This document shows, one piece after another, positions 1 through 64,000 of a stretch of DNA of 64,000 nt. The notes under the pieces are model-generated. The model did not search any database and had not been told where the DNA came from. It saw only the letters and a program-made list of their open reading frames with translations. The stretch is from a virus. The stretch lies in IMG/VR virus record IMGVR_UViG_3300020473_000017; one strand, written 5' to 3'. Position numbers and translations under genes: made by a program. Positions within the stretch are counted from its first letter, which is position 1. Each line of letters opens with the position of its first letter.

Positions 1-109
1 CCACTAGATCATCTATCTGATCATCTTCAATATTAATTTCTAATACAGGAGCACCGTTTTGACGTAAAGCGTAGTCAATCAGTCCCTGCCTTGTGGAAGG
101 AGAAGCCAT
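1..109 (-). CDS. gp13: Neck protein gp13, 5' part (runs off the window)
   Basis: Manual translation from ATG at 109 gives MASPSTRQGLIDYALRQNGAPVLEINIEDDQIDDLV, the typical T4-like gp13 N-terminus. It follows the fibre region, as expected. Confidence 0.9.
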   Translation of the reverse strand, partial: MASPSTRQGLIDYALRQNGAPVLEINIEDDQIDDLV

Positions 110-112
110 GTC

Positions 113-3100
113 TTAAGTTGGGTTAACGTTGAATCTAATTCTCACTAGATATGTAGTATTTGCATCAAGATTAACATTACCAGGTAGTGTGTATGCTACT
201 TTGTTGGTTGAGTTACCAAGAGATTGATGTAGTATAGTTGTAAACTGTGGGTTGTTTACAGGTACTTCTACGTTAGGAGCAAATTGCCAGTCACTAGATG
301 TATGCTGATATCCAGTCTTCATTGCAATAGGATCAACATTAATCGTTGGATTAAATGCTGGTGTTATTACTTGAATGTCTGGTTGATCAACAATTGGAGT
401 TGAGAAATTAGCAGCAGAAGTATATGCACTCTCTAATCCATTATTATCTCTGAATTTAACCTGAACAAAGTATGCTGTATCAAAATCTAAAATTGATACA
501 GGAACAGTAAAGGTTGTTAAGTTACCTGTGTCACCCTGAGCAAACGTTCCACTTGTATCATATACAGTGACGTTATCACTAGTTCTTCTTATCCTCCAGA
601 ATGTAGAATAATGAGTTGACCCTGCATACTCTTGAATGAAAGCAGAAGTAGTAATAACTGGTTGTCTTGAAAGTGTCTTAGTAGTATCAGCATCAACGGT
701 TGGAGTTACAGATACTGGTCCAGATACAAACTCAGATTCATTAACAGTAAGAACTACTGCATCAGAAGTTACTGTAGTTGCCTCAGCATTAGATAGAACA
801 ACTCTGAACTGTTCAGATGGATTTGTTGGGAATACAGTTGCTGGTGATGTATAACTAGAAGCATTAGCTCCATTGATATTAGACCATGATCCACCAGAGT
901 TAACTGAGTTCTGCCACTGATATGAAATTACATCACTTGTAATTGCAGCAGTAATACTAAAGGTTGCGGTCTGTCCTTCAATAACAGATGTATTAACTGG
1001 TTGCTGACTAATAGAAATAACCCTTAGAACAGTTAATAAACCATGATCTGAAGTTATGTCTGCAGCAGATCCAACAAGAGAAACTACACAACGATAACGA
1101 TCTTCATCATCATCGGCATGTACTAATGTTGGTGTTGTATATGTATTGTTAGTTGCACCACCTACAGACGCATAGTTTGAACCATTATCATCAGATCTTT
1201 CCCACTGATATGTTGGTGTTCCACTACTTGATGTTGTAGCAACAGAGAATACTGCAGTTGCCCCTTCATTTGCAGTTGGGTTGGAAGGTTGTGCTGTAAT
1301 AGAGAATGTTCTTTGTACAGTTAAAGTTGCATTATCTGTATACGCAGAAACAGATGCTCCAGTAGCATCTAACTTACAACGATATAAATCTTGGTTATCA
1401 TCAGCATATGTTAATGCAGCAGTTGTGTATGATGCAGATGTTGCTGAACCAATATCACTCCAGTTAGCTCCAGCATCATCTGATTTTTGCCACTGATATG
1501 TTACTGAAGGTTCGTGATGTGATTGACCTTCAAATCCTCCACCTCCTCCTCCAGAAGGAGTTGTAAAGGTTTCTGTATCAAATGATGAACTAGCAGCATT
1601 ACCACCAAAAGGTTGCATAGTAACATCACCCAAGCAAGTGAACGTTGCAGTAGCATTTTCATTGACTGTAGCATCAGATGGATGAGTTGAAACAACTACA
1701 GTTACAGTTTCTACTTGTAATGTAGCAGCATTACTAGGTATGGTTGTTGCACCTGGACATGCAAGTAAACAACGGTATTGATTCTCGTCGTATGTTGTAG
1801 TTAATGTAGGTGTCGTATATGTTGCTGTTGTACCTCCAGATCCTTCAGTAACATCAGACCATGAAGCACCATCAGTAATAGAAACTTGCCACTGGTATGT
1901 TATATCTCCTGCATCACTATCAGATGTAGTTGCAGCTACACCAAATTGTTCTGTACCACCAACTGCACCAGTAGTATTTGTTGGTTGTGCAGTAATACTA
2001 ATTGTTCTTGTTACTAGACTTCTAGCAACAGAAGAAGTTACGTTTGCTGCACCAGCAGCAGATAAAATACAACGATAATAGTCTCCATAGCTATCATCGT
2101 AGGTTGTAGATCCTGTACTATATGTTGTTGAGGTAGCTCCACCTATAGGACTATAACTTACCCCGTCGCCATTCTCTGATTTCTCCCACTGATATGTGAT
2201 AGCAGCAGAATCAAGAGTACTAGCAGCAACAGTAAATGATGCAGCTGCAGGTGCAACTGGAGCTGAATCTACTGGTTGATTACTTATAGTAATAGTACGG
2301 AATACTGTTAGGGTAGCAGCAGTAGTATATGCAGGGACTACAGCAGTAGTTGTATCTAACTTACAACGATACTGATAAGTGTTCTTGGCAAAATCATCAT
2401 CTACTGTTAAGGTATTTGTTGTTGCTCCACTATATCCACCACCATTAGAAACATCAGACCAACCTACACCACCATTACTTGAGAACTGCCATTGGAATGT
2501 AATGGTAGATCCATCAGAACTAATACCCGAAACAGGACCAAACGTAGCAGTACCTCCAGATCCAGCTTCAACTGAAGTATCAGATGGGTGTTGTGTGATT
2601 GTAACTAGAACACCAGTTCCTGTTGTAGTAAAGCTATAAGATTGAGCATTACCAGTAATGTTCTCAGTTACAGTAAAGTTAAATGTGGTATCAATATAAT
2701 CTGAAGTTACAGTACCACTTAAAGCACCTGTTGTTGTACTTAATGCAAGACCAGATGCTCCAATACTATCTCCACTAAGACTATATGATTCTGCAGTTGG
2801 TTCACTAGCAAATGTAGTTCCCGCTAATCCAAGATCTATATTAACACTTGCACCATTAGCAAATGGAGTTCCACTTACTGCACCTGAAGATGCTTGCCAT
2901 GTTACATTAGTATCAATGTATGGGAAGAATATGCCACGCTTCGTTGTGAGAGGAGATGTATTAGCATCATACTTAAAGTCAACACCACTATCTACTGGGA
3001 AATATATGACATTAGTATAAGTTCCTGTACCAGCAGCTTCTTGTACATCAGTTTGAGATCTTAAAGTTGTTTCTGTTAGAATAACTCCATCTGTACCTTC

Positions 3101-5272
3101 ATGATATTTTTCCTCTGGATTTATCAGAGCAAGATAGTTATTTGATCCACCACCAGTTGTACCAGCATTAGCAACACTTTGAGCCTGAATAGTAATAGTA
3201 TTATTAACAGCACTCTCTGCCTGAATATTCAACCATCCAGATTGAGATAGTAAAGCAAGATCAATACCACCAACAGTTAATGCTCCAGTTGATCCTGTGG
3301 TTCTTAATTGAACTTTCTTACCAACATTACCAATGAAATGTGCTGCATCAGCAGGGTCAAATGAAACCACAACATAATCAGAACCATTTGAAGTTTCAAA
3401 TGGATCAGCTGGAAGCTTCTTATCTATTATACTATTGACTGGATAATTACCATGAGCACCCTTAGTAATATCACCATTGCTAGCTGATACAGTTCTACAG
3501 AATTCTTTTGCCTGACCTGCTATATTATTTGTATTAAGAGTGAAACCATTCTTACTACACCATGCTGCCATGATGCCCGAAACTATTGGACATGAGAATG
3601 ATGTACCATTTATAGTACTGTAATTTGCTGTACTTGTATATGGTGTGTTAGCAGTCCAGTCATATGTTGGAGTTAATATTCTAGCACCAGGAGCAACAGT
3701 AGTTACACCCGAACCATAGTTTGAGAAGTCTGCCCATCTATCATTATACTCTGTAGCACCAACACAAATCTTTTTCTGATCAGTATCTACATTATTAATA
3801 CCACCTGTGGCATTATCTGAATAACCAGCAGTTCTTGATCCAGCAATAGCTTTGGTTTGCATTGGTCCTGCAAAGACATCACTACTATTCTTGAAACCAT
3901 TACCTGCAGATCGACATACAATTATACTATGGTTATCTGAAATAGTTCCTTCAATATCATCTAGTATTTCCTCATCAGTACCACTATCATCACCAGCATC
4001 ATTTAGTTCCACATAAGGATAATTTTCATTAGGTATAGTAGGACCAAATGAAGCATTGATAATTGCAGGTCTAGTGTTACCTTTATAGTCAGCATGACCA
4101 GAATCATTATGATCAATAACTGCCTGATAAGCACTTAAGATAGCAGTGAATGATCCAGAATTACTAGAACTAAATGCTTTAGCTGCATATATTTTTGCAT
4201 TCTTAGCAACACCTGCACTTCTACCAGCAGCTAGAATAGCACAATAAGTTCCGTGACCATTATCATCTTCATTATTAGTTCCATAAGAACCAGCATAATT
4301 AGTCATCTGGAACACTCGATAGTTCTGTTGCTCAGAAGCACCGTTCAGATCTGATACAAAATCAGGATCATAAAGTTCTGGATGTAAAGCAGCGTTGTTA
4401 CCAGTTGGTCTACTTGCTCCACGAACACCAGTATCAATTACATATATGTCAACACCATCACCTGTTTGAGTGTAACTATATTCTCCGTTTAAATATTGAC
4501 GTTCTTGTTTTGTGATTCTATCTAAATGCCAGAAATCATGTACATTGACAGTACCATATCTACTGACAGGAGAATATGCATACCTACCCATATTAGTATG
4601 AGCAGTGCAATAGAAGAATAAAACTGAAGGAGTTGAAGCACTTACAGATAAAACTGTAGTACCATCTGTACCTGGTGAACCAGTAGTACTTACTCCTGTT
4701 GTAAACTCTGTACCATTAGTAGTATGAGTTCCATCTGGTGTTATAGAAAATCTAAATGGATGACCAGCGTTTGAAGCGTCTGACTGATCAAATGTATATG
4801 TACCACCCTGAACAAAACCAGTTTGGTTTGAATATGTTGAATAAGTTCCACTAGGACTACTAGCAAATACAAAGAGATCATTACCACCGAAGTTTTGTAC
4901 CTTCACATAAATGGTACCTGCACCAGTGGTGGTTAAATTTCTAGTATTACTTGTTGTTGAAGTCTCAGCAGAAGTATTAATATCTAATGAATCTGAATTA
5001 TCTACAGTTAAAGTAGCACCTGTTTCAACAGGATCTATAGAAAACTTATCATCAGCATCCCAAGTACACTTCTTGACTGGTCCCAAAGCATTTAATTTAT
5101 CAAGCAAACCGCTTGTATACTTATCTGGACAATCAAAAGTTATGATTGCAAAACTTCTAAATGATTCTACAAAGGTGAGATAACCGTATAATTTGAGAAT
5201 TGCTGCAGCAGCGGAATCCAAACTATAATTATCAGATACCCTAACGACTACCCTCTTCATTCTAACTGGCAC
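113..5272 (-). CDS. Subtilisin-like S8 serine protease with prodomain, cupredoxin-like insert, six Ig-like repeats and FN3-like C-terminus; probably virion-associated
   Basis: Catalytic motifs VIDTG, NGHGT, SAGN and GTSFSCP. Six repeats of the form I..QP....[YF]QW..S..G..W....GAT...Y.....YRC. GTG start preceded by GAAGGA; the ATG at 5260 is an alternative start. Confidence 0.88.
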   Translation of the reverse strand: MPVRMKRVVVRVSDNYSLDSAAAAILKLYGYLTFVESFRSFAIITFDCPDKYTSGLLDKLNALGPVKKCTWDADDKFSIDPVETGATLTVDNSDSLDINTSAETSTTSNTRNLTTTGAGTIYVKVQNFGGNDLFVFASSPSGTYSTYSNQTGFVQGGTYTFDQSDASNAGHPFRFSITPDGTHTTNGTEFTTGVSTTGSPGTDGTTVLSVSASTPSVLFFYCTAHTNMGRYAYSPVSRYGTVNVHDFWHLDRITKQERQYLNGEYSYTQTGDGVDIYVIDTGVRGASRPTGNNAALHPELYDPDFVSDLNGASEQQNYRVFQMTNYAGSYGTNNEDDNGHGTYCAILAAGRSAGVAKNAKIYAAKAFSSSNSGSFTAILSAYQAVIDHNDSGHADYKGNTRPAIINASFGPTIPNENYPYVELNDAGDDSGTDEEILDDIEGTISDNHSIIVCRSAGNGFKNSSDVFAGPMQTKAIAGSRTAGYSDNATGGINNVDTDQKKICVGATEYNDRWADFSNYGSGVTTVAPGARILTPTYDWTANTPYTSTANYSTINGTSFSCPIVSGIMAAWCSKNGFTLNTNNIAGQAKEFCRTVSASNGDITKGAHGNYPVNSIIDKKLPADPFETSNGSDYVVVSFDPADAAHFIGNVGKKVQLRTTGSTGALTVGGIDLALLSQSGWLNIQAESAVNNTITIQAQSVANAGTTGGGSNNYLALINPEEKYHEGTDGVILTETTLRSQTDVQEAAGTGTYTNVIYFPVDSGVDFKYDANTSPLTTKRGIFFPYIDTNVTWQASSGAVSGTPFANGASVNIDLGLAGTTFASEPTAESYSLSGDSIGASGLALSTTTGALSGTVTSDYIDTTFNFTVTENITGNAQSYSFTTTGTGVLVTITQHPSDTSVEAGSGGTATFGPVSGISSDGSTITFQWQFSSNGGVGWSDVSNGGGYSGATTNTLTVDDDFAKNTYQYRCKLDTTTAVVPAYTTAATLTVFRTITISNQPVDSAPVAPAAASFTVAASTLDSAAITYQWEKSENGDGVSYSPIGGATSTTYSTGSTTYDDSYGDYYRCILSAAGAANVTSSVARSLVTRTISITAQPTNTTGAVGGTEQFGVAATTSDSDAGDITYQWQVSITDGASWSDVTEGSGGTTATYTTPTLTTTYDENQYRCLLACPGATTIPSNAATLQVETVTVVVSTHPSDATVNENATATFTCLGDVTMQPFGGNAASSSFDTETFTTPSGGGGGGFEGQSHHEPSVTYQWQKSDDAGANWSDIGSATSASYTTAALTYADDNQDLYRCKLDATGASVSAYTDNATLTVQRTFSITAQPSNPTANEGATAVFSVATTSSSGTPTYQWERSDDNGSNYASVGGATNNTYTTPTLVHADDDEDRYRCVVSLVGSAADITSDHGLLTVLRVISISQQPVNTSVIEGQTATFSITAAITSDVISYQWQNSVNSGGSWSNINGANASSYTSPATVFPTNPSEQFRVVLSNAEATTVTSDAVVLTVNESEFVSGPVSVTPTVDADTTKTLSRQPVITTSAFIQEYAGSTHYSTFWRIRRTSDNVTVYDTSGTFAQGDTGNLTTFTVPVSILDFDTAYFVQVKFRDNNGLESAYTSAANFSTPIVDQPDIQVITPAFNPTINVDPIAMKTGYQHTSSDWQFAPNVEVPVNNPQFTTILHQSLGNSTNKVAYTLPGNVNLDANTTYLVRIRFNVNPT
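745..2610 (-). repeat. Six tandem Ig-like protein repeats of ~95-100 aa
   Basis: ITFQWQFS, ITYQWEKS, ITYQWQVS, VTYQWQKS, PTYQWERS and ISYQWQNS, each followed by YRC or FRV. Boundaries are approximate. Confidence 0.85.
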
Positions 5273-5274
5273 TA

Positions 5275-6477
5275 TTATCCTTCAGTTGTATTTATACTGA
5301 AAAAATTGGATAGTCTTTTTTCCATTTCATAGAAGAATTCATCATCCCATAGGAAATTAGCAATAATTCTCATAGACTTATTCCTAGTCTTTGTTAGAAC
5401 TATTCCTGATTCTTGTAATTCCTCTTGACTTAAATCCCTATGTACATCTAAAGAAAGTAATAAACCACTAAGTCTATACCCTGTAATATAATTTTTATTC
5501 AATAAACTTTCAGAAACAGATCTGAGTTTATCTTCTATACCCTGACATTTACTAAACAAATTCTCACGTACGATAATATTATTAACTGTATTCATAGCAG
5601 ATATACCTGTCATGGTAGGTTGCCAAGTATGTCCCCAAGTCCAATCCTTTTTCTTTATTACATCCCCAACCTTCTTATTAGCAACCGCACAACCAAGAGG
5701 TGTGTATCCAGCAGTTAAAGATTTACCCAATGCAGATATATCAGGTTGTACTCCATACCTCTTATATCCATGGTAATCTCCACCCTTACCCCAACATACT
5801 GCACAATCATCACTCATCATAAGGATATCATTTTCATCACATATATGACGAATCATTCTCCACCAAGATTTTGACCATGGAATACCACCATTAATCCATG
5901 GTAAAGTTTCCATAACTATACATCCAATCTTTCTTCCACAACAATTATATGACTTAATAACAAGATCCAAATACTTAAGTGCTTTCTCCTCAGACCTTAC
6001 CTGATCCTTTTCATCTTTCCATATAGGAGTTGGCACCTTCTTAAGTCTCTTATTTACACTATCAACCTCACTCATATCTCTAGTAAGAAATGTTGTTCCA
6101 TGATAGCTTGGTGTAAAGGTAACAATATAGTTACTTTGATTACCCCAATATTGATCATTCATTTTAATTGCAGCTTCAACTGCAGATGATCCAGATATAG
6201 CCCAAGACAAAACATCCCAGTTGCCAGTAGAGCAAACTAGGTCTGTCATCTTTATACACAATTCAGAAGTCTCTCCTCGATTACCTCTGATAAAATTAAC
6301 TTCAGGTGCCAAAGCACCCATTACTTCTTTATTACCGTATCCTAATATATACGCGGAATTACCAGACTGAAGATCTATCAGTCTAGTTCCATCAGAATAT
6401 TCTATCCAATATCTATCTGTCTTAGTTACAACTTTATCTAAGGGTTCTTTACTCCAAGCCCTAAGTTCATAACCCAT
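5275..6477 (-). CDS. Class III PLP-dependent aminotransferase (BioA/ornithine/omega-aminotransferase fold)
   Basis: Motifs IDLQSG..ILGY, SGSSAVEAAIK, SYHGTT, DDCAVCWGK, PDISALGKSLTAGY (PLP lysine) and GHT. Confidence 0.9.
   Translation of the reverse strand: MGYELRAWSKEPLDKVVTKTDRYWIEYSDGTRLIDLQSGNSAYILGYGNKEVMGALAPEVNFIRGNRGETSELCIKMTDLVCSTGNWDVLSWAISGSSAVEAAIKMNDQYWGNQSNYIVTFTPSYHGTTFLTRDMSEVDSVNKRLKKVPTPIWKDEKDQVRSEEKALKYLDLVIKSYNCCGRKIGCIVMETLPWINGGIPWSKSWWRMIRHICDENDILMMSDDCAVCWGKGGDYHGYKRYGVQPDISALGKSLTAGYTPLGCAVANKKVGDVIKKKDWTWGHTWQPTMTGISAMNTVNNIIVRENLFSKCQGIEDKLRSVSESLLNKNYITGYRLSGLLLSLDVHRDLSQEELQESGIVLTKTRNKSMRIIANFLWDDEFFYEMEKRLSNFFSINTTEG
5289..5296 (-). promoter_or_regulatory. 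T4-type late promoter TATAAATA upstream of the subtilase gene
   Basis: Exact gp55 consensus on the minus strand, 17 nt upstream of the GTG at 5272, inside the 3' end of the aminotransferase. Confidence 0.8.
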
Positions 6478-6787
6478 CTGGTAAATATTTCTTAAGTTCT
6501 CCCTCAGTAGGTGCAGCAGTCATTCTCTCAACTGGCTTACTGAATTTTAAATCATGTGCTGAATCAAATTGGAACTTAGTTCTTAAATGAGTTCTATCTC
6601 GTTCTACAATAAGATGATAGTAATGCCCATAAACATTTTCACTAAATCCAATTGCTATAATTGGTCGGGTATCATAAACATCCCCGACCTTCCATGGACA
6701 AGTTTCCTCAGTTCCATCAAAAGGAATATAGAACTGAGTTGATTCTACGTGTTCTTTTTGTCGAGCTGCACTACTCTTTACTATCAT
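6467..6787 (-). CDS. Hypothetical protein, 106 aa
   Basis: ORF overlaps both neighbours in an operon-like way. No motif recognised. Confidence 0.7.
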   Translation of the reverse strand: MIVKSSAARQKEHVESTQFYIPFDGTEETCPWKVGDVYDTRPIIAIGFSENVYGHYYHLIVERDRTHLRTKFQFDSAHDLKFSKPVERMTAAPTEGELKKYLPDGL

Positions 6788-6950
6788 CTGTCTCTGGTTC
6801 TTTCTGTGTTAATTGAAGTGCTTCAATAGCTCCTTCCAATCTCAACACCTGTTCGTTACGGGATTTGAGTTGCTTTTCAAGTTCCACTACAGTTGCTTTC
6901 TGCTCTTTCAATTGATTGGTGAACTCTCCCACCATCTTTTCAATATCCAT
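6771..6950 (-). CDS. Small coiled-coil protein, 59 aa, not in the ORF track
   Basis: Manual translation MDIEKMVGEFTNQLKEQKATVVELEKQLKSRNEQVLRLEGAIEALQLTQKEPETDDSKE shows a heptad pattern. ATAAATA lies 22 nt upstream. Confidence 0.8.
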   Translation of the reverse strand: MDIEKMVGEFTNQLKEQKATVVELEKQLKSRNEQVLRLEGAIEALQLTQKEPETDDSKE

Positions 6951-6971
6951 GTTTTAAAATTATAAGTGTAT

Positions 6972-6978
6972 TATTTAT
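6972..6978 (-). promoter_or_regulatory. Probable late promoter ATAAATA
   Basis: Intergenic TAATAAATAA on the minus strand upstream of the ATG at 6950. Confidence 0.65.
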
Positions 6979-6988
6979 TATAGCACAA

Positions 6989-7459
6989 TTACTCCAGATC
7001 GGGCAACGCTACACCATTCATAACCAATGCTGGATCTTCAGTTACAACTTCTTTCCTATAGTTTGTTGCCACTTGAGCTGTCATATACTTTAACTTGTGA
7101 GAATCAATAGCTGGCAAATTCAATGCTGTTATATTGGCTTCATAAGTATCAAGATCAATAACTCCTAGTTTTAAGTTCTTTACATTGTCATAACATGCAG
7201 TTGCATCACTTATCAACTGTGTGTCAGTAGCACCTGATTCTAGTGTAGAAATAATTCCTGCCTGTGCATCTTTCTTCACCTTCAAGATATACTGAGCATA
7301 AGTATGCCACTTCTCTCTTCTTGGTTTCAGCCTAGGTAAAGAAGTTTTTCCTTCCAATCTAAGACCTTTAATATAATCCTCTTCTGCTGTTGTCAGAGTT
7401 AAGGAACTATCACTACGCATCTGTAGGATGAGTAGATATTCTGTAGCAGATAAATTCAT
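6989..7459 (-). CDS. Hypothetical protein, 156 aa
   Basis: ATGA overlap with the upstream gene. No motif recognised. Confidence 0.75.
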   Translation of the reverse strand: MNLSATEYLLILQMRSDSSLTLTTAEEDYIKGLRLEGKTSLPRLKPRREKWHTYAQYILKVKKDAQAGIISTLESGATDTQLISDATACYDNVKNLKLGVIDLDTYEANITALNLPAIDSHKLKYMTAQVATNYRKEVVTEDPALVMNGVALPDLE

Positions 7460-8361
7460 TGTACCCAGATCTCCGCACGCATGGTTCTATTTACACCAGT
7501 GGTTCCTTGACAACAGTAGATATGATCTCCTGCAGAGGAGTCTGTTCTACGATGACCTATACCACCACAAACATCATTGGAACTTTCTCCACCTTCGTTG
7601 TTCCAACCAAATCCCCAACGCATAGCATTGTTACTTGATCCAGTATAGTTAAATCCATACCATTGGAATCCATTCTGGTTTGTGAATCCAGATCCAACGT
7701 ACATACTTTCTCCGCGTGGGTTACTTGATATACGATAGTTACTCTGGAATCTTTGTAAGCATGTCTGTCCTATACCACCTTGCTTCCAAGTCCAACCATT
7801 ATAACCAACTGATGATTGACCACCATTGTTTATATCAGGGAAAACTGCACCGAGTGTTTGTGCAACAAAATAATTGAATACATGGTTCTTATGATCACCA
7901 TCGTTTCTATTCAACTGAGATGTTTCATTATATGTGTTTGTAGCTGTCCAATAGTTAGTATCATAATGGAAGGTGCTTCCTCTAGTACACTTCCATGCTA
8001 ACATCCAACCACCACCACCTAAGTGGTTTACATCCATCATACAATATACTTGCTTCGCACCTACACTAGGTAATAAGATCCAGTATACACCATCTGTAGC
8101 TTGTGGATTAACTTGTAATATTGATGATGCACTTGTGGCCGCTTTTTCTGCAGAAGAACCATCTGGTTCTGATCCACCACCGATGTTCATCCACTCAGAT
8201 CCATTCCAAGTTTGTAGTTTCTCAGAAGTACTATTATAAATCGTTGCACCAACGTCCAAACCACTTGTGGGTCTACCGCCTTCTGAATAACTAGGAAAGT
8301 TTAAATGTGCGGAGGCATCTACGGTACTGGAATTGAGAGTGCTACAGTTAAGAGTTCCCAT
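7456..8361 (-). CDS. Fibrinogen-C-like domain protein with fibre-type N-terminal module; putative receptor-binding protein
   Basis: DGVYWI...QVYCMMD....GGGWML is the fibrinogen-related motif. N-terminal RP....G..IYN....LQ.WNG..W module. Confidence 0.7.
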   Translation of the reverse strand: MGTLNCSTLNSSTVDASAHLNFPSYSEGGRPTSGLDVGATIYNSTSEKLQTWNGSEWMNIGGGSEPDGSSAEKAATSASSILQVNPQATDGVYWILLPSVGAKQVYCMMDVNHLGGGGWMLAWKCTRGSTFHYDTNYWTATNTYNETSQLNRNDGDHKNHVFNYFVAQTLGAVFPDINNGGQSSVGYNGWTWKQGGIGQTCLQRFQSNYRISSNPRGESMYVGSGFTNQNGFQWYGFNYTGSSNNAMRWGFGWNNEGGESSNDVCGGIGHRRTDSSAGDHIYCCQGTTGVNRTMRAEIWVQ

Positions 8362-8384
8362 TATTTCCTATGATAAGTCCTAAT

Positions 8385-10118
8385 CTATTTAGACAGGACT
8401 AAAACGTATAAACCGTTCCACCACATTTTATCATCCTCTTGATCATTGAGAAGTTCCCTTTCATATAAAATATTTAACTTTTGCTTCTCAACCCAACCTT
8501 TAGTGATAGCAACATTCTGTTCTACATTTGCATCATCAACTACTAAAGTAAAAACATTTTCAGTAAACCCTAGCATATTGTTAAAAAATTCTATCATTTT
8601 ATGCTCGGCATTATCCCCATCATAAAAGATTATATTAACATCCTCTTTAAAATCTTTCTTACCTAACTGGGATGAATCACCATTGAGAACTTGTATATCA
8701 AAATCTAAGGTGTCTGTAGTTACATTCGTCTGTAAATTTTTGACAAAAGTAGTAACACTAACGTCTTCTAATGGTAAAGTAATATCCTTTCTAGCTGGTT
8801 GTAAATTTGGTTCTGACCAATTATCATTTGCATATGCTGCAACCATATCATTATTCTGAATAGCAGCACAGAATGTAGATCCAGCAAACACACCCACCTC
8901 AAGATAGACCGCACCTTCCTGGGAGCAGAGATTATTTAAGAAATGTCTTACTCTAGCTGACGATAATCCAGGTACATTATAATACGCATCAGGATCTTTA
9001 GGATCATAAGCCTTATGATTTGATAGGTACTTACCAGAATTAATAAATGCTTCTATACAAGTTTCTACTTGTGGATGTACAATCAGATCAGCTTTCTTCA
9101 TATGAGATTCTACTACTTTCTCACAGTAGTTACAATCCCAACAATCAAACTTACATGTTTTTATTTTCTGCCTCCACATCCTAACAGGAGAATCTTTTAT
9201 TTCCAATTGAGCATTATATTTAATATACTCTGGAAACATATATTCTTCTTTAGCTGCCCATCTTTTGATGAGATCCATACTCTCTTGAAGTCTCATCATA
9301 CTTTCCCTACCATGTAGTTTAAAAGTATCAATACCCAACTCAAGAAATTCTAACCAGTCATCTCTCCATGGTGGAAGATTTGCTGCTTTTAAATCATACT
9401 CTGGATGTTGTACATCCCAAGTAGAACATGATACTCTACTAATAGGACTAGCAAAGAATATAGGATCCTTTGGTCCTCTTGTACTATTATATTGATAATG
9501 CTCTGGCATGATAGGACAACCACCCCAACATGTTTCATTGACTAGCATTGATAACATGACAGGTTTACCTAAGAACTTACAGTAATCCTTTGCCTTCTGA
9601 ATACGAATTAATTGATCACGATCTCTCATGAGATCCCGATCAAGATTTATATAATGAAATCCAGCCTCTGCTAATGCTACTATCTCATTGGGTCTTGTAA
9701 CCTCTCTAAGAATAGTATTCTTAATAAACAGATCTGGAAATGCTTGTTGAATCTGACCAGTAGATACCCATGATGTATGTGGTAGTGTTACCACTCTAAC
9801 ACCAGCATTATAAATGGGAGCAAAATTTTCAATCCAAAGATCTAAATTCTTTTGATCTGGTCTCACCCATATATTATTAAATGTAGCTGATAATGGGATA
9901 TTAGATTTATTTGAAATATAACATGCAGATTGTATTAAAGCTTGATTCTCAGCAAAACAATCCCCCATAGCATCCTGATCGAATGGAGGGATTCTGCAAG
10001 TGAAATATAGATCTAATATGTATTCTTTATATTCTTCTAAGAACGGAAGAAATGTATTGACTACAAAGTGCTCACTCAGCTTCGGGTTTATCGGTAGACT
10101 GAAGACTCTTTTGTTCAT
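8385..10118 (-). CDS. Peptidase-U32-family (Fe-S, TIM-barrel-type) domain fused to a class I SAM-dependent methyltransferase
   Basis: N-part: INLDRD, VNETCWGGC, GIDTFKLHGR (U32 K..GR motif) and CKFDCWDCNYC. C-part: YLEVGVFAGST, IIFYDG, LVVDD and WWNG (Methyltransf_24-like). Confidence 0.72.
   Translation of the reverse strand: MNKRVFSLPINPKLSEHFVVNTFLPFLEEYKEYILDLYFTCRIPPFDQDAMGDCFAENQALIQSACYISNKSNIPLSATFNNIWVRPDQKNLDLWIENFAPIYNAGVRVVTLPHTSWVSTGQIQQAFPDLFIKNTILREVTRPNEIVALAEAGFHYINLDRDLMRDRDQLIRIQKAKDYCKFLGKPVMLSMLVNETCWGGCPIMPEHYQYNSTRGPKDPIFFASPISRVSCSTWDVQHPEYDLKAANLPPWRDDWLEFLELGIDTFKLHGRESMMRLQESMDLIKRWAAKEEYMFPEYIKYNAQLEIKDSPVRMWRQKIKTCKFDCWDCNYCEKVVESHMKKADLIVHPQVETCIEAFINSGKYLSNHKAYDPKDPDAYYNVPGLSSARVRHFLNNLCSQEGAVYLEVGVFAGSTFCAAIQNNDMVAAYANDNWSEPNLQPARKDITLPLEDVSVTTFVKNLQTNVTTDTLDFDIQVLNGDSSQLGKKDFKEDVNIIFYDGDNAEHKMIEFFNNMLGFTENVFTLVVDDANVEQNVAITKGWVEKQKLNILYERELLNDQEDDKMWWNGLYVLVLSK
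8386..8392 (-). promoter_or_regulatory. Possible late promoter variant CTAAATA
   Basis: Overlaps the stop of the upstream gene, 25 nt before the ATG at 8361. Confidence 0.45.
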
Positions 10119-10848
10119 TACTATGTTCCGCTGTCAGTTGATTGAATAATTCTAAGTTGAGGTTATCTTCAATGTTATCGAAGGTTGGGAACCTAGGTGG
10201 TTCTCCATCTGTTAACATCTTATCAATTTGAGGTTTCATACTATTCTGAACCTTAGCAATACCTGCATTAAGCATTCCTGAATATTGCATTGCTATACTG
10301 ACAGCATAGATCTGATCCTCCTCTCTCATCATAGCAATAGAATCCATATTACCAATACCTATTCTACCATTAGCATATATGTCAATAGCAGCCTGTTTAC
10401 CCATACGAGCAATCCAGTATTTTCTTTCTTCCTCTTCAGTATAGTCAGCAGCTTCTCCCATCTCTTCAATGGACTTAAAATTCTTACGAACATAATTCAT
10501 AAAAGGTTCCAGTTCATGATCATACTGACGTATGCTCACATCAAACTTACCTAAGTCTAATTTATATTCAGCAATATCTAATTCGATGAGCTCCCTTTCA
10601 AAAGGATCATCTTCTTTTTCTAATTTCTCTTCGAGTTGACGTATCTTTACAGTCTTTCTCTTTCTATCTAATTTTACTTTCTTCCTTTCATGGTTCCTAC
10701 TTTCAATCTCAATTAGAGCTTGACGTAGTTGACGAAAATCAGTGACATGTGAATTGATAACAAAATTTTTAATTTGCTCTCCAGTCATGCCATAGTGCAT
10801 AGAGGTTTCTACCCAATCCTCTATATTCTGGGCGGTAATCTCAGTCAT
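10072..10848 (-). CDS. Hypothetical coiled-coil protein, 258 aa
   Basis: Charged helical middle region. Overlaps the U32-methyltransferase gene by 47 nt. Confidence 0.8.
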   Translation of the reverse strand: MTEITAQNIEDWVETSMHYGMTGEQIKNFVINSHVTDFRQLRQALIEIESRNHERKKVKLDRKRKTVKIRQLEEKLEKEDDPFERELIELDIAEYKLDLGKFDVSIRQYDHELEPFMNYVRKNFKSIEEMGEAADYTEEEERKYWIARMGKQAAIDIYANGRIGIGNMDSIAMMREEDQIYAVSIAMQYSGMLNAGIAKVQNSMKPQIDKMLTDGEPPRFPTFDNIEDNLNLELFNQLTAEHSNEQKSLQSTDKPEAE

Positions 10849-10860
10849 AGTATAAAATAA

Positions 10861-11634
10861 TTAAACTTTTAATCCAGGCTCCACGTTGTCTACGGTTTGT
10901 ACTCCATTGAGACCCTCATGAGTCTGACCAAGTTCCTCTGCTTGTTTGTAAGGTACTGGCATACCCATGTACTTTTGATAAAGTACGTTTAGTTCTTTTA
11001 TTGTAGCACAAGATTTGAATTCTTGCTTGATCTTCAGCATATCTGCGTAAAGAGCTACTACTTTTTCTTTGAAATCTGCTTGACCTGCTTTAATTGCAGC
11101 AGCGACTTCTTCTTTTGTTGAACCTTTAACAGCTACAATACTATCTATAACAGGTGTTTCACCATCCAAATTGTTCGCTTCTCTGATCTGAGATTCCCAA
11201 AGAAACTGTTCAATCTTAGATTCTTCTGCCTTGAGTGTAAGAAACTTACGATCATATTGATCTTCAATAATAAGTTTTGCTGCTAACTTCATAAATGCTA
11301 TGGCAGCATCAAATCTTTCTTGTGGTAGTTCAACTTTAGTTTTACCATCACCAACTTCTTCAAGTAAATACTCATCATCTTCAGATAAAGGGTCTTCATC
11401 TGTAACTTTAACTACAGCACGAATTTCTCCAAAGTGCTTGGTTCCCCACCTACCTAGATCTTCACTTATCTCTTCATATGATTTTGGTAAAGTATATAAA
11501 TCTCTAACCCATTTTTCTTCTACGGAAAATACGCAGATACCAAACATATTCCAGATGATATTGGCTGTTGACAACCAATCAATATCATCACTTCTTCTTC
11601 CTATGAAGTACTTTAGTTTAATTTCTTCGCTCAT
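10861..11634 (-). CDS. Hypothetical protein, 257 aa, possibly tail-fibre assembly chaperone-like
   Basis: W..Q..EA......TPVIDSIVAVKG..KEE...I resembles motifs of phage tail fibre assembly proteins. Acidic, and directly follows a fibre-type gene. Confidence 0.5.
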   Translation of the reverse strand: MSEEIKLKYFIGRRSDDIDWLSTANIIWNMFGICVFSVEEKWVRDLYTLPKSYEEISEDLGRWGTKHFGEIRAVVKVTDEDPLSEDDEYLLEEVGDGKTKVELPQERFDAAIAFMKLAAKLIIEDQYDRKFLTLKAEESKIEQFLWESQIREANNLDGETPVIDSIVAVKGSTKEEVAAAIKAGQADFKEKVVALYADMLKIKQEFKSCATIKELNVLYQKYMGMPVPYKQAEELGQTHEGLNGVQTVDNVEPGLKV

Positions 11635-11635
11635 G

Positions 11636-12802
11636 TTAGAATCCTGTGTATCCGTACATTAAGGTACCATATTCGGAACCAGCAGCAGATGCTGTTCCTG
11701 GAGGACCACTCCTATCCATTCGACTATCTCTTTGGAAACTATGACTTGCATAAGTGAAGAGATAACCATTGTTATTCTGGGAACCATCATACTGACCACA
11801 AATGAAACCATATTCATTTCCAGTATGGAATGTTTCCTCACCAGTAGTTATGCCATTTTTACTGACAGATGCTCTACGACCACCATTGTAAGAATCTCTT
11901 ACATGCCAGTCACTAGAAGTACGATAACCACCACCAGTGTTCCAGTACCCAAAACCATTTCTACTTGAGAGTGTTTTGTTAGTACCGTCAGTTCCTGGTC
12001 CGTCTGTCCAACCATGGAATACTTCGGTAGAGAAGTTGAAACTTTGTTTACTACCAGTAGCAATCCAACCTACAGTAGCACCTTGTCCACCAGCAGGGTT
12101 GTTCTGTGTACCATTGGGATGGGTTGTACTAAACTGATTTGCAGCAGTTGCTAAATTATATTTCACCAAGTTGCTACTATTACCACCACCATGTACATAT
12201 GCATAAGTAAAATCTTTCTTCATGCAGGTAGCTCTATGTTTTGTTCCTGCCATAGAGGTTGCTGCACCAGTATTGGTTTCTGTTACCATACTGATAGATG
12301 ATACTAGGTCAGTAGTTGCGTTCCAACTATCTCCAGTACAGAATATGTAACTCTTAAATGCTGTGTTCCATGCAGAATCAATATAAGCACCTGACCATGT
12401 AGTTAAATCTCCTAAGTTAGTCTGGGTAAATGTTGAGTGTACAAGTCTATTAACGTTCTTGTAAGAGGTTCCTCCACGATATCCACACTGACTAAATCCT
12501 CTAGTTATATCAAATCCTGCTTTATATGCTGCCTGATTCGCACCTCCTGCAGTTCCTTCTCCACCTTCATCCCAATAAGCCTGACCACTACTACCACCAG
12601 ATCTCAGAACAGCACCAATGTTAGTTACATCCTGAGTTGGTAGAGTTACAAATGGTTGTCCATTTTGTAATAAAGTACCAGTAAAATCTATATTTCCAGC
12701 AACAGATACATTACCAGTAAAAGAAGCACCACCCGTCGGAAAACTTACAGCTCCCGATTCGGCTCTATTTGTTACTTCATCAACTTTAATTCTAGATGCC
12801 AT
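11636..12802 (-). CDS. Virion or fibre-tip protein with Gly/aromatic repeats, possibly a Kelch-like beta-propeller
   Basis: N-terminus MASRIKVDEV is typical of marine phage fibre appendage proteins. Repeated GF..CGY, AYVHGG, GY..TGG and GFICG units. Confidence 0.5.
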   Translation of the reverse strand: MASRIKVDEVTNRAESGAVSFPTGGASFTGNVSVAGNIDFTGTLLQNGQPFVTLPTQDVTNIGAVLRSGGSSGQAYWDEGGEGTAGGANQAAYKAGFDITRGFSQCGYRGGTSYKNVNRLVHSTFTQTNLGDLTTWSGAYIDSAWNTAFKSYIFCTGDSWNATTDLVSSISMVTETNTGAATSMAGTKHRATCMKKDFTYAYVHGGGNSSNLVKYNLATAANQFSTTHPNGTQNNPAGGQGATVGWIATGSKQSFNFSTEVFHGWTDGPGTDGTNKTLSSRNGFGYWNTGGGYRTSSDWHVRDSYNGGRRASVSKNGITTGEETFHTGNEYGFICGQYDGSQNNNGYLFTYASHSFQRDSRMDRSGPPGTASAAGSEYGTLMYGYTGF

Positions 12803-12814
12803 GTCGTTTCCGTA

Positions 12815-13777
12815 TTAATGTAACCAAAGGGTCCAAGCGTTTGTATAACGATACTCACCATAAGCATCTGTTGTTCCCCAAATCACCTGACAAGGTGCTG
12901 AAGAACTTCCTCTCTCCGTACCAAAAGATAGAGGTCCAATATTTTGAGAGTGAGAGTTATTACCACTAGTCAAGTTACCTGGATCAATAATAAGCATATT
13001 GCTACTAAAGTTTCCAGATGTATTACCATCAAAAATAACAGCCCAATAACCACAACCATTGTTCTGGTATGGTGAATTATTTACAATACCACTAAAGTTC
13101 TGAGTAAATGCACAGAAGTCAGCAGTATGAAAACCACCAGAAACATAACTTGCTTGGTAATGAACTTTAGTCAATTTGGGTAAACTACATCTAATTGTAG
13201 ATAGTGAGTTACCACCAGAGTGAGTTTGGTTTCTACCAATTCTATGGGTACCTTGTCCAATAGTATCATTATTAGTACTGGTATCTGAGTTACTATTCCA
13301 AGCAGGGATAATCGTACTTGGAGTTCCATATTCAGTATGTGCTATAGCAGAGTTATTTGCACCGAAGAATGCAGCATCATATTTAATCCACCCATTATCT
13401 CCAGTACCAAAACGATCAGTTGCATCATAATCAAATTCAAATGCTCCACTTCCAGGTATTGTTACCCATACAGTACCAGATGTTTGGTTACCTTGTTCGT
13501 ATGCATCCTTACCAGAAAATGCAGGATTACTTGAAGACCCACCACGGTTTCCTCCACCGCAGTTTGCCCATCTATCTCCAGTCCAAACTTCCAAAGATGC
13601 TGTATCCGTGTTGAGAATCAACTCACCGACATAAGGGTTTGCTGGTCTACTACCTTGAGCATAATTTGGTAATCTATATCTTCCTGAAGTACAGTGCAAT
13701 TCATGTCCTGCAGGAATTTCAATCTGATTATTATAAGTTGCAATTCCTTGCAAATTGTGTACTGATAATGTGCTCAT
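12815..13777 (-). CDS. Putative fibre-tip or receptor-binding protein, 320 aa
   Basis: N-terminus MSTLSVHNLQG. Shares the RP...G....N....L..W.G..W...GGG..GSS...A.S module with the 301-aa protein. Confidence 0.55.
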   Translation of the reverse strand: MSTLSVHNLQGIATYNNQIEIPAGHELHCTSGRYRLPNYAQGSRPANPYVGELILNTDTASLEVWTGDRWANCGGGNRGGSSSNPAFSGKDAYEQGNQTSGTVWVTIPGSGAFEFDYDATDRFGTGDNGWIKYDAAFFGANNSAIAHTEYGTPSTIIPAWNSNSDTSTNNDTIGQGTHRIGRNQTHSGGNSLSTIRCSLPKLTKVHYQASYVSGGFHTADFCAFTQNFSGIVNNSPYQNNGCGYWAVIFDGNTSGNFSSNMLIIDPGNLTSGNNSHSQNIGPLSFGTERGSSSAPCQVIWGTTDAYGEYRYTNAWTLWLH

Positions 13778-13780
13778 AGT

Positions 13781-16700
13781 TTAAACAATCGTCCAGGATC
13801 CACCGTTATCTATAGTAACTGTGCTACCGTTATTTATAGTCAATGGCCCCGCGCTCATGCAGCAATCTCCATTAGCAACAGTGATGCTTTCTCCAACAGA
13901 ATTTCTATTACGCTTGAATACCCCGTGAGAATCGATCCATTGCTTGTCGCCACCTGCTCTTAGAACTGTGCTCTTCTGTCCAGAAGATAGTCCTTCAGAT
14001 GCATTAAGGTTTAATCCACTATCTCCAGTAACTTGTACTCTATATGTTGACTGAATAGAGTTGCCACCTGGTTCGTGGAAATGACATCTACCACCCTGAT
14101 CCCATGATGCAAATGTTTGGTCACTATCATTTCTAAAGAAGAAGTCATCACCAGTCTTAATATAAGTATGACTATTATTAGCAAAGTAGAATCTTTGCTG
14201 ACCACCATCATCTGATATCCAAGTGTTAACTACACCCTGTAGATAAGGTAGGTTAAGTGCACTATAACCATCAAGTAAGTCTGCATTCAGGTTAGTACAT
14301 ACAGTAGTAGAACTAACACTAAGTGGTGCAGTACCAGTAGCAACAGTAGACTTAAGTTGATTGTCAGTTTCAATAGCACCACCAACATTCAATCTTGAAC
14401 CAGCTCCAGTACCAGCTGCCCTGTTAATAAACCATCTACCAGTAGCTTGATAGATCGCAAGGTTACAAGATCCAGTAGTAGCTTGAGCATTGATAGTTGC
14501 TGCAGCACCTGGATTTGCAAATCCTTTAAGAACAAAATATGATACGTTAGCATCATCTGCACCCATGACCCATGCATTATCATTATCTTTATCATCCCAT
14601 GTAATAGAAGGAGATCCACCACTCGTACCAAGTAATATACGACCATCATTAGCAGCACCAGATTCAAAGGTTGCCCATGCAGCAAGACCATCTTGATCCT
14701 TAGTGACATGTAAAGGTGATCCAGGATTAGATTGTCCAACACCTAAACGTGCATTACGGAAGTATACACCATTGTATGATAAGTGAGTTCCATTCCAACC
14801 AAAGTCATTAGTGTCAGTACCAAAGCGGATGTAACCAACAGTACCACTGTTTCTACCCTTGATGGATAGAGAGTTAGTTGCTGCCTTACCTAGGTCAACA
14901 CCATTAGCACCAGCAAGTTGTAAAACTCCAGTACCAGTGTTATTGAATGTACCTTGGTCACCAGTTAGATCGTTAACTGTAAGGTGTCCAGAAGCGTCTC
15001 TACGAGCGATTGTATTAGCATTTGCTGCAGTAGACTGAGTGAAACCATCTAAGTAATGAGCGTCTAGCTGTGAGGAACTACCATCGTTACCTGCGTGCCA
15101 CACGGTGTTACCGTTGACGGTGATATCACCAGTATTAATTCTTAAAGTACCATTTCCGTTATTGGTATTACCACCAGAAATGTAGAACTGAACATCGTAA
15201 TCAGGAGCTTGTCCCGAAGAACGGAAGTCAACTGTTGGAGTTGTAGAAACAGATCCCTTACCAATTTGTAGTTTAGCACCTGCAGCAGCATCACGTAATC
15301 CAATAACAGTAGTAGAACCGCTAGAGATTGGGTTGGATGATGTTACAGTCCACTTAGTACCTGGGTTAGGACCAACAACATATATGTTTGCGTTAGTATT
15401 ATTACCAACAAATGCGATTGTACCTGTTACTAATGAATAAATCTCACCAGATGTATGAGTAAGTTCACTAACACCATTAGCATCAACTACGATAGAACCA
15501 ATGTTGTTTGTTGCACCTACATCAGAGTAGATAGTGTAAGTACCACTTGGGTTAATGTTACCATTAGCACCAGTCCTACAATGGAAATCTGGAATGTATA
15601 ATGTGTACTTCAGACCACTATCATTAAGATAGAAGTTCTCGAAGACCATCTTGTCTTGACCAAGAACTTCAGGTAAGAACATATCACCCATAGGTGTATT
15701 GATTCCACCCTTAGAATTACCGAAGTTATAACCTGACTGATACCATAGACCTTGTGATCCATCTAGTTTATCAGCATCTAGGCCACTCGCAGCACCATCA
15801 TTAGCACCTGACCAAATCTTAGACCAGTTACCATATACAGTGTTACCTCCACTGTTACCTCTAATCCAAAGGTTATCATTATCAGTGTAACCGATTTGAA
15901 TAGCAGCAGAACCTGTTGCTTCCCTTCTGTAGGTCATGATACCGTGTGTGGTACCACCGTCAGTTAAACCAGTTGCACTATTATTTCTTAATGCAGCAGA
16001 AATACCGTTTGCTGCCTGTGCAGGTGATGGGTTAGAAGTTAGAGATGCAGTCTCGTTGAATACTCTGTTTGCTGTGTCAGCAGTACCAGAGATAGAAATA
16101 TTATATGTTGTATTTGCAAGACGTGCGGGATCAAGTGTACCAGCATTCAAACTACCAGCGTTCTGATAGAATGCACCGTGGTTACCATCCAGTTTATCAG
16201 CATTAAGTTCTGATCCTGGTCCTTGGTCAATAGTTACCTGACCATCATTATCAATTACGAAACCACCTTCTGATTGGTTACCAACTGCTTGGTTAGCAAC
16301 ATCCTTACGGAAACGGAATACACCGTAGTTACCATAGACAGTAGCGGCAGGAGTAAGGTTATCACCCTTCCTCATGTCAATTTCTATGTTACCATATACA
16401 CGGTTAATAGTACCCTTAACAGCAGTTAAGATTGCTCCATTACCACCACCAAATTCTGCAGGTATTGTTATACTAAATCCAGCAGTATATCCTGTACCAG
16501 AGTCAGTTACAGTAGCAGATGTAATAACACCACTTGTAACTGTATAAGTTGCTCTTGCAACACCACTATCAGTAACACTTACGTTACCACCTTCTAATGG
16601 TAAGTTCTGATAAGTACCGTCTGTGTATGAAGTACCACCGTTAGTTATAGTGATGGTGTCAATATATGTACTGTCTGTGACAGATCCATCAATAACAATA

Positions 16701-19700
16701 CAATCCTGAGTAGCAGGTCTAATTGCTTGTAATGCATACTCCCAAGAAGAATCACCACGTAAGAATGTGTAAGAGTTAGATACACCTCTACTTGCTAATC
16801 TCTCTGGGTCAATAGTACCAGCAACAATGTTAGAAGCATCAATGTTAGTTGATGTTAACTGTGTCCAGTTCGCTGCATTAGAAGCAGAAGTATTAATTAC
16901 CCTTGTAAGGTCAACAATTCTCTTTCTAGCAAAGTTACCAGAAGTACTTGCTGAAGCAGCAGAAGTTACTGTATACTGGTTAGCATTAATTAGAGAAATT
17001 GTATAGAAACCATCAGCACCCTGACCACTTGTAAAGTCTAAGAAAACAAGGGATGCGTTTGATAAGTTATGTCCAGTCTCATCAACTGTAATGGTAGTAC
17101 CAGATTGAGAATAAGTACCAGTTCCTTCATTAGCACCAGCACCATCAAGGATAAAGTCACCAGCATCAAACTTGATATTGTTTGCAATGTTGATGTTAAC
17201 TCTACCTTCAATTTGAGCAGCAAGAACTGCATTATTGTTAGTAGGTGAGTTAGGTGCAGTTACAGTTGGCTGTGAGTAGTATCCAGAACCAGGGTTGGTA
17301 ATAGTAACCTTAGTTACGATACCACTTGTTACGTTAGCAGTAGCAGTTGCCTGTGTGCCAGATCCACCAGGTGCAGAAATTGTTAGTGCAAAGTCACCAG
17401 TATAATCCGCACCACCATCAGTGATAACGAAGTTATAAATTTGACCATCATTAAAGGACTGAACAGTACCACGAGCAGTAGTAGAACTACCAGTTAGGAT
17501 AGCACCATTAGTGAATGAGTAATTACTATTCGGTGTGAATGCTAAGAACTGAGATTCTAAGTCATTCTCCAAGATATAGGAGATTGCAGTACCATCAGTT
17601 GTAAACGTATGAGTACCTGTACCCTGACCAGTAAGGTCAATAGCAGTACCATTTGTTGCGTTTGATGATGTAGAAGCAAGTTTAACAGTGTTGTCATCAA
17701 CCTTGATAACAAAGTACTTGGTAGCAGTTGAAAGTCCACCAATCGCTGTTGTTCCCTCAGTATATGTTAATCCATCACCAGTATTTGCACCATGAGCTGT
17801 GATGGTAATCTCTTCAGTACCTGTATTAACTGAAGCAGGAGCAACGCTGAAGTCTACAGCAGTTGTCTCAATAGCAATGTCACCAGCATTTGCGTCTTCA
17901 ATAGCAAGTCTTTCTACCTGAGATGTAACAGAAGTAATATTGAAAGGACGTAAAGCAGGTATCTGATCAATGTTAATCTTACCTGAAGACGTTAACTGAA
18001 CCAGTGCAGATGGAACTGCGTTTGTTGAATATGGCTGGTTGAGGTATGGTCCTAGGTTATTTGAAATATAATCTTTAACTGATGCCTGAGTAGGTAGTAA
18101 ACTATCAGATGCGAATGCACCACCTAAGTTGTCATCATCAGAGAAACCTGTAATCGTGATGTCACCACCAACGATCTTAATGGATGATAGTTCAGAGATA
18201 CTAACAGTACCAACGAAACTAATAGCACCAGTTCTGTTGAAGATAGTAACGAAATTACCAACCTTGAAGTCACCAAATTCGTTAGTACCAGATGTATAAA
18301 CCTGACCGAAGGCTTGTTCTGAAGCTTCGTATGCAGTACCTAAACCAAATCCACCGTTCTGAGGTAGAGCAGCATAGGTGTTACCAGATCCAGAATATTC
18401 CCAAGTATGTGATGAGGAGTTAACAACAGATGGTCTGTGGAATTGGATTGAGCGATTGACTAAGTTACTTAAGTTACCGTTAGCATAACTGTTCCTAGTG
18501 TTAGGAGCTGCTGTATCGGTATAATCCATCGACCTGTTGGTCGTGATCTTAGCAACTACCTGAGTTCCAGGAGCACCACTGACTACTTCTGTTTCAAGAA
18601 TGATATGCTCAACAGCAGGGTCAGTTGGATTACATCCACCAATTCTAATGATATAATCTTCTGTTGGAATATTGGTTAATGTTGTACCAGATACCTGAAT
18701 GACCTGTCTGCCAGATTCAACTTGGTTGTTATCAACATCATTAGTAATACTATCAATGACACCAATGTCAAAGCTGTATGGGTCTTCTCTAAATCCAGTT
18801 GCACGTAGAGAGTACGTACCAAAGTTAGATGCAGAGTTAGTAATAGATGCATATCCACCAGACTGACAAACAACACCATCTTGACAGAAGATAGCGAACA
18901 CAGAAACGACCTGTGTATATCCATCATTAGTGACGTTGTATGCAGTACCACCAAAAGATATAATGGTAAATGCGTTTGCAACCATCGACTTACCTTGTGG
19001 GTCGAACTGTGCAATACTATTACCTTGTGCGTCTAATTTAAGACCTGGACGAGGTACGTTTGGTGTAGCAACCTTAGCACCGTCAATATCACAACCAGAA
19101 CCTCCAAGGAATGATATAACAGAAGAGTTCTGAATGAATGGTGATGCTTCGACTACTGGTAAGTCTAAGAATAGATTGAGTAGTGGGAACTTGTACTTAG
19201 CAGCATCCTGTTCAGTAATAAGAGGATCTGGTTCTGTAATAGTACCACTGTATAAAGTACCACTGGATAAAACGTTATCTAAAATACCCCAGTTGGTAGT
19301 TAGTGCAGATACAACATTAGCACACTCAGGAGCACTTGAATCTATAGTAATAGAACTATTAGAAACAGGAGCAATATTTGAGAAGAAGCCTGGTTCTAAA
19401 TCATTTCTTATTGCTTTGATGCAAAGCTCTTTAGCATATGCAAAGATAGCACGAGTATAATCTACTTCTTGAGTAACATGTGCAATAGCACCACTAGAGA
19501 TATACTTGTTAGCAGATTCAACTATTGAAGAGTTACCAGTGTAACGAAGGTCATACTGAAGTGCTCTAACAATATGAAGAATATCATCTAAACATTGTTG
19601 ATCACCAGGTGAGAATGTTCTAGTTACAGCAGATAAATCACCGTATGAACCATCTGTACCAAGTGCAGTTGTAATTATACCAAAGAATGTATCAATTGCA

Positions 19701-22700
19701 GATACTACATCAGTACATGTTGGTGTTGTGGCACTAGTATCAGTAGCATGAGCTAAACTATCAGTAGCAATTGCTTGCTCAACAATAGAGAATAAAGTAT
19801 CAACAGTTGACTTAGGAGTTGTACATCCACCAGGATCAACTGTAATTGTTAGATCCTTAGATTGACCTACACCATGCCATCCTCTAATATTTACAGTCTC
19901 ATTAGCAATAACTTGTTGAGTAATATCACTTGCAATCTCCATGACTGCACGAGCATAGAACTCCTCACCATCTACGTGAGTGGTTCCAACAAAGTATCCT
20001 GCATGATCGTATACAGCATCGTTACCACCATTAACAAGGTTGTAAGCAACTGCTCTTAGAACATCAGATACATCATCCTTACAATCCTGATTATGATTAG
20101 GGATTGAGAATCTTGCAGCAGCAATTGGATCTGTTATACGAGGATAGGTGTAGTTTCCACCACCCTGAGCACAACTATAAATTATAGAATTAGTTGCAAT
20201 CTTAACTGTAGATCTAGCATGACTAATAGCATCAGCTGCAGCACCTTGATAAGTATGAGTTGTAGTGTTAGTAGAAGGAACTGTATCTAGTACTTGTACA
20301 TCAAATGTGTTCGTAGTAACATTAGAAATAATGACCCACTTGTTAGCAATTGGATCTGTCGAACGTGGATATGCAGTTGTTCCACCGCTACCATGAGTAC
20401 AACTAAAGCTTATTGCACCAACATCAAACTTAACTTTATCACCAACAGCAAATCCATGACCGTTGATAGTAACAGTCATAATACCTGTAGTAGGATCATA
20501 CGCACCACCAGATGCAGTATGTGTTGTAGGAGCTAGTAATTCATTAGATCCGATAGTTAATACTAGATCACCTGTAGCTGGGGTATATGTTGAAGATGAT
20601 GGAATATAATTGTTTATAGTAGAAGAAGTTGATCTCTTAACACCATTAGAAGTTGCACTTACAAATGAGTGTGCATAGTTACCACCAGTGATGACTGAAT
20701 TACCTAGTGCAGACTGATAAGCATGAGTTGTAGTGTTAGATGAGATACCAACATCAACAGTAATTGTAGTTCCTGTTGTTGCTACGATAGGAACTGAAGT
20801 ATTGTGTGACTTATCACGCTTCTGTGTGATTCCACCTGTTGTAGCAGATACAAATGCATGAGCATCTGTATTTGTTGATGGGATTGTAGATAAGACTTGA
20901 ATTTCAAATGTAGTTGAAGTTACATTAAAGATCTTCTGCCATTTTCCAGAAATAGGATCACCTGATCTTGGATATGACTTCTGTGCAGCAGGACCAGAAG
21001 CACCGCCAAATGCACAACTGAATGTAATAGAATTATCAGCAAGTTTAACCCAATCACCGTTTCTCATTCCATGAGAAGCAGTTGTCTCGACATGTACAAT
21101 ACCTGATGATGGGAAGTAGTGAGTACCACCCTTGGTTATAGCACCAGCAGATGTTCCACCCTGCCAAGTATGAATATAATCACCACCACTAGTAATAGCG
21201 TTAGTTGCAGTGAATCCAGGCTTCCATCTATGAGTAGAAGTATCTGAAGCAGTACCAACGTCTAGAGTAATTGTTGTTGCTGTTACAGCAGTAATGTTGA
21301 CCGCTGTATCGTATGCAGGGTCATCTGAGGTTGCTCCACCTTGTCCACTAGCACGAGGATATAAATGATCAGATCCATAGCTATCAGTATTACACTGGAA
21401 GCTAAGAGACTGATTAGCAATCTTAACACTGGTGTTTGCCTTAAGGCTATGAGCACCAATATCTAAAACCATAATACCTGTAGTAGGATCATATGTTGCA
21501 TCAGTTACTGTATGTTGTACTAAAGGAGATTGTCCAACATTTAAAGTAATTGTATCTGAACCTACTGCTTTAACAGGAATAGACTTTCCGTAATATGGGT
21601 CACTTGCTCTTGGATATGTCTTAGTTGAAGTGTTGCCATCCATTGTGCAATTGAAGGACAATGAATCAGGCTTAACGAATACGCTATCGCTAGTTGTTAA
21701 TCCATGACCATTACCAACTGTAAGAACCATATCACCACTGACTGCATTATAAGAAGCACCAGTGACATTGAAATTTGTACCACCAATTGCTGTATGTGAA
21801 TCAACTAATGCTCTTGGATATGCGTGCTCAGTTGATTGACTATCCTCATCACACTTAAATGTGATAGCACCAGTTGTAAGTTTAATATTTTCTTTAACGT
21901 GCTGAAGTCCATTACTAACAGCAGATACAAATGTATGAACATCATCAACTGTTAGTGCTACACCACCAGTACAATCAAACTTAAATGTATTTGTAGTAAC
22001 ACCCCAGATATTGATCCACTTACCAGCAATGGGTTGACCTGCTTTTGGATAAGACTCATTACCACCGCCACCATAAGGGCAACTCATGGTTATAGAACCA
22101 ACAGCAAGATTAATCTTATCTCCTTCTTGGAAACCGTGATCATTAATGGTCACAGTCATAATACCACTATGATTCTCAAGAGTTGCATCCGTTACTGTAT
22201 GAGAGGTAGGAGCCGCAAGGCTATGATTACCTACGGTAATCTCCATAAGACCCGTTGTAGGGGTATATACAGCGTTTGTGGGGGTGAACGTAACAGGTGG
22301 TGTAGTACCTACATTAATATCAAAAGTATCAGTAGTAATGTTAGAAACACTCTTCCAAACATTAAGTGCTGGATCAGTTGATCTAGGATATGTGTGCTTG
22401 GAGAAGTTGTCATCCATTGAGCAAGTAAAGGTCAATGAATCTTGAGCGACCTGTACTTTCTCACCAACTGTGAAACCATGACCAGGAATTGTAAGGGTTA
22501 GTACACCTGTAATTGGTTCGTATGCTGCATTAGTTACTGAATGCTGTGTGAAACCAACATCATTGTATACAACTGCTCTTGTTACAGAATTTGCTGCAGC
22601 ACTTACGAATGTATGTGGAGTAACGTCAGTTTTTGCCTTACCAACATTAACTTTAATATTATTAGCGTCTACCTTAATTACACCAAGATACTTGTTATAG

Positions 22701-25700
22701 AATGGATCTGTTGTACGAGGATACGTCTTATTAGAACCATCATTATCCATCTCACAAGTAAATGTGAGTGAATTAGGTGCAATTAAAATTCTGTCTCCAT
22801 CAACAAATGGGTGACTTGCAATGGTAAGAACCATTTCACCTGTTTGTGGATTATAATCAGCACCAGTTGGTTGGAATTGATATGTGCTTAAACCTTGGAA
22901 TGTATGTGTAGTAGTATTAGTTGGAGTAGTACCATTAAGTGCATTAATAGTAATATCATTTCCATTAACAGCAGTTACAGGAGTTTCAGTAAGACTTGAA
23001 ACAAAACGCTCTACTGCTTCTTCTGAAATGAACTTGTTATTAGTATTAATTAAATTAGCAGCATCCTGAGTTAGGTTAGGTACAGTACCATATGTTGCTC
23101 TATCAAGAGTAATAGTTTCATACTGTTGAGGATGAGTAGTATGTGGATGTCTTAGAATTGGTAGGTTACGAATTACCTTAGCAGCATATCCCTTAGCATT
23201 ATTGAATGCAGTTACATACTTACTCTGATTACTTGTAGTTACATCTTTAAGGAAGTAATTAGCAGCATCATATACTCTGTCATTACCACCCCACTTAAGG
23301 TTGTGATAAAGTGACTTCTTAAGGAAGTCGGAAATATCATCAGTACATGCTGTATTACCAGTAGGAACACTATATCCAGTATCAGCAACCATCTTCTCAA
23401 CAGATAGTTCTGCAATCATTTCAGCATTAGCAGCAAGTAAATCTGCAGCATCTGCTTGCTTATTATTCTCTGGGAAACTATTTGGAGTTCTATATGGTTT
23501 TCTTAAATCAGTGAAAGTACCATCAGTTCCTGTATATGTTGTACCTTCTGCTTCATTTTTACCAGAACTATTAACGCCAAGATCAAGAGTGAAAGTTCTA
23601 TGATCTACAATATCCTTAATAGGCCATGTGCTGTTAAGACTAAATCCATTCGCGAATGCAGCGACACCTTTAATTTCTACACCAGCAGAAGTACCAACAT
23701 TAACTGTAACTGTTCCAGCTGCATCTACTGCTGTAATTGCTAAAGTAGCACCGTATGCAGGGTCAGTTGATCTTGGATAAGTATGGGATGTAGCATGGTT
23801 GTCTCTAGAACATGTAAAGCTTAAAGAACCATTAGCAATGACTAATGTGTCAGAAGTAGTAAAGGTATGAGCACCTATTGATAATACTAGGTCTCCTGAT
23901 ACAGGGTCGTATGTTGCACCTGTTACATTCTTTTGAACACTACCAGCAGTTATTGTAATAGCATTACTTGCTGTACCACCATCATAAATGTGAGCATGAT
24001 TCTTATATCCTCTATAAAGGTTATGTCCTTGATTAACTTTAATAGTGGCAACATCATCACTTACAGCCCATGAAGTAATTGGATGGTCAAACTCCATCCC
24101 CAATGCACTAAATGTAGTAGGTCCAATTACAAGAGTACTATTTCTAGTAGAAGACTTCTCATAATGAGACTTAACATATCCGTATGCTTCTTGTGCAATA
24201 AATTCTTGGTTAGCTCTGATAGATTCAGCACCATCCCTAAAGCGAGCAGTCTGAGAGATCTTGACAAATCCATAAGGAGAGTTCCTTAGAGATGCAAGAA
24301 CATAGTTATTAGTAGAAATAACTGACTGGTTACCAGTTGGATTAAGTTGTGCATCAAATACACTAATAGCAGATCTTACAACAAATTGTAAGGCATAACC
24401 ATCAGCACGTTCAATACGATGCGTAATGTACTTACGTCCATTAAGATCTTCAACGTTATCTAAGACACTAACTGTAGATCCACTAGCAGTTGCAGTATTA
24501 GTTGTTGACTGAATATTTGCTGTCCTAAGTACAAAGGTAACAGTTAAGTTGGAACTATTGTATCTACCATAACCCATACCCAATTCAGTGTTACCAGGTA
24601 AGGATGGAGTACCAGATCCAAGATCAAACTGGTCAATAAGATATGTTTTACTTAATGCTTCAGATCCAGCTCCATCAAAGTTAAACTTAAGACCACATTC
24701 ACCAAGTGACTGCCAGTTAGAGAATAATGCAGTAGTTAAAGTATTATCTACGTTAGCAATAGTAACTGTGACTTCGCCACTTGATAAAGACCAAGATGGG
24801 TTAGTACCTGCACCCCAGTTAATAGCAGAACTTTGGAAACCATATAAGAAAACTTCCTGACCAACTTCATAGTCATGGTAAGAAGTACCTGCTAAAGTGA
24901 AAGTTGGACCATTATATGTCTGTTGTGTAGCTAATGTTGTGTCCAGAGTTGCGATTGATAATAATCTTGTCGCATCTTCAAATCTTTGATATCCTAAACC
25001 TGTACCTGTAAGATCTAAAGTTGTAGGAGCATCATTACCATTAGCATCCTTATTAAGAGCGTTAGCAGCAGTAGCAGCAAATCTTACCCAATCATTATTT
25101 TCTTTGTAGATATAATAAGTTGTACCATCTAGAAGACCACCAATCGCACCCATCTTACTAGCACGATATACAACACCATCTCCAGTTGCATACTGGTGAG
25201 TGAAGATTCTCATATTATTCGATTCTGGCATAATACTACCAGAAGTGAATAGATGGAGACTAGTATCTGGAGATACCGCAGTTATATCCTTTCTACCTGT
25301 AGTTGAAGTAAGTGTAGTAGCATTTAACCAAGTATCAAATAGTTCAATAGTATCAGCATCAACAAACCTTACATAATATACTGTACCATCAATAAGACCA
25401 CCAAGAGCATTAGTGTTCTCATCTTTCTGATAATAAACCTGATCACCACTCTTAAAGCTATGCCCAGTAATTGTTATTCTATCAGTGGTTAGATTAACCT
25501 TAGTAGAATCAGCTGCAAATGCAGTTGTTTCTCTTTCAGAATTAACTGTATGCTGATAAATCTGGTTAGAGATAGTCTCTAATTCAGGTCTTAATGATTC
25601 AGCATCAACAACGTCAAAGCGATCTGATACACTTGGGTTAGTGATATCAGTGATAATATTATTTGCTACAGCATCATAGAATATTTTCTCAGCGTCCTGG

Positions 25701-27046
25701 AATACGTCGTTAACACCTGACGTAATTAAAACCTTAACAGTACCACTTGCATTTGGTGTTCCAGCTGGTCCTGTGAAATTAACTTCTTGGATAGTACCTA
25801 ATGTACCTGAAGATCCACCTTGTACAAAGTAACCAACCTGTAGAGTTATGTCACTACCTGTATGGTTGTTAAATGTAATAAGGAAGATGTTATCACCACG
25901 GAACTTATCACCAGGAATAGCTGGGATTTGTGCAAGTTCTGGTTCGTAGTATAATCTCTGCTTATCGTCAAATACGAATGCATACTTCCAAGTATGAATT
26001 ACTGTACTTTGTGGGTCAGAAGAGTTCTGTAGTGCATCTCTGAATACACAACCAGCAACATATGTTTCGTTAGATGCTTTGATCATGTGACGATCAGCAT
26101 TTAACGGTCTTACAATTACACGACGTAGGTTGTCACCAATAAGTGAACAGTTCCTAGGAAGTGAAATTGGGTTATCTTCTAGGTACTCACCACCAGAAAC
26201 GATCAGTGATACGTACTCATCACTAGGATCTGGCTGTGCTTTCTGTAAACCGTAAGCAATTTGTGCTGCTTTCTTAATAGTTTTTACAGGTCTTGCAGCA
26301 GAACGACCATCATTTAGATCACTACCAATAGTTTGAGAGACATATACACGTCCACCAGTGTCATTTGTAGCAACTTTATAAACAAAATCTGTAGTTGCGA
26401 CACGTCTTGACTGATCAGTCAGAGGTGGAGTATCAGCAGTTGGATAAAATGTTGTACCAAAAGTATTACTTGTTACGTCTGTATCTTCGTAGTTGATTAA
26501 ATTAGGAGCACGAAGAGCCAGTGCAGGGTTGATAATGGTCTGGATGTCTAAGTTAACAACCTGAGCAGTATCAGAAATGATAGAACGAGTGGTTCTGATT
26601 TGACCCTCAACGTCAAGTTCGTACTGAGGATCGGTAGTATTAACACCAACGCGAATATTATTTTGAGGATTTAAGTTTAATGTTAATGCATCTTTCTCAT
26701 TAGCATCAACACCAACAGATAATTCTACAGATTCATCCCCTTGAATACTTAAAGAACGTACTCTTTTATATGATACTGTATTACCAGCAGTAATTACACC
26801 TAAGTTTGAACTCTGGAATGAAAGATTATCATCATCTACCTTTGATACTGTATAAGTTCCATCTGTTTCACCGCCAGATGTGAAATCTAAGTATAACTTT
26901 TCATCTCCAATGAAACCGTGAGCAACAGAAAGAATATTAACAACACCAGATACCGTCCTACTATAAGTGGAGTTTACCCAATTACCTGTAGGAGTAGCAC
27001 CAGATGCCTGTATTCTTTGCTGGTCGGCATTAATCTTAAGACTCAT
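13781..27046 (-). CDS. Giant tail-fibre or structural protein, 4421 aa
   Basis: VGVNTTDPQYELDVEG and ATTDFV fibre motifs, a split beta-helix, nested helical and beta repeats, four L.A..LDG motifs and a C-terminal AGPLTI..G.TVTI..G..WTIV module. Confidence 0.85.
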   Translation of the reverse strand: MSLKINADQQRIQASGATPTGNWVNSTYSRTVSGVVNILSVAHGFIGDEKLYLDFTSGGETDGTYTVSKVDDDNLSFQSSNLGVITAGNTVSYKRVRSLSIQGDESVELSVGVDANEKDALTLNLNPQNNIRVGVNTTDPQYELDVEGQIRTTRSIISDTAQVVNLDIQTIINPALALRAPNLINYEDTDVTSNTFGTTFYPTADTPPLTDQSRRVATTDFVYKVATNDTGGRVYVSQTIGSDLNDGRSAARPVKTIKKAAQIAYGLQKAQPDPSDEYVSLIVSGGEYLEDNPISLPRNCSLIGDNLRRVIVRPLNADRHMIKASNETYVAGCVFRDALQNSSDPQSTVIHTWKYAFVFDDKQRLYYEPELAQIPAIPGDKFRGDNIFLITFNNHTGSDITLQVGYFVQGGSSGTLGTIQEVNFTGPAGTPNASGTVKVLITSGVNDVFQDAEKIFYDAVANNIITDITNPSVSDRFDVVDAESLRPELETISNQIYQHTVNSERETTAFAADSTKVNLTTDRITITGHSFKSGDQVYYQKDENTNALGGLIDGTVYYVRFVDADTIELFDTWLNATTLTSTTGRKDITAVSPDTSLHLFTSGSIMPESNNMRIFTHQYATGDGVVYRASKMGAIGGLLDGTTYYIYKENNDWVRFAATAANALNKDANGNDAPTTLDLTGTGLGYQRFEDATRLLSIATLDTTLATQQTYNGPTFTLAGTSYHDYEVGQEVFLYGFQSSAINWGAGTNPSWSLSSGEVTVTIANVDNTLTTALFSNWQSLGECGLKFNFDGAGSEALSKTYLIDQFDLGSGTPSLPGNTELGMGYGRYNSSNLTVTFVLRTANIQSTTNTATASGSTVSVLDNVEDLNGRKYITHRIERADGYALQFVVRSAISVFDAQLNPTGNQSVISTNNYVLASLRNSPYGFVKISQTARFRDGAESIRANQEFIAQEAYGYVKSHYEKSSTRNSTLVIGPTTFSALGMEFDHPITSWAVSDDVATIKVNQGHNLYRGYKNHAHIYDGGTASNAITITAGSVQKNVTGATYDPVSGDLVLSIGAHTFTTSDTLVIANGSLSFTCSRDNHATSHTYPRSTDPAYGATLAITAVDAAGTVTVNVGTSAGVEIKGVAAFANGFSLNSTWPIKDIVDHRTFTLDLGVNSSGKNEAEGTTYTGTDGTFTDLRKPYRTPNSFPENNKQADAADLLAANAEMIAELSVEKMVADTGYSVPTGNTACTDDISDFLKKSLYHNLKWGGNDRVYDAANYFLKDVTTSNQSKYVTAFNNAKGYAAKVIRNLPILRHPHTTHPQQYETITLDRATYGTVPNLTQDAANLINTNNKFISEEAVERFVSSLTETPVTAVNGNDITINALNGTTPTNTTTHTFQGLSTYQFQPTGADYNPQTGEMVLTIASHPFVDGDRILIAPNSLTFTCEMDNDGSNKTYPRTTDPFYNKYLGVIKVDANNIKVNVGKAKTDVTPHTFVSAAANSVTRAVVYNDVGFTQHSVTNAAYEPITGVLTLTIPGHGFTVGEKVQVAQDSLTFTCSMDDNFSKHTYPRSTDPALNVWKSVSNITTDTFDINVGTTPPVTFTPTNAVYTPTTGLMEITVGNHSLAAPTSHTVTDATLENHSGIMTVTINDHGFQEGDKINLAVGSITMSCPYGGGGNESYPKAGQPIAGKWINIWGVTTNTFKFDCTGGVALTVDDVHTFVSAVSNGLQHVKENIKLTTGAITFKCDEDSQSTEHAYPRALVDSHTAIGGTNFNVTGASYNAVSGDMVLTVGNGHGLTTSDSVFVKPDSLSFNCTMDGNTSTKTYPRASDPYYGKSIPVKAVGSDTITLNVGQSPLVQHTVTDATYDPTTGIMVLDIGAHSLKANTSVKIANQSLSFQCNTDSYGSDHLYPRASGQGGATSDDPAYDTAVNITAVTATTITLDVGTASDTSTHRWKPGFTATNAITSGGDYIHTWQGGTSAGAITKGGTHYFPSSGIVHVETTASHGMRNGDWVKLADNSITFSCAFGGASGPAAQKSYPRSGDPISGKWQKIFNVTSTTFEIQVLSTIPSTNTDAHAFVSATTGGITQKRDKSHNTSVPIVATTGTTITVDVGISSNTTTHAYQSALGNSVITGGNYAHSFVSATSNGVKRSTSSTINNYIPSSSTYTPATGDLVLTIGSNELLAPTTHTASGGAYDPTTGIMTVTINGHGFAVGDKVKFDVGAISFSCTHGSGGTTAYPRSTDPIANKWVIISNVTTNTFDVQVLDTVPSTNTTTHTYQGAAADAISHARSTVKIATNSIIYSCAQGGGNYTYPRITDPIAAARFSIPNHNQDCKDDVSDVLRAVAYNLVNGGNDAVYDHAGYFVGTTHVDGEEFYARAVMEIASDITQQVIANETVNIRGWHGVGQSKDLTITVDPGGCTTPKSTVDTLFSIVEQAIATDSLAHATDTSATTPTCTDVVSAIDTFFGIITTALGTDGSYGDLSAVTRTFSPGDQQCLDDILHIVRALQYDLRYTGNSSIVESANKYISSGAIAHVTQEVDYTRAIFAYAKELCIKAIRNDLEPGFFSNIAPVSNSSITIDSSAPECANVVSALTTNWGILDNVLSSGTLYSGTITEPDPLITEQDAAKYKFPLLNLFLDLPVVEASPFIQNSSVISFLGGSGCDIDGAKVATPNVPRPGLKLDAQGNSIAQFDPQGKSMVANAFTIISFGGTAYNVTNDGYTQVVSVFAIFCQDGVVCQSGGYASITNSASNFGTYSLRATGFREDPYSFDIGVIDSITNDVDNNQVESGRQVIQVSGTTLTNIPTEDYIIRIGGCNPTDPAVEHIILETEVVSGAPGTQVVAKITTNRSMDYTDTAAPNTRNSYANGNLSNLVNRSIQFHRPSVVNSSSHTWEYSGSGNTYAALPQNGGFGLGTAYEASEQAFGQVYTSGTNEFGDFKVGNFVTIFNRTGAISFVGTVSISELSSIKIVGGDITITGFSDDDNLGGAFASDSLLPTQASVKDYISNNLGPYLNQPYSTNAVPSALVQLTSSGKINIDQIPALRPFNITSVTSQVERLAIEDANAGDIAIETTAVDFSVAPASVNTGTEEITITAHGANTGDGLTYTEGTTAIGGLSTATKYFVIKVDDNTVKLASTSSNATNGTAIDLTGQGTGTHTFTTDGTAISYILENDLESQFLAFTPNSNYSFTNGAILTGSSTTARGTVQSFNDGQIYNFVITDGGADYTGDFALTISAPGGSGTQATATANVTSGIVTKVTITNPGSGYYSQPTVTAPNSPTNNNAVLAAQIEGRVNINIANNIKFDAGDFILDGAGANEGTGTYSQSGTTITVDETGHNLSNASLVFLDFTSGQGADGFYTISLINANQYTVTSAASASTSGNFARKRIVDLTRVINTSASNAANWTQLTSTNIDASNIVAGTIDPERLASRGVSNSYTFLRGDSSWEYALQAIRPATQDCIVIDGSVTDSTYIDTITITNGGTSYTDGTYQNLPLEGGNVSVTDSGVARATYTVTSGVITSATVTDSGTGYTAGFSITIPAEFGGGNGAILTAVKGTINRVYGNIEIDMRKGDNLTPAATVYGNYGVFRFRKDVANQAVGNQSEGGFVIDNDGQVTIDQGPGSELNADKLDGNHGAFYQNAGSLNAGTLDPARLANTTYNISISGTADTANRVFNETASLTSNPSPAQAANGISAALRNNSATGLTDGGTTHGIMTYRREATGSAAIQIGYTDNDNLWIRGNSGGNTVYGNWSKIWSGANDGAASGLDADKLDGSQGLWYQSGYNFGNSKGGINTPMGDMFLPEVLGQDKMVFENFYLNDSGLKYTLYIPDFHCRTGANGNINPSGTYTIYSDVGATNNIGSIVVDANGVSELTHTSGEIYSLVTGTIAFVGNNTNANIYVVGPNPGTKWTVTSSNPISSGSTTVIGLRDAAAGAKLQIGKGSVSTTPTVDFRSSGQAPDYDVQFYISGGNTNNGNGTLRINTGDITVNGNTVWHAGNDGSSSQLDAHYLDGFTQSTAANANTIARRDASGHLTVNDLTGDQGTFNNTGTGVLQLAGANGVDLGKAATNSLSIKGRNSGTVGYIRFGTDTNDFGWNGTHLSYNGVYFRNARLGVGQSNPGSPLHVTKDQDGLAAWATFESGAANDGRILLGTSGGSPSITWDDKDNDNAWVMGADDANVSYFVLKGFANPGAAATINAQATTGSCNLAIYQATGRWFINRAAGTGAGSRLNVGGAIETDNQLKSTVATGTAPLSVSSTTVCTNLNADLLDGYSALNLPYLQGVVNTWISDDGGQQRFYFANNSHTYIKTGDDFFFRNDSDQTFASWDQGGRCHFHEPGGNSIQSTYRVQVTGDSGLNLNASEGLSSGQKSTVLRAGGDKQWIDSHGVFKRNRNSVGESITVANGDCCMSAGPLTINNGSTVTIDNGGSWTIV
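20120..22990 (-). repeat. Block of 9 nested ~95-aa YPR/HxF beta repeats in the 4421-aa fibre; one further solitary copy at about 23690-24000
   Basis: Unit pattern A.Y.P.TG...T...H....D.....S..F.C....YPR..DP......T.TF...V....H.F.SA..N. Confidence 0.85.
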
Positions 27047-27061
27047 TTCGTTCCTATTCTG

Positions 27062-27595
27062 TTATGATACTACTGTGATATCTAAAATACCAATCCACTT
27101 AACAGTAGAATTGGTTGTCACTGACTTCACTTCAAACGTGAAGAATGGAGCAGCTCCAATCAAGAAGGCATCTGGAGTTACACTCCAATTTTCCTGTCCT
27201 GGTGGATTATCCGTAATTATATTCTCATAACTAGATGCGACAGATGGAGTACCATCATTAGCAGTGGTCACTACAATATCAAATGTTGTTGCATAAACAT
27301 ATTGATTACTTGTAGTTTCCTGACCAAAAACTCTTGCCTTAATAAAAGATACCCTATCTGCAGCAAGTGCAGGGGTATTTCCAGCGAGAGCAGTTGTGCC
27401 ATCAAGTGTCAATTGTAAGGTATTGTTAGCAGCATCTGTTACTCTTTTAACAAGATACTTGTCATGCGTCGCATCAGCGAAATTATCGCTGACCATATGA
27501 ATTGCTGAAATGTTCTTGAGCTCGAAACTAGTGTTAACGACCTCTGTAGATCCTACAGCAAATCCTCCAATTGATGAGAAATTCTTTGTTGGCAT
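27062..27595 (-). CDS. Virion structural protein, 177 aa
   Basis: Beta-rich ORF between two fibre genes, with its own late promoter. Confidence 0.7.
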   Translation of the reverse strand: MPTKNFSSIGGFAVGSTEVVNTSFELKNISAIHMVSDNFADATHDKYLVKRVTDAANNTLQLTLDGTTALAGNTPALAADRVSFIKARVFGQETTSNQYVYATTFDIVVTTANDGTPSVASSYENIITDNPPGQENWSVTPDAFLIGAAPFFTFEVKSVTTNSTVKWIGILDITVVS

Positions 27596-27617
27596 GACGT
27601 TATAATACCTTCAGGGT

Positions 27618-27625
27618 TATTTATA
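27618..27625 (-). promoter_or_regulatory. T4-type late promoter TATAAATA
   Basis: Exact consensus overlapping the stop of the 2428-aa gene, 23 nt before the ATG at 27595. Confidence 0.8.
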
Positions 27626-30600
27626 CCTTGACCTTAGTAGTTGTATATCTACCAGTAAAGGATGTGGATGTTGTTGCAGCAGAAGATTTATTCAAACTGA
27701 TATTTACAGCATTTGCCGCAACTGAAACGGTAGCATCCATCAAATCATTATCTGAAGTAATGGAATTAGTGACAGTAGCATGTGCAACAGTACCACCAGC
27801 AGCACATATAGCAGTTACTTCAAACATATGAACTTTTCCATCATCACTTTCAACAGTGATTAATGTCTTAGCTCCCTTATATGCTGTCTTATCAAACGCA
27901 GTGATAGATGCGTTAGAAGTGAATGTGGTCATTTGGCCACCTTCTACACGACAATCATCAAGTTCCATAAAGTCAGCAGTTGAATCAAAGACTGTTTGAT
28001 AACTTGCTGCACCACCAGCACCCCAGTTCTTATTAATCTTCCATAGTGCTTCAGAACCATTAGCATCTAAATCAATAAAGAATTTATTATCTAATCTAGT
28101 AATAAAGTTTTGAAGTAGTACGTCGTTTCTTGCATATGGAGCAGATCCTCCAGAAATTGTATCAACCTTAATTGTGACATCTTGGGAAGGTGATAATCCA
28201 CCAAGAAGTGTACCAGCAATAGTAATTACTTCCCCTACCTGGTAAGTAGTACCACCAGCATTAATTGCAACTGCAGTTACTGTTCCATTTCCATCTGTAG
28301 TAACATCTACGGTTAATCCAGTACCTTCAACCTGAGCAGTTGTTGCCAGTCCAGTGAATGATTGAGATGGAGTATATGATGTTGCAACCTGTGTTAATGT
28401 AGCAGCATCTAATGTAGCAACAACACCCTGAGAAGGAACATTACGTAATCTTAAACCACCAGTAATTTCAACGTCTTGTTGGCTTCTTATTGAGAATAAT
28501 GTGCTATTGCTAGATTTAATATTTAATGGATTTAAAGAAGAACTTGTACCATCAATGTTAAAGCTGTTTGGAATAGTATGAGTGAATGAAGTATTTGGAT
28601 AAACAACACTTGTCATGTTACCCTTAAAGGTCATTGTATCTTTGCTTATTGCAAGGTTATTTTGACCTTGAGCAAAGAACTCAAATGTATCTTCATCAGA
28701 ACCAGGTGCTGATTCAGTTAATATGTAAGTATCTTGGTCAACGTCTCTAACACCACCAAGAGAAACAAAGTCAGTTCCGTTGTAACCTTCAAATTGTAAC
28801 TGTGTAGTATTATATCTAATAGCACCAGGTCTACGATCTAAAGCATTAGGACGTTCGTTTGTAGTACCTGAAGGAACTATTAACGAACCTGTAGTATTAC
28901 ATAGAACATCGAAACCTGCAGATGGTTTAAGTTCAACACCTAGACCGTCAACATCAGTAATATTAACAGTTCTACCAGTACCACCACCAACAGCAGCAAT
29001 TGTTAAAGTATCACCTACAGCATAATTTTGACCTTTACCAACAACTGTAACCGCTGAGAAGTCTCCACCAGCAACAGTAACAGTTACGGTACATCCAGTA
29101 CCAACACCATTAGATGTTGTTGCGGTTGCAGTGTAAGTTCCGTCTGTATATCCAGATCCAGATCCAGTAACACTGGTTGCTAGTATCTGACCGAAGGATC
29201 TAGTTGCAGTTGTACTATTGTTTATTATTGCATTATCTAATATACGAAGCAATCCAGCATCAAGATTACCACTAACAGTTACATCACCAGTTAAAGTTTC
29301 AATCTTAAACTTCTCTGAGGAACCATCAGTAATACTAAAGTCTTTGTCAGTACCACCCTTAAATATGAAATCTCCACCACCCTTGGTTTCAAAGTTTAAT
29401 GGAATATCAACATTACTACCATCAACTTTAATAGTATTAGTATTATCAATTGATAAGAAGTTTGTAGCAGGTCCAATTGTAACTGCATTTGCAGTTGGAT
29501 CTACCTTGAAGAATGGAGCAACATTTCCAAGAGTGGAATCTATTTGAAGTTTAGCACCATCATATCCATCAGCACCAAGTCTAAATGTTTCTACACCTGC
29601 GATTGAAACTCCAATAACATCAGCAGCTTGTCTGAATAAACCAGTAGTTAGAGAATTATCAAAGTTTAATGTTGGAGATGCTGCAGCACCATCAGCAAGA
29701 CTTGCAGTTGTATTGACAAGAGTTGTGACACCTGCAGTTGTAATACCACCATTGAATGTTGCTAATCCAGTAAACGTGGATGTAGATTGTGCAGTTATTA
29801 CACCAGAGAAGTTTGCAGTTGTTCCAGAAACACCTGTGAATGCTGCACTACCACTTCCAGAAATACTCCAAGATCCAGAAGATACCTGACCATCTGGATT
29901 TAAAACTAATTGAGTTGCACCTGTAGGTCCAAGAGTTAGAACTCCCAATTGGGACATCTCTAACTGTTTAGTACTGTTTATAGTAGCAAGAGTTGCAGTA
30001 AGACCATTTCCCTGTGCGACATTAGCACCACCAACAGGACCAAGTATTAATGTATCCGCAGCTTCATATGCAGTACCTTCAGCAGCTACAGCTAGTGCAG
30101 TACAGAATCCAACGTTAGTAACGGTATATTGGAAACCAGCTCCACCACCACCTCCAACTGTACTATCATCTACAGAAAGAACATCTCCAATTGCATATCC
30201 AGCACCATCTAATGATATGTCAGTAACACTAGTAATACCTGTAGTATTAGTTTGAAGAGTATATTGGAAACCAGCTCCACCTTGACCACCAAGATCTACG
30301 TCATCTGCTAATAATACATCACCAATCTGGTAATTAGTACCTTGAGAAGTAATAGTTACAGTAGTAACAATACCACTAGCAACAACCAATGATGCAGTCA
30401 TCTGATCACCAGCATCACCTAAAGCACCAGAAGCGAATGTAATTACTGCATTCTCGGACATTCCAGTTCCATGGACTGTACATGAATATGTCGCAGTTGC
30501 AGTAGTTCCAGATACAGAAGCAAGAACAACTTCAAAATAAGATCCAGCATCTCCTGGAGTTCCGTATTGTCTAGTAGTTAAGTCTGGAACAGCAATTATT

Positions 30601-33600
30601 TGTAATGGATGACCAGCATTGGTAGAATCACTAGTATCAAATCTATATGTATTGTTATCTAATAAAGTAAAGTCAGCTGCCTCAGTTGCACCAGAACCAG
30701 TATCAATGAAATACCTATTAACTCCACCAGCTAATGTATCTAATGTTGCAGTAGCATTTGAATTTCCACCTGTTATGGTATCTACTTGAGCATCTGAAAA
30801 TGTACCAGAAGCGTTATTAACAAATATAAAAGCATTACTTGTATCAACATATGTAACTGTTGCAGTTACACCAGAACTTGATCCAGTTACTGTCTCTCCT
30901 ACTTGGAAAGGTCCATTAGCAATACCAGAAATTGTTAACTTATCTCTAGCTGCTACTGTAACTGTATATGTTGCAGTTGGTGTATTACGTAAGGTTACAG
31001 CATAGGTTCCATCTAAGTATCCAGAACCACCATTAGTAAGAGTTCCTTGAAGACCTGGAATAACGAATGTAGCAGTTGCGGTTACACTTGGACTTCCACC
31101 AGTAAAGGTTACGTTTGGATATGAACCTGCGGTATAACCAGAACCAGCAACACTAATGTTTCCTTCAAGAGATTGAATACTAGCTTCTAAACTACCACCA
31201 GTACCACCACCTCCAGTAAATGTAAGTGTTGGTGCAGAAGTGTATCCTTCACCAGCAACAGAAAGAGTTACAGATGATACCCTACCTTCTTTCTCGTTAA
31301 GTACAGGAGTAAATTGTGCATCTACTAAAGCATCGCCTGTACCAGGACTTAATACTGGAAGATTTCTATATCCTAAACCTTGTCCAGTTAATGTAACTGA
31401 AGCAATAGGGAATCCAATAGTTGCAGTAGCAGTAGCACCAGATCCAGTTGTATCTCCAGCACCAAGGGTAAATCCTACTGTTGGTGCAGATGTATATACA
31501 CCACCTTGACCAACTGTTATAGTATCAACTGCAAATCCTAAATCTACTGCAAGAACACAACCAGCACCTGATCCAGAATCAGTTACTGTAACAGCAGGTG
31601 CGTTTTGGTATCCAGAACCAACATCAGTAACAGTGACACTATCAACAACACCAGCAGTTTGACCAAGAGTTATAGTTGCAGTAGTACCAATAAGGAATTG
31701 ATCTAATGTACCTGTGCTAGTAATATCAATTTCAGTTCCAGCGTTAGCATTAACCAAACTAGTTGCTAATTTAACAAAATCTTTATCTACTCTAATAGCA
31801 AAATATGAACCATTATGAGCAAGTCCACCAGGAGCAGTTGCAGCTGCATTTTGAGTTTGTGAATCTAGAGTACAAACCATCCCAGTCTCAAAGGAATGGT
31901 TCTCAATACGAATAGTATTATTAGTTACATCTACAGTATTTTGCTGAACATTATTAGCATCATTATATGTACCATCACCAACATAAATGTTTTGTTGAGG
32001 AGGATCTACAACACCAGTAGGACCAGCATAGTTTCCACCACCAGCCTGTATACTGACATTGTTTACAATACCTGCTTGACCTAATGTAGTTGATGCAGCA
32101 CCACCACCAGTACCACCACCAGTAAGTGTAACATCAGGAGGGGCAGTATAATTACTTCCTCTAGCTGTTAGGGTAAAACTTTTTAATGCACCATCTGTTT
32201 CAAGAACACATGTAGCAGTTGCTAATTGGAATGGATTAGTTGTAACTTCAATGGGTTGAAGACCACCAACATATCCTGTTCCTGCATTGGTAAGGTTAAC
32301 GGTACCAAGACCGTTCTTCATTACAACAAAAGATCTTGTAGAGAAACAAGAAGCTTCAGATGAACCAAATAATGTACTGTCATTAAATCCAGTAATATTC
32401 AGAGCACCTTGAGTTACGCTACCAAAAGCAACAGATTTGTTTACATCAAAGTAAACTGCCTCTTTAACGATTGTTTCAGCGTTAACAACAAAGTCTTCGT
32501 TACCAGCAGGGTCAACAATTACCTGACCTGTTGTAGAAGTAAGACTGTTACCTGCAAGACGTAAATTCCCTGTCTCAATATAAGCAGGGTAAATGTTTGT
32601 AGTACCAGTTCCATCACTTAATGTGATGTTTGCAGCAGACTGTGCTTGAGATGTTGCTTGGAATGATACGTTTCCAGTTGCTTGATCAACTGAAAAAGCT
32701 TCACCAACACGGAAGTCACCGTCTTGGTCAGTTGATGAATAGAGTACCTTACCACCATTTAATTCTTCAACTTCATTTGCTTGAACTGCAAGTGAAGGGT
32801 CATTGGTATAGTCTGCTTGAGCACCAACATATCCAAAGTTATGTGCGGTAAGAATTATCTTACAACCAGAACCATTAGCTTGAGCACCTTTAAGTCCATA
32901 TACATTGGCAGAAGCAACTGAACGTAACTCACAACCAAATTGTGAATAGTCAGCAGTGATCACAGAAGTAGCAGAATCTCCTCCACTAGATCGCACATCA
33001 CTTATACCACCAGAGGTGTCTGTGAAGGTCGTAGTAGCGTCGTCACCGTTCGCATGAAGCAATAGTACCGTATTAAGATCAGAGCTATATTCACCTGTTG
33101 TAGGAGTGAATGCACCTGTGAACCTAGCAGCACCTTTACTAACTCTTACTTCATCAATATGTCCATCAAATTCTTCAACAGGAGTAGCGGCATAGTTTGC
33201 ACCAATCCTTATCGGTTTAGTAGATCCATAATCATTAGTATCTGCACCAGTACCTAATTCTACTCCATCTAAGAATAATTTTGTAGTTCCACCATTTCTT
33301 GCAACTGCAACATGATACCAAGTACCTGTAGAAAGAGTACCACCACTACGTACTGATGAGTTACCAACACCAAAGTGAAGTGTAGTGCCATCTAAGTATA
33401 ATTTAGGAGCAGTATCTGTAGCATTAGTATCTCTTAAGTCAAATATATGCTGTGTACCTGTTACACTGTTGGGTCTAATAAATGCTTCAAGACACCAGTT
33501 AGAAGTACCAAATCCAAAGTCTTCAGTTGTAGGTACATTTAGAGCATCCTCAGTACCATCAAATAAGATTGATGCACTACCAAATTTCTTTTGATTAGTA

Positions 33601-34907
33601 TCAATCTGTGTGTCACCAAACCTACTAGTAGTCTTTACTGGTTTGGTTGTAGTTACGAATGCACCTGTTCCCTTACCATCAATATAAACATAAGTACCAT
33701 CATTGCTGTCAAGAACACCACGAGCTACTGCTTTCTTATATGTTACGTTACCAGAAGCAATTGTTCCAGATGATGAATCTGTATAAGTGAATGTATTAGC
33801 ATCTACTACAGTTACCTGATAATAATTATCTGTGGCACCACCACTAATATGATCTGCATATATGTAATCATTAGTTGTTAAACCATGACCAGTTCTGGTC
33901 AAAGTAACTACAGCAGCAGCACGAGCATATGTTCCAGATTGGAAACTATCCTCTAACTGATATGCTACTTCAGTGGCAGAGAATGTTCCACTAACACCAC
34001 CAAGTTTTAAACGAGTTTTACCAGTACCAAACTTACCTGTTGCTCCCTGAAGACCTTGTATACCAACAGAAGCAAAATAACAGAAAGAATTTAACCACTC
34101 AACACGAATACCATTAGTACAAAGTACACCAACTTGATTTGGTGTGATGAATGTACACTCATTAAAGAGTACTGCTGCATGTTGTGATGCAGCTGCAATT
34201 TTAGAACCATCTAATTTAGCACCACGTCCAGCGTCTCCTTGTGAATATCCATAAGGATCAGAACCAGAAGTTACACTACCTTTAGTACTTACAGTAACTC
34301 TTTCTATGTAAGGACTCTTATTAGAACTAGTAGAAGCTGATAATTCAAATCCATATCCATCATCATTTCCAGAATCATATAAAAAATCTTTAATAGTTAA
34401 ATCTGATACATGTGTATCACCTTCAAGTATAAACGCAGTGTTAGACACTGTAGGTCCAGTTGGTTTAACTTGAGTAGAACGTAAATTAGTACCACGAAGA
34501 GTTATTCCATCAGGAACAGTCATTGGAAAGACTTCCTGATACTCACCTGGTGCAACTATAATTGTATCTCCCGAAGTTGCAGTTGTGAGTGCTTTTGTTA
34601 TTGTTAAGAATGGGGTGTCTGGATGCTTTCCTGCAGCACCACCATTAGCAAGAGTTGTTGTATCTGAACCTACTGTAGCGACATACCAAGTTTGCCCCTG
34701 ACCATTTGTAATGTCAGTGGATAACATCGTAGTGACAACCTCACCCGTATTGGGTTTTTGGTTAGCAACCTCTATTACATTTCCACCATTTCTGGCGTAT
34801 AATTTTCGATCTGCTATATTAAGAGCGACCTCACCGTCTTCTAAATTAGAAGTCGTCGGGACGGTCGCTGCTACTGTCGATCTCTTTAGCTTGATTCTCG
34901 TTGACAT
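27621..34907 (-). CDS. Large fibre or structural protein, 2428 aa: Mtd_N-like start, beta-helix, LamG/ConA-like domain, Gly-rich GxGY repeats and cupredoxin-like domain
   Basis: IKLKRS....P....L..GEVALN; PFLTITKAL....GDTIIVAPGEY.E (beta-helix start); WYHVAVAR....KLFLDG....FDGHIDEVRVSKG.ARF (LamG). Confidence 0.85.
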   Translation of the reverse strand: MSTRIKLKRSTVAATVPTTSNLEDGEVALNIADRKLYARNGGNVIEVANQKPNTGEVVTTMLSTDITNGQGQTWYVATVGSDTTTLANGGAAGKHPDTPFLTITKALTTATSGDTIIVAPGEYQEVFPMTVPDGITLRGTNLRSTQVKPTGPTVSNTAFILEGDTHVSDLTIKDFLYDSGNDDGYGFELSASTSSNKSPYIERVTVSTKGSVTSGSDPYGYSQGDAGRGAKLDGSKIAAASQHAAVLFNECTFITPNQVGVLCTNGIRVEWLNSFCYFASVGIQGLQGATGKFGTGKTRLKLGGVSGTFSATEVAYQLEDSFQSGTYARAAAVVTLTRTGHGLTTNDYIYADHISGGATDNYYQVTVVDANTFTYTDSSSGTIASGNVTYKKAVARGVLDSNDGTYVYIDGKGTGAFVTTTKPVKTTSRFGDTQIDTNQKKFGSASILFDGTEDALNVPTTEDFGFGTSNWCLEAFIRPNSVTGTQHIFDLRDTNATDTAPKLYLDGTTLHFGVGNSSVRSGGTLSTGTWYHVAVARNGGTTKLFLDGVELGTGADTNDYGSTKPIRIGANYAATPVEEFDGHIDEVRVSKGAARFTGAFTPTTGEYSSDLNTVLLLHANGDDATTTFTDTSGGISDVRSSGGDSATSVITADYSQFGCELRSVASANVYGLKGAQANGSGCKIILTAHNFGYVGAQADYTNDPSLAVQANEVEELNGGKVLYSSTDQDGDFRVGEAFSVDQATGNVSFQATSQAQSAANITLSDGTGTTNIYPAYIETGNLRLAGNSLTSTTGQVIVDPAGNEDFVVNAETIVKEAVYFDVNKSVAFGSVTQGALNITGFNDSTLFGSSEASCFSTRSFVVMKNGLGTVNLTNAGTGYVGGLQPIEVTTNPFQLATATCVLETDGALKSFTLTARGSNYTAPPDVTLTGGGTGGGAASTTLGQAGIVNNVSIQAGGGNYAGPTGVVDPPQQNIYVGDGTYNDANNVQQNTVDVTNNTIRIENHSFETGMVCTLDSQTQNAAATAPGGLAHNGSYFAIRVDKDFVKLATSLVNANAGTEIDITSTGTLDQFLIGTTATITLGQTAGVVDSVTVTDVGSGYQNAPAVTVTDSGSGAGCVLAVDLGFAVDTITVGQGGVYTSAPTVGFTLGAGDTTGSGATATATIGFPIASVTLTGQGLGYRNLPVLSPGTGDALVDAQFTPVLNEKEGRVSSVTLSVAGEGYTSAPTLTFTGGGGTGGSLEASIQSLEGNISVAGSGYTAGSYPNVTFTGGSPSVTATATFVIPGLQGTLTNGGSGYLDGTYAVTLRNTPTATYTVTVAARDKLTISGIANGPFQVGETVTGSSSGVTATVTYVDTSNAFIFVNNASGTFSDAQVDTITGGNSNATATLDTLAGGVNRYFIDTGSGATEAADFTLLDNNTYRFDTSDSTNAGHPLQIIAVPDLTTRQYGTPGDAGSYFEVVLASVSGTTATATYSCTVHGTGMSENAVITFASGALGDAGDQMTASLVVASGIVTTVTITSQGTNYQIGDVLLADDVDLGGQGGAGFQYTLQTNTTGITSVTDISLDGAGYAIGDVLSVDDSTVGGGGGAGFQYTVTNVGFCTALAVAAEGTAYEAADTLILGPVGGANVAQGNGLTATLATINSTKQLEMSQLGVLTLGPTGATQLVLNPDGQVSSGSWSISGSGSAAFTGVSGTTANFSGVITAQSTSTFTGLATFNGGITTAGVTTLVNTTASLADGAAASPTLNFDNSLTTGLFRQAADVIGVSIAGVETFRLGADGYDGAKLQIDSTLGNVAPFFKVDPTANAVTIGPATNFLSIDNTNTIKVDGSNVDIPLNFETKGGGDFIFKGGTDKDFSITDGSSEKFKIETLTGDVTVSGNLDAGLLRILDNAIINNSTTATRSFGQILATSVTGSGSGYTDGTYTATATTSNGVGTGCTVTVTVAGGDFSAVTVVGKGQNYAVGDTLTIAAVGGGTGRTVNITDVDGLGVELKPSAGFDVLCNTTGSLIVPSGTTNERPNALDRRPGAIRYNTTQLQFEGYNGTDFVSLGGVRDVDQDTYILTESAPGSDEDTFEFFAQGQNNLAISKDTMTFKGNMTSVVYPNTSFTHTIPNSFNIDGTSSSLNPLNIKSSNSTLFSIRSQQDVEITGGLRLRNVPSQGVVATLDAATLTQVATSYTPSQSFTGLATTAQVEGTGLTVDVTTDGNGTVTAVAINAGGTTYQVGEVITIAGTLLGGLSPSQDVTIKVDTISGGSAPYARNDVLLQNFITRLDNKFFIDLDANGSEALWKINKNWGAGGAASYQTVFDSTADFMELDDCRVEGGQMTTFTSNASITAFDKTAYKGAKTLITVESDDGKVHMFEVTAICAAGGTVAHATVTNSITSDNDLMDATVSVAANAVNISLNKSSAATTSTSFTGRYTTTKVKV

Positions 34908-35052
34908 CTAGAGCATTCTCAGATTGTTGGTCTTGATTTATACTATTTAACTGACTTTGCAGATCTTGTATCTGCGCTTCCAGCATCACGTTAATAAGGG
35001 TCAATTCAGAAACTTTCTTTTGTAATGTACCAATAACAATTTGTGCGTTCAT
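34846..35052 (-). CDS. Small coiled-coil protein, 68 aa
   Basis: Heptad pattern LQKKVSELTLINVMLEAQIQDLQSQL. Lies between two fibre genes. Confidence 0.7.
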   Translation of the reverse strand: MNAQIVIGTLQKKVSELTLINVMLEAQIQDLQSQLNSINQDQQSENALDVNENQAKEIDSSSDRPDDF

Positions 35053-35070
35053 AATTCATAAAGATAGATT

Positions 35071-36756
35071 TTAAAATGTTCCACCATCTATGGTGTTTGT
35101 CCATACAGGTACACCACCACTAGTGACTGTTAGTACTTGATAAGATGTTGTTGCATCATTACCAGTACCAGGAGATGCCATATTAGCAGCTGCAGTTACT
35201 TGTAATGGGTTTCCAGCATCACCATAAGGTATACCATATTGTGTAAAGGTTGAAACACCAGTACCACCATATTGTACCTCAAGGTCAGTATCTAGTTCAA
35301 GATCACCAATAACAACAGTACCACGGTTACCAGTTATACCAAATACAGTACCTGTGTCAGTTGCTTCCTCAATGAAAGTCCAAGCACCAGCACCATCGCC
35401 ACCACCTGTACGGTCATAACCGAAGAAACCAAACTTATTAGTTCCTGAATTGTTGTAGTGTACTTTAACACCACGATCCATTGCATCATCAGCACCTCTA
35501 ACAGTAACTAATGTAGCACCAACAACTTGGTCAGCAGTAATTGCCGCACTTAATGTAAGTGTTTTTGTACCAACGTTGATAGAAGCAATAGTTGTGCTGT
35601 TAGGAATACCAGTACCAGTGATTGAATCACCAGCTTGTAACTGTTCTACAGCATCAACCTGAACATCAACTGTTGCGTTACCTGCAAAGGTAGCAAGAGT
35701 TTTAACTGTAACAGGTGTAGTAGGATCACCCAATTCAATGGTAGGATCGTTAACACTCATTGAAGCAGAGTTAACAGTCGTTGTAGTACCATCAATTTGA
35801 AGGTCACCTTTAATTATGACCAAACCATCAGCGTCTCCACCTGCAGGATATGGGTCAATAATCAATTCTTGTATACTATTAATAGTGGAAAGTACATTTC
35901 CATCTAATTTCAGATTGTCAATTTCAATTTGACCAGTCTGAGATGTATTACCAGTAATGTTTGTTAGACCATTAAAGGTAACTTGGTTTTGGAAGGTTGT
36001 AGTTGCATTAACTTCCAATGTATCTGTGTTTGCAGTACCAAGAACTGTGTTGTCATCAACCTTAAGGTCTTTAACCCATGCAGTTGCAGCAACACCGATA
36101 CCACCAGCAAATGTTGTACTTGCGGTTGATACGTTTGAAGCATCAGTTGTATCAGCAACGTTTAGAACAACACCTGTGGCAAAGTTCCAATCTGCACCTT
36201 CTATCTGTATTTTATCGGAGGTTGTTTCATCGTAGTAGATAGAAGCATCCTTTGTATTACCGAAGTGAAGCTTCATATCATCGGCGATACGCAAGTCGGG
36301 GGTACCTGCTACACGCTTGATGTCTACAACAGCATCAGAATCATTGAATACAAACTCTACATCTCCTGTAGTACCAAATTCTAGTTCTTGTCCATCTTCG
36401 ATGACAAGTTTACCTGTGCCATTTGCTCTGAATATAAGATCAGTATCAGTAGTGGCTGTTGTAATGACGTTAGCATCTAAGTTAATGTCATCAACATTCC
36501 AAGTATCTACCTTTGAGTTACTGTCTACAATAACAGCAGAAGCAGCAGTAAGAGTTCCATGAACATGATCCAACATGTCTGTGAAATATCTACCACCAAC
36601 TACCTGAGCAGCACCGTTGTTATCTCCAGCAAACAGTCTATCTCCAGCATTTGCTTGAGTTCCATTTGCACCTATAGTAAGTGCTATTTCACCATATGTA
36701 ATGGTGCCTGGTGCGACTGATCCAGTACTCCTTTTAATGAGTATATTTGATGCCAT
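35071..36756 (-). CDS. Fibre or structural protein, 561 aa
   Basis: MASNILIKRS..P..GEIA start, GDLQIDGTTTTVNS....V.D..I.L and V.YGGTG fibre motifs, IDGGTF end. Confidence 0.8.
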   Translation of the reverse strand: MASNILIKRSTGSVAPGTITYGEIALTIGANGTQANAGDRLFAGDNNGAAQVVGGRYFTDMLDHVHGTLTAASAVIVDSNSKVDTWNVDDINLDANVITTATTDTDLIFRANGTGKLVIEDGQELEFGTTGDVEFVFNDSDAVVDIKRVAGTPDLRIADDMKLHFGNTKDASIYYDETTSDKIQIEGADWNFATGVVLNVADTTDASNVSTASTTFAGGIGVAATAWVKDLKVDDNTVLGTANTDTLEVNATTTFQNQVTFNGLTNITGNTSQTGQIEIDNLKLDGNVLSTINSIQELIIDPYPAGGDADGLVIIKGDLQIDGTTTTVNSASMSVNDPTIELGDPTTPVTVKTLATFAGNATVDVQVDAVEQLQAGDSITGTGIPNSTTIASINVGTKTLTLSAAITADQVVGATLVTVRGADDAMDRGVKVHYNNSGTNKFGFFGYDRTGGGDGAGAWTFIEEATDTGTVFGITGNRGTVVIGDLELDTDLEVQYGGTGVSTFTQYGIPYGDAGNPLQVTAAANMASPGTGNDATTSYQVLTVTSGGVPVWTNTIDGGTF

Positions 36757-36977
36757 TAGAAGCTACCCCCGTTGATAGTTACGTCGTTCAAAACATTTGT
36801 AGGTACAAATTTTGTGTCAGCTGCAGAATAAACTAGCACTGCACCATTTGCTAGTCCTCCTTGAGATACGTCTGTCAGATCTACATCAGACATACCACCA
36901 ATAGTACCACCGCCACCTCCTGTGGCGACCCTGGTTACTCTTGGAACTGATTGATCTCCAAATCTGAGTCTAGCCAT
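36756..36977 (-). CDS. Small structural protein, 73 aa
   Basis: SDV.......G.VLVY.....F fibre motif, ends INGGSF, TAATG overlaps on both sides. Confidence 0.75.
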   Translation of the reverse strand: MARLRFGDQSVPRVTRVATGGGGGTIGGMSDVDLTDVSQGGLANGAVLVYSAADTKFVPTNVLNDVTINGGSF

Positions 36978-37315
36978 TAGACAGTTACCCCCTCAAGTAC
37001 GCTTACTGAACCTTCCAGAACTCTGGACTTAGTGCCAGAAGTTGCTGTAATAACGACATCATATACGTAACGACCTGACTTCATTGCGGCCGTTTGACCA
37101 TTTGTTAGAGATAGTTGAATTTGTCCAGCAGTAGCAGGAGACAAAATTGCTGCTGTTACTGTTGTAGAAGTACTACTTGTATAATGCTTCTTAATTTTAC
37201 ATGCTACTGTATACCCTACAAGGCTAAAAGGAGTTCCGTTATCATTCTCAACAGTAAAGTCGATAATGAAATCAGAACCTTGATATATTAGCAGGTTGGA
37301 TACAGCAGAAGCCAT
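36977..37315 (-). CDS. Ig-like (BppU-N-like) virion adaptor protein, 112 aa
   Basis: NL.IYQGSDF....L.GYT....G.I.LSLT..QT.....GRYVYDV......RVLEG pattern. Confidence 0.7.
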   Translation of the reverse strand: MASAVSNLLIYQGSDFIIDFTVENDNGTPFSLVGYTVACKIKKHYTSSTSTTVTAAILSPATAGQIQLSLTNGQTAAMKSGRYVYDVVITATSGTKSRVLEGSVSVLEGVTV

Positions 37316-37337
37316 TCTCTAAAATAATCCTAATTAT

Positions 37338-37359
37338 TATTTAGCTTAAATCTATTTAT
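37338..37359 (-). promoter_or_regulatory. Candidate late promoter motifs CTAAATA (37338-37344) and ATAAATA (37353-37359)
   Basis: Both lie just upstream of the ATG at 37315. Confidence 0.55.
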
Positions 37360-37570
37360 CTGCTTTCTGTACCAAGTTATGTACAAGATCCTTTAATTCA
37401 TCTACTTCCTTTCTTAAGTCTTTAATATCTCTATCCTTTCTTCTAGCTTCATCTCTAGCTTGTTTATATGCCAAATATCCACTATCGTCAGTATTTAATA
37501 TCGCATTAGACTGCGAATCCCTGCCGAGGTTTGTGTGACCTTCAACAGGGATTAGTTCAAGTTCATCCAT
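37352..37570 (-). CDS. Small protein with C-terminal coiled coil, 72 aa
   Basis: VEGH..L.RD..S.AI.N.D followed by a coiled coil. Directly follows the VrlC-like gene. Confidence 0.8.
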   Translation of the reverse strand: MDELELIPVEGHTNLGRDSQSNAILNTDDSGYLAYKQARDEARRKDRDIKDLRKEVDELKDLVHNLVQKADK

Positions 37571-37573
37571 TAT

Positions 37574-40500
37574 TTACGCAAGAGCAATTGCTCTGAAATC
37601 TTTAACTCTAGGTATGTATGGTTGCTCGTAAGCAAGAAGACTGATCTTCACTTGGAAACCATCAAACTCAGGTGCATCATCCACAGTATACTCATAATCA
37701 GTAAACGTTGTCAAGTCGTTCTGTGGAACTAATTGACCGTTATCTGGTACACCTGTACTATTGAAGAATTGGAAGTCAAGATCATCAACATTACCTGAAT
37801 ATCCAACAGGTATCAATTTATACATCAATACAATCTTAGATTGTGTCCAAGTATTAGCAGCAAGCATAACCTTAAGTCCACTGGCACTCTTATCCATTCT
37901 TGCTGCCTTAGTAATATAGTTAGCAGCACATTCTCCACCAATACCTGACGTAGGTTCGATGTTATTAATAATCTGCGCCGATGTTAAAGTAGCGATAGCA
38001 GTTATATCGACTACTGGAGATAGATGTGTTACCTCTGTCTCAAGATCTAATTCCATAGTAAAGGACTTAACATTGCTCATCCTATTAACTTCATTAAGTT
38101 GATTAGCAATAACCTTAGTCTTAGGGAAATAGTTTTCTTCATTAATTGTTACATCCGACCATGCAATATCTTTAATGAATGAAGTCTCTAATCCAGCATT
38201 TGATCCAGCAGAATCAGGACCACATGAGGTTGCTTGAGTACCTTTAACTCTACTAATAATACTACATTGTGGTTGTGTTTGATTATTAACCAATGGAGTA
38301 ACAACATCCCATGCAACGTTTTGAGAAGCAGTCATTGATGTACCACCACCAGCCATAGTTGTTAGAGCTTTCTTACCACTAACCTGTATCTTATAACTAT
38401 GTGGACTGTTAAGTGTCAAAATAGATGTATGAGTCTTGTTAATATCCGTTAATGGAATACCATTAATATTATAACACTGTACAATTGCACCAGTAGAATG
38501 TTCTTTACCATTTGTAGATCCACTAGTACCATTATGATTTCTAGGTTGAGAAGAAATAAAGTTTATTGTGTTTCCAGAAATTCCTTTATATGCAATAATT
38601 TCATCACCACTACCATCTGCAGCTGTACCTAAGATTTTAATAAATCCAGGAACTGAATCACTTACTGCGTTACCACTTGGATTTCCAGAAGTTCCATACA
38701 TTGTAGTATGGAATAATGATGCATCATCTACTGTACAACTAGTTCCTGTCAAGGTAACTCCAGATGAAAGAGTTGTATCTGGTACTTCAGAAGCTACTCC
38801 AGTCAATTCCAAGTAATTAAGAGTTGATTGCATACCATGATTACCATGGAATACTCTAATAGTATCATCCTCTGCAGTGAATTGTAGTGCATTAGGTAAA
38901 AGACCTAAGTAACCACCATTAGATTCACCAAGTTGTGCATTCTCTAGTACAAGTTTACTATTAGCTGCTGTGGTTGGTTTTGTAAATTCTGCTCTGAAAA
39001 TCTTGAACATTAAATCTTCATATTGAGAAGGTGTCCAAGTAGATGCGTTCTGTGACTTGAATAGTACACCGATATATGGCTGTTCAGATATCTTCTCACC
39101 AGCATGGGCAGCATCAATAGCATCCTTACCTAGGATAGAGATGAATACCTTATATTGGTTAGAATCTGAAGTCAATACAATAGCATGTTCCTGTCTGAAT
39201 GGAATGTATACTGGAGATGGGAATGTAAACGTAGTAGGTTTAGATGCATCTACAGATGTAAATACGTCTACAGGTTTCTTAACTACCTTAGAGAAAGGTA
39301 CAATCTTTTGAGTTGGATTACCATTAACGACAGTTCTAACATCAAGAGATACTGGAATTTCTTCATCCTTAGTATTGAAGAATATATCAATCTTAGTTAA
39401 GAATACACCACCCTCAAGAGCAGCATCTTCAATCAAGAATGTTTGTGCTAATGGGTCACAGTGTCTAGTCTCTGTAGCACTTGTACTACTGCTACTGGTT
39501 AATGTTCTAGAATCACTCATCTCTTCTGTAGTGACCTTAGCATTTCTTACAGAAATAATATCTTCTTGAGTAGTTTGATGAATACCAGATGATGAAAATT
39601 CTGCTTCAGCATTAGAATCTGAGAACCCTATTACCTTACTATCAGTTTCATCATCAGTAATTCTGAATAGTTTAGTACCAGTCTTAAATGTAAGATTACC
39701 TGCTTTATTAGGAGTATCAATAAAGAATGAAGCACTGAAACTACCTGACTTATCACTAATTAAATCTTTATTTGATACTTTAGCAATAGCACCTGAAGTT
39801 TCTCCAATAAGATAATCATTAATCTTAGGAGATCCATAGTAACTACCCTTCGCTTGATCTGCAAGAGCATGAGTATCAATATTGATGAATCCTAAGTTAG
39901 AAGTATAATCACTAGTTCCACTAATATCTGTACCGTCTAGTGGGTTAATAGAATACTGTTCATTTGGTGCAGAAACTCTAGCTTTAAATCTAAATGCATT
40001 CTGTCCCTTCTGAGTACTTACATTCCCCTTCTTAACATAAACAGTTTCACCAATCTGGAAAGGAATACTATTTGTTTTAGCATCAGTAGTAGGATCCTTC
40101 ACAAGTCCCATTATCTTAGGTGTGATTAACTTCTTAGGTAGTGCAATACCATCAAAGAATGCATAGAACTTGGTTCTTGGTTTTAATTTTTGACAAGCAA
40201 ACTCAATGTTCCTAGAACGCATAAACTGAATATGATCAACAGATACAACCTTATCTCCAAGAGATGTACTTTCTATTACTGGAGTTATCTTATATCTAAT
40301 ACCACTTCTAGTTTGTTTAGTAGTCTTAGTAGTTGTAGTAGTAATAGTTCTTGACTGTTTCTTCTTAGCACTATGCCTCCAAGCACCAACTTTCTTACTA
40401 ATACTTGTACCAGTCCAAGTAGTCTTCCATGAGTTCCACTGAATAGGAGTAAATCCATTCTGGTCAGCATTATATTCTCTGATAGTTGTTAAGAAGTTAC

Positions 40501-43500
40501 CTTCAACAATTGTTTCTTTAACCTTACCTAATTTTGTAGTATCTACCCAATTATCCTGTTCTGGATATAGGTTAATATCACCAACATATGTGAATACGTT
40601 AAATGGGTTTACATTCTCAACACCAGATGCAAATGGTTGATCAAGTAAAACTGTATCATTATAAGGAAGTGTTACTAGGTCACCAGTTGTTCGTACATTA
40701 GTAGATGATGTTGAATAAACAAGAGGTATAGTAGTTGTAAAGTGAGAAGGTCTTAACTGTCCTTCTTCAAAGTCAAGAGATACCCTATAATCTAAATGTA
40801 AGGTATCACTGGTTGCAAAACTAGAGAAATTATCTACAACAAATCCATTCTTGAATCTGCTAAGACCACTGGTATCTCTAATCTCCATAGCAGCAGTCTC
40901 ACTTTCAAGTAATGAAAGTTGAGTATAATATTCTAAAGTCTTGATTCTATCTTCAAGGAACTGAATATCTTTAAATGTATATCGCTTATAATTTGTTTCT
41001 TTAATATCAATATCTTTCTCAACATCAAAAACATATGGTCTATATGTTAATGTTGCCAATAACATTGCATCTTCAACATTCTCTGGTTCAACTGGATTTG
41101 ATCCTGGAGCACCCTTTGCAATCTGAACAACATTATCTTTGTTCATAAAGACTTTATCAATCCTTGGAAGATAATATTGTAAACTTAAAATAGTAGTATC
41201 ACCTATTCCAGGAACTCCAATCACATTACCAGTAAAGGATCTTGATGAATAATCAAAAAATTCTGTTCCATTTAATGTCCATGGAGAAGCAACAGATCCA
41301 GAACCAGAAAGCTTCTCAACTACCTGTGGTCTAAAATCTATAGCATCCCTTAATGGTTGCTCATCGTAAGTTGGGATTATCTTATAATCAACTTCAGCAT
41401 ATGAATCTACTGTATAAGGATTGATACCAGCAGTAGTAAGGAAACGGTCAAAGATTACTAAAACTTGATGTGTAGGTGCTGCATAGTTAGGTTTTCTAAC
41501 AAGACTTGAGTAATCATAGAACTGATCTCTCATTCCATTATCTAAATCATAACTATCAGTTATATCCTTTGCACCAGTAACTATTTGCCCTGTGACAATT
41601 TTAAAAGTGGCAGAAGGGGATGTAATAGTCTCAGCATCTGTAAATTTATCGTCATCTACTGGAATAAAGTATACTTTATTGTTTGTACTGTCATATGAAA
41701 CAACTCTTGCTCTAGAACCAGAATCATCACCTGTAAGAACATCATCTACAGATATAGTACCAACTAAATTGGTAAACTGTAGGTTGGGTACCATCTCATT
41801 GAGAGTAGCAGATGAATTGTTAGATTCATATATTGCTTTAATCTTGAATACATCACTACAACCTAAAGATATCCTAGCATCATCTACTCTGTATCCATAT
41901 CCATCATTCTCAGCATTCTCTTGAGTTAATCCATTAACACCTGCAACTACACTCTTATTGAGTTTGAGGATCTTCATCCTTTCAGTAGTTTTTGCTTTTG
42001 CAGATCTATTAGATGCATAGACTGTAGCAATTACATCAATAGTTTGTCCATTAGTAAGACCAGTTACTGTGACAGTCTGTACGTTAGCTGACGAACCACT
42101 AAATCCAGGTGCTTGGAATATATCACCTTCATTAGTACCACCAGTAACAGACATAATGAAGTCATCATTATCTGCAGCATTCTTGAATACAAGTCCAGCA
42201 CCAGCATCAAATGAATGGGTTGTTCCTGATACTGAACCACTAATAGTTTTTCTAAAGTATCCAGCTGGATTAACGGTATTATCCTTATTAGTATTCTTTA
42301 CTGCATCAAACCCAAGCGGAGTAATAAGCTTATTCTTTTGTGCTTCCTTAATCTCAGCACGAGATCTAATTATAGAACTAGTAATAGATCCTGTAGCCAT
42401 TGCAGCTGCACCAGAACCACCAGCCTTAATAACATCCATTACATAGGCATCAGTAATACCAGTAACTTTAACCTTCTGTGCAACACTGTTGTTGGAGAAT
42501 TCAATGATGTCTCCTACTTTTAGTTGACTTTGGAAATTAGAAAGCTGTGCTGTAATTGTAGCAGTCTGTGTAGCACCACTACTTCCAAGGTTTGAAATAA
42601 TAGCAGCAGATCCAGGAAGTGCAACTCTTACATCTAATCGTGCATCAGCACAACCATTAGTACCATACTTATAAGATTTTACATCACGAAAATCGTAAAC
42701 TGTAGCAGCAGAAGCACTATTAGCTAATTGTCCTAGTTGAGTTCCACTATTTGCTTTGTTTAGGTCTAAATACTCATTCTGAGTAAAAGTACCTGTTACA
42801 TCAATAAGATTTCCAAAATTAGATGCAGAACCGCCATTAGCATCAACTGCTACGTATCCAGTAGCACCTGAAGTTCTACCTACAACAAAATCACCTATAT
42901 GCCAGTTTGCATTAGATTGAGTTTCTAATTTAGTATAGAATTTTGTATCTAATATATTAACTCTATAAACTGTAGTAGCAGTATTAACAGTACCTGATTC
43001 ATAAGCAGAATTAAGTACTCTAGTTCTACCAATAGGATTACCAGCAGGAGAACCTGGCGTAGTTATTATTTCATCTCTAAGTTCAATATCTTCATATATT
43101 GTAGGTAATTCAGAAGTATTAGTGAAGAAAACATAGTTACCAACATCAGTTGTAATAGACTGATTATCAGAACCTGTAAAAGTTCTTGGCTTATCAACAT
43201 CCTTATATGTTGTAGATAATCTTTCTGTTCTATATCCAGAGACATATGCAGAACCTGAAGATAATTGAACAGCAATATTAGCTTCATCTGCTGTATTGCC
43301 ATCTGCAGTAGTTACACCTGCTGCATATACACCATTATTAAAACCATCATCAAGATTCTCTCTTGCATCTATAGTAAATTTCTTAACATAATAGTCACCA
43401 GATTCTTCTTTAGTTCTAGTTGCAAGAACCTCATTAATGAATCCAAGGTCACTTCTTTCTACTTTCTTTTGAATCTTACCAGTATTAGTTCTTAAAAGTT

Positions 43501-44317
43501 CAATAAAGTCAGCAGAGTTAGGATCTGTAGTTGCTTTTTTAACTAATGTAAGATTAATTTTAAATCTATCTGCACCTGGAGCAGAGAAGTTTGTACTACC
43601 AATTGCATTATCATATAGAGATGCATCTTCATCAGCAGTTATGATCTTCTCTTCTACTTTTAAACCAACTTTATATGATGGATTAGTACCATATTGGTCT
43701 AAAATTAGAGTCTGTTCATTTACAGGAACAAAATATCCTCTAACGTAATAAACACCAGCACCAACATTAGCAGTAGAACCCTTAGAGTTAGAATTAGAAT
43801 TTAAAAGCTGTGCAAGAGGAGTTCCAGCAGCAATAGTTGTAGAAAGATATGTTATATCTGTCTCACAAGTAAGTGTTTCACCGTCGGTGAAGGTTGTTGT
43901 AATATTATCGTTTGCTTTTTGTAGATAATTTATATAAAATGTTATCTGATTCTTGGTTGATGTAGAGGAACTAATAGAAAATAGGACACGACCACGAACA
44001 CCAGAGGTAGATCCTTTAATTACTAATCCATCAAGAGCAGTTCTGTATAATTCTACATCTAAATTCAAATAAGAATTATTGATTATAACACATGCAACAT
44101 CATTGTTCAGAGTAATACCACCAGGAATTACTTGAGCACCTTCTTTATATACACCCTGACCGAAAGTATCGATCTGGTTTTGCATTAAACTCTGGAGAGT
44201 TGTTAGCTCCCTTGCCTGTACAGGATATCCAGGTTTAAATAGGACTTTTAAAAAGCCCTTACTCGAATCAAAGTCGTCGTAGTAAGGAGCAATATTCAGG
44301 TTCGTGTTCTGTGCCAT
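37574..44317 (-). CDS. VrlC-like (DUF4815-type) large virion structural protein, 2247 aa
   Basis: NLNIAPYYDDFD...KVLFKPGYPVQARELT.LQ, APGADR, RIKTLEYYT.LSLLE, RFKNGFVVDNF, DPLAQTF and FKSQNASTW. Confidence 0.85.
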   Translation of the reverse strand: MAQNTNLNIAPYYDDFDSSKGFLKVLFKPGYPVQARELTTLQSLMQNQIDTFGQGVYKEGAQVIPGGITLNNDVACVIINNSYLNLDVELYRTALDGLVIKGSTSGVRGRVLFSISSSTSTKNQITFYINYLQKANDNITTTFTDGETLTCETDITYLSTTIAAGTPLAQLLNSNSNSKGSTANVGAGVYYVRGYFVPVNEQTLILDQYGTNPSYKVGLKVEEKIITADEDASLYDNAIGSTNFSAPGADRFKINLTLVKKATTDPNSADFIELLRTNTGKIQKKVERSDLGFINEVLATRTKEESGDYYVKKFTIDARENLDDGFNNGVYAAGVTTADGNTADEANIAVQLSSGSAYVSGYRTERLSTTYKDVDKPRTFTGSDNQSITTDVGNYVFFTNTSELPTIYEDIELRDEIITTPGSPAGNPIGRTRVLNSAYESGTVNTATTVYRVNILDTKFYTKLETQSNANWHIGDFVVGRTSGATGYVAVDANGGSASNFGNLIDVTGTFTQNEYLDLNKANSGTQLGQLANSASAATVYDFRDVKSYKYGTNGCADARLDVRVALPGSAAIISNLGSSGATQTATITAQLSNFQSQLKVGDIIEFSNNSVAQKVKVTGITDAYVMDVIKAGGSGAAAMATGSITSSIIRSRAEIKEAQKNKLITPLGFDAVKNTNKDNTVNPAGYFRKTISGSVSGTTHSFDAGAGLVFKNAADNDDFIMSVTGGTNEGDIFQAPGFSGSSANVQTVTVTGLTNGQTIDVIATVYASNRSAKAKTTERMKILKLNKSVVAGVNGLTQENAENDGYGYRVDDARISLGCSDVFKIKAIYESNNSSATLNEMVPNLQFTNLVGTISVDDVLTGDDSGSRARVVSYDSTNNKVYFIPVDDDKFTDAETITSPSATFKIVTGQIVTGAKDITDSYDLDNGMRDQFYDYSSLVRKPNYAAPTHQVLVIFDRFLTTAGINPYTVDSYAEVDYKIIPTYDEQPLRDAIDFRPQVVEKLSGSGSVASPWTLNGTEFFDYSSRSFTGNVIGVPGIGDTTILSLQYYLPRIDKVFMNKDNVVQIAKGAPGSNPVEPENVEDAMLLATLTYRPYVFDVEKDIDIKETNYKRYTFKDIQFLEDRIKTLEYYTQLSLLESETAAMEIRDTSGLSRFKNGFVVDNFSSFATSDTLHLDYRVSLDFEEGQLRPSHFTTTIPLVYSTSSTNVRTTGDLVTLPYNDTVLLDQPFASGVENVNPFNVFTYVGDINLYPEQDNWVDTTKLGKVKETIVEGNFLTTIREYNADQNGFTPIQWNSWKTTWTGTSISKKVGAWRHSAKKKQSRTITTTTTKTTKQTRSGIRYKITPVIESTSLGDKVVSVDHIQFMRSRNIEFACQKLKPRTKFYAFFDGIALPKKLITPKIMGLVKDPTTDAKTNSIPFQIGETVYVKKGNVSTQKGQNAFRFKARVSAPNEQYSINPLDGTDISGTSDYTSNLGFINIDTHALADQAKGSYYGSPKINDYLIGETSGAIAKVSNKDLISDKSGSFSASFFIDTPNKAGNLTFKTGTKLFRITDDETDSKVIGFSDSNAEAEFSSSGIHQTTQEDIISVRNAKVTTEEMSDSRTLTSSSSTSATETRHCDPLAQTFLIEDAALEGGVFLTKIDIFFNTKDEEIPVSLDVRTVVNGNPTQKIVPFSKVVKKPVDVFTSVDASKPTTFTFPSPVYIPFRQEHAIVLTSDSNQYKVFISILGKDAIDAAHAGEKISEQPYIGVLFKSQNASTWTPSQYEDLMFKIFRAEFTKPTTAANSKLVLENAQLGESNGGYLGLLPNALQFTAEDDTIRVFHGNHGMQSTLNYLELTGVASEVPDTTLSSGVTLTGTSCTVDDASLFHTTMYGTSGNPSGNAVSDSVPGFIKILGTAADGSGDEIIAYKGISGNTINFISSQPRNHNGTSGSTNGKEHSTGAIVQCYNINGIPLTDINKTHTSILTLNSPHSYKIQVSGKKALTTMAGGGTSMTASQNVAWDVVTPLVNNQTQPQCSIISRVKGTQATSCGPDSAGSNAGLETSFIKDIAWSDVTINEENYFPKTKVIANQLNEVNRMSNVKSFTMELDLETEVTHLSPVVDITAIATLTSAQIINNIEPTSGIGGECAANYITKAARMDKSASGLKVMLAANTWTQSKIVLMYKLIPVGYSGNVDDLDFQFFNSTGVPDNGQLVPQNDLTTFTDYEYTVDDAPEFDGFQVKISLLAYEQPYIPRVKDFRAIALA

Positions 44318-45832
44318 TTAGAATTCTATGACTACTTTGATTTCTTCATTTTGATCAGCCGATCTAGTGATCGGATTTCTATTGTCTATGTAGAGCATTT
44401 CTCCAGATCCAAGTTCAATTTCTTGGTTGGCATAACCAGTTACAAATGATAATCCCAACTCATATACAGATACACCAATAGTAATCTGAGTAACAGGAAC
44501 AGAAGATGTTCCTATAGTTGCGTCAGGAGTTGCTGTATAAGCATTTTGCGAAGATGTAATCTGATTTGCGCCAGAGAATGCAATAACGTTTCCATTGACA
44601 GTACCATCAACTGAGTTTTGATAATACTTCAATACTTTAGTTGTAGAATCATATGAAACTACAAATCCTTTAGCATTCGTAGATGCTTGTGTAATACTCT
44701 CGCCAGGAGCAAAGTTTCCACTAGGAGTACCTGTACCAGCCTGAGGGAAGATCATTGCTTTAACAGCAGATCTTGTATTCTGACTACAAATTGTTGAAGT
44801 ATTGTAATCATATGGATTTAAAACAAGTCCAACTCGTCTATAAGTCAAATCATTAGGAAAATCAACAAATGCGCTACTAGTTTCTAATTTACTAGTAAAC
44901 ATAAGGCGATATGCACCTAATTCCCTAACAACATTATTTCCATGTCCACCAGAAGGAGGAATAACAACATCAAGAGATGCTCCAGTACCACTTCCAACAT
45001 TAGGAATTAAAGCAACATCAATTGTTCCAAAAGTATATCCAGAACCAGCAGTAGTGATAGTAACAGATTCAACTGAACCAGAAGTTATCTTCACAGTACA
45101 TTTTGCTTCATTTCCACCATTAATAGACCAATCACCACGAATAGGAACATCGGTATATTCTTTATTGTTATAACCAGTTCCAGCATTCTCAACAACTACA
45201 CTATCAATAGCACCTGCACCAGCAGCGGATTGTACTAATGTATTTGTTAATACTGGAATAAATTCAGAAGTAACAAACTTCAGAATATTATCAGCGTCAA
45301 TGGTGTACATATACTTCCAACGATAGGAGTATACACCAGGGCTATCACCAGTTTCTATGATAGTAGTTGATGTACCAGTTGGTTCTACCAATGAGGGTCT
45401 TCCTCTAGGGTAAACTGGATCCTGACCATTATACAAACACTTGTACACATTAAAGTCAGAGTTCATTACATAAAAATTACTGTCATAGAGCCTAGTAGCT
45501 CCATTGGCAGTAGTCTTAGTTGGTGCGTAGTCAGGCTTATACATTGAGTATGTACGTCCTACTCCACCTGTTGTCTGAGTTGGATCAACCCAATCTACTC
45601 TTGGTACTACTAAAGCAGTATCCGAGATATCTACACGCTTAAAGGCAACAGAATCAGCATATGATTCTGTTTGGTACTCAAAACTGTCGATAGGTTCACC
45701 TGCAGGTGGTACATCTGTACTACCCCAAGTCTTCGCCCTACCGACGAACATAAACACCTTATTCTGGGTTAACAAAGTATCCCTGAAGCTTTCTGCGGCG
45801 TAAATTCTAAATTTGTCAGTAACTAATGCCAT
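44318..45832 (-). CDS. gp8: Baseplate wedge subunit gp8
   Basis: FYVMNSDFNVYKCLYN, Y.WKYMYTI, R.VGL..NP and SGEMLYIDNR.PITR..DQ.EEIKVVIEF. Confidence 0.9.
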   Translation of the reverse strand: MALVTDKFRIYAAESFRDTLLTQNKVFMFVGRAKTWGSTDVPPAGEPIDSFEYQTESYADSVAFKRVDISDTALVVPRVDWVDPTQTTGGVGRTYSMYKPDYAPTKTTANGATRLYDSNFYVMNSDFNVYKCLYNGQDPVYPRGRPSLVEPTGTSTTIIETGDSPGVYSYRWKYMYTIDADNILKFVTSEFIPVLTNTLVQSAAGAGAIDSVVVENAGTGYNNKEYTDVPIRGDWSINGGNEAKCTVKITSGSVESVTITTAGSGYTFGTIDVALIPNVGSGTGASLDVVIPPSGGHGNNVVRELGAYRLMFTSKLETSSAFVDFPNDLTYRRVGLVLNPYDYNTSTICSQNTRSAVKAMIFPQAGTGTPSGNFAPGESITQASTNAKGFVVSYDSTTKVLKYYQNSVDGTVNGNVIAFSGANQITSSQNAYTATPDATIGTSSVPVTQITIGVSVYELGLSFVTGYANQEIELGSGEMLYIDNRNPITRSADQNEEIKVVIEF

Positions 45833-45852
45833 GCCTTATAAGCTTTTGTTGT

Positions 45853-45860
45853 TATTTATA
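45853..45860 (-). promoter_or_regulatory. T4-type late promoter TATAAATA
   Basis: Exact consensus overlapping the gp7 stop, 21 nt before the gp8 ATG. Confidence 0.8.
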
Positions 45861-48800
45861 ATGATCTCAGACGAACTTCTGGAAGAAGTGAGACGTTTCC
45901 GCTTGTGGTGCGCGAGAATGGATATTCAACTGTAAATGTATCTACAGCTGTGACAGTAACTTTATATGCTCCGTCAAATCCATCGCCTGAAGTATGATCT
46001 AGATATATGCTCATACCTGTTGTCAGGTTATGAGCTGCAGAAGTAGTAATTGTAGATACAGTTCCTGAAGAACTATATGTTCCTGTCTGAATGGATATTG
46101 CGAAAGCTGTAGTTCCACCGTATCCTCTACCACCTGTTGCAACTGTAAGAGTGTTAGCAGACGTGTTCTTAGAACCATATAGAATCCTTTCACATGTCCA
46201 TCCTATTACATTACCAGAACTATCTGTTGCAGGATTATAATAAGGAATTAGGACTTCTCCCTCATCAGGGAAACCTATATTCTGACTAACATCAAAGTAT
46301 ATATTCTTACAAGTTAAAGTTGTATCTACAGCAGAAATACTAGAAGCCAAATATGTATTTGCTAATGCAAGAGTATTAGAGATAATTCTATCTCTTGACT
46401 TCCTCTCTATATGTACAGGATGTACAGCAAATACAGTTGGTGGTGTTAAGTATCCAGCACCACCATTTAGATTAACAATAGAGGTTACCGTACCACTTCC
46501 AGATTGAACAACTGTCTCTGCAGAAGCACCTGTTCCACTACCACCTTGGAAATAAAGAATTGGTGGAACTTCATAATTACTACCTCCATCTAATATACTA
46601 ACTGTATCAACCTTTCCATTATTAATTGTACATTCAAAATTAGCAACGGTTGGTCGTAATCCAGTATATTCATAAGTGTCTACAGAAGTTGCACTTGATA
46701 CTGTTGCTAATAGACGATCTTCACCTTCACTCTTAACCATGACTCTATCGTTAGGATCAAGAGAATTGAAAGTATTAGAAATGAATATATCTTCTGCAGA
46801 TCCAACATAAATGTAAAGACTACATGTAGATCCTGCTCTTGGAGCTTCAAAGAATTCAATAATTGATCCGTTTAATTGATATGCAACTCCAGGTTCCTGG
46901 AATACACCATTAAGGAAGATCATTACGTTATTAGCTGGTTCAACAGAACTGTTATCACTCTGTAAGGAGAATGGTTCACTATTCAACGTCATAACAAAAG
47001 TCTTTCTAGCATTATCAAAGAAAGGAGCTATGGTATCAAGTAATTGTAATTTACCAAAGTAGAATCCATAGAAGTCCATACCACTGGTAGGTGCTTCAGT
47101 AAAGGATATTGTACTTCCTGTATATGTGTATGCTTCTGTGCTACCTTTAATCTGAAGAATACTATTCAAGAATATTAAGAAGTTATCAGATGCAGGTAAT
47201 GCATAATTACTACCAGCAACTTTAGCACTGAATATCTTATCAGTTCCATCAAATGCCACAGTACCAACTTCAACTTGGAATTCTGGGTTTGATGAAGATG
47301 TTCTGGTGATTCCAGTTAGATTACCTGCTCCACCAGAAGTGGTTCCAACTGCTTGAGTAACAATTGCAGTTAAAGTAGTAATTGCAGATGCAACATCAGT
47401 ACAATCATTAGTATCATAAGTTGCATTACCACTATCATTAGTAATAGTTAAATCTTTATACTGTGCTCCTTCTGTGTAATGGTTTGTTGTAACTGAGATG
47501 TTACGCATTACCTCGCGAGCAATATCTCTAGCATGATTGAATACTAATACAGTCTGATCTTCTTCACCTTGTAAGTGAACTGTACCAACATAGTATTTCG
47601 CTGCATCGTAAGTAGCATCATTACCACCAAACTCAATATTATTAGCAACAGCCTCAGTAATTAACTTAGTATCACGAATACACTTAACAAAACTAGGAAC
47701 AACGAATGTGCTATTAGTAGCCATCATTCTTCCATAAGCAGTTGTTGCAATAAAGTCTAAGTTTTCACGTATCAATCTACCAGCATCAGCAAGTTTGTCA
47801 TATTCATATCCACCAGATTGTACAAGAGACCTTGTGACACTATTTGCACTGGCACTTACGAACTGATGTGCAAAACCAGTCTTAACAGACCCAGGTGTTG
47901 CATTAACAAACGTATGTGTATGATCACCACCAGACTTAATAGCATTAGTAGTTGCTTGAATGAAGGTATGAGTATAATTACCTCCTGCTATGACGGCTGT
48001 AGCACCTGCTGATACAAAACTATGAGCATACTGATGAGTAATAGCAGAATCTCTATTGTTAGTATTAATCGTGATAACGCCAGTTTGCTTCTTGACGGTA
48101 GCGCGAGTAATAGAGTTACTAACTGCGGAGATAAACGTATGAGCTGTCGTATTAGTTGACGGTACACTGTTTAGAACCTGTATATCGAAAGTGTTGGTTG
48201 TGACATTGTATATCTTAACCCATTGACCGCTAATTGGATCTGTAGAACGAGGATAGTTATGGAATGAAGTATGGAAGTCCTCATTACATGTAAATCTAAA
48301 GGTATCATCATCAATCTTAATTTCATCACCAGCAATGAATCCATGATTATTAATAGTTATAGTGAATACACCTGTAAGAGGATCATAAGCAGCAACAGTA
48401 GGTGTTAACTTACCTTCGGGTACAAATGTATGAGCGTGCTGTCCATTAGGTCCAGCAACACCAACATTGATATCAAACGTATCAGTTGTAACATTTGATA
48501 CAAGCATCCATTCATCATAATTAGGATCTTCTAAAGTTGGATAACTCTTAACTGTTGCATTACTATCCTTATTACATGTGAACTTCAATGCACCTTGATT
48601 GACCTTAATATAATCACCATTAGAGAAACCATGTCCAGCAACTGTTGATGTTAGTACACCTGTACTAGGTACATATACTGCAGCAGTTACAGCATGAGAT
48701 GTATATCCAACACTCTTAATAGGAATTGGTCTATCATATGCCCAATCCTTTTTCTTCTTCAATCCATTACTAACAGCACTATCAAAGGTATGTACTGTTA

Positions 48801-51800
48801 CGTTAGTAGAAGGAATAGAATCTAATACCTGAACCTTAAAGGTTGTATCATCAGCATCCCAAATAGTTAACCATCTACCACTAGCAGGATCAGTTGCTCT
48901 AGGATAAGCATGTGTGCCTCCACCTTGCGTACAAGTGAATACAATAGCACTATCATCAAATTTAACTTGATCACCGTTCACAAAGGCAGCTGCACCCCCT
49001 CCATGAGTAACAGTCATAATACCTGTAGCAGGATCATAATCTGCATCTGTTGGGGTATATGAAATAGTATCAGTTCTAGGATAAGACTGGTTGCTAACAC
49101 CACCATTATCACAACTCATTACAATACCACCATCTGCTAATTTGATGGTATCTCCTTTTCTTTGAACACAATTATCTGAAGCAGAAACAAATGTGTGTGC
49201 TTGACCTGTTGCTCCAGTTGCAACATAGAAATTCAATTGTATTGTATCATTTGTTACAGCAAGTACTTGTAACCATGATCTATAGGCAGGATCCGTTACT
49301 CTTGGATAACTATGATTTCCAGCACCAGCAGTACATGTGAATGTTAATGATTCTTTAGCGATTTGAACATAATCACCTTTATTGATAGTATGACCTTTAA
49401 TTGTTAATGTTGCTACACCTGTAGCAGGATCATAAGCAATATCAGTAGGAGTGAATGTATCATATCCACGGAACTTATGCCCACCAACAGTTAGATCAAG
49501 ATCTCCATTAGCAAGGTTAAGAGCAGCACCTGTTGGTTGATAATTTACAATAGGTGATGTTCCAACATTAACTGTGATTGTTGTTCCAGTTGTAGCAGTG
49601 ATATATTGATTAGTCTTAGCAGCTGGATCTGTTACTCTTGGATAGTTGTGTAAAGTAGCACCCAAACTAGTTAGATTTCCACTAGCAAGAGTACCATCAT
49701 TCTCCATATCACATCTAAACATCAATGAGTTAACATCAATGTTAATGCTATTTCCAACCTCAAGACTATGAGATCCAATAGTTAATTGAAGATCTCCAGT
49801 TGTTGCAGTATAGGTAGCTGCCGTTGGAGTAAATGCAACTTCAGGTGATGCACCAACATCAACGGTAAATGTGTCTGAAGTAACAGACTCGACTCCAATT
49901 ACTGCCTTGGAAGATCTATCACCTGCAGCTGGATATGAATGTCTGGAGAAGTCATCATCCATTGAGCATGTGAATGTCAATGCGTCATCATCAATACTAA
50001 CAAAGCTAGTTGCATAAAGAATGCCATCTGCCAATCCAGAAACGAATGTATGAGTAGTGGTATTAGTACAAGGAGTATCATCCAAACATTGAATATCAAA
50101 TGTATCTGGATTTACTGCTCTGATTGTAATCCACTTACCGCTAATTGGATCTGTTGAACGTGGATAAGCAGTCTGTCCACCACTACCATGAGTACAACTA
50201 AAGGTTATAGCACCATCCTTAAGTTTTACTTTATCTCCTGCTTTAAATCCATGATTATTTACTTCTATTGTAACAATACCAGTGGTTGTATTGAATGATG
50301 CACCAGTTGCAGTATGAGATGTAGCAGCAGTCAATCCATGGTTCTCAACACTCATTGACAAAGCACCTGTAGATGCATTGAATGTAGCTGAGGTCGGTGT
50401 CATTGCCTTCTCTACTGCCTGTCCAATATTAACTTTGAAATTATTTGTAGATACTTCAAATACATTGAGCCAGTTACCTGCAGCAGGATCAGTAGATCTT
50501 GGATATGTGTGATTTGTAGCATATCCATCACGAGAGCACTTAAAGGTTAAACCATCAGCAGCAAACTGAACAAAATCACCATTAGAAAGACCATGAGCAG
50601 TAGCCCAGACTTCCATTATACCAGTAGTAGCATCATAATCACAGTATGATGGTTGATACTGATAAGTTGCTAGTGAATCAAATGTATGTGTAGTAGTATT
50701 TGTAGCAGCAGTACCATTTAATGCATTAACAGTAAACGTAGTAGAAGATATAGCATCAACTGGGACATTCTTACCAGAAATAGGATCTGAAGAACGAGGA
50801 TATGAATGAACACCGCCACCCTGCGTACAAGTGAAGTTCAATGAGTTATTTGAGAACTTAACTGTAGATGTGGCAATGCTTAAACCAGAAGCAACAGCAG
50901 ATACGAATGAATGAGCATCAGTGTTTGTAGAAGGAATTGTATCCAGTACAGTTACATCAAATGTGTTAGTTGTTATGTTTGATACTTCTAACCATCTATC
51001 ACTAGCATAGTCAGTATTACGTGGATAATCCTTTTGTGCAGCAGTACCAGAAGCACCACCAAACGCACAACTTAATTTAAGTGAACCATCAGCAAATTTA
51101 ACCTGATCACCTGCCTTCAATCCATGTGCCACTACAGTAACTGTCATAATACCTGTAGTTGGATTATAATCAGCATCAGTTACAGTTGTAGTTGTAGGAG
51201 CAGTTAAAGTATGCTCTCCAACAGTTAATTCTAGTACACCTGTACTAGGAGTGTATGATGCGGTACTAGGTACATATGAATTAGTTAATGGTTTTCCAAT
51301 TGGACTGATTCCTAAGATATCGTTGTCTGTATATCCGTTACCTGGGTTGTTTAATACTACATTCTTAACACCACCATCAACAACAACTATATCACCAGTA
51401 GCACCAACACCTGTTCCAATCTTATTGAATAATGGAATATTTGCATATGTTCCATCTGCATATCCTGTACCAGCAGTTAACCCATCAGAAGTGTCTCTAA
51501 CAGGACTTAAATTAGTATTAACCTGTACAGTAATGGTAGTAGCAGTTTCTGCTGTAATTGCCAAGGTAGCACCAAATGCTTCATCAGATGGTCTTGGATA
51601 AGCATGTGTACTAGCGTGATTATCAGCAGCACAAGTAAACTTAAGAGAACTATCAGCAATCTGAATAGTATCACTAGTCGTATAACTATGAGATCCAATA
51701 GTTAATTCTAAGAGACCTGTAGCAGGAGTGTATGTAGCATTTGTTACATTCTTCTGTGTGTTACTATCACTTACCACAGTTACAGCATTGGTTGCTGTAC

Positions 51801-54800
51801 CACCAACATAGGTATGAGCAGCACTACCAGACATACCAGTATCTAAAGTCTTAAGTTCATCACCAATCTGATCTAATTGGAAGCTAGAAGTATATGATGC
51901 ACGATCATAGTACATTACCAAAGCACTAGAACCTACTTTAGGTGCAGTAGAGAATGTTATAACATCACTAGCAAAGGTATAGTTATTTGGATTCTGAACA
52001 ATACCATCAATTATAACTAAGAACTGTGATTTAACTGAGGTCTTAGAAATCTTAGTAGTAATTAATGTATTATCAACTCTTGTTGTGAACTGAGTATTAA
52101 CCCCATCAATACCTACTGTAAATTTATTAATAGCAGCAGTAGATCCAACATTAACAGTAAATGTATCATTAGTAGTTGCTGTAATATCTAATATCTTTCC
52201 ACCATGTCCTATTGGATCTGTTGATCTTGGATATGTGTGGTTAGTTGCATTGTTATCCATTAGACAAGTTAATGTCAATGCATCATCAGCAATAGAGATC
52301 TTATTATTAGTATTCAACCCATGTCCAGCACTATGAATCACTAAATTACCATCTGCAGGAGTATATACAACATTTGTTGGGTTAAAGAAACTTCCGTTAT
52401 TTGCTACAATACCATCTGTATTACAAGAAACAAATGTATGTGTACCTACGCTAAGTGAGGATAGTACAACTGTACTACCTCCAAGAGAAGATTTCAAAGA
52501 TATTGTATTAGCATCAATAACATCAACGTAATATACGGTTCCTGTTGTTAATCCACCAATATCACCTCTAAAGGTAACAGTTTGATTCTCAACCAATCCA
52601 TGATTAGTTAATGTAATTCTATTATTACTTAAGTCAACTACACTAGAAGATGCTCCATCAAAGCTAATATCTCTAGATGTAATATCATCAACCTTATATG
52701 AGACACAAGTTAAGATTTTCTGAATATCTAACAACTGTCTACCGAATATTTGAACCTCTGTGGGAACAGCTGCTGTATAATCTGGTTTACCTAGAGCAAA
52801 GTTATTAATGGTTGCCAACTTACCAGTATTCTTAGCAGATGGTTTTGGTGTTACATATGTAAGACCATTAAAGGTTGCACTAATACTATTACTACCAGGA
52901 ACCCACCAATCTGTTGAACTAGTGGTAAGTAAATCAAGAGTAGGTTTACCTCTATAAGATTTCTTAGATGCTTGTGATAATATTTGTGTACCAACAACTT
53001 TAAATCCTGCAGGGTGAGCAGCAAATTTAAGTGGATTCTTCCAATCTCTAATATTAATAGGTGAAGATATCTCATATGAGAATTCTTGGAACCTATTACT
53101 ATCATATAATCTCTGTTCGTTAATATCTAAGAAACCAGTAGTACGTTCCCATTGAGAAGAAGATATACTAATTGGAGAAACTTCAAATACAGCATCTGCT
53201 CTATCAAATGCATGAATCGAACCAAATGATGAAGATTCTTCACCAAATATAGGTTCACCAACTTTAAACTCACCTTCACTAATTTCTACACTAACAACAC
53301 GTCCTGCTGGATCCCAATTCTTAACATATCCAAATGCAGTATATGATGCTGTAGATGCACCCTGATAAACTCTTTCTCCAACTAAGAAAGTTGCAGGTCT
53401 CATATATGCAGTAATAACATCACCAAGATCAGTAGTATCTAATGTGAAGGTTGTTAATCCATTAGCATCTCCAACTGGAGCAGAAGTAAATGTAATTGTT
53501 GTTGGAGTATTAGCAATTGCATTTGCCTCAGATGTTGCTAATTTAACTTGATTATTTGCCAATCCATTTGAACCATTAGCAGCAACAACATAATATGTTG
53601 TATTAATTGCCAATGGAGCTGGGAAAGTACCAACTACCTCATTTAAGGTTACTGCAGTACCTGTTGGCATCTTTGTATTATATGGGAAGTTTAAAGTACT
53701 ATTAGACATTAATGCAACCCAATTATGAGTTACTCTTGCATTTACGACTGGAGCAGATAAGAATCCTCTACCTCCATTCCTAACCTCTACCGATTGTATA
53801 ACTTCATTCTCAACAATCGCTTCTAATTGATAAAGTGACCCACTTCCACCAGTAAGAACAATTGTTGGTTGTGATACAAAATTCTGACCGCCATTAGTAA
53901 CATCAAGGTAATCAATAACTTGAGTTCTTGTTAATTGAAGATTATAGGTTGTATTTAACTCTGGTTTTAGAGTTCTATCATGACTATAGTTAAATGTAAT
54001 ATTATCTCCACCAATCTTTAATATCTTACCTAAATCAGAAGATTTAAGTAATAAAGAAGCACCTTTTCCTGTTTTCTGTGTAATATTAACTACAGGAGCA
54101 TTCTGATATAATGTTCCTCCATCTTCAATATTAATAGAAGAAACACCTTCATTTACAATACTTGAATTAAACTTAGCGTTGATTCCACTACCACCACTAA
54201 CATCTACATTAGGTGCTGATAGATAACCAGATCCAGTGTTAGTTACTGTAATAGCATCAATAGATGCATTTAACACACAATTGGTAATTGCTGGATCAAG
54301 ATGTGTCAGTTTATCAACTGTCACAGTAGCATCATGAGTAACATCAGTACCACCCATTGATGCACCAGAAATTGTAATAACATCACCTAGTGCATATGTA
54401 CTACCACCATCAGTAACAGTAATACTTTCAATAGTTCCTGCACCATTAACAATTACTGTAAACTCAACATTAGTTCCTCCAGTAGGAGCAACACTCTTTT
54501 GAGCAACACCAGTATATGTTCCAGTTGTATAATTGGTACTAGACTGTGTAGTAATTGATACAGTGTTTACTAGTCCATATGTGGGATCATCAAGATCAAT
54601 AGTAGGAGCAGCTCTGTAATTAGATCCTGCTGCAATAATACTAACAGATTCTAATTTACCAACATTTGGACCTGAGCTGGGAATAACGGCCTGGACGTTA
54701 GCATGTATTCCACCTACAGTTGTAACCTTAGCTTCAGCATCAGAACTATAAACCTTACCTCTAGCATTGTTAGATGCCCATGGAGTATACATGATCCACC

Positions 54801-57800
54801 CTCTAGTTGCTGCACTAAAGTTACCAGCTCCATCTTTTAGGTTATTTCGCAGAGGTTGAATTCTCAATATGGAAGTTGTTGGATCCCAATTAATAACTTT
54901 ACCTCTAGCAGTTTGAGCACCTAGAACTGGTTCTGATATAACAATTTCATCTTTAGCAAACGAACCACTACCTAATACTTCAGTTAGAGTTAAATCTACA
55001 AAATCTGGTAAAGTTACATATGCTACTGGAGCACCTGCAGGATTATAACCAGATCCCATGTTAGCAATAGTAACACCAGATACTGAACCAGAAATAGTAG
55101 CAACTGCGGTTGCACCAGATCCAGATCTAGTGGATCCAGTCAATTTTGGAAGAGATGAGTAGTTCCTTCCTGAATCACCAATAGAAATTTTTCCAATACC
55201 GCCTGTTGGGTATATTGAAGTTGTAACATAATTAATGCCACTTGTATACCCACTTTCGGGTTCTTTTCCAACAATATAGGTAAAATTAAGATCAGTTACA
55301 TCTTTTACAATATTTGTGCCAGATAAAGGCTCATTCATTACTGTAAGGTAACTTCCAGCAATAGTTCCTTGAATATCGAAATAATAGAAGATTCCAGGAA
55401 GATCTGTCATCAATATAGTGATAGAAGTCTGTTGACCCGTTTGTGCATTGCTTGTTTCTGCAGATATGTTCTTATAAGTGAAAATATCGGTATTTGCGGG
55501 ATCTAACGTAAATGCAAGTGTTTTTCCAACATTACTTGCATCAGAAGTGTCAAATGTGTAAGAATGCCCGTCAATCAACTCTAACTTAGGTTCTTGGACA
55601 TAAACATCAGCAGAAGTGACTGTAGCGGCAGCTGTAGACCCATGATTGCGTTTTACAGTGAATCTACGAAGAGTTTCCGTTCTAATTACTTCATAATCAG
55701 TTTTATCGTATGTAGATGGAGAAACTCCTGAAATATTAACAGTATCGCCTATTGCAACTTGATGAGCAAGACTTGTATGACATACTGCCTCTCTTAAAGT
55801 CTCAGTTAATGTAATACTAAAACTAGACCCTCCACCGTTACCTAAGTTCTGATCACTAGCAGAAATAGTATCTCCAACATTATATGCAGTACCAAACTCT
55901 GTAATTGTAACTGTAGTAATTGCACCACCAGAAATGACTATAGTTGCCTTTGCATTCCTACCACTATTATTAGTAGTCAATGGAACGTCAGTATAAGTTC
56001 CATTTTCATATCCAGAACCACCAGTGATAGATGACCATCCACCTTGGACTAAATTACCGTCTGTACGAGTTCTTACGTAAGTCCAAGACAATGTACCATC
56101 AGATGCTGTTCCTGATAAGTGAGTAGGAGCATTTCCTGCACCAGAATCAGATGTACCAGCTGCAGCAGCCTTATAAACTCTATTTGCAACATAAACAAGA
56201 TCATTTTTAGCATATGCAGTACTATTAGTCCAAGGACCAATTAACTTCATACTTACTAGGTCAAAATACTCAAAATGGTACTTATTATTGATAATTTTAG
56301 TATTAAGAGATCTTGTAGATGAATTATCAGCAATAGTGATAGTAAGTTGATCATCACCAACCAAATAATGTTTATCTGAAGTTGTTAAGGTTGCAGTAAC
56401 AACATCATCGTCATCTACAGCATAATTGAGAGAAGAAACCGTTGTACCAGTAACTGCAGAGATTGCTGCACTAACACCTTCTCCTCCAGAAGTACTATTA
56501 TCGAATAATAGTCGATCATTGACCTTATAACCAGTACCACCACCTTCTACTAGATATTGATCGATATTAGCAGAAGAATATTGGTTAGTAGAACTAACTG
56601 TTAACGATTCTGCAATTCCACCACGGATTACTGGATAATAACTAAAATATCCAATACCATCTTCAACATATTGAAGAATCTCTCCAGTTTCAAGTGTAAT
56701 GAGAGTTGTAGTGTCTTCTAGTGCCAAAACAAAGTCAACTTTGTTATCAAGTTGCTTTCTCTTAGTGGTTATGTTATCAGTTCCGATATATGGTGCTTTA
56801 TACCTAATTGAGTCTTCTGTAAAGTTTTTCTGAAGACCATTTCCGTCCCAGTTGACTTCATCCGCTTCTGAGTAGAAATTTGGTCCTACAAAATACGGAA
56901 ATTTCGGATTTCCGCTGATTCCATCAATTGTACAGAAATATGCATAAACTCCATCTGGAAATTCTGGAGTTACGCAGAATCTACCGTTATATTGGTCTAA
57001 ACCACCTAATCCCTCTACATATTCATAATCTTCAATAAAGGTGCCCATAGGGTCAGCAAGACCACTTAGAAGAGCATCCCTACTTGTCTTCAATCGGTAG
57101 CTTGTACCAGGTTGACTATATGCATTGTATGGATTCTGGTTTTCGGGATCCTCATACCCATAAGGTCCATATATGGGGTGTCCATCATAAGCCCATCCAA
57201 TAATAGGTGAGTGTTTAGTTGGATTTAACTCTTTCCATGGTGGATTATTAGGATCTGTGTCAGGTTCAATATTATCAGCTAAGTAATATCTAAGATTCTT
57301 AGGATTGTACAAATATCCATACTCTCCACCATATATTCCACTATTCTCACCTTCCATTACTGCACCACTAGATTGGTCAGTCACTTTCCTTGCATTGAAG
57401 GATACTTGACCAACTTCTGTTGCAGTTGCTGATTCGTTAAAGGTTAATTCTGTTAATTTGGTTGTAAATGACGCACCAGTTCCTGGATATACAATACTGA
57501 TGTTTGTATTACCTACAGTATATCCAATTCCTTTGTTAGTTACTACAATACCAGTAACAATGTTCTGTGATAGGTCTACTTGAGCAAATGCAGTAGCACC
57601 AACTCCATCTCCAGTAATAACAACGTCTGGAGCACCAAAATACCCACTACCACCAAAAGTTACGATAGCACTTTCTATCTTTCCATTCAAAATTGATGGA
57701 TAGGCAACAGCACCACTACCAGAGATTAATTTGATGACTGGTTCGTAAGTATACTGTGATCCAGCAGCAGTAATAGTAATATCCTTAAGAGGTCCACGTA

Positions 57801-60264
57801 CAACAGCAGTTGCAGTTGCTCCTGCACCATTACCACCAGTAATTATAATTGTTGGTAATCCAGCAGCCTGTGTATATCCACTTCCAGAGTTGGTGACTGT
57901 GATTCCAGTAACCTTACCCTCAGTTATCTGTGCAACAGCAGTTGCCTGTGTACTACTGGATGCACCACCTCCACTAATAGAGACACTTGGTTCACTTGTG
58001 TACCCGCCACCCCCATTTGTAACGTTAATAGAAATAACTCTACCGTCTACCTCTGCAGTTGCAGATGCAGCAAGACCTAAGTAAGTCCATTCAATAGTTC
58101 CTAGAGTTACATTACCAGATGTATGTGTTGGATACAATGTATTGCTACTTTGCCCTACATTCTTAGATTGATATCTCTTTCCACCCCATTTAACAACTAT
58201 TCCACTAGCATAGTTGGTTGCAAGCTTATAATCTGGTTCAAATTCAACTGTAGGTGGGTTTTGAATATCATATCCATCTCCACCTGAATTTTTAGTGATT
58301 GATTTTAATCCACCATACTTTCTAGTAGTACTTCCCTTATATGAGAATAAAGGAACGCCATTAGCACCAATTCCAACTTGACCTATAGGAGTTGGAGTCT
58401 TTGTACTCTTAGTAGATGTCTGTAATGGTATTCTCTTAAGATATCTCTGGTTTCCTGGATCTATATCAGCTGCTGCGAAAGGTCCAATCTTATGTGATGG
58501 TATACCTGTACTAGCTACAATACAATCTGTTGATGACTTGTAGGTATTACTGGTATCTGCAATAAACTTGGAAACTATAGCATTATAGGAATAGTCAGAT
58601 GATCCATATGCAAATTCTCTAGCAATAAAGAATTCCTTACCTGCTAATATCGGAGCAGCAGGAGTTGACGAGAGAACAAATTCAAAAATGTAATTATCAA
58701 CAATACCAATCACATCATGTTGGTTGTTGTAGATATCTTCCTCAGCATTAAGGATTCTAACCTTATCATCTCTTCTTAATTGATGCTTTTCCTTTGTTGT
58801 AACAGTTACCCTAACAGCACCATTAGGATCGGGTGTTCCTAGGGTTGCTGTAACCCCTCTAAGTGCTCTTCTGACGTTATATACAAAAGAACTCCATATT
58901 GGGTCAAGACTATCGAAACCAGGTGCTAGAGGGGTCGTAACCTTACTTTGTGGAAGGTAATACTTACCACCTTTTGATATATTAACACCTCTGGTTCCAC
59001 CATAGACCTTTAATTGGATTTCAGACCCATCTACGTTGCTTTTACCGTAAATCTTGTATGCAGCAAAAACTTCTTGCCCTGCATCATGTGCTACATTGAG
59101 TGTACTCTCTCTAGCACGATTACAACCTAAAAATTGGTTAACCGTTTTGTCAGTATAGCTAATAATTTCATCTTCAATTCTAAATCGACCATTTTTCTCT
59201 GGCCAACCTAATGTAGAATCAACAGTAATGATATCATCACTTAAACTACCAGTTAAATCCGCAGCAAGAATTGATTTGTAAGGAGTTACAAAAGTTCCAA
59301 GTGCATTATTGGTATCTACGTCAACTTCAAAGATTGAACCAGTCTGAGTGAATACTTCAACAACACCTTTAACGTATATACGTGCTGCATTGATACTTGG
59401 ATCATTTGCATCAGCTTCTTGGTATAAAACTTCCCCAACAAGTTCAGTTGGATCTCCTGTTATAGCAACACAGCGAATTACTTCCCTAGAAGTGTAATAT
59501 GCGTCCGATGGTTTGAAAATTCGGTCTCTTGGATAAGAAATTTCTGATTCTACGCCAAAAATCGTTCTCAAAACAAATTGGAACGATCTTGTAGACCCTT
59601 TAGAAGCATAAAAGTCCTTAATTCGCTTAATTACGGTACTTTCAGTAAGTCCAGAGTAAAAATTCTTCGGATAAGTGGATAAAAGCAGTTCTTTGAACTG
59701 TCCCAACATGAAAAGTGGGAACAGGTTGTTCAAATTAACAACTTTTGACCCAAGAACGTGTTCTGTGGGAGTTGTTGATGAGAAAATGAAGTCTCCTGCC
59801 TCTCCAATTGCTTTTACAGCATCAAAACCCCTTGAACAGGTATTAAAAAGGGTTGCACCCTTACTTTGGTAGTAAATTATCTCATCATCTATTAAAATTA
59901 GTCCCTCACTGGGAAAATCACGAGTTGAAGTAACGTCAACAGTAGTAGAAGAGGTAGTTACCGTCGAAATTGTTGTTGTTTCAGTAACTAGGTTACCATA
60001 ATTGTCAAGATTATAATAATCAGCCCAATTATTGATTATATCTAAGCAATATCCCTTTAATTCTTGTGATTGATAGTATGCTTTAACGAACTCTATGAAT
60101 GTAGGAAAGCTATCCTGTATAAAACTGGCAAATTGGCCAGTAATACTATCAGATATCTGCGATCTAGATTCAGGACTTACTTCCGATGGAACTGGTGTTG
60201 TCGTGACCGTCGTAGTCGGAGTAGTCCACGACCCTACTTTCCAGGATGAATTCGATTGAGCCAT
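45856..60264 (-). CDS. gp7: Baseplate wedge initiator gp7, giant multidomain form, 4802 aa
   Basis: Position between gp6 and gp8. FIEFVKAYY, IKDFYASKGS..SF..V.R.IFG, DS..FQEFSYEI and HPAGFKV.G. Also carries a YHYH-like domain and nested repeats. Confidence 0.85.
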   Translation of the reverse strand: MAQSNSSWKVGSWTTPTTTVTTTPVPSEVSPESRSQISDSITGQFASFIQDSFPTFIEFVKAYYQSQELKGYCLDIINNWADYYNLDNYGNLVTETTTISTVTTSSTTVDVTSTRDFPSEGLILIDDEIIYYQSKGATLFNTCSRGFDAVKAIGEAGDFIFSSTTPTEHVLGSKVVNLNNLFPLFMLGQFKELLLSTYPKNFYSGLTESTVIKRIKDFYASKGSTRSFQFVLRTIFGVESEISYPRDRIFKPSDAYYTSREVIRCVAITGDPTELVGEVLYQEADANDPSINAARIYVKGVVEVFTQTGSIFEVDVDTNNALGTFVTPYKSILAADLTGSLSDDIITVDSTLGWPEKNGRFRIEDEIISYTDKTVNQFLGCNRARESTLNVAHDAGQEVFAAYKIYGKSNVDGSEIQLKVYGGTRGVNISKGGKYYLPQSKVTTPLAPGFDSLDPIWSSFVYNVRRALRGVTATLGTPDPNGAVRVTVTTKEKHQLRRDDKVRILNAEEDIYNNQHDVIGIVDNYIFEFVLSSTPAAPILAGKEFFIAREFAYGSSDYSYNAIVSKFIADTSNTYKSSTDCIVASTGIPSHKIGPFAAADIDPGNQRYLKRIPLQTSTKSTKTPTPIGQVGIGANGVPLFSYKGSTTRKYGGLKSITKNSGGDGYDIQNPPTVEFEPDYKLATNYASGIVVKWGGKRYQSKNVGQSSNTLYPTHTSGNVTLGTIEWTYLGLAASATAEVDGRVISINVTNGGGGYTSEPSVSISGGGASSSTQATAVAQITEGKVTGITVTNSGSGYTQAAGLPTIIITGGNGAGATATAVVRGPLKDITITAAGSQYTYEPVIKLISGSGAVAYPSILNGKIESAIVTFGGSGYFGAPDVVITGDGVGATAFAQVDLSQNIVTGIVVTNKGIGYTVGNTNISIVYPGTGASFTTKLTELTFNESATATEVGQVSFNARKVTDQSSGAVMEGENSGIYGGEYGYLYNPKNLRYYLADNIEPDTDPNNPPWKELNPTKHSPIIGWAYDGHPIYGPYGYEDPENQNPYNAYSQPGTSYRLKTSRDALLSGLADPMGTFIEDYEYVEGLGGLDQYNGRFCVTPEFPDGVYAYFCTIDGISGNPKFPYFVGPNFYSEADEVNWDGNGLQKNFTEDSIRYKAPYIGTDNITTKRKQLDNKVDFVLALEDTTTLITLETGEILQYVEDGIGYFSYYPVIRGGIAESLTVSSTNQYSSANIDQYLVEGGGTGYKVNDRLLFDNSTSGGEGVSAAISAVTGTTVSSLNYAVDDDDVVTATLTTSDKHYLVGDDQLTITIADNSSTRSLNTKIINNKYHFEYFDLVSMKLIGPWTNSTAYAKNDLVYVANRVYKAAAAGTSDSGAGNAPTHLSGTASDGTLSWTYVRTRTDGNLVQGGWSSITGGSGYENGTYTDVPLTTNNSGRNAKATIVISGGAITTVTITEFGTAYNVGDTISASDQNLGNGGGSSFSITLTETLREAVCHTSLAHQVAIGDTVNISGVSPSTYDKTDYEVIRTETLRRFTVKRNHGSTAAATVTSADVYVQEPKLELIDGHSYTFDTSDASNVGKTLAFTLDPANTDIFTYKNISAETSNAQTGQQTSITILMTDLPGIFYYFDIQGTIAGSYLTVMNEPLSGTNIVKDVTDLNFTYIVGKEPESGYTSGINYVTTSIYPTGGIGKISIGDSGRNYSSLPKLTGSTRSGSGATAVATISGSVSGVTIANMGSGYNPAGAPVAYVTLPDFVDLTLTEVLGSGSFAKDEIVISEPVLGAQTARGKVINWDPTTSILRIQPLRNNLKDGAGNFSAATRGWIMYTPWASNNARGKVYSSDAEAKVTTVGGIHANVQAVIPSSGPNVGKLESVSIIAAGSNYRAAPTIDLDDPTYGLVNTVSITTQSSTNYTTGTYTGVAQKSVAPTGGTNVEFTVIVNGAGTIESITVTDGGSTYALGDVITISGASMGGTDVTHDATVTVDKLTHLDPAITNCVLNASIDAITVTNTGSGYLSAPNVDVSGGSGINAKFNSSIVNEGVSSINIEDGGTLYQNAPVVNITQKTGKGASLLLKSSDLGKILKIGGDNITFNYSHDRTLKPELNTTYNLQLTRTQVIDYLDVTNGGQNFVSQPTIVLTGGSGSLYQLEAIVENEVIQSVEVRNGGRGFLSAPVVNARVTHNWVALMSNSTLNFPYNTKMPTGTAVTLNEVVGTFPAPLAINTTYYVVAANGSNGLANNQVKLATSEANAIANTPTTITFTSAPVGDANGLTTFTLDTTDLGDVITAYMRPATFLVGERVYQGASTASYTAFGYVKNWDPAGRVVSVEISEGEFKVGEPIFGEESSSFGSIHAFDRADAVFEVSPISISSSQWERTTGFLDINEQRLYDSNRFQEFSYEISSPINIRDWKNPLKFAAHPAGFKVVGTQILSQASKKSYRGKPTLDLLTTSSTDWWVPGSNSISATFNGLTYVTPKPSAKNTGKLATINNFALGKPDYTAAVPTEVQIFGRQLLDIQKILTCVSYKVDDITSRDISFDGASSSVVDLSNNRITLTNHGLVENQTVTFRGDIGGLTTGTVYYVDVIDANTISLKSSLGGSTVVLSSLSVGTHTFVSCNTDGIVANNGSFFNPTNVVYTPADGNLVIHSAGHGLNTNNKISIADDALTLTCLMDNNATNHTYPRSTDPIGHGGKILDITATTNDTFTVNVGSTAAINKFTVGIDGVNTQFTTRVDNTLITTKISKTSVKSQFLVIIDGIVQNPNNYTFASDVITFSTAPKVGSSALVMYYDRASYTSSFQLDQIGDELKTLDTGMSGSAAHTYVGGTATNAVTVVSDSNTQKNVTNATYTPATGLLELTIGSHSYTTSDTIQIADSSLKFTCAADNHASTHAYPRPSDEAFGATLAITAETATTITVQVNTNLSPVRDTSDGLTAGTGYADGTYANIPLFNKIGTGVGATGDIVVVDGGVKNVVLNNPGNGYTDNDILGISPIGKPLTNSYVPSTASYTPSTGVLELTVGEHTLTAPTTTTVTDADYNPTTGIMTVTVVAHGLKAGDQVKFADGSLKLSCAFGGASGTAAQKDYPRNTDYASDRWLEVSNITTNTFDVTVLDTIPSTNTDAHSFVSAVASGLSIATSTVKFSNNSLNFTCTQGGGVHSYPRSSDPISGKNVPVDAISSTTFTVNALNGTAATNTTTHTFDSLATYQYQPSYCDYDATTGIMEVWATAHGLSNGDFVQFAADGLTFKCSRDGYATNHTYPRSTDPAAGNWLNVFEVSTNNFKVNIGQAVEKAMTPTSATFNASTGALSMSVENHGLTAATSHTATGASFNTTTGIVTIEVNNHGFKAGDKVKLKDGAITFSCTHGSGGQTAYPRSTDPISGKWITIRAVNPDTFDIQCLDDTPCTNTTTHTFVSGLADGILYATSFVSIDDDALTFTCSMDDDFSRHSYPAAGDRSSKAVIGVESVTSDTFTVDVGASPEVAFTPTAATYTATTGDLQLTIGSHSLEVGNSINIDVNSLMFRCDMENDGTLASGNLTSLGATLHNYPRVTDPAAKTNQYITATTGTTITVNVGTSPIVNYQPTGAALNLANGDLDLTVGGHKFRGYDTFTPTDIAYDPATGVATLTIKGHTINKGDYVQIAKESLTFTCTAGAGNHSYPRVTDPAYRSWLQVLAVTNDTIQLNFYVATGATGQAHTFVSASDNCVQRKGDTIKLADGGIVMSCDNGGVSNQSYPRTDTISYTPTDADYDPATGIMTVTHGGGAAAFVNGDQVKFDDSAIVFTCTQGGGTHAYPRATDPASGRWLTIWDADDTTFKVQVLDSIPSTNVTVHTFDSAVSNGLKKKKDWAYDRPIPIKSVGYTSHAVTAAVYVPSTGVLTSTVAGHGFSNGDYIKVNQGALKFTCNKDSNATVKSYPTLEDPNYDEWMLVSNVTTDTFDINVGVAGPNGQHAHTFVPEGKLTPTVAAYDPLTGVFTITINNHGFIAGDEIKIDDDTFRFTCNEDFHTSFHNYPRSTDPISGQWVKIYNVTTNTFDIQVLNSVPSTNTTAHTFISAVSNSITRATVKKQTGVITINTNNRDSAITHQYAHSFVSAGATAVIAGGNYTHTFIQATTNAIKSGGDHTHTFVNATPGSVKTGFAHQFVSASANSVTRSLVQSGGYEYDKLADAGRLIRENLDFIATTAYGRMMATNSTFVVPSFVKCIRDTKLITEAVANNIEFGGNDATYDAAKYYVGTVHLQGEEDQTVLVFNHARDIAREVMRNISVTTNHYTEGAQYKDLTITNDSGNATYDTNDCTDVASAITTLTAIVTQAVGTTSGGAGNLTGITRTSSSNPEFQVEVGTVAFDGTDKIFSAKVAGSNYALPASDNFLIFLNSILQIKGSTEAYTYTGSTISFTEAPTSGMDFYGFYFGKLQLLDTIAPFFDNARKTFVMTLNSEPFSLQSDNSSVEPANNVMIFLNGVFQEPGVAYQLNGSIIEFFEAPRAGSTCSLYIYVGSAEDIFISNTFNSLDPNDRVMVKSEGEDRLLATVSSATSVDTYEYTGLRPTVANFECTINNGKVDTVSILDGGSNYEVPPILYFQGGSGTGASAETVVQSGSGTVTSIVNLNGGAGYLTPPTVFAVHPVHIERKSRDRIISNTLALANTYLASSISAVDTTLTCKNIYFDVSQNIGFPDEGEVLIPYYNPATDSSGNVIGWTCERILYGSKNTSANTLTVATGGRGYGGTTAFAISIQTGTYSSSGTVSTITTSAAHNLTTGMSIYLDHTSGDGFDGAYKVTVTAVDTFTVEYPFSRTTSGNVSLLPEVRLRSL
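47810..51282 (-). repeat. Block of 11 nested ~95-aa YPR/HxF beta repeats in gp7; two solitary copies at about 51510-51820 and 52140-52440
   Basis: 11 opening segments, 11 C...YP motifs and 11 HxF closing segments counted in the translation. Confidence 0.88.
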
Positions 60265-60272
60265 GCGTTTTA

Positions 60273-62156
60273 TTAATTATAGCTGGACTCTGGTACAACT
60301 CCCGTACCAGATAGGTTTGAACCGCTACTGATGGTGTCTTCCACAACACTTACAGTCGTATTATCTATACCTAATGTCAAATAGGTTTCACGCAAAGAAA
60401 CAAGATCATTGGATTCTGGAACTGCTGAAAGTTGAAGAATGTTACCTGATGTTATTGTGGTTGAAATTATTATGTCATTAATGACAATTTCACCCATATC
60501 ATAGTCAACAGTACCTACGTCAGCAGTACTGTATTCAAATGCACCAGTGTCTTTAATATAATAAAGTCTCAATTTACCTAAACCATCATCATTGATGAAG
60601 TAAGTATTGATTGTATCACCAGCAATTTTAAATCCTGAAGAAGAAACCGTAGGTTCTGTCGAGGTTCCTTGGTTAATTCTGTTACCATAACAGATTTTAT
60701 AGTTCACACGAGCGTTTAAATCAACTGTTACGTTCTTTCTCATCTTGAGACGAGTGATATTCGATGTAATTGATCCATCTGCACCATCAATTATACTCTG
60801 AAGTTTAGAGTATTTGAACTTTCCACCGAATTTATTGAATTCAGATCCTGTATTAAGCGCAGTTAGTGTTGCAATAACTGCATTTTGCACTTCATCTCTC
60901 AATTTACGTGTAATATTTGGATTATAGTACACAAAACTGTTCATATCGATGTATAAAATCGATGGATCAATGATTGAAGGTTGAATTGCTGCTACAGAAT
61001 ACTCTCTAAGCTTCTTCAAAATAACATTTTTCTCGGAAAGAGATAATTTATCCGCATTTTTTGGTTTGATTGCCAAAAATACCTTTCCATATTCAGGTGG
61101 AGACGCTTCTTCACCACCATAACACGCAATTGAAGCAACGTTAGGATAAATTTGAGGAACAATTGCCTCATAATCCTGCGTTGAAACTGCTCTACCGAAT
61201 GCAGAGTAGAATTTAGGCGCAGAAAACTTAATTCCTTCCTTAGATTCTGCTGGAGCACCGCCTTCTGGACGTTTATCCAGTGTAATAGTGATTCCAGAGG
61301 TCAAAGAATTCGCTTCATCATCTAAAAATGTACCAATATTAGTGAAAGTAAGCAATCCATTAGCTCCCATTCCACTAGAAGTGGTATAAGTGACGCTAAT
61401 TACATCACCATTGAGCAAATCTTTACCAATTGTACCGTCTCCGAACATAATTTCGGGTCTTTGATACTCAGATTCCTCTAAAAAGAAGACTTTTGATGTA
61501 GAATCTATCTTAGTAATGTCTGTTGCTTGTAAATAACGCTCTGTAATAGTACCAGAACTGACCTGAACCTTCATTGAGGAAGTATCTGCGTTCTGATTCG
61601 TTAGAATAAAACGTTGTCTTTCATTAACATTGCGTACAAATGTGTCTGTTAGGTAAACACCTTCATAAACTATAAGATTTGAGAAGGTTGCAATACCTGT
61701 TGTACTATCCACAGACACGATAACATCAGATGGAACAGAGAAGACGAAGTTATTATTGTCTAAACCTGTGAAATTTAATACTAATCCTTGTGAAAGTGTA
61801 ACCGTTTTTGGATATCCTTTTGTAATTACACCCTGTGCATTGGTTGTAACATTGGTTTGAACCTGAATTGTAACCGTTGCTTGTGAAGAACGAGCTGATT
61901 TTGGTGTATAACCAATCATCCTTGCCAATTTTACGACATTTTCACGTAAAACTGCGGTCTCTAGGAACCCTTCATTAACTGCAAGGTTGGCATTTACACT
62001 TGTATAGTAAGTATTATATGCTAAAGTATCAATTAAGACAGTCAATGATGACCCTTCAAAGTCATAATCACTAAACTCTGACTGTGCCTTTAGATAATCT
62101 TTAATTTGTGCCTTGATTTCGTTGAACTCAAGAGCATTGACTTGTTTAAATGCCAT
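60273..62156 (-). CDS. gp6: Baseplate wedge subunit gp6
   Basis: FSDYDFEGS.L..LID.LAYNT, A..IGY.PKS, RAVS..DY and GGEE..PP.YGKVF.AIKP. Confidence 0.95.
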   Translation of the reverse strand: MAFKQVNALEFNEIKAQIKDYLKAQSEFSDYDFEGSSLTVLIDTLAYNTYYTSVNANLAVNEGFLETAVLRENVVKLARMIGYTPKSARSSQATVTIQVQTNVTTNAQGVITKGYPKTVTLSQGLVLNFTGLDNNNFVFSVPSDVIVSVDSTTGIATFSNLIVYEGVYLTDTFVRNVNERQRFILTNQNADTSSMKVQVSSGTITERYLQATDITKIDSTSKVFFLEESEYQRPEIMFGDGTIGKDLLNGDVISVTYTTSSGMGANGLLTFTNIGTFLDDEANSLTSGITITLDKRPEGGAPAESKEGIKFSAPKFYSAFGRAVSTQDYEAIVPQIYPNVASIACYGGEEASPPEYGKVFLAIKPKNADKLSLSEKNVILKKLREYSVAAIQPSIIDPSILYIDMNSFVYYNPNITRKLRDEVQNAVIATLTALNTGSEFNKFGGKFKYSKLQSIIDGADGSITSNITRLKMRKNVTVDLNARVNYKICYGNRINQGTSTEPTVSSSGFKIAGDTINTYFINDDGLGKLRLYYIKDTGAFEYSTADVGTVDYDMGEIVINDIIISTTITSGNILQLSAVPESNDLVSLRETYLTLGIDNTTVSVVEDTISSGSNLSGTGVVPESSYN

Positions 62157-62545
62157 TATGGTTTCAATGCTATATCGACTGAATCTTGTAAAGGTGGAAT
62201 TCCCAATATCACATAATTAATAGACACATCCAATTGGTTACGATTCTCTTCCCATTGGGTATCAATATCTATAACTGCAACCCTTGGCTCATGTAAGTTG
62301 ATAATTTCTTCAAGATTATCAGTTATTTCATTCTCAAGATCAGGACTAGCATTTTCAAATAACAGTCCTATAATGTTACCACCAAAGAAAGGATCAAATG
62401 GTTTCTCATAAAAGTTATATAATACTATATTTCTCACACTAGCCTTAATAGCTGATTCATTAGTCAGTGCCAAAACATCGTTTGTCACTGCGTTCTTTTC
62501 AAAAGTCAAGCTGAAGTCGCGGAAGGACTTCGATATAATAGCCAT
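62156..62545 (-). CDS. gp25: Baseplate wedge subunit gp25
   Basis: AIK.SVRNIV.....EKPFDP.FG......LFE and EPRV. Directly upstream of gp6. Confidence 0.93.
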   Translation of the reverse strand: MAIISKSFRDFSLTFEKNAVTNDVLALTNESAIKASVRNIVLYNFYEKPFDPFFGGNIIGLLFENASPDLENEITDNLEEIINLHEPRVAVIDIDTQWEENRNQLDVSINYVILGIPPLQDSVDIALKP

Positions 62546-62569
62546 CCTTTACGGAATTAACCTTCTTTA

Positions 62570-62577
62570 TATTTATA
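62570..62577 (-). promoter_or_regulatory. T4-type late promoter TATAAATA
   Basis: Exact consensus, intergenic, 25 nt before the gp25 ATG. Confidence 0.85.
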
Positions 62578-62585
62578 CCCGTTAT

Positions 62586-62879
62586 TCAGACTTGATAGAA
62601 AGTATACTTTAAGAAGAGCTCCTGACCCTTTTTAATTGGTTTAATAGTCGTCATATGATATATCTTACCCCATCCCTGATCTTCATACCCTTTAACGCAG
62701 TTAGGGTCATCATTATGATTCACAAAACCTCCTAAAGGGGTTCTCATAATTTGTTCATCTACCACAACATGTGATATACCAAGATAGATGTTATCTGGTA
62801 TATCCTCTTTAGCAAAGATGCCTTGTCCTGCGACAGGGCTATCTTTGATGTGTAGGCACTTAGGCAATGCTTGATACAT
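62586..62879 (-). CDS. Minimal SET-domain protein (lysine methyltransferase fold), 97 aa
   Basis: S...GQGIFA..DI, FVNH.DDPNC and IKKGQEL...Y. Start moved to the ATG at 62879, which forms a TAATG overlap with the upstream stop. Confidence 0.85.
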   Translation of the reverse strand: MYQALPKCLHIKDSPVAGQGIFAKEDIPDNIYLGISHVVVDEQIMRTPLGGFVNHNDDPNCVKGYEDQGWGKIYHMTTIKPIKKGQELFLKYTFYQV

Positions 62880-63457
62880 TATAATGAAAATCCTGCTTCT
62901 ATGTCTAACCATCCAGTAATGATGGTCTTTTCTAATTTCTCGTCAATAACTCCTCTATGAGTATGTGTCCATTCGGCTGGCCATATCACAGTAGCACCCT
63001 TCTTGGCAGGGATATACTTATCCTGATACTTCCATTCAGTTCCACCGTCAGGATTATCAGAAAGGTACGTCATCCATACTAGAAATCGTTCTCTATTTAT
63101 TCTCTGCATACCTCTTTCATAATGCCATGTTCTATAACCCTGATTGGGTTTATATCTCTGTATGTTAAACATTGGAGATACATGACAATCAAGTTCACCT
63201 GCTTGTGGATATGTACGATAATAATCTTTTAGACAATCCATCAAACTCAGCATATACGTGTCAAGAACTTTTTCATTCTTAGCAAGCATGGTATGACAGT
63301 GCATATCTGTAGATGTTTTACCTGTTGCCTGAAGGTGTCTCTGAGAATATAATCCGTTATATTCTATTTTTGGTAAGTAGGTACATGTTTCATAGAACTC
63401 TACTATTTTATCACATATACCTACATCTATCTCACCTTCCCAGATGAAATTATGCAT
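62879..63457 (-). CDS. 2OG-Fe(II) oxygenase, prolyl-hydroxylase-like cyanophage family
   Basis: FNIQRY.P..GY..WHYE, LVWMTYL.D..DGGTE and VIWPA.WTHTHRG.....K.IITGW. Confidence 0.9.
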   Translation of the reverse strand: MHNFIWEGEIDVGICDKIVEFYETCTYLPKIEYNGLYSQRHLQATGKTSTDMHCHTMLAKNEKVLDTYMLSLMDCLKDYYRTYPQAGELDCHVSPMFNIQRYKPNQGYRTWHYERGMQRINRERFLVWMTYLSDNPDGGTEWKYQDKYIPAKKGATVIWPAEWTHTHRGVIDEKLEKTIITGWLDIEAGFSL

Positions 63458-63606
63458 TATCTGCCCTGTCCTCTATATCTCTTCTTTGCACCATTACGAC
63501 TGGTAGCAGAGAACTTACTATGTTGACCTCTACCTTGTCTTGTCTTCTTGGGAATTGCTTCCGATTTAACAGTAGTACCGAAACCACCTGCTTTTGTTTT
63601 TGCCAT
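63457..63606 (-). CDS. Small Lys/Arg/Gly-rich basic protein, 49 aa, not in the ORF track
   Basis: Manual translation MAKTKAGGFGTTVKSEAIPKKTRQGRGQHSKFSATSRNGAKKRYRGQGR. Fills the gap exactly, with a TAATG overlap downstream. Confidence 0.85.
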   Translation of the reverse strand: MAKTKAGGFGTTVKSEAIPKKTRQGRGQHSKFSATSRNGAKKRYRGQGR

Positions 63607-63608
63607 AA

Positions 63609-63893
63609 TTAACCACCTGCGAATACGTTGGGTGAACCTTCAGCAACACTAGTACATGTTGCATCCCCTATTCTACCACATCCTTTGCCATTTACAAATA
63701 CGGTTGTACTTCCTGTTGTAATTGCTACTGCATGGGAAGGACATATAGGTGCTGGTAATAAGTGTGATGTATTAACGTCTCCTTGACGAGAGATAGGTAT
63801 GTTATTGCAGAAGACATCAGGAGATCCCTCTGCTCTGGTCATTCCAGAACAATGTGAAACGTCTGCATCGCCTATTCTAGTTACTGCTGGCAT
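63609..63893 (-). CDS. gp5.4: PAAR-domain spike tip protein (gp5.4-like)
   Basis: MPAVTRIGD, GS.DVF.N....R.GD, H......C..H, GS.TVFVNG...RIGD...C. Confidence 0.92.
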   Translation of the reverse strand: MPAVTRIGDADVSHCSGMTRAEGSPDVFCNNIPISRQGDVNTSHLLPAPICPSHAVAITTGSTTVFVNGKGCGRIGDATCTSVAEGSPNVFAGG

Positions 63894-64000
63894 TGTTCAC
63901 TACCTCCTTGAAAATCGTGAATACTTTCTGATCCACCTATTGCAAATGGATTGTACTTAGCAGTAGCGATCCTATACATCTTCTCATGCATAGTAACTAC
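63881..64000 (-). CDS. Hypothetical protein, 3' end only
   Basis: Open frame VVTMHEKMYRIATAKYNPFAIGGSESIHDFQGGSEQCQQ-stop overlapping the PAAR start. Confidence 0.6.
   Translation of the reverse strand, partial: VVTMHEKMYRIATAKYNPFAIGGSESIHDFQGGSEQCQQ

What the first reader, a model, noticed from the sequence alone, without database searches (positions are those of the whole stretch)
18795..26350. About ten levels of domain-in-domain insertion in the 4421-aa fibre
The beta-helix begins near 26350 (YVSQTIGSD...GDNLRR...YAFVFD) and resumes only near 19145 (SPFIQN...SMVANAFT), about 2270 aa later. The equivalent junction in the 2428-aa protein is about 10 aa (GFELSASTSSNKSPYIER). Inside the gap, three helical units open in order (DGAESIRAN ~24240, DAADLLAAN ~23450, DAANLINTN ~23065) and close in reverse order (DCKDD..CTTPKS, then CTDVVSA ~19718, then QCLDD..CANVVSA ~19597-19320). 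The third unit holds 9 beta repeats nested 6 deep. Three unrelated folds follow the same last-in-first-out grammar, which suggests a general mechanism for growing giant virion proteins.
Basis: partly seen in the sequence, partly recalled or inferred. Interest (0 to 1): 0.88.

Follow-up and report, generated by a model that had tools for sequence, protein, structure and literature searches.

The report
Deeply nested domains in cyanophage fibre
A 4421-residue tail-fibre protein of a Prochlorococcus virus is built like a Russian doll, with whole protein domains inserted into loops of other domains at least five levels deep, which matches the deepest nesting known in any protein and shows how such giant virus proteins grow.

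Summary
The window comes from a T4-like Prochlorococcus myovirus close to P-HM1, P-HM2 and MED4-213.

- **Split beta-helix.** In the 4421-aa fibre gene (13781-27046, minus strand) one right-handed beta-helix domain is split by about 2260 residues. In 57 of 113 homologue domains the two halves are contiguous, and others carry inserts of 100 to 3156 residues at the same loop. An insert-free homologue folds as one beta-helix. The window's two halves are predicted to stack as consecutive rungs.
- **Nested helical units.** Inside the insert, three ~160-aa helical units are nested last-in-first-out. Their pieces complement each other exactly, and unit 3 is contiguous in P-HM2 and MED4-213. I find these units to be phycobiliprotein-like, which this scan already reported on other cyanophage DNA.
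- **Nested beta repeats.** Unit 3 holds nine 'YPR' beta repeats. Two of them are split by whole inserted repeats, and close relatives lack exactly those modules.
- **Depth.** Firm depth is five insertion levels (six layers). It reaches eight or nine layers only if short 'THxF' hairpins are closing elements, which I could not test structurally. 'About ten' and 'six deep' are upper bounds.

Recursive insertion is a known kind: six levels occur in cyanobacterial RNA polymerase SI3. This is a new variant of it in a virion protein.

The parts
13781..27046 (-). Gene for the 4421-aa fibre protein (P0001). Its orthologues are annotated 'tail fiber protein' in P-HM1, P-HM2 and MED4-213.
   Evidence: PHROG 5342 'tail fiber protein' matches along its length; an identical protein lies on a 143-kb ENA contig and an 82%-identical one has the same architecture
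25949..26374 (-). Beta-helix domain, N-terminal half (aa 225-366)
   Evidence: jackhmmer E=9e-58 against homologues; BLASTP E=1e-8 to the 2428-aa neighbour; DUF1565 (beta-helix start) hit in insert-free homologues
24257..25948 (-). First part of the insert: serial domains of unassigned fold (aa 367-930)
   Evidence: lies between the two beta-helix halves, which are contiguous in 57 homologue domains; no Pfam family
24143..24256 (-). Helical (phycobiliprotein-like) unit 1, opening helix (aa 931-968; profile positions 2-36)
   Evidence: orthologous to the unit-1 opening of P-HM2 (score 128 against 44)
23471..24142 (-). Beta region inside unit 1 (aa 969-1192): one THxF hairpin (aa 1015-1033) and one complete YPR repeat R0 (aa 1038-1121)
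   Evidence: R0 and its hairpin are absent in P0194, P0212 and P0213
23132..23470 (-). Helical unit 2, opening helix plus core, contiguous (aa 1193-1305; profile positions 3-118). It lacks only its last helix.
   Evidence: marginal Pfam PF00502 hit at aa 1189-1244 (E=0.0049)
22982..23083 (-). Helical unit 3, opening helix (aa 1322-1355; profile positions 3-35)
   Evidence: in P-HM2 and MED4-213 this helix is joined to the rest of unit 3 by a loop of about 13 aa
20093..22990 (-). Array of nine YPR beta repeats and nine THxF hairpins inside unit 3 (aa 1353-2318)
   Evidence: AF2 predicts beta strands throughout, pLDDT mostly 60-85
22211..22288 (-). Split repeat R3, piece a (aa 1587-1612; HMM 2-27)
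   Evidence: i-E 1.7e-5; contiguous with piece b in P0194, P0212 and P0213
21896..22201 (-). Repeat R4 plus hairpin (aa 1616-1717), inserted in the a|b loop of R3
   Evidence: HMM 2-78, i-E 2.5e-17; a clean indel of about 105 aa, absent in 3 of 15 relatives
21809..21898 (-). Split repeat R3, piece b-c with its YPR motif (aa 1717-1746; HMM 27-56)
   Evidence: i-E 9.9e-7
21128..21775 (-). Repeats R5 and R6 plus two hairpins (aa 1758-1973), inserted with R7 between pieces c and d of R3
   Evidence: present only in the window and P0154, absent in 13 of 15 relatives; flanked by the 8-nt direct repeat GGTGGTAC
20816..21127 (-). Repeat R7 plus hairpin (aa 1974-2077)
20738..20815 (-). Split repeat R3, piece d (aa 2078-2103; HMM 58-83)
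   Evidence: i-E 0.0092, weakest piece; conserved in all 15 relatives; the same arrangement occurs in P-HM2
20099..20599 (-). Split repeat R8 (aa 2150-2171, HMM 5-26; aa 2278-2316, HMM 28-68) holding R9 plus hairpin (aa 2176-2278). Its missing last strands may be aa 1353-1376 at the start of the array.
   Evidence: the 'clasp' assignment of aa 1353-1376 rests on resemblance by eye only (no HMM hit)
19733..20092 (-). Helical unit 3, closing part (aa 2319-2438; DCKDD...CTTPKS; profile positions 31-157)
   Evidence: orthologous to the C-part of the contiguous unit 3 of P-HM2 (score 266 against 113)
19616..19732 (-). Helical unit 2, closing helix (aa 2439-2477; CTDVVSA; profile positions 118-156)
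   Evidence: the only piece that completes unit 2
19229..19615 (-). Helical unit 1, closing part (aa 2478-2606; QCLDD...CANVVSA; profile positions 35-158)
   Evidence: orthologous to the unit-1 closing part of P-HM2 (score 455 against 118)
18740..19165 (-). Beta-helix domain, C-terminal half (aa 2628-2769)
   Evidence: jackhmmer E=8e-68; predicted to stack on the N-half

Best explanation
The stretch encodes a real recursive domain-insertion architecture.

Layout:
- One right-handed beta-helix domain of tailspike type is interrupted, at a surface loop between two rungs, by about 2260 residues.
- The insert starts with about 560 residues of serial domains.
- Three phycobiliprotein-like helical domains then sit one inside the other. 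Unit 2 lies in the loop after the first helix of unit 1. Unit 3 lies before the last helix of unit 2.
- The same first-helix loop of unit 3 holds an array of nine ~85-aa 'YPR' beta modules. Two of these are in turn split by whole modules of the same family.
- Each inserted module returns the chain close to where it left the host, so every host can still complete its fold. The inserted material hangs as a branched side-tree off the beta-helix, while the N-terminal part and the 1650-aa C-terminal shaft stay collinear.

Inferred, not shown:
- The modules are gained and lost as whole units by recombination between the short conserved motifs that they share.
- This lets the phage change the number and kind of exposed, probably host-binding, modules without touching the load-bearing core.

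Shown: the piece complementarity, the insert-free homologues, the module-sized indels, the beta-helix fold of the uninterrupted form and the predicted stacking of the two halves.
For: **Beta-helix**
- The N-half (aa 225-366) and C-half (aa 2628-2769) match homologues at E=9e-58 and 8e-68.
- In 57 of 113 homologue domains the halves are under 40 aa apart. The rest carry 100 to 3156 aa at the same point.
- The insert-free domain P0051:814-1136 folds as one unit (AF2 pLDDT 81.4, pTM 0.75).
- That model matches right-handed beta-helices along residues 15-291: cyanophage Pam1 tailspike 7eea_C (Z 16.7, rmsd 4.5, 209 aligned), and K1 capsule lyase, PL6 lyases and pectin methylesterases at Z 14-16.
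- The insertion point is the loop between strands 135-139 and 167-175 of that model.
- The window's two halves as separate chains score ipSAE 0.75 against a best control of 0.19. That mark was reached by 58 of 80 solved complexes and 2 of 110 mismatched pairs, and these counts hold only roughly because my own alignments were used. The runs agree in at least 71% of contacts and partner pLDDT is at least 67.
- The predicted interface is aa 320-361 with aa 2632-2659, which is what consecutive rungs would give. This pass may partly reflect the model's memory of beta-helices.

**Helical units**
- The spliced pieces align end to end with the contiguous unit 3 of P-HM2 and MED4-213.
- The profile coordinates of the pieces are 2-36, 3-118, 3-35, then 31-157, 118-156, 35-158. 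They complement each other only as a nested set.
- Orthology to P-HM2 fixes which opening belongs to which closing.
- Among 274 homologues there are 318 contiguous units, about 140 split after helix 1 and about 142 split before the last helix.

**Beta repeats**
- The pieces of R3 cover HMM positions 2-27, 27-56 and 58-83 in the right order.
- R4 is a clean 105-aa indel, absent in three relatives in which R3 a-b is contiguous. R5+R6 is a roughly 220-aa indel, absent in 13 of 15 relatives.
- The same grammar recurs in the window's 4802-aa protein.
Against: - No coordinates of a model that contains split helical units or split beta repeats could be inspected.
- The AF2 model of aa 1318-2440 has mean pLDDT 64.5 and under 40 for the helical part, so the reunion of unit 3 is not shown structurally.
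- Piece d of R3 is a weak hit (i-E 0.0092).
- The last strands of R8 are assigned by eye only.
- The opening helix of unit 3 is only weakly discriminated from that of unit 1 (score 59 against 45).
- The fibre is probably a trimer, so pieces might be completed between chains rather than within one chain.
- The function of the side-tree and the recombination mechanism are inference. The DNA repeats are short (20-49 nt) and the modules are old and diverged.
Confidence: 0.85

Rival explanations
1. The nesting is as deep, at eight to nine layers. Each YPR module would consist of a body plus a ~19-aa THxF hairpin, and further modules would be inserted between body and hairpin. The hairpins would then pile up as closing brackets, giving R2 > R3 > R5 > R6, with R8 clasping the whole array.
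For: - There is exactly one hairpin per repeat in P0001 (10/10), P0154 (10/10), P0159 (8/8), P0194 (6/6) and P-HM1/2 (3/3). Hairpins outnumber repeats in only 1 of 140 proteins.
- Indels remove repeats together with their hairpins.
- Hairpins occur as doubles (aa 1935-1973, 2104-2140), as a triple in P-HM2, and as a run of five at aa 4038-4146 of the 4802-aa protein after several bodies that have no hairpin.
- Read as brackets, the order is balanced.
Against: - A balanced order is expected by chance in about 1 of 10 random arrangements of nine pairs, and plain alternation is balanced too.
- A hairpin can also precede its repeat (aa 1015-1033; the extra repeat of MED4-213), so its partner is ambiguous.
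- Hairpins could instead stack on each other as a separate beta spine.
- No structural test was possible.
Confidence: 0.4
2. The pieces are completed between chains. In a trimeric fibre, the opening piece of one chain would pack with the closing piece of a neighbouring chain (domain swapping), so the sequence grammar would not mean intrachain insertion.
For: Phage fibres and tailspikes are usually trimers with intertwined segments (established knowledge). Nothing here tests the oligomeric state.
Against: - Contiguous versions of all three module types are common in the same family, which is the signature of insertion.
- Very short linkers at several junctions (for example R3a to R4, and R9 to R8b) favour a return to the same module.
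Confidence: 0.08
3. The partial matches are decayed remnants of tandem duplications (dead half-domains), not parts of functioning split domains.
For: Repeat-rich fibre genes do accumulate truncated copies. Some pieces are short, weak matches.
Against: - The pieces complement each other exactly and in order for three different folds.
- They are conserved in relatives at 55-82% identity.
- The halves of the beta-helix and of unit 3 are contiguous in homologues.
- The beta-helix halves are predicted to stack.
Confidence: 0.04

Closest known systems
Recursive insertion of sandwich-barrel hybrid motifs in the SI3 region of cyanobacterial RNA polymerase beta' (Prochlorococcus rpoC2). It is the deepest case, at six levels, in a survey of 2.7 million classified domains (PMC13114784; see also PMC11515920).
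   Same: - It follows the same A1-B1-C-B2-A2 grammar applied recursively.
- Modules of one family are inserted into each other.
- Single hosts can carry several inserts.
- The depth is similar (six levels, against at least five here).
   Different: - Here three unrelated folds host each other.
- The insert is about four times larger (2260 aa against about 545 aa).
- The protein is a virion fibre.
- The module content differs between close relatives, so gain and loss are recent and ongoing.
Right-handed beta-helix tailspikes and receptor-binding domains, e.g. cyanophage Pam1 tailspike (7EEA), Sf6 and CBA120 tailspikes, and polysaccharide lyases and pectin methylesterases
   Same: The uninterrupted form of the host domain has this fold (Z 14-16.7 over about 200 residues), with a DUF1565-type start.
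   Different: - No known member carries an insert of thousands of residues between two rungs.
- Catalytic residues were not examined.
- Sequence identity is 9-18%.
Phycobiliprotein beta subunits (phycoerythrin, phycocyanin; Pfam PF00502)
   Same: - A profile of 60 contiguous helical units finds only phycobiliproteins among its best 60 PDB hits (best E=8.4e-7).
- Unit positions 4-63 align with residues 34-100 of the phycobiliproteins.
- The invariant Cys and Asp of the CxDD motif fall on Cys82 and Asp85 of the bilin site.
- A second conserved Cys aligns, weakly, with the beta-153/155 site.
- 22 of the 60 units hit PF00502 singly.
   Different: - The units lack the N-terminal X-Y helices.
- They have Asp where phycobiliproteins have Arg84.
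- They are embedded in a virion protein and serve as hosts for insertions.
- Bilin binding is untested.
Carbohydrate-binding modules inserted in loops of distal tail proteins ('evolved Dit', BppA) of lactococcal and other siphophages (from memory, not checked here)
   Same: Phage adsorption proteins are enlarged by insertion of whole binding modules into loops of a conserved core.
   Different: Those cases have one level of insertion and one or two modules, not recursion.

Membership tests
Recursive (nested) domain insertion, A1-B-A2 applied repeatedly | The host domain is present as sequence pieces that together cover its whole profile, in order, on either side of the insert | tested here: met
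   - Beta-helix: positions 1-142 and 2-143 of the half-profiles.
- Helical units: 2-36/35-158, 3-118/118-156 and 3-35/31-157.
- R3: 2-27/27-56/58-83.
Recursive (nested) domain insertion, A1-B-A2 applied repeatedly | Homologues exist in which the host is uninterrupted at the same point | tested here: met
   - Beta-helix: 57 of 113 domains.
- Unit 3: P-HM2, P-HM1 and MED4-213.
- R3 a|b: P0194, P0212 and P0213.
- No orthologue uninterrupted at the unit 1, unit 2 or R3 c|d junctions was found among close relatives. For those junctions only paralogous contiguous units exist.
Recursive (nested) domain insertion, A1-B-A2 applied repeatedly | The pieces of each host reunite in space to form one domain | tested here: inconclusive
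   - Beta-helix halves: predicted to stack (ipSAE 0.75 against best control 0.19; the mark was reached by 58 of 80 solved complexes and 2 of 110 mismatched pairs).
- Helical units and beta repeats: the AF2 model of aa 1318-2440 is of low confidence in the helices and no coordinates could be read.
Right-handed parallel beta-helix (pectin-lyase fold) | Fold match along the whole domain | tested here: met
   The insert-free homologue model gives Z 14-16.7 with 190-216 residues aligned over model residues 15-291. The window's halves are clear homologues of that domain.
Right-handed parallel beta-helix (pectin-lyase fold) | Catalytic or sugar-binding residues of a lyase, hydrolase or esterase | not tested
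   No active-site comparison was made.
Phycobiliprotein (Pfam PF00502) | Sequence match above the curated threshold | tested here: inconclusive
   - The window's own unit 2 scores 17.3 bits, below the cut-off of 22.2 (E=0.0049).
- The family profile matches phycobiliprotein chains at E=8.4e-7.
- 22 of 60 contiguous units hit PF00502 singly at E up to 0.1 (best 7.6e-5).
Phycobiliprotein (Pfam PF00502) | Bilin-site residues: Cys82, Arg84, Asp85 | tested here: inconclusive
   Cys and the second Asp are invariant in 60 units and align with Cys82 and Asp85. The position of Arg84 is Asp in all three units of the window (CTDD, CKDD, CLDD).
Phycobiliprotein (Pfam PF00502) | N-terminal X-Y helices that make the alpha/beta heterodimer | tested here: not met
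   The alignment starts at about residue 33 of the phycobiliproteins, and the units have nothing upstream of that helix.
Phycobiliprotein (Pfam PF00502) | Covalently bound bilin | not testable with these tools
   This needs spectroscopy or mass spectrometry of virions or recombinant domains.

The most novel reading that the evidence does not exclude
The fibre would hold the deepest domain nesting known in any protein, at eight to nine layers, with the THxF hairpins as closing elements. Nesting would be an active diversification mechanism: whole modules would be inserted and excised at motif-level microhomologies (for example the 8-nt GGTGGTAC repeat that flanks R5+R6). This would let cyanomyoviruses retune a branched, possibly bilin-carrying, host-recognition tree on an unchanged beta-helix and shaft.
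Probability: 0.3. Interest if true: 0.85.

Novelty: new variant of a known kind. Interest (0 to 1): 0.62.

Why it matters
- **Annotation.** It explains why giant cyanophage structural proteins are so hard to annotate. Their domains are discontinuous, so Pfam finds nothing in 4421 residues.
- **A parsing rule.** It gives a concrete rule of module pieces and permissive loops that can be applied to hundreds of related proteins of 2000 to 7000 residues.
- **Limits of recursive insertion.** Recursive insertion reaches, and may exceed, the depth so far seen only in cyanobacterial RNA polymerase. Here it involves three different folds and is still changing between close relatives.
- **Folding.** The first pieces of the beta-helix and of unit 1 must wait for more than 1500-2200 residues before their partners are made.
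- **Phage ecology.** It points to a side-tree of exchangeable modules as a likely seat of host-range variation.
- **Pigment question.** Three phycobiliprotein-like domains sit in that tree, which adds this genus (whose relative P-HM2 carries cpeT and pebS) to the open question of pigmented virions.

Tried and rejected
- **Pfam on the whole protein and on eight pieces:** nothing but a marginal PF00502 hit.
- **BLASTP of the C-half against the 2428-aa neighbour:** not significant, and the half-profiles do not find a C-half there. I replaced that comparator with insert-free homologues from the exhaustive search.
- **PDB sequence search with an insert-free beta-helix domain:** no hit.
- **AF2 model of aa 1318-2440 with 15 relatives:** mean pLDDT 64.5 and helices under 40.
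- **Foldseek with that model:** only generic multi-domain beta proteins at TM of 0.11 or less, uninformative.
- **ESM Atlas look-up of a contiguous helical unit:** no usable hit.
- **DNA repeats in the stretch:** only 20-49 nt at 60-96% identity at conserved motifs. The modules are therefore not recent duplicates.
- **Whole-genome search:** no genome is held for the window, so I could not check whether this phage itself has cpeT or pebS. P-HM2 has both.
- **Literature:** searches found no description of nested domains or phycobiliprotein-like domains in cyanophage fibres. The PhiCpeT paper (PMC5336146) is not held.
- **Rejected readings:** mis-assembly, because an identical and an 82%-identical protein lie on independent contigs and three isolates share the plan. 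Dead half-domains, because the pieces complement each other and are conserved.
Full report
**Origin**

The window is part of a T4-like cyanomyovirus of Prochlorococcus. The stretch matches the 'tail fiber protein' genes of P-HM2, P-HM1 and MED4-213 (genus Eurybiavirus) at 75-81% DNA identity over only 18-40% of its length. Gene order around it is the same as in those phages. The gene runs from 13781 to 27046 on the minus strand and encodes 4421 aa (P0001). The isolates' orthologues have 3676-3763 aa. An identical protein lies on a 143-kb ENA contig, and an 82%-identical one of 4404 aa has the same architecture. The gene is therefore not an assembly artefact.

**The observation**

**The beta-helix is one domain split by about 2260 residues**

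- An exhaustive profile-free search with aa 2315-2800 gave 788 relatives.
- I mapped the N-half (aa 225-366) and the C-half (aa 2628-2769) on these relatives and on 120 further ones. In 57 of 113 domains the halves are under 40 aa apart. The others carry inserts of about 110, 200, 330, 430, 620, 800-1100, 1500-2400 and up to 3156 aa at the same point. The window's insert (2264 aa) is large but not the largest.
- An insert-free domain (P0051:814-1136, with 22 relatives) folds as one unit (pLDDT 81.4).
- That model matches right-handed beta-helices over residues 15-291. The best match is the cyanophage Pam1 tailspike at Z 16.7. Capsule and alginate lyases and pectin methylesterases follow at Z 14-16 (Foldseek gave the same class at low TM).
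- Insert-free homologues also hit DUF1565, the start of such helices.
- The insertion point is the well-predicted loop between strands 135-139 and 167-175 of the model.
- Given as two chains, the window's own halves are predicted to stack, with aa 320-361 against aa 2632-2659, as consecutive rungs would. The ipSAE is 0.75 against a best control of 0.19. That mark was reached by 58 of 80 solved complexes and 2 of 110 mismatched pairs, roughly, since my own alignments were used. The runs agree in at least 71% of contacts and partner pLDDT is at least 67. This pass may owe something to the model's knowledge of beta-helices. It supports the reunion of the halves but does not prove it.

**Three helical units are nested last-in-first-out**

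- Spliced in silico, unit 1 (aa 930-968 + 2478-2612), unit 2 (aa 1192-1305 + 2436-2477) and unit 3 (aa 1318-1354 + 2312-2435) align end to end with the contiguous unit 3 of P-HM2 and MED4-213. In those phages the first helix is joined to the CxDD helix by about 13 residues.
- A profile of the unit hits P0001 as pieces 2-36, 3-118, 3-35, then 31-157, 118-156, 35-158. Unit 2 can only be completed by the 118-156 piece.
- Orthology with P-HM2 assigns aa 931-968 and aa 2478-2606 to unit 1 (scores 128 and 455, against 44 and 118 for the wrong partner). It assigns aa 2319-2438 to unit 3 (266 against 113). The short opening helix of unit 3 is less well discriminated (59 against 45).
- There are two insertion sites: after the first helix (units 1 and 3) and before the last helix (unit 2).
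- Both sites are used widely. Among 274 relatives I count 318 contiguous units, about 140 split at the first site and about 142 split at the second.

**What the helical unit is**

- A profile of 60 contiguous units (A5) finds only phycobiliproteins among its best 60 PDB chains. The top hits are phycoerythrin beta at E=8.4e-7 and phycocyanin beta at E=2.5e-6.
- Unit positions 4-63 align with residues 34-100 of the phycobiliproteins.
- The invariant Cys and Asp of CxDD fall on the bilin-site Cys82 and Asp85.
- A second, nearly invariant Cys aligns weakly with the beta-153/155 site.
- 22 of the 60 units hit PF00502 singly. The window's unit 2 does so below threshold.
- The units lack the X-Y helices and have Asp in place of Arg84.
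- P-HM2 encodes a CpeT-type lyase and PebS. The role of these phage genes is called unresolved in PMC3037559, and T-type lyases serve the Cys-153 position (PMC10452541).
- Whether the fibre binds bilin is untested.
- This scan had already reported phycobiliprotein-like domains in fibres of other cyanophages. My result was obtained before I saw those notes and agrees with them.

**The beta repeats**

- An 83-position HMM built from five uninterrupted copies maps the following in P0001:

| Kind | Position in P0001 (aa) | HMM positions |
|---|---|---|
| Full copies | 1038-1121, 1390-1472, 1501-1583, 1616-1691, 1758-1841, 1844-1934, 1974-2051, 2176-2252 | whole |
| Split copy R3 | 1587-1612 / 1717-1746 / 2078-2103 | 2-27 / 27-56 / 58-83 |
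| Split copy R8 | 2150-2171 / 2278-2316 | 5-26 / 28-68 |

- R4 therefore lies in the a|b loop of R3. R5, R6 and R7 lie between c and d of R3. R9 lies in the a|b loop of R8.
- Relatives confirm the first two as module-sized events. In P0194, P0212 and P0213, R3 a-b is contiguous and the 105 residues of R4 with its hairpin are missing. R5+R6 with two hairpins (about 220 aa) exist only in the window and P0154, and 13 relatives lack them.
- In MED4-213 an extra repeat sits in yet another loop, between FTC and YPR.
- The same split-and-insert pattern occurs three times in the window's 4802-aa protein.
- The last strands of R8 may be aa 1353-1376 at the very start of the array. That would clasp the array's two ends together. 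This rests on resemblance by eye only.

**Depth**

- The firm count is: beta-helix > unit 1 > unit 2 > unit 3 > R3 (or R8) > R4-R7 (or R9). That is five insertion levels and six layers.
- In favour of this reading:
  - There is exactly one hairpin per repeat in the window and in five relatives, and hairpins almost never outnumber repeats.
  - Hairpins are lost together with repeats.
  - They pile up in doubles, a triple and a run of five exactly where unclosed repeats precede them.
  - Read as brackets they give a balanced word and R2 > R3 > R5 > R6, hence eight layers, or nine with the clasp.
- Against it:
  - A hairpin can also precede its repeat.
  - A balanced order is not improbable by chance.
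  - The only model of this part has mean pLDDT 64.5, and its coordinates could not be read.
- I give this reading 0.4.

**How it works**

Shown:
- Three folds tolerate whole-module insertions at a few fixed loops.
- Module content changes between relatives that are 55-82% identical.
- The host core is conserved.

Inferred:
- The inserted modules have neighbouring termini, so each host can close.
- The 2260 residues form a branched side-tree on the beta-helix.
- Gain and loss go through recombination at the short motifs that the modules share. The DNA repeats are 20-49 nt, and R5+R6 is flanked by the 8-nt repeat GGTGGTAC.
- The tree carries host-binding, and perhaps pigment-binding, modules.
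- Folding must run from the inside out, since the first pieces wait for up to about 2200 residues.

**Comparison with what is known**

- Recursive insertion is established. A 2026 survey of 2.7 million domains found insertions in 20% of multidomain proteins. Its deepest case is a six-level nest of hybrid motifs in the SI3 region of Prochlorococcus RNA polymerase beta' (PMC13114784).
- The fibre is the same in grammar and comparable in depth.
- It differs in using three unrelated folds, in its size, in being a virion protein and in its visible turnover of modules.
- I found no paper that describes this architecture in phage fibres.

**Verdict**

- I class it as a new variant of a known kind.
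- It is of clear interest to protein-architecture and phage-adsorption specialists, and gains further interest from the phycobiliprotein-like identity of the helical hosts.

Noticed in passing
window 19229-24256 (aa 931-2606 of P0001): The three helical units are phycobiliprotein-like. They keep the bilin-site Cys and Asp, and a second conserved Cys sits at the position served by T-type lyases. The relative P-HM2 encodes CpeT and PebS. Virions may carry bilin, which is untested. The scan has reported this on other cyanophage DNA.
   Followed up: partly
window 45856-60264 (4802-aa protein, aa 2627-4324): A second giant protein has about 13 YPR repeats with the same split-and-insert pattern in three places. 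It also has a run of five THxF hairpins (aa 4038-4146) and then one contiguous phycobiliprotein-like unit (aa 4155-4324).
   Followed up: partly
window 21125-21135 and 21776-21790 (codons 1754-1757 and 1972-1975): The R5+R6 module pair, present only in this phage and one relative, is flanked by the 8-nt direct repeat GGTGGTAC. This may be microhomology at the insertion break points, or chance.
   Followed up: no
P0062 (1945 aa), aa 296-600: In this homologue a whole helical unit is inserted inside the N-half of the beta-helix (N 6-68, unit, N 35-139). A YPR repeat sits at the usual junction. The beta-helix therefore has a second permissive loop.
   Followed up: no
window 20093-23935 (YPR repeats): Each repeat keeps a His (G-H-x-F), a Cys (F-x-C), Y-P-R and D-P. 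Another first-reader note suggests a metal site. No Pfam family covers the repeat. PHROG 1276 (325 aa, unknown function) holds a single copy.
   Followed up: no
window 27621-34907 (2428-aa 'gp7'): The neighbour has a Laminin_G_3 (concanavalin-like) domain at aa 450-593 (E=8e-22). Only its N-half resembles the fibre's beta-helix.
   Followed up: no

What the first reader, a model, noticed from the sequence alone, without database searches (positions are those of the whole stretch)
47810..51282. Recursive 'matryoshka' architecture in gp7: 11 copies of one domain nested up to 7 deep, with branching
Seen in the translation: the repeats are not tandem. Naming each copy by its opening residues, the parse is PSTASY{VTDADY; PSYCDY{PTSATF{ATGASF; PTAATY{PTGAAL{PTDIAY; PTDADY; VTAAVY{PTVAAY}}}}}}. 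Each host copy breaks off mid-motif, a complete guest follows, and the host resumes where it stopped, for example GEHTLTAP[guest]TSTVKFSNNSLNFTC and SYPRT[guest]KDWAY. The deferred last strands then stack up like closing brackets at about 47830-48030: AHSFVSA, THTFIQA, THTFVNA, AHQFVSA. Openings, C..YP motifs and closings each number 11. One copy hosts three guests. Inference: the chain folds as a branched, out-and-back tree of domains on the baseplate, generated by repeated insertion of a self-similar module into its own loops.
Basis: partly seen in the sequence, partly recalled or inferred. Interest (0 to 1): 0.93.

Follow-up and report, generated by a model that had tools for sequence, protein, structure and literature searches.

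The report
Russian-doll barrel domains in cyanophage gp7
A giant baseplate protein of a T4-like marine cyanophage carries 11 copies of one small beta-barrel domain inserted into each other like Russian dolls (five levels deep here), a rare way to build a protein that is known from cyanobacterial RNA polymerase but that I found no description of in virus particles.

Summary
Its tree needs correcting.

- **Location.** Residues 2999-4152 of the 4802-aa gp7 homologue (window 47809-51270, minus strand).
- **Content.** 11 copies of a ~100-aa domain with five ordered elements, A to E.
- **Copy types.** Six copies are contiguous. Five are split by whole guest copies. Four deferred E elements stack at 4080-4152.
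- **My parse.**
  - H1{G2} closes locally.
  - C3{H4{G5; C6{H7{G8; G9; G10, G11}}}} is closed by the four stacked E elements.
  - Depth is 5, not 7.

Support:
- Rejoined hosts align end to end with the family profile.
- The same bracket grammar holds in a second protein of this window and in more than 100 homologues, two of which parse cleanly to depth 7.
- gp7 orthologues have the same host domain with or without its guest.
- Covariation favours last-in-first-out pairing.
- AlphaFold2 models place single barrels across C3 plus the last E, and across H4 plus the third E.

The fold resembles the endosialidase beta-barrel and the E1 FCCH domain.

Recursive self-insertion is already known from cyanobacterial RpoC2 SI3, so this is a new variant of a known kind.

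First readers of this scan noted the same pattern on other cyanophage genomes.

The parts
45856..60264 (-). gp7-like baseplate wedge protein, 4802 aa (P0001), lying between gp6-like (60273-62156) and gp8-like (44318-45832) genes
   Evidence: ORF list and translation. PHROG phrog_2885 baseplate wedge subunit E=0; neighbours hit phrog_219 and phrog_438.
50653..51270 (-). H1{G2}. Host H1 is A at aa 2999-3023 (nt 51196-51270) plus B-C-D-E at aa 3133-3204 (nt 50653-50868). It is split at the A/B hairpin by the complete guest G2, aa 3024-3132 (nt 50869-51195). H1 closes locally.
   Evidence: Split profile hits. Rejoined H1 scores 102.7 bits end to end. Covariation favours H1 with its own E. Orthologues have the same host without a guest. 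G2 aligns to the endosialidase barrel, Z 8.6.
50398..50652 (-). C3, aa 3205-3289: elements A-B-C-D with no E. Outermost host of the deep nest.
   Evidence: Rejoined with the last E it scores 116.8 bits. AF2 and VIA range 205/207..1152 equals aa 3199/3201-4146.
49828..50397 (-). H4. A is aa 3290-3318 (nt 50311-50397). Guest G5 is aa 3319-3419 (nt 50008-50310). B-C-D is aa 3420-3479 (nt 49828-50007). E is deferred.
   Evidence: Split hits, profile 1-26 and 22-77. Rejoined score 86.9 bits. VIA range 289..1136 equals aa 3283-4130.
49537..49827 (-). C6, aa 3480-3576: A-B-C-D with E deferred.
   Evidence: 86.8 bits when rejoined with the second stacked E.
48028..49536 (-). H7 with four guests.
- A: aa 3577-3605.
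- G8: aa 3606-3702.
- B and first part of C: aa 3703-3737.
- G9: aa 3738-3838.
- Rest of C: aa 3839-3858.
- G10 (aa 3859-3954) and G11 (aa 3955-4054) in tandem.
- D: aa 4055-4079.
   Evidence: Split hits, profile 1-24, 23-54 and 53-75. Alignment. Rejoined score 41.5 bits end to end. In the AF2 model aa 3846-3857 and 4057-4067 are two long strands flanking G10+G11. G8 and G9 align as single barrels.
47809..48027 (-). Stack of four deferred E elements: aa 4080-4097, 4098-4115, 4116-4131 and 4132-4152. They close H7, C6, H4 and C3 in that order.
   Evidence: E-profile hits. Each element is two short strands at pLDDT 70-84. VIA ranges end in the fourth E (with C3) and the third E (with H4). The pairing of the two inner E elements is inferred from topology only.
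51511..51819 (-). U2, a circularly permuted copy: E at aa 2816-2832, then A-B-C-D at aa 2840-2918.
   Evidence: aa 2809-2924 is a clean whole-module indel against orthologues P0005 and P0006. The re-ordered sequence scores 100.5 bits end to end.
52120..52446 (-). U1: A-B-C-D at aa 2629-2715, preceded by an E-like element at aa 2607-2622. Whether that E belongs to U1 is uncertain.
   Evidence: The E may instead close a shorter related barrel at about aa 2540-2606.
20084..22990 (-). Second protein (ORF 13781-27046, 4421 aa), aa 1353-2321: about 10 copies of the same domain with the same bracket grammar. A mid-chain pair of closings (HxW) follows two open copies.
   Evidence: AF2 of aa 1757-1978 (nt 21113-21778) gives pLDDT 93.1 and pTM 0.79. 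VIA ranges 85..198 and 1..219.

Best explanation
**What it is.** The block is a single polypeptide that folds into 11 copies of a small six-stranded-type beta-barrel of about 100 aa. The fold resembles the phage endosialidase beta-barrel and the E1 FCCH domain. The barrel's two ends lie next to each other.

**How it nests.** Because the ends are adjacent, a whole barrel can sit in a surface loop of another barrel. Guests are seen at four kinds of site: after A, after B or inside C, between C and D, and between D and E.

**The tree in this protein.**
- H1 hosts G2 and closes locally.
- C3 hosts H4.
- H4 hosts G5 and C6.
- C6 hosts H7.
- H7 hosts G8, G9, G10 and G11.
- The chain runs outward through the A-D parts of C3, H4, C6 and H7.
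- It returns by laying one E element on each in reverse order.
- The 950-aa tree therefore starts and ends at the same point of gp7.

**Shown.** The grammar, the rejoined alignments, the gain and loss of modules among orthologues, and the predicted pairing of C3 and H4 with the last two E elements.

**Inferred.**
- The pairing of the two inner E elements.
- That two chain crossings at every junction make a stiff, branched, monomeric appendage on the baseplate that displays leaf barrels.
- That the invariant His/Cys/YPR/Asp/His set is a metal or ligand site which includes the returning strand.
- That the barrels bind host surface glycans, as proposed for the endosialidase barrel (my own recollection, not tested).

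The stated confidence refers to the nested architecture. The functional inferences are much less certain, about 0.3-0.4.
For: 1. **Split profile hits.** Complementary profile coordinates flank complete copies.
2. **Rejoined copies.** All 13 rejoined or re-ordered copies give one end-to-end hit (profile 1-91 or further, most 1-98) to a profile built from 296 contiguous copies, at 41.5-135.6 bits. D-E spacing matches the leaf copies.
3. **Second protein.** The window's second giant protein is balanced as well. Two closings sit mid-chain exactly where two copies are open.
4. **Homologues.**
   - Recurrent balanced strings occur in 120 homologues, for example 'ABCD ABCD ABCD ABCDE DE E E'.
   - P0057 and P0115 parse perfectly to depth 7 with type-matched resumptions.
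   - Last-in-first-out fits number 741, against 516 +/- 15.5 in 200 permutations.
   - Non-E misfits number 46, against 171.
5. **Module gain and loss.**
   - Whole-module indels occur among close orthologues.
   - The H1-orthologous host is uninterrupted in P0105 and P0077 but split by a guest in P0001 and P0056.
6. **Covariation.** Coupling between body columns 38-48 and E columns 86-91 was learned on 673 leaf copies.
   - It favours last-in-first-out over first-in-first-out in 25 of 30 stack clusters, p = 5e-5.
   - In this block the nested pairing ranks 6 of 120.
7. **Invariant residues.** H20, C39, Y50-P51-R52, D55 and H88 are 92-100% conserved in leaf copies and in rejoined hosts alike.
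8. **AF2, two-domain nest.** pLDDT 93.1, pTM 0.79. Single barrels align either to 85..198 or to 1..219 with about 78 residues aligned.
9. **AF2, whole block.** pLDDT 78.7, pTM 0.53.
   - Seven rows span 205-207..1152-1153, which is C3 plus the fourth E: 62-80 residues aligned, rmsd 2.4-3.6, Z 5.0-5.9.
   - One row spans 289..1136, which is H4 plus the third E.
   - The C3 range recurs.
Against: - All structural evidence is predicted, and I could not inspect contacts. The alignment ranges give only the first and last aligned residue.
- No row showed C6 with the second E or H7 with the first E. For those two the covariation score is ambiguous.
- The automated parser is perfect for only 9 of 109 architectures. 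It leaves 339 open copies and 262 unexplained free E elements, which I attribute to undetected short divergent fragments such as H7's own C-end and D. This protein parses fully only by hand.
- The Z scores of 5-8.6 are in a range where fold matches may reflect only a common arrangement.
- Function, rigidity and metal binding have no direct evidence.
Confidence: 0.83

Rival explanations
1. Beads plus a separate rod. C3, H4, C6 and H7 are tandem barrels that simply lack the last element. The four HxF elements form an independent repeat structure, for example a His-ladder beta-structure like the HxH repeats of the T4 long tail fibre tip.
For: The four elements are regular (period 16-21 aa) with GG(N/D)Y linkers. 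Free E elements are common in homologues (462). Counts of A and E do not match exactly in many automatically parsed proteins.
Against: - The number and the type of deferred pieces (CDE, DE or E) mirror the open copies in reverse order across many proteins.
- Closings occur mid-chain where the nest predicts them.
- H88 of E is as invariant as C39 of the body.
- Covariation links E to its assigned body.
- AF2 with VIA places the last two E elements in the C3 and H4 barrels.
- gp7 is a single copy per wedge in T4 (textbook knowledge), so a trimeric rod is unlikely.
Confidence: 0.05
2. Same elements, different bracket assignment. One version pairs E at 3190-3204 with C3 as an E-first permuted unit and lets the last stacked E close H1. 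That makes H1 the root. Another version swaps the two inner E elements.
For: - E-first permuted copies exist in this protein and in orthologues, so E1+C3 is geometrically possible.
- Covariation cannot separate the two inner pairings: C6 scores 1.04 with the first stacked E against 0.40 with the second, and H7 scores -7.21 against 5.27.
Against: - The H1-root version scores -41.3 (rank 61 of 120) against -6.5 (rank 6) for my parse.
- H1's D-E spacing equals that of leaf copies.
- The orthologous uninterrupted H1 carries this same E.
- VIA ranges start at model 205-207, the C3 start, and end in the fourth E. One weak row covers 1..204, which is H1.
- A swap of the inner two E elements would cross chains with linkers of only 2-4 residues.
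Confidence: 0.08
3. Inter-chain strand donation. The stacked E elements complete the open barrels of a neighbouring gp7 or another virion protein (a domain swap), tying baseplate subunits together.
For: Open barrels plus free strands are the ingredients of donor-strand complementation. Nothing here tests oligomers.
Against: Open copies and free strands are balanced within each single chain, level by level, in many proteins of different architecture. That balance is unnecessary for inter-chain donation. The monomer AF2 models close the barrels in cis.
Confidence: 0.04

Closest known systems
SI3 region of cyanobacterial RNA polymerase beta' (RpoC2): recursively nested hybrid-motif domains
   Same: One small beta domain family acts as both host and guest, nested recursively. 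Eight to ten domains in up to six levels are reported, forming a long arch, confirmed by cryo-EM according to PMC13114784 (which cites Shen et al. 2023). It is the same architectural principle, with depth comparable to this block (5) and its homologues (7).
   Different: - Different protein and a cellular enzyme rather than a virion.
- No RNA polymerase chain appeared among the top 50 structural matches, so the fold looks different.
- The phage family also uses circular permutation.
- It uses several insertion sites per domain and a D/E-site nest that leaves runs of stacked single strands.
- It reaches about 30 copies per protein.
Beta-barrel domain of phage endosialidases (phi92 4hiz, K1F endoNF 3gvj; Pfam PF12195)
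   Same: - Best structural match to leaf copies: Z 8.6, rmsd 2.4, 82 aligned; and Z 7.9, rmsd 2.0, 81 aligned, 18-22% identity.
- Two of six copies give weak PF12195 hits, E 0.003.
- It is itself an inserted domain of a phage host-recognition protein.
   Different: - In endosialidases it is a single copy inserted in a different fold (the beta-propeller). It is not nested in itself.
- The invariant H/C/YPR/D/H set of the cyanophage family was not compared with it.
- Foldseek significance is weak, E 6.8e-3.
FCCH domain of ubiquitin-activating enzyme E1 (Pfam PF16190), and FNR-type FAD-binding barrels
   Same: Same barrel topology by structural alignment (4p22_B Z 8.3; 9mc4_A Z 7.8). PF16190 is precomputed on several homologues. 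FCCH is also an inserted domain.
   Different: No functional link. Sequence identity is 10-18%. The match is probably only a common fold.
T4 gp7 baseplate wedge protein
   Same: Gene position between gp6-like and gp8-like genes, and strong N-terminal PHROG match. GenBank records of P-HM1 and P-HM2 label the homologue gp7.
   Different: T4 gp7 is 1032 aa (my own knowledge), and I did not look for this barrel array in it. The block studied here is a lineage-specific elaboration.

Membership tests
Recursively nested homotypic domain insertion (the kind exemplified by cyanobacterial RpoC2 SI3) | Host and guest belong to the same domain family | tested here: met
   All 11 (13 with the upstream copies) rejoined copies match one profile end to end.
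Recursively nested homotypic domain insertion (the kind exemplified by cyanobacterial RpoC2 SI3) | A guest is itself a host, over three or more levels | tested here: met
   C3 > H4 > C6 > H7 > leaf is five levels by hand parse. Homologues reach depth 7 by automatic parse.
Recursively nested homotypic domain insertion (the kind exemplified by cyanobacterial RpoC2 SI3) | Split pieces of a host come together as one folded domain | tested here: met
   Predicted only. AF2 with VIA ranges 1..219 and 85..198, and 205-207..1152 and 289..1136. Not shown for C6 and H7. No experimental structure.
Recursively nested homotypic domain insertion (the kind exemplified by cyanobacterial RpoC2 SI3) | Homology to the RNA polymerase hybrid-motif domain itself | tested here: inconclusive
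   No RNA polymerase chain in the 50 listed rows of three structural searches. A family that is not listed is not excluded.
Endosialidase beta-barrel domain (Pfam PF12195) | Sequence match above Pfam's threshold | tested here: not met
   No match in the whole-protein scan listing families up to E 0.1. Two of six copies reach E 0.003 when scanned alone.
Endosialidase beta-barrel domain (Pfam PF12195) | Same fold over the whole domain | tested here: met
   4hiz_A Z 8.6, rmsd 2.4, 82 aligned. 3gvj_A Z 7.9, rmsd 2.0, 81 aligned. Z is near the level where only a common arrangement may be shared.
Endosialidase beta-barrel domain (Pfam PF12195) | Sialic-acid or glycan binding site | not tested
   Binding residues were not compared. 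No ligand modelling was done.
T4-type gp7 baseplate wedge protein | Synteny gp6-gp7-gp8 and similarity of the N-terminal part | tested here: met
   phrog_2885 E=0 at aa 27-593. Neighbours hit phrog_219 and phrog_438. Pfam Baseplate_wedge scores only 18.4 bits against a cut-off of 27.

The most novel reading that the evidence does not exclude
Marine T4-like cyanophages have evolved a general, grammar-like way of building stiff, branched, single-chain appendages. It uses recursion and circular permutation of one metal- or ligand-binding barrel whose conserved site includes the returning strand. Each level would be locked only when the chain comes back. Host-range variation would proceed by plugging whole barrels in and out of loops. 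This would be an alternative to the trimeric fibre architecture of other phages, and a natural model for inside-out folding of deeply discontinuous domains.
Probability: 0.3. Interest if true: 0.85.

Novelty: new variant of a known kind. Interest (0 to 1): 0.68.

Why it matters
- **Rarity.** A 2026 survey of 48,551 insertion events singles out the six-level RpoC2 SI3 as its extreme case (PMC13114784). Here the same principle appears in virion proteins of very abundant ocean viruses, with up to about 30 copies per protein, depth up to 7 in homologues, several insertion sites and circular permutations.
- **Annotation.** It explains why these giant 'hypothetical structural proteins' defeat domain annotation: Pfam sees nothing in the block. 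It also gives a parser for them.
- **Host recognition.** It shows that modules are gained and lost at fixed loops between orthologues. That is a plausible route of host-range change in cyanophages.
- **Folding.** The outermost barrel cannot close until about 850 further residues have been made, so the block is a natural test case for the folding of discontinuous domains.

Tried and rejected
- **Database searches with little or no yield.**
  - Megablast of the region against phage genomes: no match.
  - Pfam on the whole protein: only YHYH, elsewhere in the protein.
  - PDB sequence-profile search: only a weak U32 C-terminal barrel hit, E 0.28.
  - Foldseek against PDB: nothing at E <= 0.001.
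- **Complex prediction.** C3 (aa 3201-3289) with the last E (aa 4124-4160) in trans gave no verdict. It is not used as evidence either way.
- **Automatic parsing.**
  - Strict stack parsing misreads this protein, because A4, A7, the end of H7's C and H7's D are too divergent for short profiles.
  - Even the tolerant version fully parses only 9 of 109 architectures.
  - Simple A-versus-E counts are noisy.
- **Readings rejected.**
  - G11 nested inside G10.
  - E at 3190-3204 as an E-first strand of C3.
  - An early idea that the upstream E-like elements contradict the bracket model. They turned out to be circularly permuted units.
- **Literature.** Searches for a description of this architecture in cyanophage virion proteins found none. 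That library lacks most subscription journals.


Full report
**Context.**
- The window is a structural-gene region of a T4-like cyanomyovirus.
- The finding lies in a 4802-aa ORF on the minus strand (45856-60264).
- Its N-terminal part matches PHROG baseplate wedge subunit phrog_2885 at E=0. Its neighbours are gp6-like and gp8-like.
- tblastn finds relatives only below 60% identity, in 289 Synechococcus and Prochlorococcus phage records. Some of these are annotated gp7 baseplate wedge initiator.
- The stated coordinates correspond to aa 2995-4152.

**The repeat unit.** It is about 100 aa with five ordered elements:
- A: PTxAxYxPxTGxLxLTxxxHG
- B: GDxVxIxDxxLxFTC
- C: HxYPRxTDPxxGxW
- D: VTxxTFxVxV
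- E: xHTFVSAxxNxIxxGG

The region has 11 openings, 11 YP motifs and 11 HxF closings.

A profile built from the copies gives the classic signature of domain insertion:
- A hit to profile positions 1-27 at 2999-3025, a complete hit at 3028-3107, then positions 24-76 at 3131-3181.
- 3290-3315 with 3416-3471.
- 3577-3600, 3702-3732 and 3838-3860.

The four stacked pieces at 4080-4152 are full E elements of about 16 aa each, homologous to the C-terminal element of every contiguous copy.

**My parse.**
- H1 is 2999-3023 plus 3133-3204. It hosts G2 (3024-3132) and closes with its own E.
- C3 (3205-3289) is A-D only.
- H4 is 3290-3318 plus 3420-3479. It hosts G5 (3319-3419).
- C6 (3480-3576) is A-D only.
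- H7 is 3577-3605, 3703-3737, 3839-3858 and 4055-4079. It hosts G8, G9 and the tandem pair G10 and G11.
- The four E elements then close H7, C6, H4 and C3.
- Depth is therefore five, not seven.
- H1 is not the root, and G10 has its own E, so it does not host G11.

After rejoining, every host aligns without internal gaps to the leaf copies, with leaf-like D-E spacing. Each gives one end-to-end hit to a profile built from 296 non-redundant contiguous copies. Scores are 102.7, 116.8, 86.9, 86.8 and 41.5 bits for H1, C3, H4, C6 and H7. The copies are only 24-52% identical to each other, so the events are old.

**Generality.**
- A second giant protein in the window (ORF 13781-27046) has about ten copies with the same grammar. 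Two A-D copies are followed mid-chain by exactly two closings (HxW variants) before the enclosing host resumes.
- A search of 5.8 billion proteins returned 569 hits. I analysed the best 120.
- Tokenising them with element profiles gives 685 contiguous copies, 614 A-D bodies, and 313, 189 and 105 bodies broken after A, B and C.
- Balanced strings recur, such as 'ABCD ABCD ABCD ABCDE DE E E'.
- P0057 and P0115 parse perfectly to depth 7. The type of each resumed piece (BCD, CD, DE or E) matches what the innermost open copy still lacks.
- Over 109 distinct architectures, last-in-first-out fits number 741 against 516 +/- 15.5 after permuting the continuation pieces. Misfitting non-E pieces number 46 against 171.
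- The parser is far from complete: only 9 architectures parse perfectly, 339 bodies stay open and 262 free E elements are unassigned. I attribute this to short divergent fragments that the profiles miss, as happens for H7 in this very protein.

**Gain and loss of modules.**
- Close orthologues at 74-92% identity keep the block architecture. They differ by clean whole-module indels:
  - P0005 has an extra E+ABCD unit at 4021-4125.
  - P0001, P0003 and P0004 have 2809-2924 (E at 2816 plus the A-D body at 2840-2918), which P0005 and P0006 lack.
- These units carry E first, so they are circular permutations. Re-ordered, they match the profile end to end.
- More distant gp7 proteins keep the outer shell but differ inside.
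- The H1-orthologous domain is uninterrupted in P0105 and P0077 (GNHTLTTNDTIRIANDALIFSC). In P0001 and P0056 it is split at that hairpin by a ~108-aa guest.

**Which E belongs to which body.**
- On 673 contiguous copies, the columns of the B-C loop (38-48) covary with the start of E (86-91).
- Scoring split hosts with these couplings favours the last-in-first-out assignment over the reversed one in 54 of 70 stacks. After clustering similar stacks this is 25 against 4, p = 5e-5.
- In this block the nested assignment ranks 6 of 120.
- H1 strongly prefers its own E, and C3 accepts the last E.
- The H1-root alternative ranks 61.
- The two inner pairings are not resolved.
- H20, C39, Y50-P51-R52, D55 and H88 are 92-100% conserved in leaf and rejoined host copies alike. 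E is therefore an integral part of every copy.

*Two-domain nest.*
- This is 'ABCD ABCDE E' from the second protein (nt 21113-21778), folded with a 60-sequence collinear alignment.
- It gave pLDDT 93.1 and pTM 0.79.
- Single barrels of about 80 residues align either to model 85..198 (the inner copy with the first E) or to 1..219 with only about 78 residues aligned (the outer copy with the last E).
- For example, the E1 FCCH domain matches both ways.

*Whole block.*
- aa 2995-4160 with 43 sequences gave pLDDT 78.7 and pTM 0.53. The stacked E elements are short strand pairs at pLDDT 70-84.
- Leaf copies are recovered at 28..139, 319..424, 606..709 and 738..846.
- Seven rows span 205-207..1152-1153, that is aa 3199/3201-4146/4147: C3 plus the fourth E. 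They have 62-80 residues aligned, rmsd 2.4-3.6 and Z 5.0-5.9.
- One row spans 289..1136, which is H4 plus the third E.
- The C3 range recurs, and a weak row covers 1..204, which is H1.

It remains a prediction, and ranges give only end points.

**Fold.**
- The best matches are the beta-barrel domains of phi92 and K1F endosialidases: Z 8.6 and 7.9, rmsd 2.4 and 2.0, 81-82 residues aligned.
- Next come the E1 FCCH domain and FNR-type FAD-binding barrels.
- Two copies give weak Pfam PF12195 hits.
- The endosialidase barrel and FCCH are inserted domains in their own proteins (my own knowledge of those structures). That fits a fold whose termini are adjacent.
- BFVD holds unannotated predicted fragments of cyanophage gp7 that superpose on the two-domain nest at TM 0.90.

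**How it most likely works (inference).**
- At each D/E-site nest, three chain points meet: the end of the host's D, the start of the guest's A, and the end of the guest's E next to the start of the host's E.
- This explains why consecutive stacked E elements need linkers of only 2-4 residues.
- The chain goes out through four bodies and returns through four strands, so the 950-aa tree begins and ends at one point of gp7.
- Every junction is crossed twice, which should make it stiffer than beads on a string.
- gp7 is a single copy per wedge in T4 (textbook knowledge). Such a design would give a monomer a stiff branched appendage without trimerisation.
- The leaves may be glycan-binding modules.
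- The invariant His/Cys/His(/Asp) set may be a metal site that clamps the returning strand.
- Neither of the last two points was tested.

**Novelty.**
- Recursive self-insertion is not new as a kind. A 2026 survey describes eight to ten hybrid-motif domains in a six-level nest in cyanobacterial RpoC2 SI3 and cites cryo-EM confirmation (PMC13114784).
- I found no description of the phage family or its grammar, within a library that lacks many journals.
- First readers of this scan noted the same pattern in this genome and in other cyanophage genomes. One follow-up described a permuted barrel array in a fibre protein.
- I rate it a new variant of a known kind.

Noticed in passing
window 22991-23530 (-), second giant protein, helical domain just before its barrel block; also P0001 aa 4153-4330 (window 47275-47808): Helical domains flank the barrel blocks and carry motifs such as KCIRDTKLI and GGND.(V/T)YD.A. 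The one in the second protein gives a sub-threshold Pfam Phycobilisome hit (PF00502, E 0.0018, 18.7 bits against a cut-off of 22.2). Many homologues carry precomputed PF00502. The gp7 copy gave no hit.
   Followed up: partly
P0001 aa 979-1114 (window about 56920-57330): A YHYH domain (PF14240, E 4e-25) sits in the N-terminal half of gp7. It is shared by most gp7-type homologues.
   Followed up: no
all barrel copies, e.g. P0001 aa 3974, 3993, 4004-4006, 4009, 4042 in G11: A near-invariant set is spread over elements A, B, C and E in 673 leaf and 299 rejoined host copies: H20, C39, Y50-P51-R52, D55, H88 and F90. This looks like a metal or ligand site. Position 48 is H or K.
   Followed up: partly
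P0001 aa 2540-2622 (window 52399-52645): A shorter related barrel variant (ITLTNHGL ... GTVYYV ... NT.SL ... GTHTFVS) lacks the FTC/YPR part. Its HTF element could belong to it or to the following A-D body U1. A similar unit lies near aa 2170-2260.
   Followed up: no
P0001 aa 2716-2812 (window 51829-52119): An unrelated ~95-aa beta domain sits between U1 and the E of U2. It gives a weak DUF4183 hit, E 0.037. A similar unit occurs near the C-terminus of gp7.
   Followed up: partly
second giant protein aa 1353-1392 and 2149-2321 (window 22871-22990 and 20084-20602): The outermost copy of that block seems to be cut between C and D. It starts with D-E and ends with A[guest]B-C, so the whole array sits at the joined termini of a permuted barrel between two helical domains.
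   Followed up: partly
homologues P0007, P0008, P0018 (not in the window): Some relatives hold 24-31 copies. P0018 repeats a four-barrel nest 'ABCD ABCD ABCD ABCDE DE E E' six times.
   Followed up: partly

Follow-up and report, generated by a model that had tools for sequence, protein, structure and literature searches.

Probable circular permutation of the YPR beta-barrel module in the gp7 and fibre proteins of an uncultured T4-like cyanophage

In the 64,000-nucleotide stretch of viral DNA analysed here (the window; IMG/VR record IMGVR_UViG_3300020473_000017), some copies of a nesting repeat have a His-x-aromatic strand before their opening strand, and the question is whether this strand belongs to the copy that follows it, as in a circular permutation, or to a neighbouring domain. 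The window is a structural module of an uncultured T4-like cyanophage. The span that raised the question (51510-52440) encodes residues 2609-2918 of gp7, and further copies of interest lie in the fibre protein. Coordinates of parts in both proteins were checked by translating the exact positions, and the strings quoted for them in an earlier note occurred where it had placed them.

45856-60264, minus strand: gp7, 4802 aa
13781-27046, minus strand: fibre, 4421 aa

The gp7 protein scored 18.4 bits against Pfam Baseplate_wedge, under the 27-bit cut-off, and the counterpart genes of the closest cultured relatives, P-HM2 and MED4-213, are annotated 'gp7 baseplate wedge initiator/subunit'.

The repeat is a 'YPR' beta-barrel module of about 100 residues with five elements. 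A0-A forms an opening hairpin that ends His-Gly/Ser-x, B carries ..FTC.. and ..YPRxTDP, C is a hairpin, and D consists of the His-x-aromatic strand and a second, short strand. At least three chain orders occur: the standard A0-A-B-C-D, D-A0-A-B-C (cut at the C-D loop) and C-D ... A0-A-B (cut at the B-C loop). The His of the D-unit was as conserved as the Cys of the B strand, and each barrel would require exactly one D-unit, which the chain could supply from either side. No Pfam model and no clear PDB relative was found for the module: a PDB sequence search returned nothing, Foldseek gave no match in the PDB with E below 0.001, and the literature search found neither the module nor its permutation described.

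The gp7 span and the barrel before it were resolved as follows.

52441-52620, minus strand: simple barrel RITLTNHGL..GGLTTGTVYYV..VLSSLSVGT (aa 2549-2608; translation), directly preceding HTFVSC
52387-52440, minus strand: D-unit HTFVSCNTDGIVANNGSF (HTFVSC; aa 2609-2626), D-HMM match of 13 bits
52144-52386, minus strand: gp7 copy 1, A0-A-B-C without D after C (aa 2627-2707; YPR at 2678; element HMM tokens and translation)
51901-52125, minus strand: Ig-like sandwich domain between copies 1 and 2 (aa 2714-2788; translation)
51817-51900, minus strand: 28-aa linker after the Ig-like domain
51751-51816, minus strand: D' unit of copy 2, HTYVGGTATNAVTVVSDSNTQK (HTYVGG; aa 2817-2838), with AF2 strands and a His invariant in 47 modules
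51514-51750, minus strand: gp7 copy 2, A0-A-B-C without D after C (aa 2839-2917; YPR at 2889)

No H-x-F/Y/W unit followed the C strand of gp7 copy 1, gp7 copy 2 or the D-first copy of the fibre, and gp7 copy 2 was preceded by the D-unit HTYVGG and the fibre copy by HIYDGG, as had been claimed. Element HMMs for A, B1, B2 and C matched the D-first copies. The motif HxY/W-x-GG-TAxNA-V/I stood before A0 in 47 contexts and also directly after C in other copies. Outside the repeat blocks H.[FYW] occurred at 0.0017 per residue, which gives P = 0.045 for a 27-residue stretch; the His-x-aromatic unit was nevertheless invariant across 47 aligned D-first modules, so a chance origin of the upstream motif is excluded. 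A closer-only HMM matched D' weakly (5-7 bits) and missed HIYDGG, the low bit scores being due to the shortness of the D-unit. Element HMMs missed too many C and D units for an automatic parse of the grammar, and local patterns and counts were used. All 36 leading units of the 'GGTAxNA' type preceded copies whose hairpin ends in H[STA]x; immediate D-units were nearly all of the other type irrespective of the copy, so the table of D-type against copy-type was not clean.

The strand HTFVSC was ambiguous between leading strand of copy 1 and closing strand of the simple barrel before it, and the second reading, for this strand alone, has a chance a little short of even. A G.G.HxF-like strand terminates three further simple barrels in the window, and the HTFVSC strand likewise forms the end of simple barrels elsewhere. 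In a related locus (L003) HTFVS was deleted along with copy 1, with HTYVGG and copy 2 retained and the Ig-like domain unchanged; in another (L007) a copy-1-type module with HTFVSG came after a helical domain. Counting the simple barrel that precedes HTFVSC, gp7 was one D short under either reading.

In the fibre, the copy that the earlier note had called solitary is predicted to be an insert inside another barrel; the D-unit does precede its opening strand, as that note had stated.

24017-24085, minus strand: opening hairpin of the outer simple barrel, HPITSWAVSDDVATIKVNQGHNL (aa 988-1010; AF2 strands E13-21 and E24-29, pLDDT 80-83)
23930-23992, minus strand: D' unit HIYDGGTASNAITITAGSVQK (HIYDGG; aa 1019-1039; AF2 strands E44-46 and E51-57, pLDDT 79-94)
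23693-23929, minus strand: D-first copy, A0-A-B-C (aa 1040-1118; YPR at 1090), barrel matches ranging over model residues 46..146
23507-23683, minus strand: returning part of the outer simple barrel, GVEIKGV..WPIKDIVDHRTFTLDLG..GTFTD (aa 1122-1180; AF2 strands E147-151, E165-173, E176-180 and E196-205, pLDDT 75-82)

The AF2 model of fibre 976-1191 was confident in the segments that flank the D-first module (75-83), and its VIA matches resolved two barrels, one discontinuous: a first class ran over model residues 6..206, with single barrels of 80-110 residues aligned at about 80 positions, and a second class had the range 46..146. BFVD matches likewise fell into two groups, with about 106 and about 80 aligned columns. 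The AF2 model of gp7 2808-2928 had a pLDDT of 77.5, with the D' strands (E10-12 and E17-23) at 80-88; every row of the AF2 alignments has D' beside its copy, and AF2 might fill a vacant slot with whatever strand is to spare. With the D' unit and linker counted in, gp7 copy 2 and the fibre module were 55% identical. The best VIA Z values of the two models were 6.3 and 7.8, to other small barrels, and the 50 top-ranking VIA matches of each included no RNA polymerase chain. Six-stranded barrels of the FNR and riboflavin-synthase-like kinds matched the outer simple barrel at Z 5-6.7, a range common for this search.

The D-first module was carried by 52 IMG/VR loci (related contigs), and in 47 aligned modules of 43-97% identity the D' His was invariant and the linker GG-TA-x-NA conserved. 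A survey of insertion contexts, run without using the C and D tokens, separated the two orders: inserts in the FTC..YPR loop had D upstream only (18/18 unique) and their hosts retained their own C and D, and inserts in the A-B loop had D downstream only (28/28 unique). Every inserted copy had exactly one D-unit, on one side or the other. One fibre copy of the window (copy 2025, SCAFGGASGPAAQKSYPR) was the empty-site homologue of a filled host in locus L013. D-first modules were also found directly after helical or LamG-like domains. These are contexts in which no neighbour could own D', which argues that D' is part of the D-first module. Counts of blocks and inserts come from related phages, and the events are not independent.

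The same contexts bear on the possibility that every upstream His strand simply closes the domain before it. HTYVGG would then close copy 1 after the insertion of the Ig-like domain in the C-D loop of copy 1, and for copy 2 the closing strand would be HQFVSAS, the final member of the closer run, about 1,200 residues further on. Closers that trail their copies in reverse order are present (gp7 4081-4147, fibre 1939-1975 and 2108-2141), the G.G.HxF ends of simple barrels in the window fit such closure, and a tandem junction in the fibre (HTFVSAAANSV..QHSVTNAAYEP) resembles the D'-A0 junction. However, the gp7 closer run holds four D-units (with THQYAHSFVS counted as a single one) for four open copies (3254, 3444, 3541 and 3728), so that no closer is left over for copy 2; L003 retains HTYVGG despite the loss of copy 1; no open copy precedes HIYDGG in the fibre; and D-first modules in FTC..YPR loops or after helical or LamG-like domains have nothing upstream to close. 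The pairing of HTYVGG with copy 1 and HQFVSAS with copy 2 was rejected on the closer count and the comparative contexts, and closure of this kind is very unlikely as a general account. Ownership by a neighbour is very unlikely for HTYVGG and HIYDGG; HTFVSC may equally well belong to the simple barrel before it, as the earlier note had cautioned.

Counts of copies and D-units were close to one-to-one. Across 50 complete unique blocks of 1 to 19 copies there were 482 copies and 480 D-units (r = 0.97), with exact equality in 33 blocks; the remaining 17 were probably off balance through detection errors. In the window, gp7 had 13 copies and 13 D-units, and the fibre had 1/1 and 9/9. Locus L009 presented the order D D D A D A A A right after a helical domain (3319-3728), with no trailing D. 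Runs of two to four D-units that stand alone (gp7 4081-4147; L009 3319-3372), together with PDB barrel matches that begin about 3 residues past the D' His, could be taken to mean that the D-unit serves as a free-standing spacer hairpin (a linker or a small beta-stack) outside any barrel, and that copies without an adjacent D are simply D-less. This would leave unexplained the near one-to-one balance over blocks of all sizes and the strict rule of one D before or after each inserted copy, and against it also stand the invariant D' His and the confident AF2 strands of D' in a construct that offers nothing else to pack against. Spacer hairpins are an unlikely explanation.

Membership of D' in the barrel could also be historical, D' being a vestige of out-of-phase copying from a tandem array that is structurally no longer needed. 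Tandem junctions aligned full-length to the profile of the D-first module (66-74 bits), as such copying would leave them. Yet the His, the aromatic residue, GG and TAxNA were kept in modules just 43-63% identical, which argues for selection on the D-unit, and a functionless vestige is highly improbable.

The third chain order was found where the earlier note had described the fibre block as cut at yet another point, with a start at TPVTAVNG (22892-22984) and an end at YPRITDPIA (20120), both of which were confirmed.

22985-23104, minus strand: first half of helical GGND unit 3, ending ..FVSSLTE (aa 1315-1354)
22892-22984, minus strand: leading orphan C-D piece of the fibre block, TPVTAVNGNDITINAL..HTFQG (TPVTAVNG...HTFQG; aa 1355-1385)
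20120-20611, minus strand: trailing piece of the block, A, inner copy and B, ending YPRITDPIA, without C and D (aa 2146-2309)
19982-20119, minus strand: second half of helical GGND unit 3, AARFSIPNHNQDCKDD..GGNDAVYD (aa 2310-2355)

The first half of unit 3 aligned with positions 3-26 of the uninterrupted unit 2 (z 6.9; 0/2000 shuffles) and the second half with positions 29-71 (z 19.7). The 953-residue block therefore occupies a two-residue gap of the helical unit, between positions 26 and 29, and its complementary end pieces (C-D and A..B) must meet as halves of one copy. The leading C-D piece was kept at the block start in homologues, where the boundaries of the block were conserved and the interiors differed by about 200 residues.

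Circular permutation of the YPR barrel, with the order set by the insertion port, is the best explanation overall and is likely to be correct; it is well supported for HTYVGG, HIYDGG and the fibre block, with HTFVSC ambiguous. The proposal of permuted forms was upheld by the single D of each insert on opposite sides in the two loops, the D motif on both sides of the module and the block in its two-residue gap. D' would sit in the same barrel slot as D. The adjacent termini that the earlier note had expected are indicated indirectly, by natural insertions, for both old and new ends: standard copies occupy A-B loops of 2-4 residues, which places the start of A0 near the end of D, and D-first copies occupy FTC..YPR loops as well as the simple barrel of the AF2 model, which places the start of D' near the end of C.

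The chain order goes with the port that joins a module to its host. The standard order is used within the A-B loop of another copy; the D-first order within the FTC..YPR loop of another copy, within a simple barrel (the fibre of the window) or in a row with unrelated domains on either side (gp7 copy 2); and the B-C-cut order in the copy that anchors the 953-residue block in the two-residue loop of the helical unit. Tandem arrays excerpted out of phase, with D taken from copy i and A0-C from copy i+1, are the probable source of D-first modules, and cassette recombination among genes of the gp7 and fibre type probably spread them.

Classical natural circular permutations include C2 domain topologies I and II, saposin and swaposin, and concanavalin A and favin, and the permutation-by-duplication model has a tandem duplicate truncated out of phase. 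The YPR module has in common with them a rotated element order, adjacent old termini with a short linker and a plausible origin by duplication. It differs in that three orders coexist many times within single proteins, and in that the order correlates with the insertion port and the cut points coincide with loops that accept inserted domains elsewhere.

Self-nesting is known from the Si3 insertion of the cyanobacterial RNA polymerase beta' subunit, with its recursively arranged SBHM domains (PMC10895346). In both systems, small beta domains belonging to a single family are assembled in part from segments far apart in the chain (PMC10895346), as was found here in the bracket orders of the YPR copies and in the discontinuous outer barrel of the AF2 model. 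Protein, setting and module differ, and SBHM chains were not among the top VIA matches; permutation is not mentioned for Si3 (PMC10895346), and the YPR module adds rotated chain orders and mirrored recursion. The best match of the outer simple barrel of the fibre was the beta-barrel of the phi92 endosialidase (PDB 4hiz_A, 229-338; Z 7.8, rmsd 2.1 A, 81 aligned, 20% identity), with the YPR module matching it more weakly (Z 5.1). The phi92 domain, too, is a barrel of a phage tail-spike protein, and with Z below 8 the match may reflect only a common arrangement. To our knowledge, neither nesting nor permutation is known for the phi92 barrel.

To nesting in the standard order the analysis adds two further orders (D-first and B-C-cut), the FTC..YPR port and leading D-runs. 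Permutation and domain insertion are usually studied case by case; here individual virion proteins of viruses abundant in the ocean show three orders and four ports dozens of times over. The cut points coincide with insertion-permissive loops, which is direct natural evidence for the idea that permutation and insertion sites mark the same tolerant places of a fold, and the arrangement accounts for how proteins of 4,000-9,000 residues can carry blocks of nearly 1,000 residues on tight loops. There is an even chance that the YPR barrel is a multi-port connector, with the chain entering and leaving through four loops (A-B, FTC..YPR, B-C and C-D) or the native termini. The grammar would then comprise right-recursive (c c c D D D) and left-recursive (D D D c c c) forms and rotated frames, cassette recombination would let cyanophages freely rebuild branched baseplate and fibre decorations, and the proteins would be a natural test bed for the folding of deeply discontinuous, permuted domains. 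Gene callers and domain annotators that assume a single chain order will mis-segment proteins of the gp7 and fibre type, for which the rule of one His-strand per barrel offers a simple parser.

The large ORFs of the window were all on the minus strand, and two of them carried the repeat.

45856-60264, minus strand: gp7 ORF, 4802 aa, with a YHYH domain and a weak baseplate-wedge match
13781-27046, minus strand: fibre ORF, 4421 aa

Among cultured relatives, the 4802-aa ORF was closest to gp7 of Prochlorococcus phages P-HM2 and MED4-213 (~45% identity in the region of the finding); the span under study was gp7 aa 2609-2918. Copies of the repeat, the YPR module, shared one common layout (gp7, n = 13; fibre, n = 10), with the following elements in standard order:

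A0: short strand
A: hairpin YxPxTGxLxLTV..H-G/S-x
B: contains GDxVxI..LxFTC and H-x-YPRxTDP
C: hairpin W.xV..TFxVxV
D: His-x-aromatic strand and a second short strand (..HTFVSAxxNxI)

The hairpin-end His was conserved in 90% of unique instances, and the FTC Cys and the D His in 100%, in part because detection relies on these two residues. The B2 His was conserved in 64% overall and in at least 90% within D-first modules, in which the D-unit (then D') precedes A0. This His/Cys/His set suggests a putative metal or hydrogen-bond centre tying D to each barrel. The repeat had no Pfam model and no relative in the PDB by sequence search, and a literature search found no paper on this module or its permutation.

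When the exact coordinates were translated, every string quoted in the earlier note, which had proposed circularly permuted copies, was recovered. Its three 'solitary' copies carried a D-like unit 18-22 residues ahead of A0 and none past C, and the fibre block of nested copies started with a C-D piece and ended with A, an inner copy and B. A scan queried with the two D-first modules of the window found D-first modules in 52 IMG/VR loci, and these contexts were decisive. In 47 aligned modules (43-97% identical to those of the window) the D' His was invariant and the GG, TA and NA positions were conserved. The motif HxY/W-x-GG-TAxNA-V/I stood ahead of A0 in 47 unique contexts, and also right behind the C strand in other copies (L048, ..PSTNTTVHTYTGGTASNAITRA..; L050, ..TITLFVGKANDNTAGAHTWAGGTATNAV..). 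In L006 and L007 the D-first module had a LamG-like domain on one side and a helical unit on the other. The case for the key point, that D' would occupy the D slot, is built on the grammar of the sequence, on natural insertions and on model confidence values.

The natural insertions were found in many loci: a D-first module lay within the FTC..YPR loop, and the host copy went on to its own YPR, C and D.

10163-10510 of L013, as also in other loci: filled FTC..YPR loop, ..ALSFSCTAGS[FAHTYVGG...TITVNVGTAASSG]ATAYPRSTDYISGKWLKV...HTFVSG

Fibre copy 2025 of the window (SCAFGGASGPAAQKSYPR; aa 2011-2025, ~20970-21020) was the empty-site homologue of this filled host. Inserted copies were located by A, B1 and B2 profile hits only, and H.[FYW] was then sought on both sides (chance in a 27-residue stretch of background, 0.045). 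It was upstream only with FTC..YPR-loop inserts (18/18 unique cases) and downstream only with A-B-loop inserts (28/28), both counts being drawn from related phages and exceeding the number of independent events. The FTC..YPR loop is a third insertion port of the module, always filled by D-first modules. The FTC..YPR loop at gp7 aa 3518-3541 (~49640-49712; RCDMENDGTLASGNLTSLGATLHNYPR) was exceptionally long and held no inserted domain; it may be a remnant or precursor of insertion.

Copies, counted as A hairpins, and D-units were balanced in gp7 (13/13), the fibre (1/1 and 9/9), L003 (12/12) and many others. Over 50 complete unique blocks, 482 copies stood against 480 D-units (r = 0.97), with exact equality in 33. 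One ORF of L009 read D D D A D A A A at aa 3319-3728, mirroring the usual A A A D D D, with a helical domain directly before it and no trailing D. It was parsed as three leading D-units, a first copy with an FTC-loop insert carrying its own D', and two more copies. Nothing upstream is there for the leading D-units to close, and an A A D D block in standard order followed 200 residues further on (aa 3924-4130).

An Ig-like sandwich domain (KFTVGIDG..VMYYDR) lay at window 51901-52125, between gp7 copies 1 and 2; similar segments occurred near the gp7 C-terminus. The alternative that HTYVGG, ahead of copy 2, closes copy 1 across this domain, with copy 2 closed far downstream, was taken seriously. 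Against it, with THQYAHSFVS read as one unit, the gp7 closer run had four closers for four open copies (3254, 3444, 3541 and 3728), so closure of copy 2 far downstream was no longer needed. Moreover, L003 (91%-identical gp7), compared with L002/L004, lacked both HTFVS and copy 1 (gp7 aa ~2605-2714, window 52100-52450), with a 'TVTC' scar left and the Ig-like domain, HTYVGG and copy 2 intact. For HTFVSC, ahead of copy 1, ownership by the preceding simple barrel and by copy 1 itself were about equally probable. Three other simple barrels of the window finished in G.G.HxF-like strands, with which gp7 ..SSLSVGTHTFVS aligned, as the former would have it; against this, HTFVS was deleted together with copy 1 in L003, and a copy-1-type module of L007 (HTFVSGVTNAI..) came right after a helical domain without a simple barrel. 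With the simple barrel counted as a strand user, gp7 was one D short whichever owner HTFVSC had, and the single strand could lie between both sheets. Simple barrels (ITxxxHGxxxGD..GGLxxGxxYYV..G.G.HxF) occurred at window 52441-52620, 24983-25510 and 17582-17848; MAFFT placed them onto a YPR copy, and they look like distant relatives of the module.

The 953-residue fibre block was hosted by a helical unit whose signature is C.DD...GGND..YD and which recurred in the fibre, gp7 and relatives.

Fibre aa 1196-1275; fibre aa 1315-1354 + 2310-2355; gp7 aa 4151-4235 (~47560-47814): helical unit

Positions 3-26 of the uninterrupted helical unit 2 aligned to the 40 residues ahead of the block (z 6.9) and positions 29-71 to residues behind it (z 19.7), so the block fills a gap of two residues, which requires its ends to meet. 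A full set of one A, B, C and D for each block copy required assigning the leading C-D piece to the trailing A..B copy. The cut fell between B and C, a junction that likewise accommodates inserts in fibre copy 1743 and in gp7 copy 3728, and the block boundaries were kept in homologues with interiors ~200 residues shorter.

The model of gp7 2808-2928 (47-row alignment; pLDDT 77.5, pTM 0.68) had HTY as strand E10-12, followed by strand E17-23 (block pLDDT 80-88), and in this construct D' had nothing besides its own barrel to pack against. Matches to the PDB were weak (best Z 6.3; small barrels of phage neck proteins, PilZ and MreC), with aligned ranges beginning at residues 10-13, and Foldseek found no match in the PDB. 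BFVD matches formed one group with ~106 aligned columns (TMq 0.76-0.79) and another with ~77-89 columns (rmsd 0.8-2.9 A). The gap between them equalled the D' unit length, as expected if the second group consists of standard-order copies.

For the fibre 'solitary' copy, the D-first order stood but the label did not. The AF2 model of fibre 976-1191 had pLDDT 77.7, with 75-83 in the segments flanking the module. Its VIA ranges, giving first and last aligned residues only, fell into two classes. The first spanned 6..206, with only ~80 residues aligned, to single barrels of 80-110 residues (best, for the outer barrel, phi92 endosialidase 4hiz_A 229-338; Z 7.8, rmsd 2.1 A, 81 aligned, 20% identity); the second spanned 46..146, onto the same small barrels matched by the gp7 module. 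With the confident flanks, these two classes indicate that the module is probably inserted in a discontinuous outer barrel, the start of D' adjoining the end of C.

Natural circular permutations are well known. Tandem junctions (D of one copy, linker, A0-C of the next) aligned full-length to the D-first profile (66-74 bits), so the permuted module could readily have arisen as an out-of-phase excerpt of a tandem array. A published parallel for self-nesting is the Si3 insertion of cyanobacterial RNA polymerase, for which discontinuous SBHMs were reported and permutation was not mentioned (PMC10895346). L004 and L005 carried a different copy-1 allele (~66% identity) within flanks >90% identical, which suggests cassette exchange.
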